Under the pieces are notes generated by a model, which saw nothing but the letters and a program-made list of their open reading frames with translations, was not told the origin of the DNA and did no database searches. A program made the position numbers and the translations under genes. A stretch of DNA of 64,000 nucleotides from an uncultured Thermoplasmata archaeon (lineage in GTDB: Archaea; Thermoplasmatota; Thermoplasmata; UBA10834), in assembly GCA_963719945.1 (NCBI GenBank), contig CAVRDX010000001.1, positions 672,001 to 736,000 of the forward strand, written 5' to 3'. The stretch's first letter is position 1. Each line of letters begins with the position of its first letter. This document shows positions 1 through 64,000 of this stretch, in pieces.

Positions 1-2773
1 GAAACCGCAGGGAAGGAGGAATGCGACAGGCTGCTCGTGACCGCGGAAGAGAAGATGGACAAGGTCAGACAGTTCGGAGGAGACCCTTCGGACCTGGAGA
101 TCCTCATCACGAGGTCGAAGGAGTCCATCGAGAAGAAAGTATACGAGGATGCTTCTGCGACCGCTAGGGGAGTCATCACGAACGCGGATGACATGATCAC
201 CAGGCTACTGCAGGCAAAATTCTCCGGCATCAAAGACTTCCTCGAAGAAGCGAAGTCCATTGGAATAAGCGTGAACGAATCGAAGACAGCAATAAAGGAT
301 GCTCGTGCCAAGTTCGAACAGAAGGATTATGACGGAGCCAATTCCCTGATTTCAGAAACTCGGTCTTCCCTAGAGGACAAGATCAGGAGATACGACGGAA
401 TAAAGGAGAAGATACGAAGAGCTGAGGACCTCGTAGAGGAGGCACAGAAGAGCAAAGCCGATGTCACAGATCAGGCCAAGGACCTTGGGCTCGCGAAGAG
501 ATACTTCCAGGACAGCGATTTCGACGCATCTGAGAAATTGCTGGATTCGCTCACAGAGGAGGCCGAGAAGAAGCTAGCCATGTACCTGGCCGCCAAGTTC
601 ATCCTCACCTCCAAGGAGAGCATCGAACTCGCCCAGTCATATGAGATCGACATGTCCGAGGGCAAGGAGATGCTGGGAGAGGCCAAGGATCTGATGAAGA
701 AGAAAGAATATGACCAGGCACTCGCCGTCGCGAAACGGTGTGAAGACATCGTCCGCCAGAAGACGGCAAATGGCGTATCAGAGATGATCAAGGAACTCCA
801 GAGACTGCTTACTGATGCCAAGAACTGTCGGTGTGGACACCAAGGGTCCAGAGACGCTCGCAGAGAAGGCAGTCATCCTGTGGAAGACTGGAGATTATGT
901 CGAGGCGCTCAGATGCATCGACTCGGCCAGGAACGACATAGACCAGATAAAGAACCTCAGTTCCCAGGCAGCGATCGAGATAAAGGTCGCAAGAGGCAAC
1001 CTCAAGAACGCCGAGACACTCGACATGGATGTAGGCCAGGCAAGGGAACTCCTGGAGCAGGCAGTCGAGGCATTGACCCGTCATCAATATGCTATCGCTC
1101 TTGAGCTCGCAAAGAAGTCATCGGAATCATCTTCAGAAGTCACCAGGAATACGATCTGGAACACCCTCGAAAGGTTCAAGGACCGCGTGGAGAAGGCTGC
1201 AAACGAGGGCGTCTCTGTCGGAATGGCAGAGAGATTAGTCGCCGAGGGAATCCAGGCATTCAACGAGGAGCGTTTCCAGGATGCACTGAAGCTTGCCATG
1301 AACTGCGAGGCCGAGATGGAGAAGGCTGAGCTGCAGAAGGAGATCAGCACCAGGGCAGTCGAAATGGCACGCATGAAGCTTATTGAAGCCGCCGAAGACG
1401 GAATAAGCGCGCCTGAGATCGAGCAACTTGTGAAGGAGGCGGAGGCGTTGCTCTCCGAAGGCAGGTATGTCGACGCTCTCGGGAAGTCGATCGAGAGCGG
1501 CGACGAGATCCACCTGATCAGGGAGAACATGGACAGCTCGAGGATCGAACTGAGTTCGGTCAGAGAGCAGGTCGATCGACTGAAAAAGGTCGGCATCGAC
1601 ACAACTGAGTGCGAAGAGATTCTCACCGAGGCGCAGAGATACCTCACAGCTCATGAGTTCAGGAAATGCACGGAATCTTTGACGAAATGCTCAGAAAGGA
1701 CCATGGAATTGTTCGAAGGATCTATTGATAAGATAATGGATGAGAACAACGACTTGATATCCAAAGCGAAGTCGATGGGCCTCAGCGTCAAGTCTTGCGA
1801 GGATCTGATGGAAGTCGCCAAGACCTCGTTCTCGGAGAAACTGTGGGACTTCGCGTATCAGCAGGCGGTCTCCTGCAGGACCATTTCCAAGGAACTCATC
1901 GAGAAGAAGCTCGCGAACCTTGTATCAGATGTCCGCGAGAGGCTACAGCCGTTGAGAGATTCAGGAGCTTCCGTTCGTTCCATAGAGGAACTCCTGGACC
2001 AGGCACATCAGGCTTCGGACGAGAACAATACGTCGGAAGCATTCCAGCTCCTCATGGAGGCCGACCAGAGGATTCTCGGAGTTGAGGACTCGCACAAGAA
2101 ATTCATAGACATCTCGATAGCTGCAGAAAGCGCTATAGAGATACTGAAGAGAATCGGAGTTCCGACGGGCGAATCGGAGAAATTGCTCGCACTCGCGGAT
2201 CTGGAGAGGGACAAGGATTACGATTCTGCCATCGAGTTCGTCGCAGAAGCCCTGGATTCGGCAAAGAGCACAATAGAATCACATTCCCCAGACATCACCG
2301 GGACGATAGAATCGTCCGGACTTCAGGAGAATGCTGAAGGTGAAGTCGACATCACACTCAAGAACACCGGCAATGTCCTTGCCAAGGAGGTCACGATGCA
2401 GCTTTCTGGGCAGTTCGAAGCTGTGGACACACCCAGGATCGGAAGCCTGAAACCCGGTACAGACATACTTGTCCGGGCCAGGATAGTCCCACATGCGTCA
2501 GGAGATATACCGATAAGGGTGAACATCACCTGCAAGCGGCACTTCGACGGCAGCCTCCTCAACTTCGAGTTAGAAGGCAAGGTGAGCGTCTTCTCCGCCG
2601 GTCCCCCATACACGGTCGGCCGCGCAGCCGAAGCGACCAAGTGCGCTCATTGTCAAGGCAAGATCAAGTCAGGATTCGATATCGTCACATGCAGATGCGG
2701 GAGCAAACTGCATCTCACCTGCGGCAAGAGAACAGCACAATGCCCGGTCTGCTCACAGAAGTTCTCCTTCTAG
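1..2773 (+). CDS. Giant alpha-helical repeat protein with C-terminal CARDB/Ig-like domain and C4HC3 RING-like zinc finger; 5'-truncated by the window edge; +1 frameshift at about 823-827
   Basis: Frame 1 is open from base 1 to ...LLTDAKN; the recurring 'AKxxGxD...A..LL..A..A....Y..AL' pattern continues in the +1 frame (VGVDTKGPE..., ORF 815..2773). C-terminus has ITLKNTGN...IGSLKPG and CxxC-x11-CxC-x4-HxxC-x6-CxxC. Confidence 0.75.
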
Positions 2774-4119
2774 GCCGATCCTGCAACTCTGGCATTGGAT
2801 ATTCTGAACGCCGGTGTCCTTACCCCGAAGTAGTCCTTAGTCTCCTTTCCGATCATGTCTATCCGCGAGAGCAGGTCGATCAGGCTTATCCCCACGGTTG
2901 ATTGGCGAATCGATGGTCCCAGGGCGCCATCCGCTATGACATAGCTCTCCATCATCAAACCAGAGAACTCGCCTGTGGCAAGGTTCGGGTGGTCGAAAGT
3001 GACCCTCAGATAGACGCCGCGGTCGCTCTCCTTGATCATCTCGTCCAGGCTCGAGTCACCACTCTTTACGACCAGGTTGGATGTGGATATCGATGGTGGA
3101 TGCCTATAACTCCATACCGCACCGCCTCTGGATGAATTGGCTGTGCTCTCGACTGAGTCTTTTCCAGCAGTATACGAATCATGAAGGTACGAGGATAGGC
3201 GGCCAGAGTCCACCAGAGTGGTCGGCCTCGCGACTGTACCCTCTCCATCGAACGAGGTGCTCCCAACTGCCCATTTGAGCAGGGGATCATCCACTATCGT
3301 GATTGATTCAGCTCCGATCCTCTGACCCATCTTTCCAGTGAGATAGCTCCGTCCACGCTGAACCGCTTCTGCGTTCGCTCCTCCGCCGATTGCGTCCGCC
3401 AGTATGATCCCAGCAGCGAGCGGATCCACCACGATTGCATAATCACCCGTCTCGACCTTGGTCTGACTGAGGCCGTTTATCGCATGCTCCCTGGCGCTAA
3501 TACCGGCACTGTCCAACTGGCTGAGGTCCAATCGACGCGAAGAAGAACCATCGAATCCAGAGAACATGGTCGAGTCCGAGCGAGCGACTGCCTCAGCGAA
3601 TACATCGAACGAAGACATCTCCTGTTCGGCTACCAGACCGTGGCTGTTCGCCATGGAGACCTGACAAACGGCCATTCCCAGACCAGCCATCACGGATGTT
3701 ATCCTCTTGTCGTCGCCAGCCACATCCGCGACTCGCGAGACCATCTCCACACCCGCATCGGGCGTTATATCCGAGACCTTGGGGTCGAACAGCCCGGGTA
3801 GGAGCCTGGGTTTGGATTGGCGGGGCAGACCTCTGAAGTCAGGGTCGGCAGTGCCAGACTTTGCCAGGGAGACTGCCAATTCGGCGGTCTTCTTGATGGA
3901 AGCAGGTTCATGGTCGGTGCAGAAGGCGAATCCAGAGGAGCCACCGCTGAACGCGCGGATGCCGACACCAGGGTCGATGGACGAACTGGCCTGCTTCACG
4001 GAACCCCTTTCGATCTCGACTGATATGGAATTGGTCTGAGCGACAATGACATCGCATTCGTCCGCGCCCAGTTTCATGACCGCCTTGACAGTCTCCTCTG
4101 ATAGGTACGCCAAAGTCAT
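2770..4119 (-). CDS. TldD/PmbA family protein, PmbA/TldE-like subunit
   Basis: FDGEG and ATGEFS motifs, no HExxxH; directly downstream of the TldD gene; start placed at MTLAYL after a GGAGG RBS. Confidence 0.9.
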   Translation of the reverse strand: MTLAYLSEETVKAVMKLGADECDVIVAQTNSISVEIERGSVKQASSSIDPGVGIRAFSGGSSGFAFCTDHEPASIKKTAELAVSLAKSGTADPDFRGLPRQSKPRLLPGLFDPKVSDITPDAGVEMVSRVADVAGDDKRITSVMAGLGMAVCQVSMANSHGLVAEQEMSSFDVFAEAVARSDSTMFSGFDGSSSRRLDLSQLDSAGISAREHAINGLSQTKVETGDYAIVVDPLAAGIILADAIGGGANAEAVQRGRSYLTGKMGQRIGAESITIVDDPLLKWAVGSTSFDGEGTVARPTTLVDSGRLSSYLHDSYTAGKDSVESTANSSRGGAVWSYRHPPSISTSNLVVKSGDSSLDEMIKESDRGVYLRVTFDHPNLATGEFSGLMMESYVIADGALGPSIRQSTVGISLIDLLSRIDMIGKETKDYFGVRTPAFRISNARVAGSA

Positions 4120-4130
4120 ATCATAGCCTC

Positions 4131-5525
4131 CTACGTAAGTCCTCCGACAACAATCTCGTCTATCCTCATATGCGGTCCACCATCGGTAGTCCTCGCAGAT
4201 TGACCATTCTTCCCGCAATATCCAGGATCGGTTATCTTGAAATCGTCAGCCAGGCCAGACACATGTCCCAAGACCTCCATGATAACTCCGGAGAGGGATG
4301 CGTCCCTGTATCTCTGGCCCAACTCACCCTTCACGATCTCATACGCCTCGTCACACTTGAACATGAACTGTCCTTTGGATGGCTCGACGTAGCCATATTG
4401 TGCACCCTTGATAAGCAGGCCGTTTGGAGTGTCCCTGACCAATTCCTCCCGGTCCCAATCGCCACCTGCAATGTATGTATTGCTCATCCGAATAATCGGA
4501 GGGCTGCCATAGCTCTCCGACCTGGCCGATCCGTTCGGAGGTATACCCATCCTGCTACTGGTCTCGAGGTTGTGCAGGAATCCTTTCAGTATACCGTTCT
4601 CAATGAGCACATGCTTCGATGATGGCACTCCTTCCCAGTCATACGAGAAATATCCGAACGAGCCCTCGACTGTAGGATCATCTATCAAGGACACCTCATC
4701 ACTCGCGACCTTCTCCCCGATCCGCCCTTCAAGCACGGATGCACCTTGAAGTATGGCATCAGCCTCGCATGCATGACCAAAGGCTTCGTGTGCGAGGAGA
4801 CCAGTCATCACATTATCGAGTATGCAAGTGAATTTGCCAGCTGGTGTCGGCTTAGAGTCCAGAAGACGCAGCGCCTGTTCCGCAGCGGTCCTTCCGATGG
4901 CAGCCGAATCGTCCTTTCGCATCAGTTCATAACCTCCCACCGAACCGACCGAATGATGCCCTCTCTGGATGACTTCGCCATCCTTCGCCCAGGCAGAACA
5001 CGCACCCAGAGTCCAAGTATCTTCCGTCCGAAGAAGGGTTCCGAACGAGTTCGCAACGATGCGAACACCCTCGAAATCATCATATCTGGCATTTGTGCTC
5101 GTTATCTTGGGGCTGAATGATTTCATCGACTTGTCAAGATCCATGACGTATCCTACTTTTTCCTCGACCGAGATCTCACCAGGTCGCTCGTCGCATCGAT
5201 AGACCTCGGTCGCATGTTCGGGTTTACCGGATTCGATCTCGAACTTTATCTTGGCCCTACTTTCGGCGACCTTTGCCATTCGGACTGCCGATTCAGCAGC
5301 CAAGCGCAGAGATTTCAATGAGAGATCGTTGGTGACGGCAAAACCCCATGCTCCACCCACGAATGCACGTATGCCACATCCCTTGGAAAGACGAGCCGTC
5401 ACGGTCTTCGTCTTTCCGTCCATGACAACGATGTTCGTTCCCAGGGAATCCTCCATTCGCAGGTCTGCGAACTGAGCGCCCATGCTAGTGGCATGCTCGA
5501 TTGTTTTCTGTGCGAAATCCTCCAT
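4131..5525 (-). CDS. tldD: TldD metalloprotease
   Basis: HEAFGHACEAD zinc motif, RMSNTY, CGKNGQ...GGPH C-terminus. Confidence 0.93.
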   Translation of the reverse strand: MEDFAQKTIEHATSMGAQFADLRMEDSLGTNIVVMDGKTKTVTARLSKGCGIRAFVGGAWGFAVTNDLSLKSLRLAAESAVRMAKVAESRAKIKFEIESGKPEHATEVYRCDERPGEISVEEKVGYVMDLDKSMKSFSPKITSTNARYDDFEGVRIVANSFGTLLRTEDTWTLGACSAWAKDGEVIQRGHHSVGSVGGYELMRKDDSAAIGRTAAEQALRLLDSKPTPAGKFTCILDNVMTGLLAHEAFGHACEADAILQGASVLEGRIGEKVASDEVSLIDDPTVEGSFGYFSYDWEGVPSSKHVLIENGILKGFLHNLETSSRMGIPPNGSARSESYGSPPIIRMSNTYIAGGDWDREELVRDTPNGLLIKGAQYGYVEPSKGQFMFKCDEAYEIVKGELGQRYRDASLSGVIMEVLGHVSGLADDFKITDPGYCGKNGQSARTTDGGPHMRIDEIVVGGLT

Positions 5526-5583
5526 CTGATACCCCCTTGAGGTGGCGGCGTAATACTTCCTTGGAATTCAACCTATCGCCGCA

Positions 5584-7137
5584 TCATGCCCTCTGAAACC
5601 CACACGTGTGTTCGACCGTATCCACGAACTCACCATCCAATATCATGCGAGCGACGGATTCGATGTCTCCTGACAGTGACCTGTCCTTGTCCAGCCTGGG
5701 CACCCTGGACCTGAGCAAGGACCGTATCTCCTGTATGGGTGCACTGGAAGGTCCGGAGATGAAATCGAGCGCCTGAGCGGCCGCAATCATCTCTATGGCG
5801 ATCACCCTGCTAACGTTCTCCACGATCGTCCTGGCCTTCCATGCGGCGATCGTCCCCATGCTATTGTAGTCCTCCTGGTTCGCACTGGTAGGGATGGAGC
5901 TCGCAGACGCAGGATGTACCAAGACCTTGTTCTCGGATACAATGGACGCAGCGACATACTGCGGCACCATCATGCCTGAGCTGACACCGCCGTGTTTGGT
6001 TAGGAATGGAGGAAGACCGCTCAGCTTGTGATCGACCAGACGGGCCACCCGTCTCTCAGAATAGCTTCCCAGCTCATGCACTGCAAGACCCAGAAAATCC
6101 ATCGCCAAGGCTAATGGTTGTCCGTGGAAGTTGCCACCAGAGATGACAGATCCGTCCTCAGGGAAGAACAGCGGGTTGTCAGTAGCGGAGTTCAGCTCCA
6201 CGCTTATGACATCGTCAGCATACCAGATTGCTTCGAGACTGGCCCCTATCACCTGTGGGATGCATCTGAGCGTGTACGCGTCCTGGACCTTCGAACAATG
6301 CTTATGGGAAAGCATGATCTCGCTTCCCTGGAGCATCGACACCATGTTCCCCGAGACCCGTACCTGGCCTGGATGAGGTCTCACCTTGGACACGCGAGGG
6401 TCGAACGCCATAGATGTGCCCTTGAGAGCCTCGAGGGACATAGCAGCGGCTATTTGTGAATTGTCTACGAGGATGGATGCATCATTCACGGCGAGCGCGC
6501 CGATGCCGCCCATCGCCTGTGTCCCGTTGATTATGGATATCGCTTCTTTAGGCTCGAGAGAGAGAGGCTCCAATCCTCGCCTTCCAAGAGCATCGATTCC
6601 AGGTTCCGGGCCGTTTCCAGCATCAGCCTCACCCTCACCCACCATGACCAGCCCGAGGTGTGCGAGCATCGTGAGATCCCCGCTCGCTCCTACAGAACCC
6701 TGACGCGGTATCAACGGATGGACCTTGGCGTTGAGCATCTTGGACAGCATCTCTGGCAGGTCAGGCCGTACGCCTGAGAATCCTTTGCACAGAGCATTGG
6801 CCCGAAGCAGCATGATCGCGCGGGAGACCTCGGCCGGATATTTCTCACCCACACCGCAAGCATGGCTTCGGAGAAGGTTGAGCTGGAGCGATTTCAGGTC
6901 CTTCTTGGAGATCCTGGCGTTTACCAGGTCTCCGACTCCCGTATTCACGGCATAAATCGTGGCTCCCTTCTCTACGAGTTTCTCGAGCGCCTTCCTGCTG
7001 GAGATCATCCTGTTCCGGGATTCTTCTCCGATCTGAACAGGCGCGAAACCTCTAGCTACCTTCACGACTTTATCGATGGTAAGACTGTTACCGTCGATGA
7101 CTACAGAGCCAGTGCCCTCATCCGCGTTTTTTGCCAT
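5584..7137 (-). CDS. hutH: Histidine ammonia-lyase
   Basis: MIO-forming GSVGASGDL, QDAYTLRC, SGGNFHG, NQED motifs; start trimmed to MAKNAD. Confidence 0.9.
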   Translation of the reverse strand: MAKNADEGTGSVVIDGNSLTIDKVVKVARGFAPVQIGEESRNRMISSRKALEKLVEKGATIYAVNTGVGDLVNARISKKDLKSLQLNLLRSHACGVGEKYPAEVSRAIMLLRANALCKGFSGVRPDLPEMLSKMLNAKVHPLIPRQGSVGASGDLTMLAHLGLVMVGEGEADAGNGPEPGIDALGRRGLEPLSLEPKEAISIINGTQAMGGIGALAVNDASILVDNSQIAAAMSLEALKGTSMAFDPRVSKVRPHPGQVRVSGNMVSMLQGSEIMLSHKHCSKVQDAYTLRCIPQVIGASLEAIWYADDVISVELNSATDNPLFFPEDGSVISGGNFHGQPLALAMDFLGLAVHELGSYSERRVARLVDHKLSGLPPFLTKHGGVSSGMMVPQYVAASIVSENKVLVHPASASSIPTSANQEDYNSMGTIAAWKARTIVENVSRVIAIEMIAAAQALDFISGPSSAPIQEIRSLLRSRVPRLDKDRSLSGDIESVARMILDGEFVDTVEHTCGFQRA

Positions 7138-7198
7138 CTCAAGACCGCCGAGTGATGTGCTGCAGTGATGAGTATTTGCGTACCTTAAACTAACGGCT

Positions 7199-7615
7199 CT
7201 ATTCCTTCTTCTCCAGTACGGGCACGAACTTGTACCCGTAATGGATAACGCCCGCGGACCCTTCCTCACTGAGCTTTCTGAGCACTGTGCGTACCCTGGT
7301 CCCAATCTTGAGGTCGCAGGCGTCACAGTCGATCACCTGACCGGTGATCTTCGGGCCCTCGTCGAGTTCCACCATTGCCACAAGGTACGGCTTCAGCGTG
7401 GCCCTCTCATCGACCCCTTCGTGCACCTCGGAGAATGAGAATATGACACCTTCGCCTTTGAACTTCAACGGTTCGATCTTGCCCACGCTCTTCCTGTGGC
7501 AGATCGGACAGATAGCCCTGGGCGGGAAGTAGTTCTTGCCGCAGCTGTTGCACTTTATCCCAACAAGATTGTACCTGCTGGGATTCTGTCTCCAGAATCT
7601 AGGTGCTGTTGCCAT
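7199..7615 (-). CDS. DUF35 zinc-ribbon/OB-fold scaffold of the thiolase/HMG-CoA synthase complex
   Basis: CxxC...FPPR.xCPxC, YGYKF C-terminus; adjacent to thiolase. Confidence 0.92.
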   Translation of the reverse strand: MATAPRFWRQNPSRYNLVGIKCNSCGKNYFPPRAICPICHRKSVGKIEPLKFKGEGVIFSFSEVHEGVDERATLKPYLVAMVELDEGPKITGQVIDCDACDLKIGTRVRTVLRKLSEEGSAGVIHYGYKFVPVLEKKE

Positions 7616-7617
7616 TC

Positions 7618-8790
7618 TCAAGACCTCCTGAATATGTGTACGATGACTGTCGCGCCAGTCCCTCCGACGTTATGAGTCAGACCGACCGACGCATCCTTGA
7701 CCTGTCGTTTCCCAGCTACGCCTCTAAGCTGGGTCACTACCTCGACGGCCTGCGCAAGACCCGTTGCGCCAATCGGATCGCCCCTGGCCTTCAAACCTCC
7801 CGAGGTGTTGATCGCGATCTCTCCGTCGAGTGCGGTCCTACCATCCTCGGTCGCCTTTCCACCCTCACCCTTCTTGAAGAATCCGAGATCCTCTATCGCG
7901 AGTATCTCGCTTATCGTGAAGTTGTCATGGACCTCTGCCACGTGGACATCCTTCTGCTCAAGGCCGGCTCTCTTGAACGCCTTCTTCGCGGCTATCCTTG
8001 TGGCATCCATGGTGAGTATGTCGCGCCTGTGATGGAGTGCCAGAGTGTCACTCGCCTGCCCGGAACCTATGATCTCGACGGGGGTCTCCACATATTTCTT
8101 CGCATCGTCCAACGGACATAGCACGACCGCTGCTGCGCCATCTGAGCTGGGTGAGCAGTCGAATACGCGCAACGGGTCCGCTACGAGCGGAGAATTGAGG
8201 ACGACATCCCTGTTGATCTCCTTCTGGAACTGCGCTTTCGGATTCAGCGAGCCGTTCTTGTGGTTCTTCACCGCGACATCCGCGAGCTGCTCCCTGGTCG
8301 TTCCGTACTCGTGCATGTGCCTTCTCGCTATCAGGGCGTGAAGGCTCGAGAAAGTGGCACCCAACTCCGTCTCCCATTCTTGGTCCGATGCTGAGGATTG
8401 GATCATCGAGGACGCGATGTCGCTGACATCCATCATCTTCTCGGCACCACCGACTACGACTATATCATGAAGGCCAGACGCGACCGCCATGAAGCCTTGT
8501 CTGAGGGCGAGCCCACCGGATGCTCCAGCAGCCTCCACCCTGGTTGCAGGGATATGGTCCCTTGCCAGACCCGCATAGTCTGCGATCAACGCGCCTATAT
8601 GCTCCTGCTCGATGAATCTGCCAGCAGACATGTTTCCGACGAACACCGCATCTATCATCTCCGCGGATATCTTCGCATCCTCGACTGCGGCCAGACCGGC
8701 ACGTATACCTATATCCCTAAAGGAAGCGTCCCACAGTTCTCCGAACTTCGTGTCCCCTACACCGATGACTGCGACCCGTCTCATGTTCAT
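7618..8790 (-). CDS. Archaeal acetyl-CoA acetyltransferase (thiolase)
   Basis: [33 protein letters not shown]; operon with HMG-CoA synthase and DUF35. Confidence 0.9.
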
Positions 8791-9839
8791 CCCCTCCCAA
8801 GGGTTATCTTGCCTCTGAATTTTGCATAGGTGGCATAATCGAGATACTTTGGATTGGCGAGCTGCTCCTTCACCGTAGGTGCACGATCCCGTTTGTAGTT
8901 CGAAATCTCGTCTGTAACCGTTATATCGAAACCATCCGAGCCAGCACCTGAACCGTATGCTATGGCGAAGATGCGGTCTCCCGGTTTAGCCTCATCCAGG
9001 ATCGCAGCCAATCCCAACGGTACCGCTCCGGAGTAGGTGTTCCCGATATGGGGGACGATCAGGCCGAGCTTGCCCTGCGCCTCGTTGAACCCCAGCTGCT
9101 TGGCAACCCTGGTAGGGAACTTGCCGTTCGGCTGATGGAACACGGCATGAGCATAATCGCTCGGGGTCGTACCAGCCTTCTTCATCAGACCCTTCGCACA
9201 GCTCATTATGTGTTTGAAGTAGGCAGGCTCCCCTGTGAACCTCCCGCCATGGCTCGGGTACATCTGACCCTCCCGTCTCCAGAAATCTGGGGTATCGGTC
9301 GTGTATGAATATGTATGGTCTATCCTCGCGATGATCTTCTCAGCCCCGATCATATGGGCCGCACCGCCGGCAGATGCCGAGTATTCGAGCGCGTCGCCAG
9401 GGGCACCCTGTGAGGTATCCGCACCGATGGCCACACCATACTTCATCATGCCTGAGCCGACAAGACCCATGCATGTCTGAATGGCGGCCGTGCCCGCCTT
9501 GCACGCGAACTCAAAGTCCGCGACCGTCAGCTCTGGTGACGCTTCGATTGCTTCAGCGACTATCGTTCCTGAGGGTTTCACAGCGTATGGATGCGATTCC
9601 GAGCCGACATAGATGGCTCCTATATCCTTCGGGTCAACATCCACGCGCTTCATCATGTTCCGGGCGGCCTCCACGGAGATCGTGATAGTGTCCTCGTCCG
9701 GCCCAGGGACCGATTTGCTGAATATCATCAGGCCCTTTCCCATCGCAGTTCCATCTATGCCCCACACTTTGCCGATCTCTTCCGGCTTGATCCTATAGCG
9801 TGGGACGTACGCTCCATAACTCACGATTCCTACTTCCAT
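8787..9839 (-). CDS. Archaeal hydroxymethylglutaryl-CoA synthase
   Basis: [18 protein letters not shown] (catalytic Cys), [21 protein letters not shown]. Confidence 0.95.
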
Positions 9840-9855
9840 CCGAATCCAGCCTCCA

Positions 9856-10539
9856 TCATCCTAGCGATTGGAGTATCTCGACCAGTTCACTTGCTGGCAG
9901 TTCCGTCCTCACGAGAGGAATGCCCTCCAGCTCTGCAAGCCTCACAGCCAGTTCGTCAACCTGCTCCGGCTTCTGATAAACTACCAGCGCAGGCTTGAGC
10001 GGATGGGCTCTGATGGCTATCATCGGTGAACGGCCGAATCTGACGCCAGTGAACACCAGCGCCCTCTGACTGCTCCAGCCATAGATCTTGAGGTAATCGA
10101 ACGAGCTGAGAGTCGTTATGGCTCTTATGCTGTCGATTATAGTGAACCCGTGGATGTGTTTGTCCAGAGATATGGCCGGCGTGAGGTTCTCACCCTTCAG
10201 CTTATCGACCAGGTCCGATGCGAGGACCTCCACGGAGAACTCCTTTATCGCGATTATCGATTCAGTCTTCGCAGCGAGCGAGTACTGCTTGAGGATAGAT
10301 CCGCCCGTCTTCTCGTCGATCTCAAGGAAGGCGTCGACGATCTTCCTGATGGTCGCGATTCCTGGCGATTTCCTCCTTCCGGCCTCGTAATCGCTTATGA
10401 CTGATGGCGAAATCCCAAGGTGCTTGGAGAGGTCCTGTTGAGAAATATTGAACTGTTCGCGCCACTTGCGTATCGTTCTGCCAGGCTCCTCAGAAAGGCA
10501 GATTTCTCCTGCGACTTTCTCCCTCACTTGGTCCCGCAT
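9856..10539 (-). CDS. XRE-family HTH regulator with DRTGG-like C-terminal domain
   Basis: [33 protein letters not shown]; GRSPMIAIR. Confidence 0.85.
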
Positions 10540-10791
10540 GCTCCATGGAGCTGAATGTCGGTACTTATAGTTTGTCGTACCTACTTTACGGCAATAGACG
10601 AACATTCTGAGAAGAGAGTGACCCACTTTCGAAACTGGATGCATGCATGGGCCGTAGATGATACACGTGAGATGTGCCCATGAATATTGACAATTCGATA
10701 TCTATGGTACGGATTAGGGGACATAAATCGAGTTTCGCATCATAGATATATAAGGGCCCTTCTGTTATCCCCTGACCGCCCACCACATACC

Positions 10792-10865
10792 GGGGTAGTG
10801 GTCTAGCTTGGTATGATCCGTGGTTCGGGACCACGTGACCGTCGGTTCAAATCCGACCTACCCCA
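10792..10865 (+). tRNA. tRNA-Pro(CGG)
   Basis: Acceptor GGGGTAG/CTACCCC, anticodon arm CGTGG-TT-CGG-GA-CCACG, T-arm GTCGG-TTCAAAT-CCGAC; TATA-like TATATAAG upstream. Confidence 0.96.
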
Positions 10866-10873
10866 CTCCAAGT

Positions 10874-13720
10874 CTAATTCTTGCGCGCTCTGCGGCCGTT
10901 CAACGCAGACATCAAGACGATGGCCAGAATCGCAATGACCGGTATCAGAATCGTCGAGAATTCCGGTATCGGTTCGCCCGTTATGGAGATATCCTCGGAA
11001 ACGATGCTGCATAGACCAGCACCATCAGTTATCTCGACCTTGACTGTGTACGTCCCAGGATATGAGTATGAATGTTCAGCAGTCAGCTCAGAGGACTTCT
11101 CGGTGTCCCACACGCCGTCCCCATCCCAGTCCCAGCGTATCAGGAGTTCGTCTACAGGGGTCTCTGCGTCAACCGACGATGAAGCATCGAACTCTATCTC
11201 GACACCTGTCAGCAGATCGATTGACATGACATCTAGCTGCGCCTCGGGCGCGTTGTTTATGAGCACGGATATCGTCGCAGAATCCCAGTCGACATCATAA
11301 TGCTCTAGAGCATCTGAGACTATCACCGAGACCACATAAGGCACATCAGAGGCGGTTGAGAATAGGTGTGAGAAACCGATCCGTGCAGATATCCCAGGCT
11401 CCGCCGTAGCATAGAATACCTCCAAAGAGGTGCCGTCAGTGAAATCGACAGACAGCATCATTTCATCCCCTTCTTCATCGGATGCCGTTATATTGAACCA
11501 GACTGTGGATCCTGGCACATAGTATGCGCTCGCCGGTGTATGCTCAATCGATAAGATCAGAGGCTTGAGATTGGACTCGTCCACGACAATGATCGCACTG
11601 TCGCTGATATTGTTGCCCTCGCCGTCATCGATAAACGCCATCAGCTCGAATGACTCAACGGAGAGATATACATGAGATGCAGAGTAATCAGACAGCGGAG
11701 CGCCCATAGTCATTGACGACCCATCCCCCCAGTCATACCAGACAGACACTACTGTACCGATTGCGTACTCCAGCACAGGTGTTATCGAGAAGACTTCGTT
11801 GTAGGTTGCCACATATGACGGTTCGATAGATATCGACGGTGGTGCAGTGGCGGCAGATGAGATCACAAGATTGTCGATCCAACCGCAGTCATCGAGACTG
11901 CTGCCAGATATATCCTTTGAGTAGGTCCACCTTATGGTGAATTCGCCCGAGCTGAGAGAGAATTCTTCTGCAGTCCAATCGACCGAACCGCTCATCCTGT
12001 CTATCACACCTGTGCCGTCGACCTCGAAACTGAGCCAATCAGCATCAGATTGAGAAGACACTTTCCAGTCGAACGAAATGTCTGCAGGGCCCATGATCGT
12101 CATCGCCAGCGAAGAACTGCTCGAATCGCCCACATTACCGCTCTGGAGCGAATCTCCGTCTACGCTGTATTCATGATCGACTCCAACCCATTCTGCGGAT
12201 CCGCTTCCTGTCGCAGTCACATCATCGACGTCCAGCGCATCGCTGAGGGTAATCGGCGAATAATAAGGAAACTCGACAGATACTGATGCAGGTATGGCCA
12301 AAGGGACCTCAGGTGACTGACCTGATGACTGTGAGGCAACGCCTGGAAGATAGGACGATTCGTAACGCTCGATCTTGAAGGAAGATAAGCTCGACTTGCC
12401 GGGCGAGGATCCGATGGAAAGCTCGAAACTATCGGAAGAAGTTGGGTATATGTCTTCGAACTCCGAGATGTCCAGGCACATGAAAGTCGGGTAGCCGTTG
12501 CTGATATCAGGCTCGAAATAGGGAATCTTCACATCAAGGATGGTTGCATCCCCTATGGAGAGTCTGGTCATGGCACTCCTCGAGGGAGACTCATCGAACT
12601 GCCAGATTGCCAGGAGAGTAGGCGAATAATCCACGATATCGACTATGAAGTTGGCCGTTAGGATGCCGAGCGTGCCCAGTTCCTCAATCGCATCGAACGT
12701 GATCCAGTAATATCCGTGGTCCCCCCAAGAAGCGCCCCAGGAATTGACAACTCGGAATGCGCCCAGGTCACCGTCGTCAGATATGGTCTCGTCGTAGCCG
12801 ACGATAGTCTGCGCATGATTCAGGCTGAGGGATGAATATTCTGAAGAAGATATGATGAAGTTGCCGTCTGAGAATCCTGAGCTGTATTCGTTGGCGTCGA
12901 AGCCAAATGTCACAGGAACCCCATCATTCAACATCTGCTTTATCACATCTATGGTCGATGACCCCGAATAGCTGATGTATCCCGCTTCATACGCTCTGTG
13001 AAGTGGTGCTTCTCGGAATGCGTCCTCGGAACCCCAGCTAACGGAGTCGGTGTCATCATATGGCATGGTAGCCAGAGTGGTCACTCCCCAATCGACAGCA
13101 ATCCACATGTTCTGATCGACCCATGACCCGGAATCACGGCCACCATTCACCATGTTATATGTCCAAGCAGGGGAGAGTAGTTGCTCAGGGTTCCCCAAAC
13201 TCGCCTCAGTCCATCCGTTGTCCTCCGCCTCCAAGAATCCATAGGCATAATAGGTCGCGGCCCAAGCAGAGCAAGAACCCTGTGATTCCTGGTTTCCGAC
13301 AATCGGGAAGGTTGAACGGGTCGAAAGATCGAAAGATGTCGGGAGGGCCTCCAAAGAATACGCAGCCTCATCCAAGACCACTTGACTCCCCTCAATGCTA
13401 TCCAGATATTCGACTGAAGGGGCGGTCAGACCAGTACCATGACCATCAATCACTGTGAGCGCGTCCGATGACGAAGATGTTCTCTCCGCTGCTGCCCTCA
13501 TGGCAGCAACATCGTCTGCGTTAGCCAAACGTAATGGAATTCTGGAATGACTGAGGACAGAGGAGGTCGATTGCAGCGCATCATCAGCAAATTGTCCTGT
13601 TGATGAAATCTGAAAATCCGATGATAAACTTGCACTTCCACCCAATATCGAGGTCATGATGACAAGGCAGCAGAGCGCAAGCGCAGGGATCCATATATTG
13701 ACTGAACGGAGTCTAGACAA
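10874..13720 (-). CDS. Secreted papain-like (C1) cysteine peptidase with PKD domains and a PEF-CTERM sorting signal
   Basis: N-terminal signal; QESQGSCSAWA, NHAQTIVGY, VNSWG catalytic motifs; YDWGDG/WDWDGDG and HSYSYPGTY PKD motifs; ends PIPEF + TM helix + RRARKN. Confidence 0.9.
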   Translation of the reverse strand: MSRLRSVNIWIPALALCCLVIMTSILGGSASLSSDFQISSTGQFADDALQSTSSVLSHSRIPLRLANADDVAAMRAAAERTSSSSDALTVIDGHGTGLTAPSVEYLDSIEGSQVVLDEAAYSLEALPTSFDLSTRSTFPIVGNQESQGSCSAWAATYYAYGFLEAEDNGWTEASLGNPEQLLSPAWTYNMVNGGRDSGSWVDQNMWIAVDWGVTTLATMPYDDTDSVSWGSEDAFREAPLHRAYEAGYISYSGSSTIDVIKQMLNDGVPVTFGFDANEYSSGFSDGNFIISSSEYSSLSLNHAQTIVGYDETISDDGDLGAFRVVNSWGASWGDHGYYWITFDAIEELGTLGILTANFIVDIVDYSPTLLAIWQFDESPSRSAMTRLSIGDATILDVKIPYFEPDISNGYPTFMCLDISEFEDIYPTSSDSFELSIGSSPGKSSLSSFKIERYESSYLPGVASQSSGQSPEVPLAIPASVSVEFPYYSPITLSDALDVDDVTATGSGSAEWVGVDHEYSVDGDSLQSGNVGDSSSSSLAMTIMGPADISFDWKVSSQSDADWLSFEVDGTGVIDRMSGSVDWTAEEFSLSSGEFTIRWTYSKDISGSSLDDCGWIDNLVISSAATAPPSISIEPSYVATYNEVFSITPVLEYAIGTVVSVWYDWGDGSSMTMGAPLSDYSASHVYLSVESFELMAFIDDGEGNNISDSAIIVVDESNLKPLILSIEHTPASAYYVPGSTVWFNITASDEEGDEMMLSVDFTDGTSLEVFYATAEPGISARIGFSHLFSTASDVPYVVSVIVSDALEHYDVDWDSATISVLINNAPEAQLDVMSIDLLTGVEIEFDASSSVDAETPVDELLIRWDWDGDGVWDTEKSSELTAEHSYSYPGTYTVKVEITDGAGLCSIVSEDISITGEPIPEFSTILIPVIAILAIVLMSALNGRRARKN

Positions 13721-13899
13721 GCTCCACCTTACCAGACATTAGACTCGCATCAATCATTATTAGCTTTGCGCATGAATGCAGGACGAGAATGCGTTGGATT
13801 GGATGAATCTAGACAATGAATATGATCCTAGCCCATTGGAAAAGGGCCAAGTATCGTGATATAAATGTATTTATCAAAGAATGTGTTTCCTCGGCTCAA

Positions 13900-14012
13900 G
13901 CAGGTGTAATCTAGTCTGGTTAGGATTTTGGCCTTCCAACTACTCCAATGAAGAAAACAAAATTGGAGAGGGACGAAAGCCAACGGCCCGGGTTCGAATC
14001 CCGGCACCTGCA
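13900..14012 (+). tRNA. tRNA-Gly(TCC) with a 39-nt intron (13939..13977) at 37/38
   Basis: Acceptor GCAGGTG/CACCTGC; anticodon stem TTGGC/GCCAA, loop CT-TCC-A|A; intron hairpin CTCCAAT/ATTGGAG; T-arm CCGGG-TTCGAAT-CCCGG. Confidence 0.92.
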
Positions 14013-14071
14013 CTCTCGGCCCTTTGGGTTTCTGTCTGATCGTACAGCTTAGGAGCGTGCACTACTAGACC

Positions 14072-14263
14072 TTACTCACCGTCTCCATAGACAGGTGTAT
14101 GGGCAAGGGCGAAGGCGTCATCGAATCTCCGAGCCTCGGCCAATGCCAACTGCGGCACTATGCAATGTGGATGAAACTCGATCGTTCTTCTGTGTTGTTC
14201 CATTGGATCGCAGTATTCTGCGAACTCGCCATTGTGTTGCTTTAGTTTCCTGGTTCTGAACAT
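14072..14263 (-). CDS. Small hypothetical protein (about 63 aa)
   Basis: ATG preceded by AGGTGG, which overlaps the upstream stop; no recognisable motif. Confidence 0.5.
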   Translation of the reverse strand: MFRTRKLKQHNGEFAEYCDPMEQHRRTIEFHPHCIVPQLALAEARRFDDAFALAHTPVYGDGE

Positions 14264-14272
14264 TGTGTCCAC

Positions 14273-14554
14273 CTATCCCGCGATTTCTGCGTACTCACAT
14301 ACCTCAGGAACTGGCTCCGTTTCCGGATGCAGGCCATGGTCGATCGCCTTCAGATCATCCAGCAGTTCGACGATGTCCATGACATCTTCTCCTAGACCAG
14401 ACATCTCGTTAACGAGATCCTCAAGGTCCTGAAGCGTGTGGGTTTTCACCCATTCGATTGCCTGGGCGTTCAGTGTCGCCTGTGCCGCATTCCTGCGTCT
14501 CATTGCATCCCATCCCAAGTGGTTTGTCTGACGATTTGTCAGCTGAATTCCCAT
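14273..14554 (-). CDS. Small acidic helical hypothetical protein (start 14554 or 14503)
   Basis: Amphipathic ORF with a TATA-like element upstream, coupled to the next ORF. Confidence 0.55.
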   Translation of the reverse strand: MGIQLTNRQTNHLGWDAMRRRNAAQATLNAQAIEWVKTHTLQDLEDLVNEMSGLGEDVMDIVELLDDLKAIDHGLHPETEPVPEVCEYAEIAG

Positions 14555-14828
14555 ATATCGGTTCCGAATATTTAGCTTTTGCCAATATGTCGCATTCCAC
14601 ACATGCGATTCGTCTGACCATCATAGGCACCCAACAAATGAAATCTCGTAGAGATTTATTGCGCTGGACCATGTGATTCTGACTACACATCGGCGATTAA
14701 TGACATCCTCCGCGTCAGACGAAAAGAATAAAATCAACATACATGCATCTCCTGCCACCGTTGGAACGTTCTGGAAACGCTTTTAACGAGACACATCATT
14801 AAGCAAAGAAAGCCAGGGTGGATGGCAC

Positions 14829-17800
14829 TTGGGTCTATTGGATTCGCTGCTCAGCAAGGAGAAGAAAACCCTCTCCAAGGCAAAGAAAGGGATAGAGAAA
14901 GCGGACACGCTGGAGAAGAGTGGCCGCAAGGATGAAGCTAAGAGTGTCCTCGACCAGACAGGCGCCATGCTTAGAGAGAATCTCGTTTTCGTCGAGAAGC
15001 TGCATAGCGATTTCTCGGAGACTTTCGCAACGCTCGGTGAGAGATATCTCGTTCTAGATAACGCACAGATTGCACACGATGCTGCAACCGTATCATTACA
15101 GCTGGATGCCACAAACCCAGAGGCGATGGGAGTCGCGGGGAGGGCCGCCCTGAGGATGGGGAGGAAGGAGGAAGCAATCGAGTGGCTGAAGAAGGCAGTC
15201 ACAGCCGCCCCAAACTCCGCGGACCTATGGTCGATGCTCGGCGATGCTCAGGAGGCGATCGCCGATGTCGAAGGCGCGATTGCAAGCTACAGGAAGGTCG
15301 TCGAGATCACACCTGATAGCATACGTCATTATGAGAAGATACTCGCGCACCTGCCCAAAGAGACCGAGCTCATGAAAATGAAGGCGCAGGCACAGACGCG
15401 CATGCACAAGTTCGATGATGCGGGCCGGACATACAGAGCAGCCATCGATGTGGACCGCAGAGACAAGGACCTTTGGATCGGGAACGCTGCAGTCCTCAAT
15501 TATGCTGGCAAGAGCGAGCAAGCCATTGATTCGCTCGAGAAGGCGCTCGAGCTGGCCCCGAACGACTCGTTCATCTTGGACAATCTTGGGAGGGTCCAGC
15601 ACAAGATCGGAAGACGTGATGACGCACTCAAGAGCTTCTCCAAGGCAATCGAGATCGACAGCGGTAACAAGGTGATATGGAACGAGCTTGGAGTGGTTCA
15701 GGAAGAGCTCAAGATGCTCGACGAGGCCATCCAATCGTTCGATAATGCCCTTGCCATTGACCCGAACGACATCAATGTTCTCAACAACAAGAAGAAGACC
15801 CTGCTCAAGGGCGACCACATGGCCGAGGTACTCGAGACCTGCGATAGGATTATTGTGCTCAACCCGAAGGATTCCGAAGCTTTGCTGGACAAGGCGAAGG
15901 CGCTGAGGTCGCTCAACAGATACTCGGAGTGCCTCAACTTCACAGAGGCCTCATTGACCATTGCGCCAAAGGCCAGAGACGCGATGAACCTCAAGAAGGA
16001 TTGCCTCATGAGGCTCAACAGGTACTCCGAGGTCGTCTCATGGTGCAACAAGATGCTTTCGATCGACCCATCAGATTACGATACCATGCACGATAAGGGC
16101 ATTGCCCAGATGAAGATGGGAAGACCTCAGGACGCCGTCAAGACCTATGAGAAGGCACTGAAATCTGCGCCACACAAGCTCGAGATCCTGGAGAGCCTCC
16201 GGGATGCTTACAATGTCCTGAACAAATACGATGAAGTCATAGACACATGCGACAGGATAATCGGAGTCGACCCGAAGAACAAGCGGGCATATCTTGAGAA
16301 GGCACTGGCACTGGATAAGAAGGACCGGATCGACGATGCGCTCGTTGCATACATGGCCGCCCTGAAACACGACCGCAAGAACATGGACATATTCCTGAAT
16401 GCCGCATCAATGTTGAAACGGGCAGGGAAGCACAAGGAAGCGATGGATTATGCCAAGCAGGGCTTGTCGCTCGATCCGGACAACACAGGACTCTTGAGGA
16501 TCCGAGGCGAATCGGCATACTTGTCAAATGATTTCGAATCGGCAATCGAATCACTCCAAAGGTGCGTCAGCATAGACCAACACGACAAGAACGCGTACAG
16601 GTTCTTAGGACAATCGCTGGTCGAGCTGAAGAGTTATGAACAGGCATTGGCGGCCTACGACCACGCACTCACGTTAGACCCCAGAGATGCTGACATCCTA
16701 TTCATCAAAGCGGTTGCGCTGGAATGGCTCGACAGGACGGAGGACGCGTTGAAAGCCGCGAAGGAGGCGGTCCATTGGAATCCGTATCAAGCAGACTTCA
16801 CGCTCAAAATGGGAACCCTGCTCACCAAACTCGGACGTCTCGAGGAGGCGCTGGAGGCGTACGGTGTGGCGCTAGCCAGTTCGCCCAAGAATATCGAGGC
16901 ACTGAAGGCGAAGAACAGCATCCTGAAATCTCTCAAGCGACATGAAGAGGTCGTTAACACAAGCGATGAGATCCTCGCGATATCCTCCAAGGACAAGGAT
17001 GCTCAGATAGACAAGGGCGGCGCATTGTTGTTGCTGAAGAGACCTGGTGATGCACTCGTGTGCTTCGACCGAGCCCTCGACGTCGACAAGGACGACCTCG
17101 ATGCCCTGGAACTCAAGAAGACCGCGCTCAAGGAACTCAAGGATGACGAGGGCATCGTTACCACATGTAAGAGGATACTGGACCTGAGCCCGAAGAACAA
17201 ACACGCGATGGCGGACTGCGCCGGCTCGCTCGAGAACCTCGAGAAGGTGGAGGAGGCGATTGGATACTACGAGAAGGCACTGGCCCTGGACGCAACGGAC
17301 GTCTTCCTATGGAACAAGAAGGGATTGGCCCTTCTCGGCAGCGGAAACCCAGCTCAGGCCGCTGAAGCCTTCGATCAAGCGGTCAAGATCGATTCTAACC
17401 AGCCATATGTGCTGAACAACCGTGGCAAGGCATACCTCGAACTACGGCGATTCAAAGAGTCGCTGGAAGACTTCAACAAGGCGATCACAATCATATCTAA
17501 TACGCCCGAATTCCACATAAACAAGGGAAGGGCGCTCGCGAGCCTGGGCAACTTCGACGAGAGCATAGACTCGTTCAACGAGGCCAGGCGTCAGGCGCCC
17601 AATGACGCCTCCGCCCTCAAGTACATGGGCATGGCGCTCCTCAAGCTCAACAGGATACCCGACTCGCTCGGATCATTCGATGAGGCCATCAAACTGGGTC
17701 TCAACGACAAGGATGTCTGGATCGGGAGGGCCAAGGCATGCGAGGCCATGGGCAAGAAGGAGGAGGCCGTCCGCTCATATGCCACGGCACTGGACCTAGA

Positions 17801-19271
17801 CGACACCGACAAGAATGCATGGTATCGTCTGGGCCAGCTGTATCTCGAACTCGAGAGATACACTGAGGCTGACGATTGTTTCGACCGGTCTCTGGACATC
17901 GATGGCACGAATCCCGCGATATGGATGAGCAAGGGACTAGCGCTCGAGAAGCAGGAGATGCTGGACGACGCAATAGGAGCGTACGACCGTGCGATCGCCC
18001 TGAATTCCAACGACAAGGAAGCGTGGAAGAGGAAAGGTTCTGCGCTACTTGTGCTTGCCAGGCCGGAACAGGCACTCAGGGCGTTCGAGCATTCACTCAG
18101 TATAGATCCATACTTCGAAGAGGCGATCGAAGGTAGGAAGCGTTCGGAGGATGACATCAGACGCACCAAGATCGAGGACTACTGCAGGTCGATCCTAGAA
18201 TTCGAATACACACACGGACGGCCCGTTACCAAGGAGGAGGCGTTCAGGGTATGCGGCGTGCCATACGTCTTCCTGGGAGAGGTCATGGACTACCTGAGCG
18301 GCCGCGAAGCCATCAGCCTCTCTGGAATGAGCAAGGAAGACTTCGAGAAGTTCGAGAGGATATCCAGGGAGATCCTGGTCAACACCATGGAGAAGAGAGA
18401 CCTTGCCAACTACGGACTGCGATTGTGCGACATATCGGTCAACTTCCCCGAACTCAGGATTGCAAGCGCGAAGAGGGTGCTCAGCTATATCCAAGCCGTC
18501 GAGGAGAACGATTTCAGTGCGAAGGTCACAGACCCGCGTATCGACCCGCTCCTCAGACAGGCGATGGACCTCCCCAACGACCAGAAGAATGTCCTCGGAT
18601 TGATCAGGAACCTGGGCATCGGTGTCTATCAAGCTAGGCAGCTAGTCATGATACTCCAGACATTCCAGGGAGCGGGTTTCGAGACCCCGTCCATCAGGAT
18701 AGGCTCCATTGTCAACGAAGGATACGGAGAATATGTCCCCTATGACGAATCTGCAGCGCAGACCAGACCGCAGGGACGACAGGAAGACAGAACATCCTCC
18801 CATGGACGGGAAGAGGAAACGGAAGAGGAGCAGGAGAGACCTCGGCGACAGACCACAAGACGCGCTCCAAGACGGGATGAAGAGAGCGAGGAAAGACCCG
18901 CTCCGAAGAAGCCGAGGAGCAGGAAGGTCGACGAAGAGGAGTCAGAAGAGGACGTGCAATCCGACCTGGTTGGCAGAAGATGCCTCTTCCACGGAGGAGT
19001 TGCGGTCGCGAGATGCAAGAAATGCAAGGCGGTGCTGTGCAGGGAGTGCATCAGGAACTCGGACAGATGTCCTAGATGCAACGCGCTCCTGAGCGGTGAG
19101 GAGGACGTGCCTGAGAAGAAACCCAGGCATAAACCACGCCAGCAGATAGAGGAGTTGGAGGAGGAAATCGACGAAGAGGAGCCGGAAGTCGAAGAGGAAC
19201 CAGAAGAGGAGCCTCCACCAAGGAAGAAAAAGAAAAAGGAGGAGAAGGGTCCGGACTTCTTCAGACTGTGA
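14829..19271 (+). CDS. Very large TPR-repeat protein with C-terminal unknown domain, B-box-like zinc finger and charged tail
   Basis: Long run of 34-aa TPR-type repeats (W..KG..L..L....EA...Y/F..AL..DP); CLFH-x7-CxxC-x4-CxxC-x6-CxxC; Glu/Lys/Arg-rich tail; TTG start. Confidence 0.92.
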   Translation: MGLLDSLLSKEKKTLSKAKKGIEKADTLEKSGRKDEAKSVLDQTGAMLRENLVFVEKLHSDFSETFATLGERYLVLDNAQIAHDAATVSLQLDATNPEAMGVAGRAALRMGRKEEAIEWLKKAVTAAPNSADLWSMLGDAQEAIADVEGAIASYRKVVEITPDSIRHYEKILAHLPKETELMKMKAQAQTRMHKFDDAGRTYRAAIDVDRRDKDLWIGNAAVLNYAGKSEQAIDSLEKALELAPNDSFILDNLGRVQHKIGRRDDALKSFSKAIEIDSGNKVIWNELGVVQEELKMLDEAIQSFDNALAIDPNDINVLNNKKKTLLKGDHMAEVLETCDRIIVLNPKDSEALLDKAKALRSLNRYSECLNFTEASLTIAPKARDAMNLKKDCLMRLNRYSEVVSWCNKMLSIDPSDYDTMHDKGIAQMKMGRPQDAVKTYEKALKSAPHKLEILESLRDAYNVLNKYDEVIDTCDRIIGVDPKNKRAYLEKALALDKKDRIDDALVAYMAALKHDRKNMDIFLNAASMLKRAGKHKEAMDYAKQGLSLDPDNTGLLRIRGESAYLSNDFESAIESLQRCVSIDQHDKNAYRFLGQSLVELKSYEQALAAYDHALTLDPRDADILFIKAVALEWLDRTEDALKAAKEAVHWNPYQADFTLKMGTLLTKLGRLEEALEAYGVALASSPKNIEALKAKNSILKSLKRHEEVVNTSDEILAISSKDKDAQIDKGGALLLLKRPGDALVCFDRALDVDKDDLDALELKKTALKELKDDEGIVTTCKRILDLSPKNKHAMADCAGSLENLEKVEEAIGYYEKALALDATDVFLWNKKGLALLGSGNPAQAAEAFDQAVKIDSNQPYVLNNRGKAYLELRRFKESLEDFNKAITIISNTPEFHINKGRALASLGNFDESIDSFNEARRQAPNDASALKYMGMALLKLNRIPDSLGSFDEAIKLGLNDKDVWIGRAKACEAMGKKEEAVRSYATALDLDDTDKNAWYRLGQLYLELERYTEADDCFDRSLDIDGTNPAIWMSKGLALEKQEMLDDAIGAYDRAIALNSNDKEAWKRKGSALLVLARPEQALRAFEHSLSIDPYFEEAIEGRKRSEDDIRRTKIEDYCRSILEFEYTHGRPVTKEEAFRVCGVPYVFLGEVMDYLSGREAISLSGMSKEDFEKFERISREILVNTMEKRDLANYGLRLCDISVNFPELRIASAKRVLSYIQAVEENDFSAKVTDPRIDPLLRQAMDLPNDQKNVLGLIRNLGIGVYQARQLVMILQTFQGAGFETPSIRIGSIVNEGYGEYVPYDESAAQTRPQGRQEDRTSSHGREEETEEEQERPRRQTTRRAPRRDEESEERPAPKKPRSRKVDEEESEEDVQSDLVGRRCLFHGGVAVARCKKCKAVLCRECIRNSDRCPRCNALLSGEEDVPEKKPRHKPRQQIEELEEEIDEEEPEVEEEPEEEPPPRKKKKKEEKGPDFFRL

Positions 19272-19290
19272 ATATCAGCCAGGTGATTCA

Positions 19291-20115
19291 ATGGGCAGGA
19301 TATCCCGCGGATGGAAATTGACCAAGCTTAGCCTCAAAGTCATAAGAAAGGACAAGGAGATCCTGCTTCTCCCGCTAATATCAGCGCTGGTGACCATACT
19401 CCTGTTGGCATCTTTCATCGGAGGAATCTTCATCTCGACCGGGTTCGACTCAGTAATGGGTGGAGGAGGAGCCATACTATTCTTCGTCGGCCTCGCGGCA
19501 TTCTATCTACTGAGCTACTTCATATCGATATTCTTCAACGCAGCCATAATCGGGTGCGCGACGATAAGACTGGAGGGGGGCGACCCTACCGTGAAGGACG
19601 GCATAAGGATCGCGATGAACAACATAGGCAGGATATTCCTCTGGGCCATAGTCGCTGCAACCGTCGGCGTGATCATCAAGTCTATCCAGCAGAGGGTCGG
19701 CTTCATCGGGAAGTTGATCATGGGTGCGCTCGGGGTCACATGGACCCTCATGACATACTTCGTCGTCCCCGTCCTCATATACGAGAAGGTCGGCCCCTGG
19801 ACGGCAATGAAGAGGAGCGCTGGAATGATAAGGAAGAGCTGGGGAGAGACGATTGTCGGAAGCCTCGGGCTTGGAATCATCTTCGCCCTCCTGGCAATCC
19901 CCGGAGTGCTCTTCATAATAGTTGGGGCCATAGTTGGAGGACTCACAGGGGCGATCGTTGGAATAGTCATCGCGATAGTCTACTGGCTGATACTTGCGAT
20001 GATACATACAGCTGCCCAATCCGTCCTGGTTGCAGCACTCTACAAGTATGCGAACACGGGGGAGATCCCGTCAGGGTTCGAGGGGGTTGGTTTCTCCAAC
20101 CCGTTCTCGTCCTGA
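19291..20115 (+). CDS. Multi-pass membrane protein (DUF6159-like)
   Basis: Several TM segments; RS...KSWGE and AALYKYA motifs; AGGTGA RBS. Confidence 0.8.
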   Translation: MGRISRGWKLTKLSLKVIRKDKEILLLPLISALVTILLLASFIGGIFISTGFDSVMGGGGAILFFVGLAAFYLLSYFISIFFNAAIIGCATIRLEGGDPTVKDGIRIAMNNIGRIFLWAIVAATVGVIIKSIQQRVGFIGKLIMGALGVTWTLMTYFVVPVLIYEKVGPWTAMKRSAGMIRKSWGETIVGSLGLGIIFALLAIPGVLFIIVGAIVGGLTGAIVGIVIAIVYWLILAMIHTAAQSVLVAALYKYANTGEIPSGFEGVGFSNPFSS

Positions 20116-20119
20116 ACGA

Positions 20120-20596
20120 TCACCCGTGGAGTCTCTTCGTCAGGGCCGCTACCCGCTTGCCATATCGTATGCAGATAGCCTCAGCCCGCTCGTCCGGCTT
20201 GGAGATGGATACAGGCCCATAGTGGTCGCCTGAGGAGTCTCCGCATACGACCATCCCATGAATCAGCAAAGATTCAAGGATCGACAGCACGGTGGTCTCG
20301 TTCCCGCCACCAATGTTCATGCTGGATGAGAAGGCGCCTCCGACCTTCCCCTGAAGCTTGCCGTGGAGCTTGTTGCTCTTATCGATGAGTTCTTTGATCT
20401 GGTAGCTCGGCAGACCATAGTAGGTCGGCGAACCCAGTATGATGCCGTCATATCCAAGCAGACTGTCGATCTTCACATCCTTCACATCGAGCGTATCGAC
20501 ATCGACCCCTTCGTCCATGACACCTTTCTGTATCAGGTACGCCATCTCTTTCGTGTTGCCGCTTCTCGAGTAATAGCATATCAATATGCGAGCCAT
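20120..20596 (-). CDS. Flavodoxin/WrbA-like NAD(P)H:quinone oxidoreductase
   Basis: YYSRSGNTKEMA, GSPTYYG, GGGNETT. Confidence 0.9.
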   Translation of the reverse strand: MARILICYYSRSGNTKEMAYLIQKGVMDEGVDVDTLDVKDVKIDSLLGYDGIILGSPTYYGLPSYQIKELIDKSNKLHGKLQGKVGGAFSSSMNIGGGNETTVLSILESLLIHGMVVCGDSSGDHYGPVSISKPDERAEAICIRYGKRVAALTKRLHG

Positions 20597-20714
20597 CTTT
20601 GCGGTCCCTCGGCAAGAGTATGTCATCCTAGAATAATTCGATTCCCTCTGAGTCGACCGGTGCAAAGGTTGATGACCGTGTAATGACTCACCCGGACGAT
20701 AGGTGGGCCGGAGA

Positions 20715-21200
20715 ATGAGAACATGCAATAGATGCCGACAAGAGACGAACCAGATGTTCTGCCCCACTTGCCGGGTGCTGACATATCCCGCAGGAGCCCC
20801 TGAGGCCGCTCCGACCTCAGCGGCGGGCGACTCGTTCGAGTGCACGATCTGGCAAGGGCCGAACCGCAGCAGAGGAATCGAGGTGCCGGTCAGCGCCAGG
20901 GACAAATACTTCTCGAAACGGAACGGTGAGATAATCATCTTCATCGATGGCAGGAGAGCCGTCGTCAAGCTCGGCTCTGGTTTCTGGAAGAAACCAGCAG
21001 TGATGAAGAAGGCATTCGGAGACAACGGAAAGGAAGAGCTCATCAAATTCTTCGAGAAGCACCATCTCCTGCCGCCACAACAATCATTGAAGGAGAAGGG
21101 CATCGTGGACACTCTCGTGTTCGAGGTCATTACGCCCAAGGAAGAATTCAAGGTGACCGTGATAGAAAAGCAGGAATCCGACGAGTACAGCTCGGATTAG
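20715..21200 (+). CDS. Hypothetical protein with N-terminal zinc ribbon
   Basis: CNRC...CPTC; AGGTGG RBS. Confidence 0.7.
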   Translation: MRTCNRCRQETNQMFCPTCRVLTYPAGAPEAAPTSAAGDSFECTIWQGPNRSRGIEVPVSARDKYFSKRNGEIIIFIDGRRAVVKLGSGFWKKPAVMKKAFGDNGKEELIKFFEKHHLLPPQQSLKEKGIVDTLVFEVITPKEEFKVTVIEKQESDEYSSD

Positions 21201-22396
21201 ATCAGGTCCAATTCTCGGCCAACCTTCTCGAAGGCGGCTATCGCCTGGTCGAGGTCGTGAACATTCAGCCCTGAATTCATGATGGTCCTTATCCGGGCAC
21301 CATCCTTGGAGACCATCGGGAACACTATAGGTAGGGCGAATACTCCCAGTTCGTACAATCTCGTGCTGAATCGTTTCGCCGTCCCGCTGTCACCGATCAT
21401 GATCGGTACTATCGGCGTCGTGCTCTTACCAGTATCGAACCCCAATGCCTGCATCTGCTCTCTGAAACGTTCGGTGTTCCTCCAGAGGTTCCTGACATGT
21501 TTCGGTTCTGTCTCCAGCACATCGATGGCCGCAGTGCATGCCGCCACCACTGCTGGTGGGTGAGACCCACTGAGCAGCCAGGTCCGAGACTTGTTGTATG
21601 CGAAGTTCACCAGGTCACGGCTACCTGATACGTGACCACCGACCACTCCGAACGCCTTTGAGAAAGTGCCCATCTCCACATGAACATCATCCCTGGACAG
21701 ATTGAAATGAGAGACAATGCCTCTTCCACCATCTCCCAGCACACCCTCACCATGCGCGTCATCGACATAGACCATCGCACCATGGTCGTGCGCGAGAGCG
21801 GCGATCTTATCCAGGGGTGCCATGTCCCCGTCCATACTGAAAACGCCATCTGTGATTATGAGGATCCGGCGGTACGATGGCTGGTGATCATCTGCTTTCT
21901 CAAGCACCTTCCTGAGATCATCCATGTCACAATGCCTATAGACCGCCCGGTCCGCCTTGGACAGACGAACGCCGTCGATTATACTACCATGGTTTAGCTC
22001 GTCGCTGATCATCAGATCGCCCTCGTCGACGAGCTGTGGGATCAGGCCAGCATTCGCTGCGAATCCCGTCTGATAAACCAGCGATGCTTCGGCTTTCTTG
22101 AAGGCAGCAAGCCTCCGCTCGAGTTCGATGTGAAGGTCCATATTGCCAGCTATCGGCCGAACTGATCCGGAACCAGCGCCATGGGACCTTATCGCCTCGA
22201 TTGCAGCCTCCTTCACCTTTGGGTGGTTGCTTAGATTGAGATAATTATTGGAGCATAGCATCGTCACGTTCTTCCCATCGACGACGCACTTCGGCGTGCT
22301 CGGACCTTGGAGGACCCGCAATCTCCAATCGATTTCGTGCGTGACAAGCTTGTCGTACTCTGCCCCTAGGAAAGATACTGGATTCCGGTTCGCCAT
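21197..22396 (-). CDS. kbl: Glycine C-acetyltransferase (2-amino-3-ketobutyrate CoA ligase)
   Basis: SNNYL, NHGSIIDG, DGVFSMDG, DDAHG, GTFSKAFG; downstream of tdh. Confidence 0.88.
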   Translation of the reverse strand: MANRNPVSFLGAEYDKLVTHEIDWRLRVLQGPSTPKCVVDGKNVTMLCSNNYLNLSNHPKVKEAAIEAIRSHGAGSGSVRPIAGNMDLHIELERRLAAFKKAEASLVYQTGFAANAGLIPQLVDEGDLMISDELNHGSIIDGVRLSKADRAVYRHCDMDDLRKVLEKADDHQPSYRRILIITDGVFSMDGDMAPLDKIAALAHDHGAMVYVDDAHGEGVLGDGGRGIVSHFNLSRDDVHVEMGTFSKAFGVVGGHVSGSRDLVNFAYNKSRTWLLSGSHPPAVVAACTAAIDVLETEPKHVRNLWRNTERFREQMQALGFDTGKSTTPIVPIMIGDSGTAKRFSTRLYELGVFALPIVFPMVSKDGARIRTIMNSGLNVHDLDQAIAAFEKVGRELDLI

Positions 22397-22400
22397 CTCC

Positions 22401-23469
22401 TCACCATTCGGGTTCGAGGGATACCTTGGCAGCCTGCTTGGTGCGTATGAGCTCCATGCCCTCCTCGATATCCCTGATGGGTAAGGTATGCGTTATGATA
22501 GATGTAAGCTTAGCCTTGAAATCGTCGTTCTTGAGGATCTCACGCATCTGGTCCCATGTCCTGAACATCCTTCTTCCGGTTATCCCGTAGACAGTGGCGG
22601 ATTTGAAAGTGATAGCGTTGTTGATGTCCAGTGTGACTGGGTCGTTGTACAGACCGAGGATCGATACTCTTCCCCCAGGCGTCAGCATCTGGAACACCTG
22701 CTTCAACGCAGGAGCAGCACCAGACATCTCGAGAGCCACATCCGCACCGTTTCCATCGGTGTGCTCCATGACGGACCTGACCAGCCTATCGGTACCCATG
22801 GAAGCATCGAGCACGACATCCGCTCCAAGGCTCCTAGCCAAGGAAAGCCGAACCTCTTCGCTGCCAAGTTCAGTTGCGATTACCTTGCCTGCACCAAGGA
22901 CCTTGAGCACGGCTATTGCCATCAATCCGATCGGGCCGCATCCAGCGACGACCACATTCTTTCCCTTGATGTCTTCCTCGCATTCGCTTCCGAAAACCGT
23001 GAAGGTGGCGTTGCCGAGAGGCTCTAGCACAGAACCGAGACTGATATCGATCCCGTCGGGGATCTTCATCGCGTTCATCTCTGGAAGGCGGACATATTCA
23101 GCGAAGACTCCATCAGTGTCGACGCCCAGTATCTTCATGTTCTTGCATATGTGCATGCGACCGTTCCTGCACTGGTAGCATGTACCATCGACGATGTGGG
23201 TCTCGGCCGATACGATATCTCCCACCGATATCTTCGTCACCCCTTCGCCGATCTCGACTACCTCGCCGCAGAATTCGTGACCGAAGATGATCGGAAGAGT
23301 CTTGACCCGGTTCTGAGCCCAGTGATTCCAATCCCATATGTGCACATCAGTGCCACAAATGGATGTCCGCTTCATCTCGACCAGGACGTCTCCTCTGCCA
23401 ACTGATGGTTTGTCGACAGTTCTCGAAACCCGCGCCGGGCTCCCTCATTCTCTTTACCACCGCGTGCAT
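22401..23469 (-). CDS. tdh: L-threonine 3-dehydrogenase, with a +1 frameshift near codon 17 (about 23414-23423)
   Basis: SICGTD, GHEFCG, structural zinc ligands, GCGPIG, GITGR. The N-terminus MHAVVKRMREPGAGFE (ATG 23469) joins VDKPSVGRGDVLVEMK only through a +1 shift. Confidence 0.88.
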
Positions 23470-23592
23470 TAGACGGTCACTGCTCCTTTTTGGACATAGG
23501 CACAAGGATTGTACTTCTTAAGCGATTTGAATATACAATCAATCGCTCTTGCTGATATCTATATTATTACGTAATTTGCGCGCGCGAAGGGC

Positions 23593-24957
23593 TCACTCAA
23601 GAATCGACAGTGGCTTCCGGGCCTCTGGGATGATCACCTTTGCTTTGGACCTCTTGAACAGGCTCGGGTGCTCGGTATGAATCGGTATGACGACCTTGGG
23701 AGATATCTCGTCTATCGCCGCGAACACCTCGTTCATGTCCGCGTGACCGGACGCGTGCGCCTGGCGGAAGTCCAACTTGTACCAGCTTATCCAGTTCTGC
23801 AGTACCTCCTCCTGCACATCGTCCTCCTCAAACGGCTCGCTCTTAGACCGTATGAATAGGCTACCGCCCTTTGGCTTGATGTCGATGAGTTCCGTGAGCT
23901 GGAAGAAGTCTGTGTGGAACAAGAGCTTCGACTGGTTGTCCCTCACATAATCCGAATCGATCACATGGTCGGATGAGCCGAGCATGTCGACATACTTCTT
24001 CTCGTATCGCACCTTGTCCGGCCGCGCCATCCTACGCACGTACACGAGCATATTCGGATCATTGAGGGGGTCTGGGGCATCTATTCCCGGATCCGATTGG
24101 AACATTTCGAGGAGATTGGCGACCTTGGCGGATACCACGAACTTGCGGCCCGTCTCAGTTGCTATGTCTCTGAAGGTGCGCATGCGGTCTACATCCTTGG
24201 GATAGAAGGACACGATCGCCAGGTCCTTAGCCTTCTTAGTCATACCCAAAGCCTTCTCCTTCACTCCCTCCTCAGAGAGGTTCTCCCTCTGATCCTCTTG
24301 CATCACCCTTGTGCCTTCACATATCATCGCGACGGGTTTCTCCTTGGCTGCGGCTTTCATGAAATCGACGGTCATGTCGCTCCTTGGCCCATGCATCCTG
24401 AAATCCCCGGTGTAGACCACACATCCTTCAGATGTGTGTATCAAGAAACCATAGGCTCCAGGCGTGGAATGGTCGACATGTATCGGTTGGACCTCGATCG
24501 ACCCAACCTTGATCTTGTCACCTGTCCTGAATGTGTGATATTCCCTGTCCCCGAAATTCATCTTCCCCAGGCTCGTCTCGTTCCAGGATTGCCGGATTAT
24601 GTCTGCTGCGAACCCCAGATACGCAGGGATACCTGCATCGACGAACCGCAGGTGCATGACATGGTCATAATGCATGTGCGAGACGAATATGGCATCGAAC
24701 CCCGGATCTGTATGCTTCAGATCGGTCCCTTCCAGCCACCTGTAATCGTAAAGACCAGATATCTTCGGTAACATGTCGAAGTGGAAGTAGTCTCGAAGAC
24801 CGAAACGCTCCCGTGGCATCAGGAAGTCCACGAAGTAATCGTCCTTCATTCCGAATGGTTCCCCAAAATCAAAGAAGACTCTGGTGTCACCGTCCTCGAG
24901 CAGGATCTTGTTTCCTCCGATCTGCCCTACGCCACCGAATAGTGTGATAGATACCAT
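23593..24957 (-). CDS. Metallo-beta-lactamase/beta-CASP RNase J-like nuclease
   Basis: GGVGQIGGN, SHMHYDH, VDHS, YTGDFR, HASGH, PIHTE. Confidence 0.88.
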   Translation of the reverse strand: MVSITLFGGVGQIGGNKILLEDGDTRVFFDFGEPFGMKDDYFVDFLMPRERFGLRDYFHFDMLPKISGLYDYRWLEGTDLKHTDPGFDAIFVSHMHYDHVMHLRFVDAGIPAYLGFAADIIRQSWNETSLGKMNFGDREYHTFRTGDKIKVGSIEVQPIHVDHSTPGAYGFLIHTSEGCVVYTGDFRMHGPRSDMTVDFMKAAAKEKPVAMICEGTRVMQEDQRENLSEEGVKEKALGMTKKAKDLAIVSFYPKDVDRMRTFRDIATETGRKFVVSAKVANLLEMFQSDPGIDAPDPLNDPNMLVYVRRMARPDKVRYEKKYVDMLGSSDHVIDSDYVRDNQSKLLFHTDFFQLTELIDIKPKGGSLFIRSKSEPFEEDDVQEEVLQNWISWYKLDFRQAHASGHADMNEVFAAIDEISPKVVIPIHTEHPSLFKRSKAKVIIPEARKPLSILE

Positions 24958-25101
24958 GATCAACCCACCGTTTCCAGTCCAGAACAACAACTCAAGCGAC
25001 CGGAATGACAATCAACCTTTCGGTCGGATCGTGGCGGTGTTGACGAAGATCGATATGTGGGAGCGACCGAAATGGCCATATGACGCCAGAAGACAATCGC
25101 T

Positions 25102-25881
25102 TTATTCAATGTCTTCTCCGCCCTCGAGCATCTGCTGGGCCATGGAGTAGATATCCTCCAGTCCTTCGCTGGTGTCTGCACTGACAGGTATGACGCCTCG
25201 TCCTACGCCGATGGATTCGAGTGCCTGAAGGAATTCGATGCTCACTGCGGTCTGTGTATCAGCAGATTCGTCCATCAAGGAGGTGAATAATGAATAGTAG
25301 TCGCGGCTCCACGATTCGAGTCTCTCCCTGTCAGCGTCTCCCAGCAGGTCGCTCTTTGACATGAGGGTCATCATGGGCACTGGTAGCCGGAAATGGACCG
25401 TTGCGGAGAGCATGAGTGACGATACATACCCATTCGGTGTCTTCGCAAGCGCCGGATCGAACAGGAATGCGAGAGCAGAATTATCGGTCCCGAGTGCTTC
25501 AACGAGCAACTTGCTGCTCGCCCTGAAAGCGAACAGTTCGAGCTGACCAGGCGTGTCGATCAGCACATAATCGGTGTCGTAACCGTCGATGACATCTATG
25601 ACCTCATTGATGTTGAGAGCCAGCATGTCAGCGGCGGCAATCTGAGCGCCGTTCGGGCCGAGGCCGTGCGACTCCATTATCTCAGAAAGTTCGATCCAAT
25701 CCCTGACATCGACGTCCGGGGAGTACCTCAGCTCCTCTACCCCAGGGTCCAGGTTGACCGTGATCGAATCGTATCCCTGGTTCTGCATCCATAGTTGAAA
25801 AGCGTATGTCAGCGTGCTCTTACCGCTGCCAGCCGTACCGATGAAGAATAGATTCTTTGGTGCCAAATCAAGCGCCTCCAT
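25102..25881 (-). CDS. GPN-loop GTPase
   Basis: GTAGSGKS, NLDPG, GLGPNG, DTPGQLE. Confidence 0.93.
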   Translation of the reverse strand: MEALDLAPKNLFFIGTAGSGKSTLTYAFQLWMQNQGYDSITVNLDPGVEELRYSPDVDVRDWIELSEIMESHGLGPNGAQIAAADMLALNINEVIDVIDGYDTDYVLIDTPGQLELFAFRASSKLLVEALGTDNSALAFLFDPALAKTPNGYVSSLMLSATVHFRLPVPMMTLMSKSDLLGDADRERLESWSRDYYSLFTSLMDESADTQTAVSIEFLQALESIGVGRGVIPVSADTSEGLEDIYSMAQQMLEGGEDIE

Positions 25882-25998
25882 CCATGAACTATTCGAGTAG
25901 CTGAGAGTGCAGAGGTCTAGAGCCTATAAACGCTTGCCCTATAACTCCGGCATGGCCACATTGTTTGAGATCGACGAGTATGCGATTGATATTAAGAG

Positions 25999-26099
25999 CG
26001 GGCCTGAAGGGATTCGAACCCTTGGCCAATCGGTATCTCCCTCGATTCTGAAGAATCGAAGTAAGAGCCGATTGCTCTACCTAGCTGAGCTACAGGCCC
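25999..26099 (-). tRNA. tRNA-Lys(CTT) with a 27-nt intron (26035..26061)
   Basis: Acceptor GGGCCTG/CAGGCCC; anticodon stem ATCGG/CCGAT, loop CT-CTT-A|A; bulge-helix-bulge (CTCT/GGAG helix, TAC and ATA bulges); intron hairpin TCGATTC/GAATCGA. Confidence 0.95.
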
Positions 26100-26263
26100 A
26101 CGGATTCGCAGTATAAACTTGCTCTTAATAAAACTATCGTGGTGCCAACATATCAGTCCTTGACTGGCCATTTCGGACTATTTGTCCATGTTCTTGTGCA
26201 CATCCGAAGGCATTATTATCCTCTGCCGAACATGAAATATACAGACCTAGAGCGATGTACATC

Positions 26264-26578
26264 TCATCCGACAGAGTATTCATGGACCAGCCTATCCAGT
26301 TCTGAGTTGAGTCCCGATCCCAATGACTCAGGCGAATGGTCGTCCAGAATCCATTGACACTTCTTCTCCGCGAAATCCATCACATCGCTGATGGCCTGGC
26401 TCTAATCAAGGAGGTAGTCCTTCCATAGCAAGAACAGATGCAGCTCCCCAGATGGTTCAGCGCATGCCTTTGAGCAAGGAATGATCACCGATCATCACCG
26501 TTTTGCCAAGTCTATTACCAAGGATTCATCAGTGACATAGATGCCCTGGTATGTACGGACCGTCGGAAGCAGTTCCAG
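26264..26578 (-). pseudogene. Decayed C-terminal fragment of a trimethylamine methyltransferase (MttB) family gene
   Basis: Across frameshifts and stops it reads LELLPTVRTYQGIYVTDESLVIDLAK / SFLAQRHALNHL / ...DVMDFAEKKCQWILDDHSPESL...ELDRLV, matching the remembered MttB C-terminal pattern (GIxVxxExLAxDxI..GxFL..HT..H...A..K...IL..H.P..L.....ELD.I). Confidence 0.72.
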
Positions 26579-26612
26579 GGATAAGATTTATCGAGGCATC
26601 TCCCATTTGCCG

Positions 26613-27386
26613 ATGAAGATGAAGTGTTCAGTGACTGTCCTTTGCAGCGGTAGCAGCGGCAACTCCATCCATTTCCGCCTCGGGGATACTTCAGTCCTTA
26701 TCGATGCAGGGATCTCATGCAGGATGATCGAGAAGCGAATGAGCGATTTCGGCCTGGATCCGGAGTCGGTCAAGGCGGTTTTCCTCACTCACGAGCACAC
26801 GGACCACACAAGAGGCGCGAAGAGGTTCTGCTCCAAGTTCGGGATGCCACTGTACGCAACAGAAGGCACTCTATCGCTCACTCCCCTGGATGGCATCAAG
26901 AAGACCGCAATCAAGTCATCAGATGTCGTCAGAATCGATGGCGTCACAATGAAGTCCTTTCCCATCAAACACTTCGCAGCGGAACCTGTCGCGTTCTCAT
27001 TGACCGCAGAGAAGGTGAAGTTGGGGATGGCATCTGATCTCGGTTGCGTGACCAAGCAGGTAATCGATGAGCTGAGGTCATCCAACCTGTTGCTCATCGA
27101 AGCGAATTACGACGACGACATGCTCATGTCCGGAACCTATCCAGATTTTCTCAAGAAGACGATAAGGAGCGACCATGGCCACCTATCGAATGACGATGCA
27201 GCGGCTCTGTGCGCGGCAGCCGCCAGGGAATGCACAAAGAGGGTAGTCCTGCTTCACCTTAGCAGGGAAAACAATACGCCTATCATGGCGGGGGAGACCG
27301 TCAGCAGAAGGCTGCAAAACGACGGTGTCAAAGTGCGGCTCGATGTGACGGAGCATGGCTCTTCAAAAGGCCCTATTGGCCTATGA
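26613..27386 (+). CDS. MBL-fold metallo-hydrolase (YycJ/WalJ-like)
   Basis: SGSSGN, DAG, THEHTDH, EANYD, GHLSN, HLSRENN. Confidence 0.9.
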   Translation: MKMKCSVTVLCSGSSGNSIHFRLGDTSVLIDAGISCRMIEKRMSDFGLDPESVKAVFLTHEHTDHTRGAKRFCSKFGMPLYATEGTLSLTPLDGIKKTAIKSSDVVRIDGVTMKSFPIKHFAAEPVAFSLTAEKVKLGMASDLGCVTKQVIDELRSSNLLLIEANYDDDMLMSGTYPDFLKKTIRSDHGHLSNDDAAALCAAAARECTKRVVLLHLSRENNTPIMAGETVSRRLQNDGVKVRLDVTEHGSSKGPIGL

Positions 27387-28037
27387 TTGGCCAACCAACT
27401 GGATTTTGCCGTGTGAAAGAAGAGTCGTTGCGACGGTCCTCGGCAAGGATACTATATCCTCCTTCCGGAGCCTGTAATCCTTGTCGACGCCCGCGAAAGT
27501 CGGCACGTCCTCGAGCACCCTCGCGAGGATAAGGTCGTCCTGTGTCTCAGGACTAGCAGCTTCCTCATGTTTCTCAGACTTATCTCTCTTGGCAACCGAA
27601 GGCACTTCGACCATTTCGTCGGACCTGGATGTCCTGGGGCCAAGAGTCTCGTAATCCGCATTCGAGTCCCTATGAGCACCGAGAACAGAAGTCAGGCTAG
27701 AGAACAAGACCAGCTCGTCCGGAGTCATGTTGGTCGTGTCGGGGCTGTCGCCAGCGACCTTCCTCAGCGCGATCAACGAAATCTTCCTCGTCCTCAATTC
27801 GTAGACGCGCTTCGACTTGTCAATCGCTTTCTTTAGCTGGTCGCTCAGCATCATGCTCGCATGAGAGCCCGAGTTCATGGCGATCTCTCGTTCCCCCTCC
27901 TTGCGGAGCGTGCGGATGTAGGCTGAAACCCTATCGTAGAGCGCTGGGTCCACTTTGGTCAGTTGAGGGGAGCGGTTCTCCTGCCTGAAAAGGGTCATTA
28001 TGTCCTCGTAGCTGAAGTCCCCCCGCTGTTCTGCCAT
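27381..28037 (-). CDS. GINS complex subunit (Gins51-like)
   Basis: Helical A-domain (LTKVDPALY...LRTRKI...NMTPDE) and C-terminal B-domain (RVLEDVPTFAGVD..YRL..EDIVSLP). Confidence 0.75.
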   Translation of the reverse strand: MAEQRGDFSYEDIMTLFRQENRSPQLTKVDPALYDRVSAYIRTLRKEGEREIAMNSGSHASMMLSDQLKKAIDKSKRVYELRTRKISLIALRKVAGDSPDTTNMTPDELVLFSSLTSVLGAHRDSNADYETLGPRTSRSDEMVEVPSVAKRDKSEKHEEAASPETQDDLILARVLEDVPTFAGVDKDYRLRKEDIVSLPRTVATTLLSHGKIQLVGQS

Positions 28038-28129
28038 CAAGCGAAGCATACAACATCGGTGTATTTGATGCTTTTTAAGAGAGGTATAGCAGAGGAATCA
28101 ATATTACTCCTGCAGCATATGCCAGAGCG

Positions 28130-28435
28130 ATGCCGAGAGCGAGGGATGGCTATACTCAACCGACCACGGGAGGATGCCTCATCTGGATAGATGCATCCCC
28201 TGGCGCTTCAAAGACGGAGGCCGCTGGAGTCAACGCATGGCGCAAAGCACTCCAGATAAGGATAGCCGCTCAGCCGAGGGAAGGGGAGGCAAACGAGGAG
28301 TTGGTCAGATTCATCTCCGAAGCCCTCTCCATACCCAGGAAGGGCATTGAGATCATCAGTGGGCACCGGTCGTCATCCAAAGTACTCATGGTGCACGTCA
28401 CCGAGGAAAAGGTCGTGGAAGTATTCGGGGAGTGA
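28130..28435 (+). CDS. DUF167/YggU family protein
   Basis: PGASKT, AQPREGEANEEL, ISGHRSSSK. Confidence 0.9.
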   Translation: MPRARDGYTQPTTGGCLIWIDASPGASKTEAAGVNAWRKALQIRIAAQPREGEANEELVRFISEALSIPRKGIEIISGHRSSSKVLMVHVTEEKVVEVFGE

Positions 28436-28442
28436 CCACACG

Positions 28443-28847
28443 ATAACGGCCCAGGAGCGTCTTGAGAAGATACTTGATCTTGTCGCCGAGCTGGAGGACG
28501 AGAGTGCGACAAAACCCATAATCGTCGAAGGACGGAAGGATGTTGAAGCACTGAAGAAGATGGGCGTCAAGAACAACGTAATCTCACTGAGCAAAGGTCA
28601 CTCTATCATAAGATTCTGCGAGGATGTATCGCGCCGGTTCAAATCGGTCATTGTGCTTACCGACTGGGACAGGAAAGGCGGAAAATTGGCACGAATGCTC
28701 AAAGATGCTTTTGAGACGAACGACGTAAAAGTGGACCTAGACCTCAGGGCCAAACTGGTCATCCTGTCGAAGAAGGAGATCAAGGATATCGAAGGATTGC
28801 CAGCATTCGTTGAACGGCTCCGGAGAATGACTGAGAAGCCACGATAG
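28443..28847 (+). CDS. Small TOPRIM-domain protein (start uncertain, possibly ATA at 28443)
   Basis: IIVEGRKD, LTDWDRKG, KDIEGL. Confidence 0.85.
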   Translation: MTAQERLEKILDLVAELEDESATKPIIVEGRKDVEALKKMGVKNNVISLSKGHSIIRFCEDVSRRFKSVIVLTDWDRKGGKLARMLKDAFETNDVKVDLDLRAKLVILSKKEIKDIEGLPAFVERLRRMTEKPR

Positions 28848-28944
28848 CGCATTCTGTTACTCGCTCTTGATTCGCACTTCAAGGATTACGGCAATCCATA
28901 GAAATCGTTATGATATAACGCCGCGATTGGACAGCGGTGGTTTG

Positions 28945-29163
28945 ATGACACGCAGATGGACACTGGTAGCTCAAAGAATCGAGACGCAGGATCCCGTCAG
29001 GTCATCTGAGGTCGCCAGGCGGTCGTCTGGGTTGAGATACTGGCTGCTCGTTCCGTTTGCGGGACTCGTGTTCTACCTCGCGCTTTTCTGGAGCATCATC
29101 ATCGGACTATCGTTCCTGTCACCTCTGATAAGACCGTTCAGGCGAAGAAAGAATCATCTTTGA
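28945..29163 (+). CDS. Small membrane protein
   Basis: Hydrophobic stretch followed by a basic tail; GGTGG RBS. Confidence 0.45.
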   Translation: MTRRWTLVAQRIETQDPVRSSEVARRSSGLRYWLLVPFAGLVFYLALFWSIIIGLSFLSPLIRPFRRRKNHL

Positions 29164-29251
29164 GCAGATGATAACCGCTGATGATGGCCTGCATTTTCAA
29201 CAACTAGTGTTGCGCCAAAAAGGATTTAGAGTAGCATTCCGATGAAACGGC

Positions 29252-30583
29252 ATGGAGCATTCGAAGTGTTCTCTGGAGATGCTTCAAGAGCTTGGCCTGA
29301 GATCAGTTGATGAACTCTTCGCGGATATCCCGAAGGACGTAAGGTCTGGGGGCTTGAGGCTCCCAGAAGGCATGTCCGAACTTGATCTCAAGAGGAGTCT
29401 TGAGACGATGCTCTCATCTAATAGGCATGCGGAGTCCATGCTTAATTTCCTTGGAGCGGGCATCTATCATCATTACATACCATCGGCCGTGAAGATGATA
29501 GTTGGCAGATCCGAGTTCATCACGTCATACACACCATATCAACCCGAGATCAGCCAAGGCATGCTCCAGGCGCTTTTCGAATATCAATCATATATCGCAG
29601 AGCTCACCGGGATGGATGTCGTAAACTCCAGCATGTACGATGCATCCACCGCTCTCGGCGAGGCAGTCCTCATGAGCACTCGAATATCTGGTGGAGACAC
29701 TTTCCTGCTCAGCAGAGCGATAAGCCCCGAGAGAAGGAGTGTGGCCGAACTCTACGCGAAGGGGGCGGACATCAGATTGGTGGATGTCGATTTTGACCGA
29801 TCGAACGGATCCGTGGACCTCAACGATCTGACTTCTAAATTGAAAGATGGAGTATCTGGATTCTACTTCGAGACACCGAACTTCTTCGGCGTAGTCGAAT
29901 CTCAGGCCAAAGAGATCAAGGGATTGCTCGGCAAGAAAACCATGGTCGTTGGAGTGAACCCGATGTCACTGGCTATACTCCGATCCCCCGGAGACATGGG
30001 CGCAGACATCGTCATCGGAGACGCCCAGGTATTCGGGACCCCGATGAGCTTCGGCGGACCGACCATAGGATTGTTCGGATGCAGGCCAGAGCATGTCAGG
30101 AAGATGCCTGGCAGGATAATCGGGATGACCACGGATATCGAAGGGCGAGCGGCATATTGCATGACCCTCCAGACGAGGGAACAGCATATACGCAGGAGCA
30201 AGGCGACATCGAACATATGCACGAACGAGGCTCTGCTCGCAGTTGCCGCCGCGACTTATCTGTCGGTGCTTGGCAGAACCGGTCTGCGAGAAGTCGCTGC
30301 CACAAATGTCAGGAATATGCGATCGCTGTCATCCCGAATCGATTCCCTTTCGGGATTCGAAGCACCTCTATTCAAAGGGACCCACTTCAATGAATTCATC
30401 GTCAGGTCCGAGAAGGATCCATTCAAGATACATAAGACACTCCTCGCCCAAGGGATACACGGAGGACTTGTCCTTTCGGACATGTTCCCAGAGCTCGGCA
30501 ACTCCACCCTCGTGGCAACCACGGAGATGCATACCAAGGAAGACCATGACCGATTGCTGGGCGCGCTGGAGGGGATGAGATGA
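29252..30583 (+). CDS. gcvPA: Glycine dehydrogenase subunit 1
   Basis: YTPYQPEISQGMLQ, QTREQHIRR, TSNICTN. Confidence 0.95.
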   Translation: MEHSKCSLEMLQELGLRSVDELFADIPKDVRSGGLRLPEGMSELDLKRSLETMLSSNRHAESMLNFLGAGIYHHYIPSAVKMIVGRSEFITSYTPYQPEISQGMLQALFEYQSYIAELTGMDVVNSSMYDASTALGEAVLMSTRISGGDTFLLSRAISPERRSVAELYAKGADIRLVDVDFDRSNGSVDLNDLTSKLKDGVSGFYFETPNFFGVVESQAKEIKGLLGKKTMVVGVNPMSLAILRSPGDMGADIVIGDAQVFGTPMSFGGPTIGLFGCRPEHVRKMPGRIIGMTTDIEGRAAYCMTLQTREQHIRRSKATSNICTNEALLAVAAATYLSVLGRTGLREVAATNVRNMRSLSSRIDSLSGFEAPLFKGTHFNEFIVRSEKDPFKIHKTLLAQGIHGGLVLSDMFPELGNSTLVATTEMHTKEDHDRLLGALEGMR

Positions 30584-32040
30584 GGTACCACCAGGCAGAC
30601 TACAATGTGCCCCTGCTGTTCGAATCCTGCGACGAGCAGAAAGTAGACGACAGGTTCGACCCAACCATCGGCGGCGCCATACCAAAGGAGCTTTTGAGGT
30701 CAGACCTCAACATACCAGACCTGCCAGAGAGAGATGTCGTGAAGCATTTCATCAATCTCTCGCAGATGAACTTCGGCGTAGACAACGGACTCTATCCGCT
30801 CGGATCGTGCACGATGAAATACAACCCGAAGATCTGCGATGAGGTCGTGTCGTGGCCATCCGTCGCAAGCATACATCCTCATCAAGACCCTTCGACCGTT
30901 CAAGGCGCTCTGAGACTCATGCACGAGCTGGAGGGCATGCTGTGCGAGGTAGGAGGGGTAGATGCGGTGACGCTCCAACCGGCCGCAGGGGCCCAGGGAG
31001 AATACACTGGCATCCATATCGTCCGGGCATATCACGAAGCGAGAGGAGAGAAGAGGAACGAGGTCATACTCCCAGATACCGCCCATGGAACGAACCCTGC
31101 AAGCGCCGCGATGGTCGGCTACGATGTCCTGGAGATACCGTCGAAGAACGGTTGTGTGGACATCGAGGCACTCAAGGCATCAATATCATCGGATACTGCG
31201 GCATTCATGTTGACGAACCCGAACACCCTCGGAATATTCGAGAAGGATGTGAAGGAGATCGCAGGTACATTGCACGATGCCGGCGCGCTGCTATACTACG
31301 ATGGCGCGAACCTGAACGCCATCATGGGGAAGACATCGCCTGGACATATGGACTTCGACATAGTCCATTTCAACCTTCACAAGACCTTCGCGACCCCTCA
31401 CGGTGGCGGCGGTCCAGGAGCGGGACCTGTCGGCGTGAAGAAGCATCTCGAGGAATTCCTGCCAGTCCCGAGGATAATCGAGAAGGACGGCAAGTATCAC
31501 CTCGACTATGATAGACCCAAGAGCATAGGCAAGGTCAAGGCATACTTCGGGAACTTCGGCGTGCTGGTCAGGGCCTATGCGTACATGAAGATGCAGGGTG
31601 GACCAGGTCTGGAGGCGGCCTCCGAGAACGCCGTGCTCAACTCGAATTACCTCAAGGAGAAGCTCAAGGACGATTTCGAACTGCCCTACGGCGGCCTCAG
31701 AAAGCACGAGTTCGTGCTGAGCGGCAAGCCATTGAAATCAAAGGGTGTCAGGACACTCGATTTCGCGAAGCGTCTTCTCGATTACGGATTCCACGCGCCC
31801 ACGATATACTTCCCGATAATCGTGGACGAGGCCATCATGATCGAACCGACCGAGACGGAATCGAAGGAAACCCTCGACAGGTTCGTGGATGTCTGCAAGC
31901 AGATCCTTAAGGAAGATCCTGAGATTCTGAAGACGGCACCTCATAACACCTCCAGACGGAGGATGGACGAAGCCAAAGCCGCAAGGGACATGATATTCAG
32001 CTGGCGCGGGTACAAGAAGAAGACCGAACACGCCAAATGA
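30580..32040 (+). CDS. gcvPB: Glycine dehydrogenase subunit 2
   Basis: PLGSCTMKYN, NLHKTF.TPHGGGGPG, EPTETE. Confidence 0.96.
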   Translation: MRYHQADYNVPLLFESCDEQKVDDRFDPTIGGAIPKELLRSDLNIPDLPERDVVKHFINLSQMNFGVDNGLYPLGSCTMKYNPKICDEVVSWPSVASIHPHQDPSTVQGALRLMHELEGMLCEVGGVDAVTLQPAAGAQGEYTGIHIVRAYHEARGEKRNEVILPDTAHGTNPASAAMVGYDVLEIPSKNGCVDIEALKASISSDTAAFMLTNPNTLGIFEKDVKEIAGTLHDAGALLYYDGANLNAIMGKTSPGHMDFDIVHFNLHKTFATPHGGGGPGAGPVGVKKHLEEFLPVPRIIEKDGKYHLDYDRPKSIGKVKAYFGNFGVLVRAYAYMKMQGGPGLEAASENAVLNSNYLKEKLKDDFELPYGGLRKHEFVLSGKPLKSKGVRTLDFAKRLLDYGFHAPTIYFPIIVDEAIMIEPTETESKETLDRFVDVCKQILKEDPEILKTAPHNTSRRRMDEAKAARDMIFSWRGYKKKTEHAK

Positions 32041-32048
32041 TCCTGTGT

Positions 32049-32291
32049 CTAGCTACGGTCGAATCGTGCGCAGATCAGGGTCCTGGTCCCAGTCACTCCC
32101 TGGATCGTGCGTATCCTATCGGTCACGATATCGCAGAGTTCGTCGAAATCCTTTGTCTCCAAACGCGCGATCATATCATACTGACCGAAGAGTTGGTGAA
32201 CTTCTCCGAGCTCAGGGAGCAACCTCAGCTGTTCAAGGACCTTGGATTCCTTGCCGGTTGCGGTGGTTATCAGTACAAATCCCATTGCCAG
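32049..32291 (-). CDS. Stand-alone Lrp/AsnC ligand-binding domain protein
   Basis: GFVLI, LFGQYDMIA, IRTIQGVTGTRTL. Confidence 0.88.
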   Translation of the reverse strand: MAMGFVLITTATGKESKVLEQLRLLPELGEVHQLFGQYDMIARLETKDFDELCDIVTDRIRTIQGVTGTRTLICARFDRS

Positions 32292-32506
32292 GGCAATCAC
32301 CTGAGATTGGCTTAATCGACTCTTACGTACTATAAGCTATCGGGATTGTCCATCGATGCACATTATTGAATGCCTGTGTTTGCCCGCTGCATGTACGCAT
32401 ATGTTCATTTGCCAGCACTGGCTTGTTATGCCTACATGTGCCCAATTTCGCAATCGCGAGTGTGATTCTTAAATACGCGAGTGGATGATTGTGGAGGGTT
32501 GTCATC

Positions 32507-33100
32507 ATGGCAGGCCTCATTATCCTAGAGGGCATCGATGGTTGCGGCAAGTCAACGGTTGCCAAGAGGTTAGCCAAGGCCCTCGGAGAAAATGTGGTCC
32601 TGACTCGAGAACCCACAGACTCGTGGATGGGAAAGGCGGTCAAGGATGGGGACGGCAAGGAAGTCAGCCCATACACCGATGCGCTTCTATTCATGACGGA
32701 CAGGGCTTATCACGTAGCTGAGATGGTCGAGGAGATCAAGAAGGGCAAGCTCATCGTATGTGATCGATACTACCACTCCACCGTAGCGTACCAGACAGCA
32801 TCTCTTAAGAGGAAGGGACTGGGAGATAATTTCGGCTGGCTTCTGGACGCGAATACAAGGATCGCGATAAAACCGGATGTGACATATCTTCTGAGAGTGC
32901 CTGTCGATGTCGCGCTTGAGAGGATGTCAGACCGGCCTGAGAAATCGAGGTTCGAGAAGGCGGAGTTCCTCCAGGAAGTGAGCACGAACTATGATCGTCT
33001 CGCATCCATGGACAGCACGATTGTAATGATCGATGCGACCAAGGACCCTGACGAAGTGCTCGAACAGATACTCTCAGACATTAAGGAGCGGAACATATAA
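32507..33100 (+). CDS. tmk: Thymidylate kinase
   Basis: EGIDGCGKST, TREP, CDRYYHST.AYQ. Confidence 0.95.
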   Translation: MAGLIILEGIDGCGKSTVAKRLAKALGENVVLTREPTDSWMGKAVKDGDGKEVSPYTDALLFMTDRAYHVAEMVEEIKKGKLIVCDRYYHSTVAYQTASLKRKGLGDNFGWLLDANTRIAIKPDVTYLLRVPVDVALERMSDRPEKSRFEKAEFLQEVSTNYDRLASMDSTIVMIDATKDPDEVLEQILSDIKERNI

Positions 33101-33128
33101 TATGAGGAACAGGACTGGAAGTGGTTAG

Positions 33129-34322
33129 ATGCACCCGGCAGATCATCTCAGAGGAGCCAAGAGCGACAAGCTGAAGGGACGCAAGATAGTACTTGGTCTC
33201 ACGGGCAGCATCGCAGCCGTCGAATCGATCAGGCTGTGCAGGGAACTCATAAGGCACGGAGCGGAAGTGCATGTGGTCATGTCGCCAGATGCGAAGACAA
33301 TAGTGCACCCGTACGCAATGGAGTTCGCTTCAGGCAGACCAGCCATCACGGAAATCGATGGGGGCGTGCAGCATGTGGCCCTGTGCGGAGATGTTCCGGA
33401 CAAGGCCGAACTCCTGTTGATCGCGCCCGCCACCGCCAATACAATATCGAAGATAGCATGCGGCATCGATGACACACCGGTGACCACCTTCGCAACTACC
33501 GCTTTGGGAACTGGCATTCAGGTAGTAGTCGTGCCAGCTATGCACGGGACGATGATCAAGAACAAGGCCGTCATCGAGAATATCAAGAAACTCAGGGACA
33601 TGGGGGTCTTGGTACTCGAACCGAGGATGGAAGAGGCGAAGGCGAAGATGCCGGATATCGAGCACATAGTGACCTATGCGATCCGAACCGTAGGCAAGAA
33701 CGACCTGAAGGGGAGGAAGGTGCTCGTCATCGCAGGAGCCACCGAGGAACCGATGGACGACATCAGGGTGGTCACGAACAAGAGTTCCGGAGAGACTGGC
33801 ATCGAGTTCGCGAGAGCTGCCTATGAGCATGGCGCTACCGTGGACCTCTGGATGGGAAGATGCGATACGCCGATTCCGAGCTATTTCACAACGACGAGGT
33901 TCTCCAGCTTCAAAGAGCTGGCAGAGCTGATGGGGAAGGTGGACCATGACATCGTGTTCTTCCCAGCAGCGGTATCGGATTATTCACCGGACAAGTTCGA
34001 AGGTAAGATGCACTCCGACAAGGAAAGCATCACAGTGACGCTCAAGAGAAACCCCAAACTGATAGACACCATCAAGGCCAAGGTCGTCGTGGGATTCAAG
34101 GCGCAGGCGAAGCTGGACGACGAGGGATTGGTGAACGAGGCGAAATTGCTCCTCGACAGATCCAAGTGCTCTCTGGTAGTGGCCAACAAGATAGAGGAGG
34201 TCTCGAAGGGCAAGACGAGGGTCCTGCTCGTCGAGAAGAACGGACTGTTCATCAGTCTTGATGGCACCAAGTTCAATGTCGCCGAAAGGGTCGTCGACAG
34301 GGTTGCGAGGATGATACAATGA
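33129..34322 (+). CDS. coaBC: Phosphopantothenoylcysteine decarboxylase / phosphopantothenate-cysteine ligase
   Basis: TGSIAA, APATANTISKIA.GI.D, PAMH, NKSSG, AAVSD. Confidence 0.95.
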   Translation: MHPADHLRGAKSDKLKGRKIVLGLTGSIAAVESIRLCRELIRHGAEVHVVMSPDAKTIVHPYAMEFASGRPAITEIDGGVQHVALCGDVPDKAELLLIAPATANTISKIACGIDDTPVTTFATTALGTGIQVVVVPAMHGTMIKNKAVIENIKKLRDMGVLVLEPRMEEAKAKMPDIEHIVTYAIRTVGKNDLKGRKVLVIAGATEEPMDDIRVVTNKSSGETGIEFARAAYEHGATVDLWMGRCDTPIPSYFTTTRFSSFKELAELMGKVDHDIVFFPAAVSDYSPDKFEGKMHSDKESITVTLKRNPKLIDTIKAKVVVGFKAQAKLDDEGLVNEAKLLLDRSKCSLVVANKIEEVSKGKTRVLLVEKNGLFISLDGTKFNVAERVVDRVARMIQ

Positions 34323-35179
34323 AGGTCACGGCGTTCAGCCCGGGCCATATCACGGGCTTTTTTGAGATATGTCCAGGAAAGGATCCACTATCGACAGGAT
34401 CCAGGGGTGCAGGTGTGTGCATCTCCCTGGGTGCGACATCTGAAGTCCAGCTGGTGCCGGCGACCAAGCAGTCCGTGAAGGTTACGATAAACGGCAAGCA
34501 GAGTCGCGCGGAGGTCACCAGGGCAGCCATATCGCATCTGATAGGTGACACCGGCATGAGGGTGAACATAGCGACTCAACTCGACCTCCCCATTGGCCAA
34601 GGTTTCGGGATGAGCGCAGCTGGAACACTCTCCGCCGCCATCGCTACTGCGTATGTGATGGGCAGGGAGAGGCAGGAGGCGTTCGAAGCGGCTCACATAG
34701 CCGAGATCGAATGCGGTTGCGGACTCGGCGATGTCTCGGCGATACACAGAGGCGGCGTGACCATAAGGACGAGACCAGGGCTCCCTCCGAAAGGTGAGGT
34801 GCTCAGGGTCGACGACGACCGCGAGATTGTCCTCGCCATCATAGGGAAGAAGCTCCTGACGAAAGAGATATTGGAGGATGAGGAGACTCGCAATGACATC
34901 AATTCCAAGGGCGCGGGTCTTCTGGACAGCATGGTCAAGGACCAGACCGTCGAGCGACTCATGGTTAACTCGCGCATATTCGCGATAGAATCTGGCCTGG
35001 CGACCAAGAAGATCATCAAGGCCATGGACCTCGTGAACGGCCCTGGCATGGCCAGCATGTCGATGCTTGGCAATTCACTCTTCGCAATAGGAGATGTCGA
35101 GAGGATAAAGGAACGGCTCTCCAGCATAGGAGATGTCAGAGTGTGCAAGATAGACACACAGGGTCCCAGATTATTGTGA
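34319..35179 (+). CDS. Pantoate kinase (archaeal GHMP kinase)
   Basis: PGHITGFF, GSRGAG, PIGQGFGMSAA, GLGDV; coupled to coaBC. Confidence 0.9.
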   Translation: MKVTAFSPGHITGFFEICPGKDPLSTGSRGAGVCISLGATSEVQLVPATKQSVKVTINGKQSRAEVTRAAISHLIGDTGMRVNIATQLDLPIGQGFGMSAAGTLSAAIATAYVMGRERQEAFEAAHIAEIECGCGLGDVSAIHRGGVTIRTRPGLPPKGEVLRVDDDREIVLAIIGKKLLTKEILEDEETRNDINSKGAGLLDSMVKDQTVERLMVNSRIFAIESGLATKKIIKAMDLVNGPGMASMSMLGNSLFAIGDVERIKERLSSIGDVRVCKIDTQGPRLL

Positions 35180-35190
35180 GATCGATCTGA

Positions 35191-35493
35191 CTACTCGTAG
35201 AGAGTGAACAATCTATCGTCGCAATTCACATCGAACAGTCCGATCCTTGCACCGCAGTCGAGCCATCCATGAGCATAATTTACGCATGCGAAAGCGTTGA
35301 TGAGATCACCCTTCTTCAGAAAATCCTTCGAGTCCTCGAAATATGCTCTGGCCATCCCCAAGAAATCATCCGCGAGCTTACGATTGAATGAACGCTCGGG
35401 AGCGGCGACCTCCAGCTTGGAGAGGGCTTGCGATGTGATGCCTATGTACCTCTCGACCTTCTCGACGCTGAGCACGCTCTCCTCGGATGACAT
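35191..35493 (-). CDS. DUF357 family protein
   Basis: MARAYFEDSKDFL...NYAHGWLDCG. Confidence 0.9.
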   Translation of the reverse strand: MSSEESVLSVEKVERYIGITSQALSKLEVAAPERSFNRKLADDFLGMARAYFEDSKDFLKKGDLINAFACVNYAHGWLDCGARIGLFDVNCDDRLFTLYE

Positions 35494-35494
35494 T

Positions 35495-37096
35495 TCACAT
35501 CCTTCTCGACGGCACCACTTCCACGCTCTCGCCGCCGTGCTTGGACTCCCTCGGCCTGACCTCCACGAACAGAGGCATCGATACACCGCCACCGGTGATG
35601 ATCGCTGTACCTATGGGCAGACGCTGTATCTCATCTTCCATGCCGTCCGTGAGACCCTCGATCGATGATGTGATCGCCTTGAGGTCATTGGGATTGTTGA
35701 CTTTGAGTATGATCTGAGTATTGCACTGGCTCAGGACGTTCTTGTCTACCTTGGCCGGCCGTTGGGTGATGATCATCAGACCCAGTCCGAACTTACGGCC
35801 TTCGGATGCGATCGTCCTGAAGACTTTCGAGCATGCAACGACTCCCTGCTGAGGGCAGAAGTTGTGAGCCTCTTCGACCACGAGCATCAGAGGCGGGATC
35901 TTCCCGACCTTTCTCAGCTCGAACATCGCGTTGCAGACCCTGTTCACGATGAGCTCCTGTATATCAGGTGGCGTGCCTCTCAGGTTTATGATGGTTGTCT
36001 TTCCTTTCTGGATCAGCTCATCGATCTTGGTACCTTGCTCTGCGAACACCTCTATCTCATTCAGATACTCCAGTTCGCTTATCAGACCTGCACTGGAGGG
36101 TTCGGCGTTCGCCTCGAGTACTGCGATGATGTCCTTCAGAGAATAGCTATCTTTGGTTTCGCGAAGGGCTTCTACAGCCTTCCGCAACATCGTGAGATAC
36201 GACCTCACATTCTTTATGTTGGTCAAGCCAAGGATCTCCCTGGCGTCTAGATTGTGCAGTGTGAATCTTAGCGGCTTCGCGCCCTTGTTGATGTTGGTGT
36301 CCGTCGCGAACTCCATGATCCGGTCTTCATATCCCTTTGGCGTCACTCCGAAATCCCTGGTTGTCTTCTTTACAACGCCCTTCTGCTTCATGGTGGAGTA
36401 TTCGCCGTGAGGGTCTAGCACGCATACGGTTACCTTGTGCTTCATCATCTCTTCGATGAGAGCACCTGAACAGTATGATTTGCCGCCGCCAGTCTTGCTC
36501 AATATGCAGACGTGTTTCTGGACGAGAGCGTTGATGTCAAGTTCTACCCTAATTTCGTGACCCGTGAGAAGACCGATGTATGCGCCTACGTCGGTGTGCT
36601 CTTTGATGCCTACAATCTCCTTGATCAATTCCTCATCGGCGCGCAAGACATTCTCCCCGGCCTTCAGAGGAGTTCTCGGGACCTGCAGCAGACTGCGCTC
36701 GTCCCTGTAACCAACAATGGATACGACAGCGACCTCTTTCTCCTCGATCGGCACCGGTGTGCCGTGCTTCATGGATTGTACGCCATCTATTGTGAGGTTC
36801 GTGCGCCTCTCCACTTCGGAGACCTGCCCAAGAACGAAACCGTGGATCGGGTGGTTGACCTGCACATACTCCATCTTCTCGAGCGGTGCGGTTATCACCA
36901 TGTTGAATTTGAGAGTGCCGACATTGCCATAGATCATCCCGACTTCTTCGAGTCCGCCAGAGTGCTTCTTCTTGGATCCTCTCGCGTGCTTCGCTGGCTG
37001 CTCCTGGGCAGACTCTGCAGGGGTATCTTCGGCCATGACAGTCTCCAGTTCCTGCGGAGATAGAATCATCTGGTCAGTACCTTCGTTCACGTGCAT
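35495..37096 (-). CDS. HerA-like (DUF87) ATPase with HAS-barrel
   Basis: H..ILSKTGGGKS, DPHGEY, EEAHNF, EGRKFG, TQRP; start uncertain. Confidence 0.9.
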   Translation of the reverse strand: MHVNEGTDQMILSPQELETVMAEDTPAESAQEQPAKHARGSKKKHSGGLEEVGMIYGNVGTLKFNMVITAPLEKMEYVQVNHPIHGFVLGQVSEVERRTNLTIDGVQSMKHGTPVPIEEKEVAVVSIVGYRDERSLLQVPRTPLKAGENVLRADEELIKEIVGIKEHTDVGAYIGLLTGHEIRVELDINALVQKHVCILSKTGGGKSYCSGALIEEMMKHKVTVCVLDPHGEYSTMKQKGVVKKTTRDFGVTPKGYEDRIMEFATDTNINKGAKPLRFTLHNLDAREILGLTNIKNVRSYLTMLRKAVEALRETKDSYSLKDIIAVLEANAEPSSAGLISELEYLNEIEVFAEQGTKIDELIQKGKTTIINLRGTPPDIQELIVNRVCNAMFELRKVGKIPPLMLVVEEAHNFCPQQGVVACSKVFRTIASEGRKFGLGLMIITQRPAKVDKNVLSQCNTQIILKVNNPNDLKAITSSIEGLTDGMEDEIQRLPIGTAIITGGGVSMPLFVEVRPRESKHGGESVEVVPSRRM

Positions 37097-37195
37097 CCCA
37101 TCTCGATTCCCTAATATGACAGTCTCGTCTATTAATCTTTTGCGAGAGCGAAATCCAGTCGAGACGACCGTCAATATATTAGAGAGGAAACAGCA

Positions 37196-38068
37196 TTGTC
37201 GCCAGACGGTACCATGTATGTCGTAGGGGGGTCGGCCTCTCAGAGGCTCTCGGTAGAACTCGCAAAAGTTCTCAAGGCCAAATTGGCCAAGGTTGAGATC
37301 AAACGGTTTCCAGATGATGAGTGCTATGTCAGGATAGACGAGGAACTGGAAGGAGAAGACGTCTTCCTCGTACAGACAACCTGGCCGGACAAGAACATCG
37401 TGGAACTCTTCCTACTCCAAGATGCCATCCGCGAGTTCGATGTCTCATCCTTGACTACGGTCGTTCCCTACTTCGGATATGCACGACAGGACAAGCAGTT
37501 CAAAACAGGCGAGCCCATAAGCGCGCGGGCCATCGCGCGTCTCATTCAATCGAACACTGATGAATTCATCACCGTAGATATCCACGCACCATCAGTGATA
37601 GACTGGTTCAATGGTGTATCCGCTAAGAACGCGCACGCGTACCCCGAGATAGGCAAGTTCCTGAAAGCAAAGGGAACGGAGGTGGTACTATCACCCGACG
37701 AGGGAAGATGGGACAACGCTAAGCGCATAGCCGATGTCATGAACTGTGAAGCCGACTATCTCGTCAAGGAGAGACTGGATGGCGAGACCGTGACGATGAC
37801 TCCTAAGTCGCTGGACGTGAAAGGCAAGAAAGTGGCGATCGTCGACGACATCATCTCGACGGGAGGCACCATCGTGAAAGCGGCAGAACAGCTGAAGAAG
37901 CAAGGGGCCGCTCACATCGTCGCCGCATGTACCCATGGGGTGTTCGCACGGGACGCGGTCCCGAAACTCAAGAGATGCTGCGACGAGATTTATTCGACTG
38001 ATACGATAGAAAACCCCACGACGACCATAAGTGTGGCGCCACAGATAGCTAGGATGGCAATGGACTGA
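37196..38068 (+). CDS. prs: Ribose-phosphate pyrophosphokinase
   Basis: FPDDE, PYFGYARQD, VDDIISTGGT. Confidence 0.95.
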   Translation: MSPDGTMYVVGGSASQRLSVELAKVLKAKLAKVEIKRFPDDECYVRIDEELEGEDVFLVQTTWPDKNIVELFLLQDAIREFDVSSLTTVVPYFGYARQDKQFKTGEPISARAIARLIQSNTDEFITVDIHAPSVIDWFNGVSAKNAHAYPEIGKFLKAKGTEVVLSPDEGRWDNAKRIADVMNCEADYLVKERLDGETVTMTPKSLDVKGKKVAIVDDIISTGGTIVKAAEQLKKQGAAHIVAACTHGVFARDAVPKLKRCCDEIYSTDTIENPTTTISVAPQIARMAMD

Positions 38069-38116
38069 TTTCCAACCAAAAGCTACATAAGCCCCTCTAG
38101 GATTCTCGGAGCTGGC

Positions 38117-39514
38117 ATGAAGAAAGCAGAGGATTTCAGCGAGTGGTACAACGAAATCGTCGAAAAGGCGAACCTAACTGACAAGCGCTATCCCATCAAA
38201 GGGATGAACGTCTGGACGCCCTATGGCTGGAAGATAATGCAGGCCATCGACCGGCACATAAGGGAAGGTTTTGACGGCACCGACCACCAGGAAGTATGTT
38301 TCCCTCTGCTCGTGCCTGAGGACCAGTTCGCCAAGGAGAAGGAACATATCAAGGGATTCGACGCTGAGGTATTCTGGGTCACACATGCAGGGTTGAACCC
38401 CCTGGACGTCAGGCTGTTGCTCAGACCTACCAGCGAGACGGCAATGTATCCGATGTTCTCGCTATGGGTCAGGTCCCATGCGGACCTCCCTCTCAAGACA
38501 TATCAGATCGTCAACACTTTCAGGTACGAGACAAAGCAGACTCGTGCATTCATCAGGGTCAGGGAGATACACTTCTTCGAATCACACACATGCCATGCTG
38601 ATTTCGAGGATGCGGAGAGGCAGGTCAGGGAAGACTACGAAATCCTGGAGAAGCTCGCCGAGAAGTGGTGCATACCATACAGATTGCTCAAACGCACAAG
38701 CTGGGACAAGTTCCCGGGCGCATTCTACACGGTCGGAATAGACACGCTCCTCCCATCAGGCAGGAGCCTGCAATTGGGTTCAATTCACCAGTACAAAGAG
38801 AATTTCTCCCGACCATATGACATCAAGTATGAGGACGACCAGGGTCAGCACAAGTACGTCCATCAGACCACCTATGGCATGAGCGAGAGGCTGGTCGGTT
38901 CAATAGTCGCGATCCACGGGGATGACAAGGGATTGGTGCTGCCCCCGGAGGTGGCATCCATCCAGGTCGTGATCGTGCCCGTACTCGCGAAAGGAGCCAT
39001 CGACAAGGTCACCGAAGAGGCTAGACAGTTGCATAAAGAGTTGAAGCAAGCTGGCCTCAGGGTCCATATTGACGAGAGGGATGTCAGACCAGGTGTCAAA
39101 TACTATGATTGGGAGCTCAAAGGCGTCCCACTCAGACTGGAGCTGGGTATGAGGGACATCGATAATGGCAAGGTAACTCTCGTCCGCAGGGACATCGGTG
39201 CGAAGTCCTTGAATGACAGGCCCAGAGCAGTCGATGAAGTCAAAGAAATGCTCTCAACCATAGCCAGGGAGATGCTCGCAAGAGCTCAGAAGGAGATGGA
39301 TGACAACGTGGTCACCGTCGATTCCTTGGAAAACCTCCCCAGCAAGATGATCCGCACAGGATGGTGCGGGGATGAAGAGTGCGGTCATGCCATCGAGACT
39401 AAGTCGGACAAGAATATCCTGGGCACGCCGATAGTCGACGAGAAGTACGATGGCAAGTGTGTCATCTGTGGCAAGCCCACAAAGACCCCGGTCTATCTCG
39501 CAAATGCGATGTGA
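38117..39514 (+). CDS. proS: Prolyl-tRNA synthetase (archaeal type)
   Basis: RPTSET, FRYETK, REIHFFE, WELKGVPLR. Confidence 0.97.
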   Translation: MKKAEDFSEWYNEIVEKANLTDKRYPIKGMNVWTPYGWKIMQAIDRHIREGFDGTDHQEVCFPLLVPEDQFAKEKEHIKGFDAEVFWVTHAGLNPLDVRLLLRPTSETAMYPMFSLWVRSHADLPLKTYQIVNTFRYETKQTRAFIRVREIHFFESHTCHADFEDAERQVREDYEILEKLAEKWCIPYRLLKRTSWDKFPGAFYTVGIDTLLPSGRSLQLGSIHQYKENFSRPYDIKYEDDQGQHKYVHQTTYGMSERLVGSIVAIHGDDKGLVLPPEVASIQVVIVPVLAKGAIDKVTEEARQLHKELKQAGLRVHIDERDVRPGVKYYDWELKGVPLRLELGMRDIDNGKVTLVRRDIGAKSLNDRPRAVDEVKEMLSTIAREMLARAQKEMDDNVVTVDSLENLPSKMIRTGWCGDEECGHAIETKSDKNILGTPIVDEKYDGKCVICGKPTKTPVYLANAM

Positions 39515-39548
39515 GAAAGATCCGTGTATCTCAGAAAGGCGACCAGAG

Positions 39549-39779
39549 TCACTGGGGCAGAGGCTTCTTCTTCCTGTAGAGCAGGATACCCACGATCCCA
39601 AAAAGCATGAGCGGGGCGTAAATCACATAGATGCCTATGTTCCCCTTATCGAATGGGTACCATGTGTCGTACATTATGCCCCATATCCAATAAAGAGCGA
39701 TTCCTGCGACTAGGAGCAGTGCATAGAACGAGAATGTCGCCTTTCTCTGAAATTCTGCACCTTCCGTCTCGACCATCAT
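39549..39779 (-). CDS. Small two-TM membrane protein
   Basis: Two hydrophobic helices and a basic C-terminus. Confidence 0.7.
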   Translation of the reverse strand: MMVETEGAEFQRKATFSFYALLLVAGIALYWIWGIMYDTWYPFDKGNIGIYVIYAPLMLFGIVGILLYRKKKPLPQ

Positions 39780-40090
39780 CGCGCCCAATGAATTGGCCGT
39801 ATAAATTGCTTTTGATATAGTCTTGGATCTATCATTCAGCCTGTTTCCTCGGCAAATATCCCATAGTAAGGGCATTTTGGACTACGAGCCAGTCAGTTTC
39901 GTGGTTCCTAATCCTGCAGGGTCCACCATTTTACTGGCTAATCGTTTTCGGTGCAACTATGCAGCTATTGAAGATCAGAACTCCCCCTGCGTGATACATA
40001 CATAGATCGGAGTCACCTGACCTCCAAAATCCCATATATTCTGACCAAAAGGTTCTTCAAAAAGAGCGGCAATTCTGGGCAGGGAATTTG

Positions 40091-40594
40091 ATGAAAGCAC
40101 TGGTTGCCTATTTATCCTCAACGGGGAACACGAAGAAGATAGCTGAGGCCATCTGCGACGAAATAAGATGCGAAAAGGACATCATGAAAATCGACGAGGT
40201 CGAGGACATCGGATCGTATGATATTTCATTCCTTGGCTTTCCCGTCCACGGGTATGGACCCGACAAGAAGACAAAGGAATTTCTGGAGAAGCATTGCACT
40301 GATGGACGCAAGATAGCACTCTTCATAACGCATGCTGCACCAGAGGAAGAACCGGAACTCCCGGAAACGCTCGCGAAGTTCAAGCAGGCGGCTGCCAGAG
40401 CGGATACCCAGGGCATTTTCAACTGCCAGGGAGAGCTTGCCAAAGGTGTGAAATTCATTATGAAGATAGCTCCAAGCAAGACGATGCGCTCACAAGCAAA
40501 GAAGGATAACAGCAAAGGGCAACCAGATTCGGCTCGAGTGGAGAAGGCCCGGGCCTTCGCTCGAGAGACTATGAGTCGATTGGAGATTCTTTGA
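40091..40594 (+). CDS. Flavodoxin family protein
   Basis: YLSSTGNTKKIAEAI, GFPV, ALFIT. Confidence 0.9.
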   Translation: MKALVAYLSSTGNTKKIAEAICDEIRCEKDIMKIDEVEDIGSYDISFLGFPVHGYGPDKKTKEFLEKHCTDGRKIALFITHAAPEEEPELPETLAKFKQAAARADTQGIFNCQGELAKGVKFIMKIAPSKTMRSQAKKDNSKGQPDSARVEKARAFARETMSRLEIL

Positions 40595-40768
40595 AACCGA
40601 ACAAGTACTCAGAACTCGCTAAACGGGCAAACTAGGGTTTTCTCTTTTCCCGCAGGTTGCCTTTGGTGAGCACTCCATCCCGTTGGCATGTCCAGATGAT
40701 GGCTTCAGGATGAGCAGAGGATGGTGGCAGACTCCTCTCACTGCGATAGACAGGTTCTAACCCGCCAT

Positions 40769-40951
40769 TCAACTTAGGATCCCCACAATCCATATAATCA
40801 CCACAACTGCAAGAAACAACACTATGAATGCGAGTATAGTCGTTCCGCGCAATCCAAAAGAAGTCTTCTCATTTTCCAGACGCGCCTCCGTACCTTTGTT
40901 CTGAACCGTAAGATGCTGTGATGGTGGTGGCAATTGTCCGCGCATTGGCAC
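40769..40951 (-). CDS. Small tail-anchored membrane protein
   Basis: Polar N-terminus, C-terminal TM helix. Confidence 0.55.
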   Translation of the reverse strand: MPMRGQLPPPSQHLTVQNKGTEARLENEKTSFGLRGTTILAFIVLFLAVVVIIWIVGILS

Positions 40952-41055
40952 ATATGACAGATGTTGGAGACCTTAAGGATAGTCACGATATCCCGCATTC
41001 AATCCCTGAGAGAAGCCCTTAAGGCATCGAGAACGATTCGGATATAGGGAATGTC

Positions 41056-41358
41056 GTGAAGTGTCCTGATTGTGGATGCGACGTCAAATTTCAAAAATCT
41101 AGCATATCATGTTCCAAATGCAGCTGGCAGCCATCACCTACGGTCCTTAACATGTATCGACTGGCTCCTATGACGAATAGACGCATCTTGGGTGGAGGCA
41201 TATCCTTGCTCGCTTTCGCAGGGGCATACTTCGTCTTCTATGATCACATTTGGATGGCCATTGTGATGGGCGCCTGCGGTCTTGCGCTAGTACCAATAAA
41301 TCTTGCCGTTCGAGATTTCGCAGTCAAGAGAATGATTGCCGAGTATGATAGCATCTGA
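41056..41358 (+). CDS. Zinc-ribbon plus two-TM small protein
   Basis: CPDC...CSKC followed by two hydrophobic helices. Confidence 0.65.
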   Translation: MKCPDCGCDVKFQKSSISCSKCSWQPSPTVLNMYRLAPMTNRRILGGGISLLAFAGAYFVFYDHIWMAIVMGACGLALVPINLAVRDFAVKRMIAEYDSI

Positions 41359-41670
41359 TCTCGACATTCCATGTATTCTTGTATGGATTCGATAAACCAA
41401 GTCAGGACATCGGAGTTCCAAAGGAGCATAGTGTCCTCTGCCGGACAATCTGGGCGATGCAAATCTCATATCTATCACGGGTTCGGTGCTTTCCTAGGAG
41501 ACACTTCAGACTTGCATGCAGGCCGACCCTGAGCGACACATTCGACCACAGCGACGATAGCTGACATCTGGAAGGTCTTTCTCCCTATAGTTTCGAGGAG
41601 ATTTACAAGATACAGGAAGTTCTTTAAGAGCGGCAAGGCCTGCAAACATGTATTCGCATTCAGTGGAGAG

Positions 41671-41910
41671 ATGACAAACATGGAAATGGATTCATTGGAG
41701 AGAGAATTAAGTGATTCTATATCTCGGTTCTTGAAGGAAAGAGGGATAACAGAACCAAGAATAGCGATCAAGAGCAAGAACGCCTCCAGGAGGCTGCCAA
41801 TACGAGCACAAGGCGTAACACATCGAGAGGGCTTTGTGGAATGGGAACGTCCAAGGATGAACATAACCAAGATGAAAATATCCATCGTCTTTTCATCACT
41901 GGAACCTTGA
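41671..41910 (+). CDS. Small hypothetical protein
   Basis: GGAGAG RBS and TTTAAG upstream; no motif. Confidence 0.45.
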   Translation: MTNMEMDSLERELSDSISRFLKERGITEPRIAIKSKNASRRLPIRAQGVTHREGFVEWERPRMNITKMKISIVFSSLEP

Positions 41911-42035
41911 TAAGGTCATCTACAATCCTCTGCAGTCAAAGAGAATCTACACTAGATGTAATTACGATCGATATGAGTGGAACTCCACAGAAAAGCCGAT
42001 AGTCCCACCATACACTAATGTGGCTGGGATTCGAA

Positions 42036-42239
42036 ATGAAGTGTCCGAATTGCGACCACATGAATGCCAGCTATTCATTATTCTGTGGGATATGTGGTGC
42101 AGAACTGATCACATTTGAGCGCAATGAAGCACCGAAAGCCATCGATCTAGAGAGCAGCGGAACGGGTTCGTCATCTTTCTTCGATCTGGCATGTTGGCTG
42201 TTTCTGGGCGTATTGGAATTCGCTTCGGGATTCCTATGA
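42036..42239 (+). CDS. Zinc-ribbon microprotein with hydrophobic C-terminus
   Basis: MKCPNC..N....FCGICG, C-terminal hydrophobic helix. Confidence 0.65.
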   Translation: MKCPNCDHMNASYSLFCGICGAELITFERNEAPKAIDLESSGTGSSSFFDLACWLFLGVLEFASGFL

Positions 42240-42372
42240 ATTCGATTACATCATATGCAATAACTCGTTGATTCAGGCTTCCATTTGACAATGGGAACGG
42301 AATCACGTATTATCGAAAATCTGGCAATATATGGATGAACCACCGCGTCAATAGTATCGTGAGGAGGAGAAA

Positions 42373-42534
42373 ATGGCCCAACAAATAACCATCCAGCCAC
42401 CACATGATGATGTAGCAAATCTCGAATACGATAAGGGTGGGCGCTTCCGAATGAGCGGACGTGGCGCCATCGCACTATTGATCATAATCACGCTATTGTT
42501 GGTAGCATACTGGATCCTCGATCAGATGCTATAG
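42373..42534 (+). CDS. 53-aa tail-anchored microprotein (below the ORF-track cutoff)
   Basis: Strong GAGGAGG RBS; MAQQITIQPPHDDVANLEYDKGGRFRMSGRGAIALLIIITLLLVAYWILDQML. Confidence 0.65.
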   Translation: MAQQITIQPPHDDVANLEYDKGGRFRMSGRGAIALLIIITLLLVAYWILDQML

Positions 42535-42614
42535 TCCACCCAAGAGTCAGCGTGAGTCATTTCAATCAGATCAGAAAGAATCATGAAATATGAGATCATT
42601 CGGCATTTGATAAG

Positions 42615-43019
42615 ATGGATATCAGAAACTCCGTCGCAACCTATTCGATAATAATCGGAATCATGATGGCAGCAATGTGGTCAGTGTTCGCCTTGACAGA
42701 CCAGATACCGGAATTCGAATCCAGCCCTCTTGAGATATCTTTCCATCTAGCAGCAGAACTGACGACCGCATTCGCATTGATACTTGGAGGAGTGACCATT
42801 GCGACAAGGAAGCATTGGGGATATTCAGTCAACATGATCGGATTAGGCATGCTGGCTTATACCGTGATAGTCAGCCCGGGCTACTATGCTGAATCAGGAG
42901 AGTTCGCATTCGTGGCCATGTTCGTGGTCTTGATGATTCTGACCCTTCTGTTCATCGTGATCTCCATCGTGAGGAAGGAGGATTTCCGTACAGAGAAGCT
43001 CGGTAGCGCAAATACGTGA
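42615..43019 (+). CDS. Four-TM membrane protein
   Basis: Four hydrophobic helices; FHLAAE and SPGYYA motifs. Confidence 0.8.
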   Translation: MDIRNSVATYSIIIGIMMAAMWSVFALTDQIPEFESSPLEISFHLAAELTTAFALILGGVTIATRKHWGYSVNMIGLGMLAYTVIVSPGYYAESGEFAFVAMFVVLMILTLLFIVISIVRKEDFRTEKLGSANT

Positions 43020-43096
43020 ATACGCGGTGGATTGATCAGCTCTTATGCAAAATCGGCGAAAGGATATTCTCATCCCGAACCCCAATACGGATGTTG

Positions 43097-43498
43097 ATGA
43101 CAGAAGAGGTGGAAGTATCCGACGAGGAGTTGAGACGCAGACTGACTCCGAAGAGGTACAAGGTGCTCAGAGAAAAGGGAACTGAGGCACCATTTTCAGG
43201 TGAATTGCTTTACAATAAGAGGAATGGAAAGTACCTATGTGCCACTTGTGGGAACCAGCTTTTCGGATCTGAGACCAAGTACGATTCTGGATCAGGATGG
43301 CCCAGTTTCTGGGCACCTCTGTCAGAAGAGAGCATCGCAGAGACAGAAGATAATTCGATAGAACTGAGACGCACGGAACTTGTCTGCAGCAAATGCGGAA
43401 GCCATCTAGGTCATGTGTTCGATGATGGCCCTGCACCGACGGGAAGAAGGTACTGCATCAACTCGCTATCTCTCGACTTCGAAGAATCGAAGAAGTAA
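43097..43498 (+). CDS. msrB: Peptide-methionine (R)-S-oxide reductase
   Basis: GTEAPF, GWPSF, HLGHVF.DGP, RYCINS. Confidence 0.96.
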   Translation: MTEEVEVSDEELRRRLTPKRYKVLREKGTEAPFSGELLYNKRNGKYLCATCGNQLFGSETKYDSGSGWPSFWAPLSEESIAETEDNSIELRRTELVCSKCGSHLGHVFDDGPAPTGRRYCINSLSLDFEESKK

Positions 43499-43565
43499 AG
43501 ATCCTTTTAACAGAATTAATAGAGAACTAGGAAATGGTTTCTGTCGCACTGAACGGGTGAACAGA

Positions 43566-45056
43566 TCATCCGCCTGGTGACGAGGTACCGATCTTCAGGA
43601 ACTCCTCTTCTTCCTTCAAAGCCTGCTCGAATATCTCGAAGCCTTTCTCCAGTTGAGCTTTAGATATGCAGAGCGGTGGGGCAATCCTGAAGACATTGCC
43701 GTAAAAGCCAGAAGTGATCGTCATCAGACCGGACCTCCAGCACTTACCTTGGATATTGGTCGCCTCGTGTGGTTCCTTCGTGTACTGGTTCTTGACCAAT
43801 TCGACTCCGATCATGAGACCTCGGCCACGCACATCACCGATGATCTCGCGGCGCAGAGACATCTCTTTGAGCAACTTCGTCGCGTACTCGCCGAGCTTCG
43901 CAGCCCTGTCCACGAGGTTCTCCTCGATGATGGCCTGGACATGTGCGAGTCCTGCAGCCATCGTGATCGCATTGCCACCGAATGTCGATGAATGAGAGCC
44001 TGGTCTCCACTTCCTCATTATGTCGTGCTTGGCGATTATGGCACCAAGGGGCACGCCGCCTCCAAGGGCCTTTCCCATCACGAGGATGTCCGGGACCGTG
44101 TTGAAATGCTCGCACGCGAACATCTTGCCAGTCCGCGCGAAACCAGTCTGAACCTCGTCCATGACGAGAAGTGCATTCTGGGCTTCGCATATCTTTTTCA
44201 GTTGCGGGAGGAACTCTTTAGGCGGCACGACATAGCCACCCTCGCCTTGGATAGGTTCCACGAAGATCGATGCGATCTGGTTAGTTGTGCCACCAAGCTG
44301 CAGGACCTGGTTCTCGAGATAATCCATGCACCACATGCCGCATTCCGGGTATGTCTGCTTGAAAGCACACCTGTAGCAATAGGCATATGGCGAGAATATT
44401 ATTCCAGGAGACATCGGGCCGTAACTGTACCTGAGCTTCAACTTGCTCGTCAGAGCGAGACCCGCGCCGACACGGCCGTGATATGAACCGAAGAATGCGA
44501 CATGCTCGCTCCTCTTCGTATGATATCTGGACAACTTGAACGCGGCTTCCACGGCCTCTGCACCGCTGTTGCCGAAGAACGTGCCCTTGAGAGCCTTGTT
44601 TGGAGATATCTCGTGCAATAGCTTCGCGAAGTACGCCTCCTTGTCGAAGTACGCATCGTTGGCCATCGAGTGGATGAGTTTTGCCGCCTGATCCTGGATA
44701 GCCTTTGTGACCTTGTAATGGGTCCATCCTGCGTTCTGAACAGCAATTCCTGACGAGAAATCGAGCAGAACGTTCCCGTCGGCATCCATTACAGCTGCGC
44801 CGGATGCCCTGTCGATAGTGAACGTGAAACACCGGTCGTATGCATATGATACGTAGTCCCGGTCAATCTTGATGATCTCTTTGCTCTTTGGACCTGGAGC
44901 CCTGATTGATATCTTAGGTGCGTCCCTTGCCCAGGAGGCAACCCAACTCGGCAGAGGGAACTCCTCCGCTTGGGCTTTCGCCTGCTCCTCACTTTCAATG
45001 GATTTCGTCTGCTTGATCGGTTCTGCGACCGACTCATCCTCCACCATTTCACTCAT
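43566..45056 (-). CDS. Class-III PLP aminotransferase (4-aminobutyrate/omega-amine type)
   Basis: NSGAEAVE, EPIQGEGG, DEVQTGFARTG, GKALGGG, HSSTFGGN. Confidence 0.92.
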   Translation of the reverse strand: MSEMVEDESVAEPIKQTKSIESEEQAKAQAEEFPLPSWVASWARDAPKISIRAPGPKSKEIIKIDRDYVSYAYDRCFTFTIDRASGAAVMDADGNVLLDFSSGIAVQNAGWTHYKVTKAIQDQAAKLIHSMANDAYFDKEAYFAKLLHEISPNKALKGTFFGNSGAEAVEAAFKLSRYHTKRSEHVAFFGSYHGRVGAGLALTSKLKLRYSYGPMSPGIIFSPYAYCYRCAFKQTYPECGMWCMDYLENQVLQLGGTTNQIASIFVEPIQGEGGYVVPPKEFLPQLKKICEAQNALLVMDEVQTGFARTGKMFACEHFNTVPDILVMGKALGGGVPLGAIIAKHDIMRKWRPGSHSSTFGGNAITMAAGLAHVQAIIEENLVDRAAKLGEYATKLLKEMSLRREIIGDVRGRGLMIGVELVKNQYTKEPHEATNIQGKCWRSGLMTITSGFYGNVFRIAPPLCISKAQLEKGFEIFEQALKEEEEFLKIGTSSPGG

Positions 45057-45059
45057 CCC

Positions 45060-45494
45060 TTATTCCTCCCGAGACGGATCGAGAGTCAATGCACCTGTCT
45101 GGCACGCCTTGACGCATTTGGCTTCGCCCAGACACATATCACACATATATGCAGTTTCTATCCCGAACTCTCCCTCGAAGAAGCACGCATCGTATGGGCA
45201 CCTAGGTATGCAGGCCATGCAAGCGAAGCATCTGTGCTCGTCGAGGGTCCAATACTTCTTGTCGCCATGGAACTCAATGAGGGCTGAGGGACAGACCTCG
45301 CTGGGAGGACATTCCTCGCAATGCACGCATACGGTCGCTTTGTACTTGTCCTCCGCCTTGGATATCTTGATACGAGAGCGATCAATCGCTACGCTAGACT
45401 TGTGCATTTCCTTACAGATCTTTTCGCATTCCAGGCATCCGTTGCACTTGTCGGAGTGGAACACTACCCCAAATTTCTTTTTCGCAGAGCCCAT
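45060..45494 (-). CDS. 4Fe-4S dicluster electron-transfer protein
   Basis: Four CxxC(xxC)-type cysteine motifs. Confidence 0.9.
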   Translation of the reverse strand: MGSAKKKFGVVFHSDKCNGCLECEKICKEMHKSSVAIDRSRIKISKAEDKYKATVCVHCEECPPSEVCPSALIEFHGDKKYWTLDEHRCFACMACIPRCPYDACFFEGEFGIETAYMCDMCLGEAKCVKACQTGALTLDPSREE

Positions 45495-45893
45495 CTATGT
45501 ACCCTCCTGAGTTGCCACACCCGTTGAAATGTTGAGTGCGCCGAGTCAGGGAGACTTACTCCTGCAGCTCTCCAGTAAGCCTCTGATACCATATATATTC
45601 TTGGAATCGGGGGTATTTGTAGCTTCCCTTCTTACAATTACCAGTCAGACTTTATGAATAATATTCAATCGGACACGGTTAAAGCTTGAATAATTCACAA
45701 TTCGCTCATTTGTATCGATTGCCTTTCGACTACGGCAATATTGGTGGTGAAAAATAGTTATCATCTGCATTGATATATATTGTTGTCTATATTTTTATAC
45801 TCACATAGAATTGAATCGAGGCATTCGGTCCAGACATCAAAATAGAGAGTGAAAAGGCATCTGCAAAAGAAAGATGCCGAGTTTAAGTATCTT

Positions 45894-47741
45894 TCAGCGC
45901 AAATAGCTCAGTTTCGGTACGATATCCCCGAGACCAGCCTTTTCGAGTGTCTCTCTTGTCGGCTTGCCATCGGAATCCCATCCCCAGAGAGAATAGTACT
46001 CGGACAACATCCTCTCGAATGATTCCTTCGATACTGCCTTGCCCTGAGTCTTGCCAGATGGAAGAGGAGACTTCGCCATCTTATCTGGAAGCGTGTCATC
46101 CTTCCTCGCGAATCCTTCCCTGACATTGAATGCACGAGTAAGGTTCCATATCCTGCGGCCGAGAGTGCGAAGGTGTTCCTCGCTGGATGGCACGCCAGTC
46201 ACCGCACTGTAGTATTTCGCCATATTGGGGAAGTTCACACCGTAGAAGTCACAGAATATGAAACTCCATTTGATGCTGGTCCTCGTCTGATCCTCCACGC
46301 ATGTCGCTGCCTTTCCCTCCGGGTCCCAAGGATTCGCGCTGCCATAGGCATCGCCTGCGACAGGCCATGCACGCAGATGACAAGCGCCCCTGTCGGATGT
46401 CGCGTATGCAAGGGCCATTCCTATGCTGCCCCTGGGATCATACGCGGGATATTCCATCCCCTTGACTGCGACCACCATCGCTTCAGCGCCTTTGCCGATC
46501 TTCTGAGCGGCACGTTTGGTACCGTCGGCGAGCAATGCCCCGATGTTCTGCCTTCTGGCGATCATCGCAGGCATCTTGACATATGCTTCGGCATTGCCGA
46601 ACCTCATGTCCAGTCCTCCGAAGTCGTCCTTGGACAGAACCCCTTTCTCATAGAGCTCCATCGCCATTGCGACAGCGTTGCCGGTCGATATCGAATCCAG
46701 ACCCTCCCTGTCGCACTCCTCAACGAACTTGATCACTGCCTCTACATCCTTTATACCACAGTTGGACCCACACAGTCCCAGGGTCTCATACTCAGGGCCC
46801 TCGGAAGCGGAATCCTTGAAGATGCCGCTCCTCACCTTGGCCCATGTTCCGCATGCTAGTGCGCAATCGAAGCATGCCCTCTTACGAACGAAGACCCTTG
46901 ATTTGATCGCCTCGGAGTTGATGCCATCGTGTCCGTCGAAGGTACCATCGTTCCAGTTCCTCGTCGGAAGTATTCCAGCGTCATTACTCATCTCCACAAG
47001 GATCGGCGTGCCATCGGTGATCATCCCTGCGTGATCTGGATTATCCACGACATCAGTACGTATCATCTCTTTGGCCATCTTCAACAGGCCATCCATGTCC
47101 GGAACCTCGACGCCGAGGGAACCCTTTGCCGCGATGGCCTTTAGGTTCTTGGAACCGAAGACCGCACCTGTGCCACCCCGGCCAGCGTTCCTAGTGAGAT
47201 CGCTCGTGACGCTCGATATGAGGCCGACATGCTCGCCGGCCGGTCCGATGCTCGCGACCCTTGCCATCTTCTGCCCGGTCTCCTTCCGGACGATTTCCTC
47301 AGTCGCGTAAGTATCCTTACCCCAGAGGTTCTTGGCATCGCGTATCTCCACTCTGCCATCGTTGAGCCAGAGATAGACCGGTTTGGACGCCTTGCCCGTT
47401 ATGATCATACCGTCGAATCCAGAATACTTGATCTCCGGTCCGAAGAAACCTCCGGCATAGCTGTCCAGGAAAGTCCCGGTCAAAGGAGATTTGGTTACTA
47501 TGACATACCTGCTGGTCAGAGGGACCAGCGTGCCCACGAGTGGGCCTGTCCACACCGAGAGTATGTTCTCTGGTGAGAGTGGGTCTGTGCCAGGCTTGAG
47601 CTCCTCGAACAGATACTTGGCGCCGAGACCTTTCCCTCCAATATACTGCTTCGCCCACTCCTTGTTGAGTGGCTCGGTGGATATCTTCTCATTCGTCAGA
47701 TCGACTCTCAGAACCTTGCCAGTATATCCGTCAGCAGTCAT
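45894..47741 (-). CDS. Aldehyde:ferredoxin oxidoreductase family (tungstopterin)
   Basis: KSPLTG, AGRGGTGAVFGSKNLKAI, GPEYET, D..GLDSIS, DRGACH. Confidence 0.95.
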   Translation of the reverse strand: MTADGYTGKVLRVDLTNEKISTEPLNKEWAKQYIGGKGLGAKYLFEELKPGTDPLSPENILSVWTGPLVGTLVPLTSRYVIVTKSPLTGTFLDSYAGGFFGPEIKYSGFDGMIITGKASKPVYLWLNDGRVEIRDAKNLWGKDTYATEEIVRKETGQKMARVASIGPAGEHVGLISSVTSDLTRNAGRGGTGAVFGSKNLKAIAAKGSLGVEVPDMDGLLKMAKEMIRTDVVDNPDHAGMITDGTPILVEMSNDAGILPTRNWNDGTFDGHDGINSEAIKSRVFVRKRACFDCALACGTWAKVRSGIFKDSASEGPEYETLGLCGSNCGIKDVEAVIKFVEECDREGLDSISTGNAVAMAMELYEKGVLSKDDFGGLDMRFGNAEAYVKMPAMIARRQNIGALLADGTKRAAQKIGKGAEAMVVAVKGMEYPAYDPRGSIGMALAYATSDRGACHLRAWPVAGDAYGSANPWDPEGKAATCVEDQTRTSIKWSFIFCDFYGVNFPNMAKYYSAVTGVPSSEEHLRTLGRRIWNLTRAFNVREGFARKDDTLPDKMAKSPLPSGKTQGKAVSKESFERMLSEYYSLWGWDSDGKPTRETLEKAGLGDIVPKLSYLR

Positions 47742-47746
47742 CAGGA

Positions 47747-48151
47747 TCACCTACTCAGGACGCCCTTGGGACATACCTCGACGCATTGAGGATTGCCATT
47801 ACACAGGTCACACTTGATCGAATAAGAGCCGGATGGGTCCAGCCAGCAACCATTGTACGGGCACACATCCACGCAGGCCCCACACGCAGTGCACTCATCC
47901 TTGTCGACATAGTAGATGCCGAGCGACTCGTTCAACTTTATCGCTTCGACAGGGCACGCCTCGACGCAGGGGTGCTCGTCACAGTGTGTGCAGTGATTCA
48001 TCCTGAACTCGCCTGGTTCTGGGAACACATCCTCAACATTGATCCGCGACTCACTCGGGTTGAACTTCCCCGTGTGGGATGCAGAGCATATGAGGGCACA
48101 CATCTGGCAACCAGTGCACTTATCGAGATCGGCTTTCAGGCCCTTACTCAT
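47747..48151 (-). CDS. 4Fe-4S dicluster protein (AOR partner)
   Basis: CTGCQMC, CTHC...CVEACP, CTACGAC..VCP, CDLC. Confidence 0.92.
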   Translation of the reverse strand: MSKGLKADLDKCTGCQMCALICSASHTGKFNPSESRINVEDVFPEPGEFRMNHCTHCDEHPCVEACPVEAIKLNESLGIYYVDKDECTACGACVDVCPYNGCWLDPSGSYSIKCDLCNGNPQCVEVCPKGVLSR

Positions 48152-48560
48152 TGGTTTCGTCCTCCTAACGTCAATTTCTCACCATTTACAGGATGATACC
48201 GGGGGCTCCGCTGATTCATGTTCGTTGTGTTCCGAAATCTGAACGCAACTCCCCAGGCACCAATCCCCTAGTCTAATCGCGTCTTGAGAATGCAGGTCCG
48301 GCATTTAGTACTTGTCGGTTTTATTCACCAGCCAGCCTGAACAATTTCTAATAGTCACGATGAGCCAGACGCCCGGATGGATATGCTAGATAGAGCGTAT
48401 CGATGCACTGAGTCCTCAATCAAGTGATATAAATATTAATCAACGGATATTCAATGCGACCTTGATTCTATATCAATCAAGGACTTCCTGCAGAAATGAG
48501 GATTGCGCGTCCCTTGACGCTCAAAAAATAGTTATACGAATCAGTCCTAATGCGCAGAAC

Positions 48561-49334
48561 ATGATTGCCGAGGGCACCAAGGTCCTTCTGATAGACTCAC
48601 AGGAGAAGAGAGTCATCGTGACTGCATCGAGAAAGATCCTCGAGGTCGGTGCGCTCGGCGTGATCGATGGCAGCAAGGTCTGCGATTCCTCATTCGGAGA
48701 GAAGCTCAGCATAGGTGGACGCGATTTCCTTCTTGTTCGACCGAGTGTCAGGGATATCCTCCGCATTATCGAGAGGAGAGCACAGATAATGGTCCCGAAG
48801 GACAGCTTCCTGATACCGATGTATCTTGACCTGGGAGCCGGGAGCAAGGTCCTCGAAGCGGGCGTCGGCTCGGGTGCCCTGACTATCGTCTTGCTGAAAG
48901 CAGTCGCCCCCAGCGGAAAGGTCGTGTCATACGATTTGCGAGAGGACCACGCGGTGATAGCCAAGAAGAATGTCATGCTCACCGATAACGGTCCGATCTG
49001 GAATCTGAGGATAGGCGATATCTGCACCACGGAGCTGGAAAATGATTTCGACGCGGTCGTGCTGGACATGCCTAACCCATGGGACGCTCTGGAGAACGTG
49101 ACGGGAGCACTGACGATCGGCGGTCAGATATGCTGTTACGTCCCCAACACGAACCAGTTGCATAAGGCCGTCGCTAAGATGGAGGACTTGCGACTATCAG
49201 ACATCCATGCATTCGAGACATTGCAGAGGGAGATGATAGTCCACGAAGGGGGCGTACGACCAAGCTTCGATATGCTCGGCCATACGGGCTACATGGTGTT
49301 CTCAAGGAAGGTCAGAGCGGTCAGACCAGAATGA
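48561..49334 (+). CDS. trmI: tRNA (adenine-57/58-N1)-methyltransferase
   Basis: RRAQIMVPKD, EAGVGSGAL, LDMPNPW, GHTGY. Confidence 0.92.
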   Translation: MIAEGTKVLLIDSQEKRVIVTASRKILEVGALGVIDGSKVCDSSFGEKLSIGGRDFLLVRPSVRDILRIIERRAQIMVPKDSFLIPMYLDLGAGSKVLEAGVGSGALTIVLLKAVAPSGKVVSYDLREDHAVIAKKNVMLTDNGPIWNLRIGDICTTELENDFDAVVLDMPNPWDALENVTGALTIGGQICCYVPNTNQLHKAVAKMEDLRLSDIHAFETLQREMIVHEGGVRPSFDMLGHTGYMVFSRKVRAVRPE

Positions 49335-49454
49335 TGGACACGAGATAGAATGGGATTCACACCGTGATACCTTTGACCGATTGTACTCCATCCTTGCAGT
49401 CAGACCCCCTAAAGCTAAGTATACGCTTGTCTAATGCACCAGCGGTGAGCAGGG

Positions 49455-49694
49455 ATGGTTGTTGCTGAAGTCAGGGTCGAGCTCAAGAAGGGCGTTGCGG
49501 ACCCTGAGGGTAAGAACACACTCAAAGCACTGGAATTGCTGGGCTTCGAAGGCATCAAGGACGTCAAGAGCGTCAAGGTCTTCGAGATCGAGATGGACGG
49601 ATCCTCAAAGGATGTCGAGAAGAAGGTAGATGACATGTGCAGGAAGCTCATCGCCAACCCGGTCATCCACAACTACTCGATCACATTGAAGTGA
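49455..49694 (+). CDS. purS: FGAM synthase subunit PurS
   Basis: DPEG, LIANPVI. Confidence 0.95.
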   Translation: MVVAEVRVELKKGVADPEGKNTLKALELLGFEGIKDVKSVKVFEIEMDGSSKDVEKKVDDMCRKLIANPVIHNYSITLK

Positions 49695-49702
49695 GGGACA
49701 GG

Positions 49703-52039
49703 ATGACCGCTAGCAGGCTTTATGCTCGTCGAGATGTCCCGTTCGAACTCACGGACATCAATCTCAAGGATGCGACCGACGAAGAGCTCCTGGACATCAG
49801 CAGCGAGAGCGGGACCGGTCTGTCGCTGGACGAGATGCACCGGGTAAGGGAGTATTTCATCGGAAAGGGCCGTAACCCGACCGATGTTGAGCTCCAGTCA
49901 ATCGGCCAGGCATGGAGCGAACATTGTTGTTACAAGAGTTCGAAGGTATTCTTGAAGGAGTATGTATTCGGCATCAATACCCGGCATGTCATCGACCGAG
50001 GGGATGCTGGAGTCATGGAATTCGACAGGGACCACGCGTATGCCCTGAGGGTTGAGAGCCACAATCACCCGAGTGCGGTCGAGCCCTACGGTGGAGCAGC
50101 GACCGGTATCGGTGGCATAATCCGCGACGTCCTGTGCATGGGAGCTCAACCCATTGCATTGGTTGACCCTCTTTACTTTGGCCCACTTGACCTTCCATTC
50201 AACAAACTGCCGCCAGGGATCAAACATCCAAAGTACCTGTTCAGCGGAGTGGTCGCAGGGATAAGGGATTATGGGAACAGGGTGGGACTCCCGACCGTTT
50301 CTGGCGGAGTCTGGTTCGATGACGGCTATATCGGGAACTGCCTGGTCAATGTCGGATGCGTTGGCATCGCCGACAAGAAAGACATCCGCAGGAATGCGGT
50401 CAGGGGGCCGGGAGACATACTCGTCCTCGTAGGAGGACGGACCGGGCGGGATGGCATACACGGAGTCACATTTGCTTCGGCCGTGCTCACGAAGGAGAGC
50501 GAGACCGAATCCAGGGGAGCCGTCCAGCTGGGCGACCCGATCACGAAGGAGCCGGTCATACATGCGGTGCTGGAAGCGAATGAGAGAGGATTGATCAATG
50601 GCATGAAGGACCTCGGCGGAGGAGGCCTGTCATGCGTCGTCGGCGAGATAGCACTCTCAGGAGGCTGTGGCGCCGATGTGGAGCTATCGAAGGTTCCGCT
50701 CAAGGAGGATGGCCTCGCGCCATGGGAGATATGGGTCTCAGAATCACAGGAACGCATGATGCTTTCCGTATCACCCAAGAACCTCGAGGACTTGCTCCAT
50801 GTATTCAAGAAATGGGATGTGCTGGCGACCCCCGTCGCCAAAGTCATCCCCGAGAAGGTAGTGAGACTCGTATTCCAAGGCACGAAGGTCTTCGATGTCG
50901 AACTGGAGTTCCTTACCACGGGGCCCCTCTACTGCAGACCGTGCAGCATAGCGAGTGAGAAGAGGCCCAGAAAAGAAAAACATCCGAAGGCGAAGCTGAG
51001 ATACGACCGGGAACTACTCAAGCTCCTGTCGACCCCCAACATATGCAGCAAGGAGTGGGTCATCAGACAGTACGATCACGAGGTCCGAGCGAACACGGTC
51101 ATAAAACCGTTGCATGGAGAGATCGGACATTGGAGCCACGGCGACGCGTCAGTCATGAAACCTGTCGAAGAATCGTTCAGGGGTCTGGCGATCGCCACTG
51201 CATCGAACCCATACGCTGTCGGAGCCGACCCGTATAGAGGCGGGAAGACTTGTGTGGATGAAGTGTGTAGAAACCTGGCAGCTGTTGGTGCGAGACCGCA
51301 TTCCATGACCGATTGCCTCAATTTCGGAAACCCGGAGAAGCCCGATAGACTCTGGGCTTTCAGGGAGGCGGTCAAGGGAATAGGCGAGGTCGCCGGAGCG
51401 CTGAACATCCCGATACCGTCAGGCAACGTCAGCTTCTACAACGAATCACAGACAGGATCCGTTCTCCCGACGCCTACGATAATGGGGTGTGGGATAGTGC
51501 GAGACATACGCAAATGTGTCACATCTGACCTCAAGGAAGAAGGAAACAGCATAGCCCTCATAGGCACGACATCGCCCGAGATGGGCGCATCTTCATACTA
51601 TCGAATGACCAAGAACTGGTCCAAGAACGTGCCTGACGTCGATATCGCATCCCTCAAGGCGGGCATAGAAGTGGTCGTCGGAGGCATAGAACGAGGAGCC
51701 ATAGTCTCCTGCCACGACATCTCTGACGGCGGACTGGCAGTGGCGCTAGCAGAGATGTGCATAGGTGGGAATATAGGATGCCAAGTCGACCTGACTAGAC
51801 TAGGGGATATGAGGAACGATGCCAAGCTCTTCTCCGAGAGCAACAGTCGGTGGCTGGTCGAACTCAGAAAGGGCAAGGAGAAGCTGATGCCGAAGGACAG
51901 GAAGGCAAAGATGACAAAGATCGGCTCGGTCCAGGGAGATTCCCTATTCATATCATCATCCGACAAGACACTCATAGAGCTCGGAACCGACAAGATCGCC
52001 AAGAGCTTCAACGAACCGCTCTGGAGGCTGGTAGGATGA
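49703..52039 (+). CDS. purL: FGAM synthase subunit PurL
   Basis: WSEHC, ESHNHPS, SESQERM, NFGNPE, HDISDGG. Confidence 0.97.
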   Translation: MTASRLYARRDVPFELTDINLKDATDEELLDISSESGTGLSLDEMHRVREYFIGKGRNPTDVELQSIGQAWSEHCCYKSSKVFLKEYVFGINTRHVIDRGDAGVMEFDRDHAYALRVESHNHPSAVEPYGGAATGIGGIIRDVLCMGAQPIALVDPLYFGPLDLPFNKLPPGIKHPKYLFSGVVAGIRDYGNRVGLPTVSGGVWFDDGYIGNCLVNVGCVGIADKKDIRRNAVRGPGDILVLVGGRTGRDGIHGVTFASAVLTKESETESRGAVQLGDPITKEPVIHAVLEANERGLINGMKDLGGGGLSCVVGEIALSGGCGADVELSKVPLKEDGLAPWEIWVSESQERMMLSVSPKNLEDLLHVFKKWDVLATPVAKVIPEKVVRLVFQGTKVFDVELEFLTTGPLYCRPCSIASEKRPRKEKHPKAKLRYDRELLKLLSTPNICSKEWVIRQYDHEVRANTVIKPLHGEIGHWSHGDASVMKPVEESFRGLAIATASNPYAVGADPYRGGKTCVDEVCRNLAAVGARPHSMTDCLNFGNPEKPDRLWAFREAVKGIGEVAGALNIPIPSGNVSFYNESQTGSVLPTPTIMGCGIVRDIRKCVTSDLKEEGNSIALIGTTSPEMGASSYYRMTKNWSKNVPDVDIASLKAGIEVVVGGIERGAIVSCHDISDGGLAVALAEMCIGGNIGCQVDLTRLGDMRNDAKLFSESNSRWLVELRKGKEKLMPKDRKAKMTKIGSVQGDSLFISSSDKTLIELGTDKIAKSFNEPLWRLVG

Positions 52040-52866
52040 AGATCTCGCAAGTCAAGGTATGCGTCCTCAGGATAGAGGGCACAAACTGCGAGGAGGAGAT
52101 GTTCCTCTCGTTCAAGAGGCTTGGAGCTAAGCCCGAAAAGGTCCACCTGAAACAACTGACGGGTACCGATGTCACCCCTGAGGAGAAGAGGTCTCTCTCG
52201 GACTATCACATATTAGCACTTCCAGGTGGTTTCTCGGCCGGAGACTACGTGCGCGCAGGCGCCATATTTGCCGCGCGCATGAAGAGCAGACTCTCCGGGG
52301 ACCTGGTAGATTTCGTCAAGTCCGGGAAACCCGTGCTTGGGATATGCAACGGATTCCAGATACTCGTGGAGCTTGGGCTCCTGCCCGCAATGTCTGGCAT
52401 CATGTCAGATGTCCCAGAGGCAGTGCTCGGAACCAACGATTCCGCAAGGTTCGAGTGCAGGCCTACACTCCTGAAGAAGGTGAACAGGGGCAGCTGCGTG
52501 TTCACCACCAAGATACCGGCCGATAAGATATCCATGATCCCCTCGGCGCATGCAGAAGGGAAGCTCATGTTCTCCATGGAGAACCAGACAAAGATATTGA
52601 AAGAGCTCGAGGACAACGATCAGATCGTGTTCAAGTATGTGGACCCAGAAGGGAACATCGCTGGATACCCATGGTGCCCGAACGGTGCCACTGATAACAT
52701 CGCTGGAATATGCAACAAAGACGGCACGGTATTCGGCATGATGCCCCATCCCGAGAGGGTATTCTTCAGATACTCCCATCCAGACTGGACGCGAAATCCA
52801 GATGGACCTGGAGATGGACGAGCGTTCTTTGAATCCGTCCTAGAATACGCTTCGAAAAAGCTCTGA
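52036..52866 (+). CDS. purQ: FGAM synthase subunit PurQ
   Basis: GTNCE, PGGFSAGD, GICNGFQ, MPHPER. Confidence 0.97.
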   Translation: MKISQVKVCVLRIEGTNCEEEMFLSFKRLGAKPEKVHLKQLTGTDVTPEEKRSLSDYHILALPGGFSAGDYVRAGAIFAARMKSRLSGDLVDFVKSGKPVLGICNGFQILVELGLLPAMSGIMSDVPEAVLGTNDSARFECRPTLLKKVNRGSCVFTTKIPADKISMIPSAHAEGKLMFSMENQTKILKELEDNDQIVFKYVDPEGNIAGYPWCPNGATDNIAGICNKDGTVFGMMPHPERVFFRYSHPDWTRNPDGPGDGRAFFESVLEYASKKL

Positions 52867-52873
52867 AGACCGA

Positions 52874-53530
52874 TCACAATGAGACTATGAGTTCTACCTG
52901 GTCTCCGTCCTTCAGGCCGAGAGAGCGTCTCAGATGGTACTTGCAGATTACCTCTATGATATCTATGTGGTGAGAGCGCACAGGCAGAACGACCGCGCAT
53001 TCCATGTTCCTGATCGTCGCAAGGAAACACTTGACATCCCCGAAGGTCCTTCCCTCCTTCTCGAACCCCTTGATGAGGATCCCTTCGGACTTCTTCAGTA
53101 TCTCGAGCTTGGATAGCTCGTGCTGGTCGGTCCTGAGGTTCAAAGTGCCTTCATATGGCTTGAACCATAGTTTCTTCTGAAACTGCTCGGTGTAACCTTC
53201 CTGATTGACATAGTATTGACCTTCGCCGATACCAGATGTTATGGTGCCGAGGATTACCAGATGGTCCTTCATCTCGAATATCCTCTGATAATCCGAGTAT
53301 TCCTTTCTCAGGAGGTCGAACCCCTTGTCTGTAAGCTTGATCCTCTGCCTCCTCGCGCCGAGGTCCCGTTCGATCAGGCCCTCGCCCAGGAGTTCAAGGA
53401 TCTTCTTAGAAGCGGACTGTTGACTTATCTCGAGCACGTTTCCGAGCTCGCGAGAGGAAATCGCAATGTAATCATGCACACCGCCCATGAGGGCTATGTG
53501 CTTGAGCGTCGCAATCTGCTTTTCATGCAT
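52874..53530 (-). CDS. ribK: CTP-dependent riboflavin kinase with N-terminal winged helix
   Basis: wHTH (ISQQSAS), SGIGEGQYY, PYEGTLN. Confidence 0.92.
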   Translation of the reverse strand: MHEKQIATLKHIALMGGVHDYIAISSRELGNVLEISQQSASKKILELLGEGLIERDLGARRQRIKLTDKGFDLLRKEYSDYQRIFEMKDHLVILGTITSGIGEGQYYVNQEGYTEQFQKKLWFKPYEGTLNLRTDQHELSKLEILKKSEGILIKGFEKEGRTFGDVKCFLATIRNMECAVVLPVRSHHIDIIEVICKYHLRRSLGLKDGDQVELIVSL

Positions 53531-53635
53531 GGCGTTTTCCGATAAGCGATGGTCGATAAATAGCTTTTCGACGAATGACCGTGTGACCTCTGAGGAGAAT
53601 TGAGCGATAATCGTCAGAAATGCCGCACAACATCG

Positions 53636-54004
53636 TTATTCTATCCCGTGCGGATTGAATATCAAATATCTGCCCGATCTGAGGCGCACGACAGGTATGT
53701 TCTCTGCCCTCAGACGAGAGATGAGCTCACGATCGTTCGTCAGCACAGCGGCGGAACGGTCTCTTGCGACGGATAGAACAGCATCGTCCCCACGCATCGA
53801 TGTCTCCACGATGACATACTTCTTGGCCAGGGCCATGGCAGCCTTTGCATGCTTGTCATGGATGTTCGACAGTTCACCTATGACCGAGCTCGGCACCAGG
53901 ACCGGGATCTCACCGAAAAGCCGCTTAAGCTCTCTATCCAGATGTATCTTGAACTGAAAAGGCATCAACAACGCGTTGGCATCGAGTACGACTGAGCTTA
54001 TCAT
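53636..54004 (-). CDS. PIN-domain protein (Fcf1/Utp24-like)
   Basis: VLDANAL, VIGEL, GDDAV, TNDREL; downstream of aIF2-gamma. Confidence 0.88.
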   Translation of the reverse strand: MISSVVLDANALLMPFQFKIHLDRELKRLFGEIPVLVPSSVIGELSNIHDKHAKAAMALAKKYVIVETSMRGDDAVLSVARDRSAAVLTNDRELISRLRAENIPVVRLRSGRYLIFNPHGIE

Positions 54005-54014
54005 CCAAATCACC

Positions 54015-55250
54015 TCAGGAGGTGACTGTGCCGTAGCCGATGAGCCGCCATTTGCCGGTTATGCGCCTTGAGATAGCTATCCTCTGGCCCTTCTCCGCGC
54101 ATACTGGGATCTTCAAAGAAATATCGGCGGAATCGGTCCTTCCGCTCGTGACGACTCCCACGGTTGTAGCTGTACCCACGCTCAGCATGAGAGGCTCATT
54201 CGTCTTGAGATTCTCAACGGCCAGCTCAGATGAGACTCCGACGACACGCTTCATCAGAGTGGTTTCTATCGTGAAGGAATTACGGATCTCTGGCAGGGTC
54301 TTTGGTATGCCAGCTATCCGACCGACTAGAGAATCCGATTTCGTGACGACTGGATCGAGCCCGGTGCCGATTGCGATGAGGCCACCTGGACCTGCTTCCT
54401 CCAGTTTGAGACTTCCTGCGAACAGGGATCGAACCTGCGTGACTATCGGCTCCCAAGTCACCCCTTTGCTCGTCTCCACCTTCCGCCCTGGACGTACTTC
54501 GATATCGTCGCCGACGCGGAGCTTGCCCTGGATAAGAGAACCACCAATGACACCCCCTCTGAGCTTGTCTATCTTCGTGCCTGGAGGGTTCACGTCGAAC
54601 GACCTTGCGATGTACATCCTTGCGGGCTTGTTGAGATCCCATTTGGGAGTCGGGATGTTCTTCTCGATCGCCATTATTAGCATGTCGATGTTGACATCGT
54701 GATGTGCAGAGATCGGGATGATAGGTGCGTTCTCGGCGAATGTGCCCTTAACGAACGCCTTGATCTCCTTGTAGTTCGCTCTTGCCTCCTCCTTGGAGAC
54801 AAGGTCGATCTTGTTCTGGACCAGTATGATTTTTTCAACGCCGATTATTGACAGCGCCATCAGATGCTCCCTGGTCTGTGGCTGGGGGCAACTCTCGTTA
54901 GCTGCTATCAGCAACAGCGCGCCGTTCATTATCGCTGCGCCGGACAACATGGTGGCCATGAGTGTCTCGTGGCCGGGTGCGTCAACGAAGGACACGGTCC
55001 TCAGCATCTCGCACTCGCCGCCGCAGCTCGCGCACGTCGGCTTGTTGGAATAACATTCTGGCTCGCTGCAAGTCTTGCATTTGTAGAACGCGGTATCGGC
55101 ATAGCCGAGCCTTATCGATATGCCCCTCTTGACTTCCTCAGAATGACGGTCAGTCATCTCCCCTGTCAGAGCCTTCGTCAGCATAGTCTTGCCATGGTCG
55201 ACGTGGCCGATCATGCCAATGTTGGTCTCGGGTTGGGATGGGACAATCAT
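54015..55250 (-). CDS. eif2g: Translation initiation factor aIF2 gamma subunit
   Basis: [17 protein letters not shown], zinc knuckle, DAPGHE, QNKID, WRLIGYG. Confidence 0.97.
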
Positions 55251-55645
55251 TATTCCTTCTTCTCCTCGGTCTTCATGAGCTCAGCTGTGGGCTTCATGCC
55301 ATGGGCGGTGATCTTGAAGTTTATCTGGATAGTGTCCGGGGCGATGGTGTTGCCACGAACATTCTTCTTCTTCCGGAGACCGCCCTCCTGCGCGTTGAAA
55401 CCTATGCTCTTCGAGATGAGGAGCTTCTTTCTTCTTGGACCGGGCAGGTCCTTCCTCATGGGGAACCCGTCCTTATCGCTACCACCGGTGATCTGGAGCT
55501 TGTACCCGGGAAGGCCCACAAATATCCCGTCGATGACTTCGCCTATCTTCTTGCCGATCAAGGAGTTCGCATGATGTCCTGCCACGGCTGCCTGATATGA
55601 CTTACCATCTTTGGGGTCGCTGATGACGGCTTTGAATTCTGCCAA
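55250..55645 (-). CDS. rps6e: 30S ribosomal protein S6e
   Basis: [19 protein letters not shown]; TTG start. Confidence 0.97.
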
Positions 55646-55806
55646 AGAATCAACTCCACTTTTGCAAGACGCCCTAATGCGAAAGGGATTATATAGGTTT
55701 CGGGGGCGGTAGATGACTCTGGTTGCCCCTGATCGGTTCCAATGAAAACCGGATTAGTCGATACGGTTAAGCTAATAACGATAGATGCGAGTGCTGCAGT
55801 GATCAT

Positions 55807-56133
55807 ATGATGAGGATCTCAAGAGAAGCTCTCAAGGAAATGATCGATCGCAATGAAGATCAGTTCACACTCGTAGATGCGCGCGAAGAAAGGGCGTTCG
55901 AGAAGGAACACATTCCGGGAGCAATATCCATCCCATCCAGCCAGCTGGGTGAGAACGCCCTTGGACGCCTGGGCAAGGATCAGACCATCGTCACTTATTG
56001 TTCGAACACCCAGTGCGAGGCGAGCACCATCGCGGCCGAGAAACTCGAGAAATACGGATACGAGAGGGTGATGGTGTTCAAGGGAGGGTTGAAGAACTGG
56101 AAGGATGCGGGATATGCGACTGAGACGGCTTGA
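55807..56133 (+). CDS. Rhodanese-like domain protein
   Basis: VDARE, HIPGA, TYC, GGL..W. Confidence 0.9.
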   Translation: MMRISREALKEMIDRNEDQFTLVDAREERAFEKEHIPGAISIPSSQLGENALGRLGKDQTIVTYCSNTQCEASTIAAEKLEKYGYERVMVFKGGLKNWKDAGYATETA

Positions 56134-57888
56134 TCATCGGCCCCAGAACGGCTTGTCCTTCCTCTTTATCTCGGCGATCTTCTCGAAGACCTCTATCTCG
56201 TCCTGCTTCAGCCCGAACTTCTCAAGCTGGAGAGCATGGCTCCCAGGTATGTCGACATAGAGAATATCCTCGACATCGATCTGCCTGCCCACCGTGACAT
56301 CGTCGATCGCTATGGCCACTTCGCTGCCGGCCAGGGCCTCCGGAACCGAATTCTCGCCGCTCCGGATGCTCTTTATCTTGCCTATCGGGCGTCCGTCGTC
56401 CTTCATCAGACCATGACCCGACCGAATCCGTCCTGCGAGCACTCTGACACCGACAATCGCGGGTTTGCTCACGCGGAACACATGATCCCTCAGTATCAGG
56501 ATCTTTCCTGGGAAGACTATCTCGAGACGCTTTTCCACCTCGAGCGCGCGTGACCGCACCTCGCACCACGCCTTGTACTCATCCAGCAGGCGGTAGATGA
56601 CAGCGTTCTCGAACATCCTGACCCCTGTGGAGTCCAGCTCAGCCTGAACATCGGGGTTCGATCCCGCATTGAAATTGAATATGACCCTGTGGAGAGGGTC
56701 CTCGAAGTTCGATGCTTCCATGACATCCTTCCTCGTCACCTTTCCTATGCCGACCTTCCGTATGGGCAGTTCCGCATTCTTCGCCTCGAAGACGAGCGCT
56801 TCGAGCGACCCTATCGCATCCCCGCGGACGATGATGCCCTCACTAGCCAGCTCCACATTCAGTTCGCTGACCTTTCTGACCGCGTCCATCAGCTCCTCGA
56901 CGTTCTCGTTCGCGACGCGTAGGATACCACCAGCCATGGAATTCTCGAGGTTCTGGGCAACTATCCGTATCCCAGCTGCTGCGGATACCGTTTTGACCTG
57001 GTCGAATCTCTGCGAAGGATCTCTGATCTCATCCAGAGGTCTAGGTCTCAGCAGGGCCCGCACCTTGGTGAGTATCGGATCGCCTTTGACGGAAGTGATC
57101 AGGATCTGATCGCCGACATTGATGATACCTTTGTAGATGATGGTGTCCAATATGGTCCCAAGGCCCTGTTCCTCCTTTACTTCGAGCACTGTGCCTTCAG
57201 CAGGGCCATACTCGGTCTTCAGCTCGACGTCCAGGAACTTCTGGGCGAGTCCAACGAGCATCAGCAGCAGGTCCGGCAATCCCTCGCCATGCTTCCCACT
57301 TACCGGGACTATGGCGACGCTCTTGGTGAAATCGGTTATGTGATCGAACCGTTCGGCGCTCAGCCCGGTCTTCTCGAATATCTTCCCAGCGATGTTGTAT
57401 ATGCGCTGGTCCATATCCTCGACGACCCTTGGGTCCTGGAGAGCCAGAGATTCAGCAATCGTCATATCCGCGTGCACACGCCAGCCCATGAGACGGTCGA
57501 CTTTGTTGGCCGCTATAACGAACGGAGTGCGCAATTTCTTCAGGATATTGATCGACTCGAGTGTCTGCGGCTTCATGCCCTCGTTGATATCGATCACGAG
57601 GATTGCTAGGTCGGCCAACGCCCCCCCTCGGGTTCTGAGAGATGCGAATGAATAGTGTCCGGGTGTGTCGATGAACAGAAGACCTGGCACCATGAACTTT
57701 CTGTCACCAATGAGTGGACGACAGAGCTCGTAGATGGTCTCTATCGGAACATCCGTCGCACCTATGTGTTGGGTGATCCCGCCCGCCTCGCGGGACACCA
57801 CCTTGGTGCCCCTGATTCTGTCAAGGATAGTAGATTTGCCATGGTCAACATGGCCCATGACCGAAACTATGGGCTGCCGTATCGTCAC
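56134..57888 (-). CDS. infB: Translation initiation factor IF-2 (aIF5B)
   Basis: GHVDHGKS, EAGGITQHIGA, DTPGH, NKVD; GTG start. Confidence 0.97.
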   Translation of the reverse strand: MTIRQPIVSVMGHVDHGKSTILDRIRGTKVVSREAGGITQHIGATDVPIETIYELCRPLIGDRKFMVPGLLFIDTPGHYSFASLRTRGGALADLAILVIDINEGMKPQTLESINILKKLRTPFVIAANKVDRLMGWRVHADMTIAESLALQDPRVVEDMDQRIYNIAGKIFEKTGLSAERFDHITDFTKSVAIVPVSGKHGEGLPDLLLMLVGLAQKFLDVELKTEYGPAEGTVLEVKEEQGLGTILDTIIYKGIINVGDQILITSVKGDPILTKVRALLRPRPLDEIRDPSQRFDQVKTVSAAAGIRIVAQNLENSMAGGILRVANENVEELMDAVRKVSELNVELASEGIIVRGDAIGSLEALVFEAKNAELPIRKVGIGKVTRKDVMEASNFEDPLHRVIFNFNAGSNPDVQAELDSTGVRMFENAVIYRLLDEYKAWCEVRSRALEVEKRLEIVFPGKILILRDHVFRVSKPAIVGVRVLAGRIRSGHGLMKDDGRPIGKIKSIRSGENSVPEALAGSEVAIAIDDVTVGRQIDVEDILYVDIPGSHALQLEKFGLKQDEIEVFEKIAEIKRKDKPFWGR

Positions 57889-57996
57889 GGATTCGCCAAT
57901 CACCCGACGGTATATCAATGTAACTCGGGACTATGCCTGGCTAGCGCTTCATCGAAGACGGTCAAAAACATGTAAGTAAACGGTTTATGGGGTTTG

Positions 57997-58452
57997 TCAC
58001 TTCTCGAACAGCCAACCCTCATCAGCGATTTCGTGCTTCTGAAGCTCGTAATCGTTGAAGAAGAGTTTGATCTCGCGCTTGGCACTCTCGGACGAATCTG
58101 ACCCGTGTATGATGTTCCTGCCAGTCACCTGACCGAAATCCCCTCGGATAGTCCCTGGTGCGGCGTCCTGCGGGTTCGTCTTGCCCATCATGGCCCTTGA
58201 GGCAGCAACACAGTTCTCGCCTTCGAGCACCATGCATACGACCGGACCGGATGTGATATAGGTCAGGAGATCGTCGAAGAATGCTTTTCCCTTGTGCTCC
58301 TCGTAATGCCTCTCCGCGAGCTCTCTGGGTATCCGCATCATCTTCATGGCGACGATCTTGATGCCTCGGTCCTCGAATCTCTGGACGATGCTGCCGATCA
58401 GACCTCGGGAGACACCATCGGGCTTGACCATTGCGAATGTCTTTTCGATCAT
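57997..58452 (-). CDS. ndk: Nucleoside diphosphate kinase
   Basis: [22 protein letters not shown]. Confidence 0.97.
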
Positions 58453-58871
58453 TCGCTCTTGTCCTCCGCTTTAGCGCCCTTGGACGCAGGGGTCTTCTTG
58501 CTCTTCTTGCCATCATCCTTCTTGGGCGTTTTGACTGCAGCCGCGGCCTTCTCAATCGTCTCAGTCTTCTCAGGGGTCTCCTCTGCCTCGGCCTCTTTCG
58601 GCTCGTCCTTTGCCTCGGCATTCTTGACCTTCTTCACCTTTCGCGTCTTGGCCTCGACCGCTTCGGGCGCCGACTTGAGCCTCAGACCCTTCTCCCGATC
58701 ATAGTACCTTGTCCAAGTTGTCCTGCGCGGAACTCTTCCCAGGTGCACCAGGTTCTTGTGACACTTGGACGAACAGAAGTTATAGATGACGCCGTCCTTC
58801 TTGATATACATGCTACCAGTGCCAGGTTCTATCTCGACACCGCAGAATGTGCAGACTCTTCGCTCTACCAT
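58449..58871 (-). CDS. rpl24e: 50S ribosomal protein L24e with long charged C-terminal extension
   Basis: CTFCG..IEPGTG...FCSSKC. Confidence 0.95.
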
Positions 58872-58903
58872 CGTGAATCACCTCATAGACGGAATGTACT
58901 AAC

Positions 58904-59116
58904 TCAGCGCACGCTGAGCTTCTTAGCTTCCCTCGAGGTCTCCTTGAGCATCAGCACGTCGCCGACCCTTATCGGACCCATGGCGTTCCTCGTTATGATC
59001 CTGCCCTTGTCCCTACCGTCCAGGACCCTAACCTTCACCTGGGTCGCCTCGCCGGTCATGCCGGTCCTTCCAACGACCTCGACAACAGTTGCTGGTATGC
59101 TATCCATGTCAGCCAT
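58904..59116 (-). CDS. rps28e: 30S ribosomal protein S28e
   Basis: [15 protein letters not shown]. Confidence 0.96.
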
Positions 59117-59125
59117 TTAGGCCAC

Positions 59126-59497
59126 CTACTTCTTCAGCGCCTTCAGCTTCTCTGCGAGTTCGTCGAGCGCGGGCTTTCCCTTTGCCGGGTCGAGAACAGC
59201 GACGGCTGCCGTCGGCTTCTCCAATCCGCATGCGTTACCCAGCTCGGCCTTGCTCGGCACGAAGGCGTATGGAACGTTCTTCTCTTCACAAAGCGCGGGT
59301 ATGTGCATGAGTATCTCGGGCGGTGAGACGTCCTCGGCCATTATGACCATCTGAGTCTCGCCCCTCTCGATGAGCTTCGTGACTTCGTTCGTACCCTTTC
59401 TCAGCTTGCCGCCATCGCGCGCAAGCTCGACAATCTCATATGCCTGGTCTGCAAGTTCCTTCGGCGTCTCGAACTTGACATACACTGCTTTAGCCAA
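59126..59497 (-). CDS. rpl7ae: 50S ribosomal protein L7Ae
   Basis: KGTNEVTK, AEDVSPPEI, ELGNACG; TTG start after GGAGGT. Confidence 0.96.
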   Translation of the reverse strand: MAKAVYVKFETPKELADQAYEIVELARDGGKLRKGTNEVTKLIERGETQMVIMAEDVSPPEILMHIPALCEEKNVPYAFVPSKAELGNACGLEKPTAAVAVLDPAKGKPALDELAEKLKALKK

Positions 59498-59502
59498 TTT
59501 GA

Positions 59503-59545
59503 TACCTCCTTCAGGTGCATTCGCACCGTCATCATTCACAGGCTC
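59503..59545 (-). promoter_or_regulatory. K-turn (box C/D-like) element in the rpl7ae 5' UTR abutting the RBS
   Basis: Minus strand ATGATGA-C-GGTGC-GAAT-GCACC-TGA-AGGAGGT; TATA (TTTTATA) at 59581-59587. Confidence 0.65.
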
Positions 59546-59752
59546 TTCTTGAAAAGAGCAAGGTGATTAAAGGATGGTCATATAAAAGGATTGCTGAACT
59601 TACTCCTGATGTCAGGCATGCTCCAGAGGTTTCATAGATGTACCTCCATAAGAAATGATTGGATATGAGTCTCCAGAGGCTTGCGCCGACTCATTCAGCC
59701 GCCTTGCGATGAAACTATATCGCCGAGGGGCATCCCCTAAAGGGTGTGGCAG

Positions 59753-61636
59753 ATGACAGATTCAGACATACATTTCCAACCGCTCGGGAGGAAGACTCGC
59801 CCAAGACCAGGGACGACCCTACTCGACCTTGCGAACGACGCAGGGGTGTCGATAGAATCCATCTGCGGTTCCACAGGCAAGTGCGGCAAGTGCAAGGTCA
59901 TCGTCAGGTCTGGTTCGTCGCACATCAATAGTGTCAACAACAGCGAGAAGCATGCAATCAGAGAAATCGATATCGCTGAAGGCATGCGCCTGGCGTGTCA
60001 GGCGAAGATCATCACCGCAGGAAATATCGTCATAGAGGTGCCAGAGGAGAGCAGGAGAGGCACTCAACGACTTCAGGCGGCAGGTAAGGAACGATCCATT
60101 AGACTAAAACCTGCGTTCAGGAAGGTACTTCTCGAAATACCGCCAGCGACCCTCAAGGATATCAGGGCGGATGATGACCGCCTCCTTCAAGAGCTGTCGA
60201 AGAAGGCAAGGATAGCAGCCAACATCTCATCCGGAGTCCACAGGTCCATACCCCAGGCAATCAGGGACGACTCGCGGAGAGTCACCGTCACGATATTCAG
60301 AGAGAGGGAGATAGTACGACTGGAACCTGGAGATACGACGGACGAACTCTATGGAATAGCAATTGATATCGGCACCACGAAGGTGGTCGCATACCTTGTG
60401 AACCTCCTGGATGGGACGGTCATGGCCACGGAGATGATGCCGAACCCTCAGATTGCATTCGGCGAGGATGTGATGTCGAGGATCACATTCGCCACGAGGG
60501 AGAAGGATGGAAGCGCGAAGCTGCAGAAGAGCATGCTCGACGGAGTGAACAAACTAGTAAAGCGGTTGAGCGACAGCACAGGCGTTGACCGCGATGCCAT
60601 CCTGGAAGTCTTCGTGGTCGGAAATACCGCCATGCACCACATGTTCTTCGGGATACCCTCAGATCACCTCGCAACCGCACCATATGCACCCGCTGTCAGG
60701 ACCGCGATGTCCGTCAACTCAGCGCAACAGGGGATCGACATCTATCCATTCGGGAAGGTTTCCTCACTCCCTAACATCGCAGGATTTGTTGGCGCTGACG
60801 CAGTAGCGGGTCTGATATCGAGCGGCCTCTACAGAGACAAACACGTAGGCATGATGATCGACATAGGCACCAACACCGAGATAATCGCGGGGAACCGGGA
60901 TAGGCTGATAAGCTGCTCGTGCGCGTCTGGACCAGCGTTCGAAGGGGCTCACATCAAGTTCGGCATGAGGGCGTCGACGGGCGCAATCGAAAGGGTCTGG
61001 ATAGACCCATCCGATTGGAATGTGAAGATCAGCACAGTAGAAGACACACCTCCCAAAGGCATCTGCGGCTCAGGGATAGTCGATGCAATATCAGAGATGT
61101 TCAAGGCAGGTATAATCGACTCATCGGGCAGGATAAACGGCTCCGGGAAGAGCCCTCGAATCCGGAAGAACGGGGAAGGTGCTTCAGAATTCGTCCTAGC
61201 ATTCGCGGATGATGCCGACGCAGATCACGACATCGCCGTCACCCAACATGACGTACAAGAGATACAGCTCGCAAAAGCTGCCATTTTCACGGGAATCTCG
61301 ACTATGATGCGCAAGCTGGGCATCGAATGTGTCGATATCAGGCGGGTGTACGCCGCCGGGGCGTTCGGCACATACATCGACGCATCCAGCGCCATAACCA
61401 TAGGCATGTATCCTGATGTGCCAGTGGACAGAATCAGGTTCATAGGCAACTCAGCAGGAGCCGGCGCCAGGATGGCATTGAAATCCACATCGATCAGAGA
61501 CCTCGCGGACCGTTTGTCCAAGAAGGTCGAGTATGTCGAGCTGGCAGCGGAGAAGGACTTCCAGAAGGAGTTCGCCAAGGCGATGTTCATCCCACACAGG
61601 GATTTGAGCGTATTCCCGAGCGTCAGAAAGCCCTAG
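59753..61636 (+). CDS. ASKHA-domain reductive activator of corrinoid proteins (RACo/DUF4445 type) with N-terminal 2Fe-2S domain
   Basis: CGSTGKCGKC...RLACQ, DIGTT, GEDVMSRI, DIGTN, GPAFEG, GICGSG, AGAFG. Confidence 0.9.
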   Translation: MTDSDIHFQPLGRKTRPRPGTTLLDLANDAGVSIESICGSTGKCGKCKVIVRSGSSHINSVNNSEKHAIREIDIAEGMRLACQAKIITAGNIVIEVPEESRRGTQRLQAAGKERSIRLKPAFRKVLLEIPPATLKDIRADDDRLLQELSKKARIAANISSGVHRSIPQAIRDDSRRVTVTIFREREIVRLEPGDTTDELYGIAIDIGTTKVVAYLVNLLDGTVMATEMMPNPQIAFGEDVMSRITFATREKDGSAKLQKSMLDGVNKLVKRLSDSTGVDRDAILEVFVVGNTAMHHMFFGIPSDHLATAPYAPAVRTAMSVNSAQQGIDIYPFGKVSSLPNIAGFVGADAVAGLISSGLYRDKHVGMMIDIGTNTEIIAGNRDRLISCSCASGPAFEGAHIKFGMRASTGAIERVWIDPSDWNVKISTVEDTPPKGICGSGIVDAISEMFKAGIIDSSGRINGSGKSPRIRKNGEGASEFVLAFADDADADHDIAVTQHDVQEIQLAKAAIFTGISTMMRKLGIECVDIRRVYAAGAFGTYIDASSAITIGMYPDVPVDRIRFIGNSAGAGARMALKSTSIRDLADRLSKKVEYVELAAEKDFQKEFAKAMFIPHRDLSVFPSVRKP

Positions 61637-61875
61637 CCACACCGAATCGATCTGTCTGGAGAATCAGTCGAAGAATAATGCGTCGAGCCCTTCGAAGGAT
61701 TGATGGCCTCTGAAGATAAATCGATAGGGGGACCCCCCTTTCGAAATATGTGCACGATTAACAGGATACTTGAGAATGTGTACTAATCGGCCCCGCATAT
61801 CTTAAATAAGCTCGCATCGATGACGGGGTGACAGGCGATGTTAATTCTAGCGCGCCCGTCGGTGCATGTGAAATA

Positions 61876-63081
61876 ATGAAGGCTATGGTTTTAGGGGTAG
61901 GAGCAGTGGGCTCTGTCACCGCCGAGATACTCGCCAATTCGAACGAGTACGATAAGGTGGTCCTCGCCGATATCGATTTCGAGAAGGCGAAGAAGGCGGA
62001 GAAGAAGATATCGAATGACAAGGTCACGACAAAGAAGGTCGATGCATCCGATGTAGACGGAATGGTTCTGGCTTTCGAAGGGATCGATCTGGTCATGAAC
62101 GGCGTGATCCCGCGGTTCAACTACAAGATAATGGACGCCTGCGTGCAAGCCAAGGCAAACTACGCAGACATGGCATGGGACGTCGCACTCGACGACACTC
62201 TTGCGGGCGAAGTCATCCAAAAGCCGCCAGTGTGGCATTCACTGAAGAAAGACGCCGCATTCAAGGAGGCAGGACTCGCTGGAATGATCGGATTGGGTTG
62301 CGACCCTGGACTGTCGAACATCTTCGCGAGGATGGCAGCGGACAGGATGGACAAGGTCAAGGAGATACTCATAAGGGACGGAGACAACGGATATGTCGAA
62401 GGATACGAGTTCGCACCACTCTGGTCACCGGAGACCCTCATCGAAGAGGTGTTGATGCCTGCGACATATTATGCCGAGGGAGCGTACCGAAAGCTTCCGC
62501 CGTTCAGTGGCAAGGAGAAGTTCAACTTCCCAGACCCGGTGGGAGACCTCAACATCTACAATGTAGACCATGAGGAGCAGGAGACCCTTCCGACATTCAT
62601 AGGAGAGGTCCTGGGCAAGGGCTGCGACTACTGTGATTTCAAGATAGCTCTCGGAGACGAGTATGTCGACGCGATCAAGATGCTCGGCAAGCTCGGACTT
62701 GACTCACCCGAGAAGATAAATGTCAAGGGAGCGAAGGTCGCGCCAAGGGATGTCGTCGCAGCTGTCCTGCCGGACCCGTCGACCATCGGAGACAAGGCCA
62801 AGGGAGAGTGCGCCATCGGAAGCGTAGTCAAGGGAGAGAAGGATGGCAAGGACGTGGGATACTTCATATGGACCCAGCTGAACCATGAGGACACCTACAA
62901 GAAATACGGGCACAGCGCGACGGCCTACTCGGTAGGAGTCCCTCTCGCGATCGCAGGGATACTCTTCGCTCAGGGCAAGATAACCCAGAAAGGAGTGTTC
63001 CCGCCGGAGATGATGGACCCGAAGCCTTTCGTCGATATGCTCCCGAAGTTCGGCATGAACTGCCTCGAGAAGAAACTCTGA
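61876..63081 (+). CDS. Saccharopine dehydrogenase-like oxidoreductase (carboxy(nor)spermidine dehydrogenase-like)
   Basis: GVGAVG, GCDPGLSN, WSPETLIEE, HEEQETLP. Confidence 0.85.
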   Translation: MKAMVLGVGAVGSVTAEILANSNEYDKVVLADIDFEKAKKAEKKISNDKVTTKKVDASDVDGMVLAFEGIDLVMNGVIPRFNYKIMDACVQAKANYADMAWDVALDDTLAGEVIQKPPVWHSLKKDAAFKEAGLAGMIGLGCDPGLSNIFARMAADRMDKVKEILIRDGDNGYVEGYEFAPLWSPETLIEEVLMPATYYAEGAYRKLPPFSGKEKFNFPDPVGDLNIYNVDHEEQETLPTFIGEVLGKGCDYCDFKIALGDEYVDAIKMLGKLGLDSPEKINVKGAKVAPRDVVAAVLPDPSTIGDKAKGECAIGSVVKGEKDGKDVGYFIWTQLNHEDTYKKYGHSATAYSVGVPLAIAGILFAQGKITQKGVFPPEMMDPKPFVDMLPKFGMNCLEKKL

Positions 63082-63095
63082 TTCAAGAAACCAAC

Positions 63096-63133
63096 GCAGA
63101 AGGTCAGCGACCTTCTGCATCAATGATTTTTTT
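63096..63133 (+). terminator. Hairpin plus T-tract terminator
   Basis: GCAGAAGGTC-AGC-GACCTTCTGC followed by TTTTTTT. Confidence 0.65.
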
Positions 63134-63205
63134 CATCCATCGAAGTTCCAGATGGTCTCGATTTTCAGAATCCACAATATAGTTGATAAGCATTAGACAT
63201 CCGCG

Positions 63206-64000
63206 ATGAATGAGGGCGACAAGAGGATCCGAAGGTTCTACATCTTCAGAGCAGTCACATCATTCTCGCTCTGGATACCATTCTGGAGCCTATGGGCCTA
63301 CAAGAACCTCGACAGCCTATTCCTACTGACGGTCGTCGATGCCGTGTTCTGGAGCACGATAATCCTGTTCCAGTTGCCGGCTGGACTTCTGGGTGACAAA
63401 TTCGGGAGAAAGGCGGTCCTATTCACAGGAGAGATACTATTCTCGGTTGGAGTCCTGGCATTCGGGCTAAGCAACTCATTCGAAGAATACCTCATATCCA
63501 ATGTGGTATGGGCTCTGGGAGTGTGCTTCCTCATCAGCGGGGATACGCCGTTCCTCTATGATACCCTCCTCGAACTGGACAGAGGTGCAGACTTCATACA
63601 TGTCATGGGGACCGCGAACGCTGTTATGTTCATGACGAGCGCAGCTGCATGCGCGGTCGGAGGATTCATCGTCTCCGTGACGAACAGGATAGAACTGACG
63701 CTCATCATCGCATCATTAGTCGCGATAACGGGCACGTTCACCGTGGTCTTCCTGAGAGAGCCAAAGGTAGACCGGAGGTTCCAACAATCATATCGGGCTC
63801 AGCTCGGCACGGGATTCAAACAGGTCCTCAAATCCAGGCCGATCATAGTCCTCATCCTTTTCCAGATAGTGCTCGAGCTGGGCATCTACGTGATGATGAT
63901 CTTCAGATCGGTCTACATGAACGTGCAGCTGCGTCTCAACTTCCTGGAGATCGGATTGTTCTTTGCAAGCTTCGCATTAGTCGGAGGGCTGTTCACGATA
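63206..64000 (+). CDS. MFS transporter (3'-truncated by the window edge)
   Basis: Open frame from ATG 63206 (MNEGDKRIRRFY...); MFS motif A GLLGDKFGRK; multiple TM helices. Confidence 0.88.
   Translation, partial: MNEGDKRIRRFYIFRAVTSFSLWIPFWSLWAYKNLDSLFLLTVVDAVFWSTIILFQLPAGLLGDKFGRKAVLFTGEILFSVGVLAFGLSNSFEEYLISNVVWALGVCFLISGDTPFLYDTLLELDRGADFIHVMGTANAVMFMTSAAACAVGGFIVSVTNRIELTLIIASLVAITGTFTVVFLREPKVDRRFQQSYRAQLGTGFKQVLKSRPIIVLILFQIVLELGIYVMMIFRSVYMNVQLRLNFLEIGLFFASFALVGGLFTI

Follow-up and report, generated by a model that had tools for sequence, protein, structure and literature searches.

Two frame breaks at one decamer

The DNA analysed here (the window, 64 kb, C1:672001-736000) is part of an archaeal genome (G000) represented by a 1.78-Mb assembly of 4 contigs, which is 87% complete. 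Two of its genes, encoding a giant helical-repeat protein and a zinc-dependent threonine/alcohol dehydrogenase family member (tdh), are each divided over two reading frames. The initial annotation of this sequence proposed that these genes, located 22.6 kb apart on opposite strands, each need a +1 shift to continue, and that they break at the same decamer, AGAACTGTCG, in the same codon phase. Frame translations confirmed the need for +1 in both genes, with both sites phased NAG-AAC-T-GTC-G. The features concerned are listed below, with the base that we regard as spurious given for each site.

1..825, + strand: upstream part of the giant helical-repeat protein gene, frame 1, continuing beyond the 5′ end of the window, last residues ...LLTDAKN
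821..830, + strand: AGAACTGTCG site 1, in the giant repeat protein gene, base regarded as spurious T at 826
827..2773, + strand: downstream part of the giant protein gene, frame 2, VGVDTKGPE... through the stop codon
22401..23417, - strand: tdh body, zinc-dependent threonine/alcohol dehydrogenase family, 338 codons plus stop
23414..23423, - strand: AGAACTGTCG site 2, in tdh, base regarded as spurious T at 23418 (minus strand)
23419..23469, - strand: tdh codons 1-17 (MHAVVKRMREPGAGFEN), the frame upstream of the T

These are the only two copies of the decamer in the window, where 0.18 copies are expected by chance, and two or more copies were found in none of 100 dinucleotide-preserving shuffles of the window. 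The frame of the giant protein is open for 2583 nt upstream of site 1 when followed in the whole genome, and within the window frame 1 stays open from 1 to 1104, but it encodes arginine-rich nonsense after ...LLTDAKN, with the helical repeat being carried on in frame 2 as VGVDTKGPETLAEKA... until the stop codon at 2773. Translation of tdh from the ATG at 23469 yields MHAVVKRMREPGAGFEN, and the body of the protein resumes as VDKPSVGRGDVLVEMKRTSICGTD in the +1 frame, with Pfam matches to ADH_N (2.7e-29) and ADH_zinc_N (2e-28).

The complete giant protein (window 1-2773, + strand) would be approximately 1500 aa long and consist of helical repeats of about 62 aa each, with a CARDB-like Ig domain followed by a prokaryotic RING-like zinc finger at its end; both terminal domains are assigned from weak, sub-threshold Pfam matches in the downstream part (CARDB, Prok-RING_1 and TPR).

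Two further sequences in the window served as controls.

56898..56906, - strand: AGAACGTCG, uncorrupted, in phase (E-N-V) in an unbroken 598-aa frame
58207..58218, - strand: GAG AAC TGT GTT in ndk (57997-58452, - strand), read straight as ...EGENCVA...

The first of these shows how both broken sites should read. Its presence in an unbroken frame, together with that of AGACTGTCG at 20460 in an open frame, agrees with the earlier statement that the possible corrected 9-mers occur unshifted elsewhere, and the translation of ndk likewise bears out that GAG AAC TGT GTT is read there in frame without a shift.

Genome-wide distribution of the 9-mer

The initial annotation suggested scanning the genome for enrichment of the motif at +1 breaks, and this revealed a stronger pattern than had been claimed. 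The core motif AGAACTGTC is present in 19 copies in the G000 genome versus a Markov expectation of 18.4, and five of these copies are located at +1 breaks, every one phased NAG-AAC-T-GTC (the slash marks the break):

C1:27701, DUF2148 Fe-S protein, ...DGQN/VLDSD
C1:114678, ribosomal protein uS13, ...GIPKN/VKIGDL
C1:136031, Ras-like GTPase, ...TGEN/VEAAF
window site 1, giant repeat protein, ...DAKN/VGVD
window site 2, tdh, ...GFEN/VDKP

In uS13, an essential protein with a single domain, the Pfam Ribosomal_S13 model is matched over positions 1-39 before the break and 42-128 after it. The 9-mer also ranked first when 223 candidate regions for a +1 frame switch were screened without bias, the other recurrent 9-mers all being gene-junction signals, and a stricter likelihood scan for split points with a codon model, which retained 9 candidates genome-wide, placed the split exactly at T/GTC for both motif sites that passed. 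The recurrence of AGAACTGTC at +1 breaks is therefore real and highly non-random.

None of the 27 one-mismatch variants of AGAACTGTC had an excess of +1 breaks, nor did AGAACTGT followed by A, G or T give a convincing break in G000. Copies of the 9-mer on the antisense strand did not disrupt any gene on the opposite strand, and comparison of the flanks from -32 to +34 of the five affected sites with those of 74 unaffected sites gave no convincing shared determinant beyond the 9-mer. One of the antisense copies (G000:C1:820713-820721, where the + strand reads GACAGTTCT) lies in a region where a strongly coding frame of 921 nt is followed by an open frame of 1704 nt; the offset is -1 rather than +1, and the two frames are probably two overlapping neighbouring genes.

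When the five broken copies are subtracted, G000 keeps 14 copies of AGAACTGTC, a number similar to that in its relatives. The three 8-mers that are candidates for the true sequence, AGAACGTC, AGAATGTC and AGACTGTC, are present in 74, 114 and 67 copies in G000, respectively, all at Markov expectation, and since they are not depleted, an error converting one of them cannot be universal. The shared phase of the breaks is accounted for by codon usage, because 41 of the 74 copies of AGAACGTC are already in the phase NAG-AAC-GTC on the coding strand; five insertions drawn randomly from AGAACGTC sites would often all share this phase.

Independent public contigs lack the extra base at site 1

Logan contigs from four public metagenome runs were compared with positions 1-20000 of the window, a range which includes site 1 and ends before the tdh site; no RNA dataset was listed among the runs containing this sequence. 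Contigs from a freshwater sediment metagenome (run X1, study P1) represent the same strain, as they were otherwise identical to the window in the eight pieces listed, with one substitution in the run overall. Exactly one letter was missing from these contigs, the T at 826, which was the sole 1-nt indel over the covered parts of the 20 kb. A 95-99% relative in a soil metagenome (run X2, study P2) also omits 826, with record 10 spanning 504-957 with this single gap. All depth at 826 favours the deletion and no contig there carries the T, with one low-depth contig in each run (2.9, this being X1, and 4).

Without the T, site 1 reads AAG AAC GTC GGT, which restores K-N-V-G. A programmed shift supposes that the extra base is present in the DNA of the organism, and at site 1 it was absent in two runs from two studies; an assembly error predicts that other data from the same strain lack it, as X1 did at a depth of 2.9. 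Accurate reads lacking the extra base had been named in advance as refuting evidence, and at this site independent public contigs of low depth are now found without it. These contigs also fix the shift point, which had been placed by repeat and homology logic, to a single T, as they omit exactly 826.

Searching JGI metagenomes with a pattern for the uS13 site gave nine matches, all without the T. Only two of them belong to uS13, and the remaining seven, located in unrelated sequence, are probably 20-mers that match by chance. The exact pattern for the tdh site, with the extra base optional, had no matches in JGI metagenomes. Elsewhere in the compared range, a contig of high depth (18.6) from X2 matched window positions 13898-14480 in short blocks only, with skips and clustered substitutions. 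This segment is probably conserved and present in other organisms too, as a very conserved protein or an RNA gene would be.

Orthologs are continuous, with one exception

An alignment of orthologs had also been proposed as a check, and it showed that the extra base is not conserved. The giant protein is encoded in one continuous frame in all five relatives that were compared, with a length of approximately 1510 aa where it is whole on a contig, and its orthologs read AAG AAC GTC GG or AAG AAT GTC GG at site 1. The tdh gene is continuous in 17 relatives, which read F/V/I-E-x-V-D, E and V being separated by a single residue x, and keep the N-terminus MHAVVKR.REPGA; the protein is 94-96% identical to the orthologs of the nearest relatives. 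The shift point is thus matched by orthologs at both window sites, as K-N-V-G at site 1 and as F-E-x-V-D at site 2.

The same holds for the other genes. In the three nearest relatives (G005, G006 and G010) the uS13 site is CCG AAG AAC GTC AAG and the DUF2148 site is CAG AAC GTC CTC, and the Ras-like GTPase reads GAG AAC GTC GAG in G006 and G010. The nearest orthologs have AGAACGTC at four of the five break sites. Neither the shift site nor the two-frame layout is conserved, as orthologs are continuous at all five sites with the sole exception of the GTPase of G005. From the ortholog sequences it follows that AGAACGTC is the ancestral and true string and that the inserted base is T.

The exception comes from G005, an assembly in 3 contigs that represents another species of the genus and carries the extra T at two sites:

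G005:C3:271650-271658, - strand: orthologous Ras-like GTPase (L086), GAG AAC T GTA GAA
G005:C2:343210-343218, + strand: Lhr-like helicase (L080), ...KERGLEN/VGAHHGSLS...

At the position of the helicase break, G000 has an intact AGAACGTC, and conversely G005 has an intact AGAACGTC in the genes for uS13, the DUF2148 protein and the giant protein. The breaks are therefore confined to certain assemblies and to copies that differ between them, being present in G000 (4 contigs) and G005 (3 contigs) at partly different sites and missing from G006 and G010.

In-phase copies of the motif are read straight

A signal for programmed frameshifting would be avoided, in phase, in genes that are read straight, and this was not the case for AGAACTGTC. 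The dnaJ gene of G000 contains AAG AAC TGT CCA in phase, translated as K-N-C-P within a CxxCxGxG zinc finger that needs the Cys, and in relatives, too, the 9-mer is read through the DnaJ zinc finger in this phase. G006 and G010 contain 12 and 14 copies of AGAACTGTC, respectively, none of which is at a +1 break, and in each of these genomes two copies are in phase inside long unbroken genes. AAC-TGT-C in frame is read normally in at least four genes. In-phase copies in unbroken genes had been put forward beforehand as an argument against recoding, and they were found both in G000 (DnaJ) and in G006 and G010.

A slow A-site codon and/or a stimulatory element, as expected at a programmed site, was likewise not apparent, as TGT is an ordinary codon and the sites have no common flank beyond the 9-mer. 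TGT is used 983 times versus 2366 times for TGC in long ORFs (about 29% of Cys codons), and the active-site Cys of tdh is itself encoded by TGT. ARAGORN, with introns allowed, detected no tRNA with an expanded anticodon, and found ordinary tRNA-Asn (GTT), tRNA-Cys (GCA) and tRNA-Val (GAC, CAC and TAC). An apparent 4-base anticodon, 'cata', belongs to an intron-containing tRNA-Met. Genes for N6/N4 methyltransferases are present in all four genomes checked and a C5-methyltransferase gene in G000 only, a distribution that does not discriminate between causes.

Origin of the extra T

The extra T is almost certainly a context-specific 1-nt insertion error of the assembly, arising in sequencing or in the consensus and turning AGAACGTC into AGAACTGTC, because independent contigs of the same strain and the relatives lack it. 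The frame breaks are not a real biological feature: the observation of a recurrent motif is confirmed and its reading as recoding is rejected. From the three readings offered in the initial annotation, the contigs, the orthologs and the sporadic nature of the breaks favour a motif-dependent sequencing or polishing artefact, and they leave a programmed recoding site and a scar of a site-specific event without backing. In the organism, the two window sites and the three other genome sites would read NAG-AAC-GTC (x-Asn-Val) in frame, with all five genes intact and no recoding taking place. Read generation or consensus polishing would convert AGAACGTC to AGAACTGTC at about 5 of 79 sites (~6%) in G000 and at two or more copies in G005. 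These assemblies of few contigs probably derive from long reads, and the cause may be a weakness of the basecaller or polisher for this k-mer, possibly worsened by base modification in its ACGT core. The breaks recur at a single k-mer, all five at AGAACTGTC, whatever the function of the gene and with essential genes included, as expected for an error of this kind. Several points weigh against an artefact: with 5 of 79 AGAACGTC sites affected, the error must be highly context-specific and incompletely penetrant; G000 and G005 have the extra T in common at the orthologous GTPase site, which could reflect inheritance of a real insertion; and the contigs at 826 number one per run, each of low depth.

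Real 1-nt insertions in the DNA of the assembled strain, due to a mutational hot spot or a site-specific enzyme acting at AGAAC^GTC and leaving genes broken or phase-varied, would accommodate this common GTPase insertion as inherited, and would also fit the non-random recurrence of one insertion at one 8-mer across five genes. We nevertheless consider such insertions very unlikely, as the X1 contigs, which show no other difference in the eight listed pieces, are without the T, the essential uS13 would be inactivated, two close relatives (G006 and G010) show no insertions, and the other orthologous AGAACGTC sites affected in G000 differ from those in G005. The earlier suggestion of a 1-nt scar left by a site-specific event has found no support. 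Programmed +1 frameshifting at NAG-AAC-U-GUC, in which the U of UGU is skipped after Asn and GUC (Val) is read, perhaps depending on the supply of Cys-tRNA, draws on the five breaks with identical phase and 9-mer, on genes that are otherwise intact, one of them essential, and on a codon-model split exactly at T/GTC. The phase is explained by codon usage, however, and such frameshifting is extremely unlikely when independent contigs, from the same strain and from a related one, lack the T at site 1 and all orthologs lack it at four of the five sites (G005 alone shares it at the GTPase site), when DnaJ and two genes in each of the close relatives contain the in-phase 9-mer unshifted, and when UGU is not rare and no common flanking element extends past the 9-mer. 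The cysteine-sensing form of recoding raised in the initial annotation falls on the same absence from public contigs, continuity of orthologs and unshifted in-phase copies.

A combined scenario, in which the insertions are real in the G000 lineage and in G005, ribosomes skip the U at NAG-AAC-U-GUC, and the contigs without the T represent co-occurring strains, is in our view highly improbable. If true, it would constitute a lineage-specific +1 recoding signal acting on multiple genes in an archaeon, with ribosomal protein uS13 among them. Quadruplet decoding, in which an expanded-anticodon tRNA reads for example AACU as Asn or UGUC as one residue, would look identical, being a one-base skip at a fixed four-letter word, but its probability is close to negligible given that only ordinary tRNAs were found (with 'cata' explained by the tRNA-Met intron), that AAC-TGT-C in frame is decoded normally in at least four genes, and that the public contigs without the T at 826 count against it as well.

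Comparison with known systems

Programmed +1 frameshifting is known from bacterial prfB, at CUU-UGA-C, and from yeast Ty3, at GCG-AGU-U, where no slippage takes place and the +1 codon is read by the incoming tRNA. On paper the sites described here resemble Ty3, with one base being passed over, the next codon (GUC) read in the +1 frame, and a fixed heptamer. Unlike the shift sites of prfB and Ty3, they are not conserved in orthologs, have neither a rare or stop codon in the A-site nor a stimulatory element, occur in phase without shifting elsewhere, and depend on a base that is missing from independent sequence.

Nanopore assemblies are documented to contain systematic consensus errors tied to sequence motifs, Dcm CCWGG sites being one example (Wick et al. 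2019, PMC6591954; BMC Genomics 2025, PMC12392509). In the published cases, short methylation motifs mostly carry substitutions or errors in homopolymer length. As in those assemblies, a single context recurs here regardless of the gene, survives into the consensus and strikes essential genes, while being absent from independent data and relatives and present in some assemblies only. In contrast to the documented errors, the change is an inserted T that separates C from G within an 8-mer and affects about 6% of the copies.

Annotation of this archaeon should accordingly treat the genes for the giant repeat protein, tdh, uS13, the GTPase and the DUF2148 protein as intact. The artefact closely mimics a programmed-frameshift signal, in motif and phase as well as in its presence in essential genes, and scans for recoding on long-read metagenome-assembled genomes should first vet recurrent motifs against independent reads and orthologs. 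The conversion of AGAACGTC to AGAACTGTC in one 8-mer context makes up a considerable fraction of the few frame breaks in an otherwise clean and highly contiguous assembly.

Among the remaining candidate +1 breaks in G000, those at C1:491426 and C1:426155 (+ strand) have good coding signal on both sides and do not contain AGAACTGTC, their contexts being gacaaga/CTCGGAGG and atctacg/CTGTACGTC, respectively. Further indels of the assembly, or closely spaced gene junctions, could explain them.
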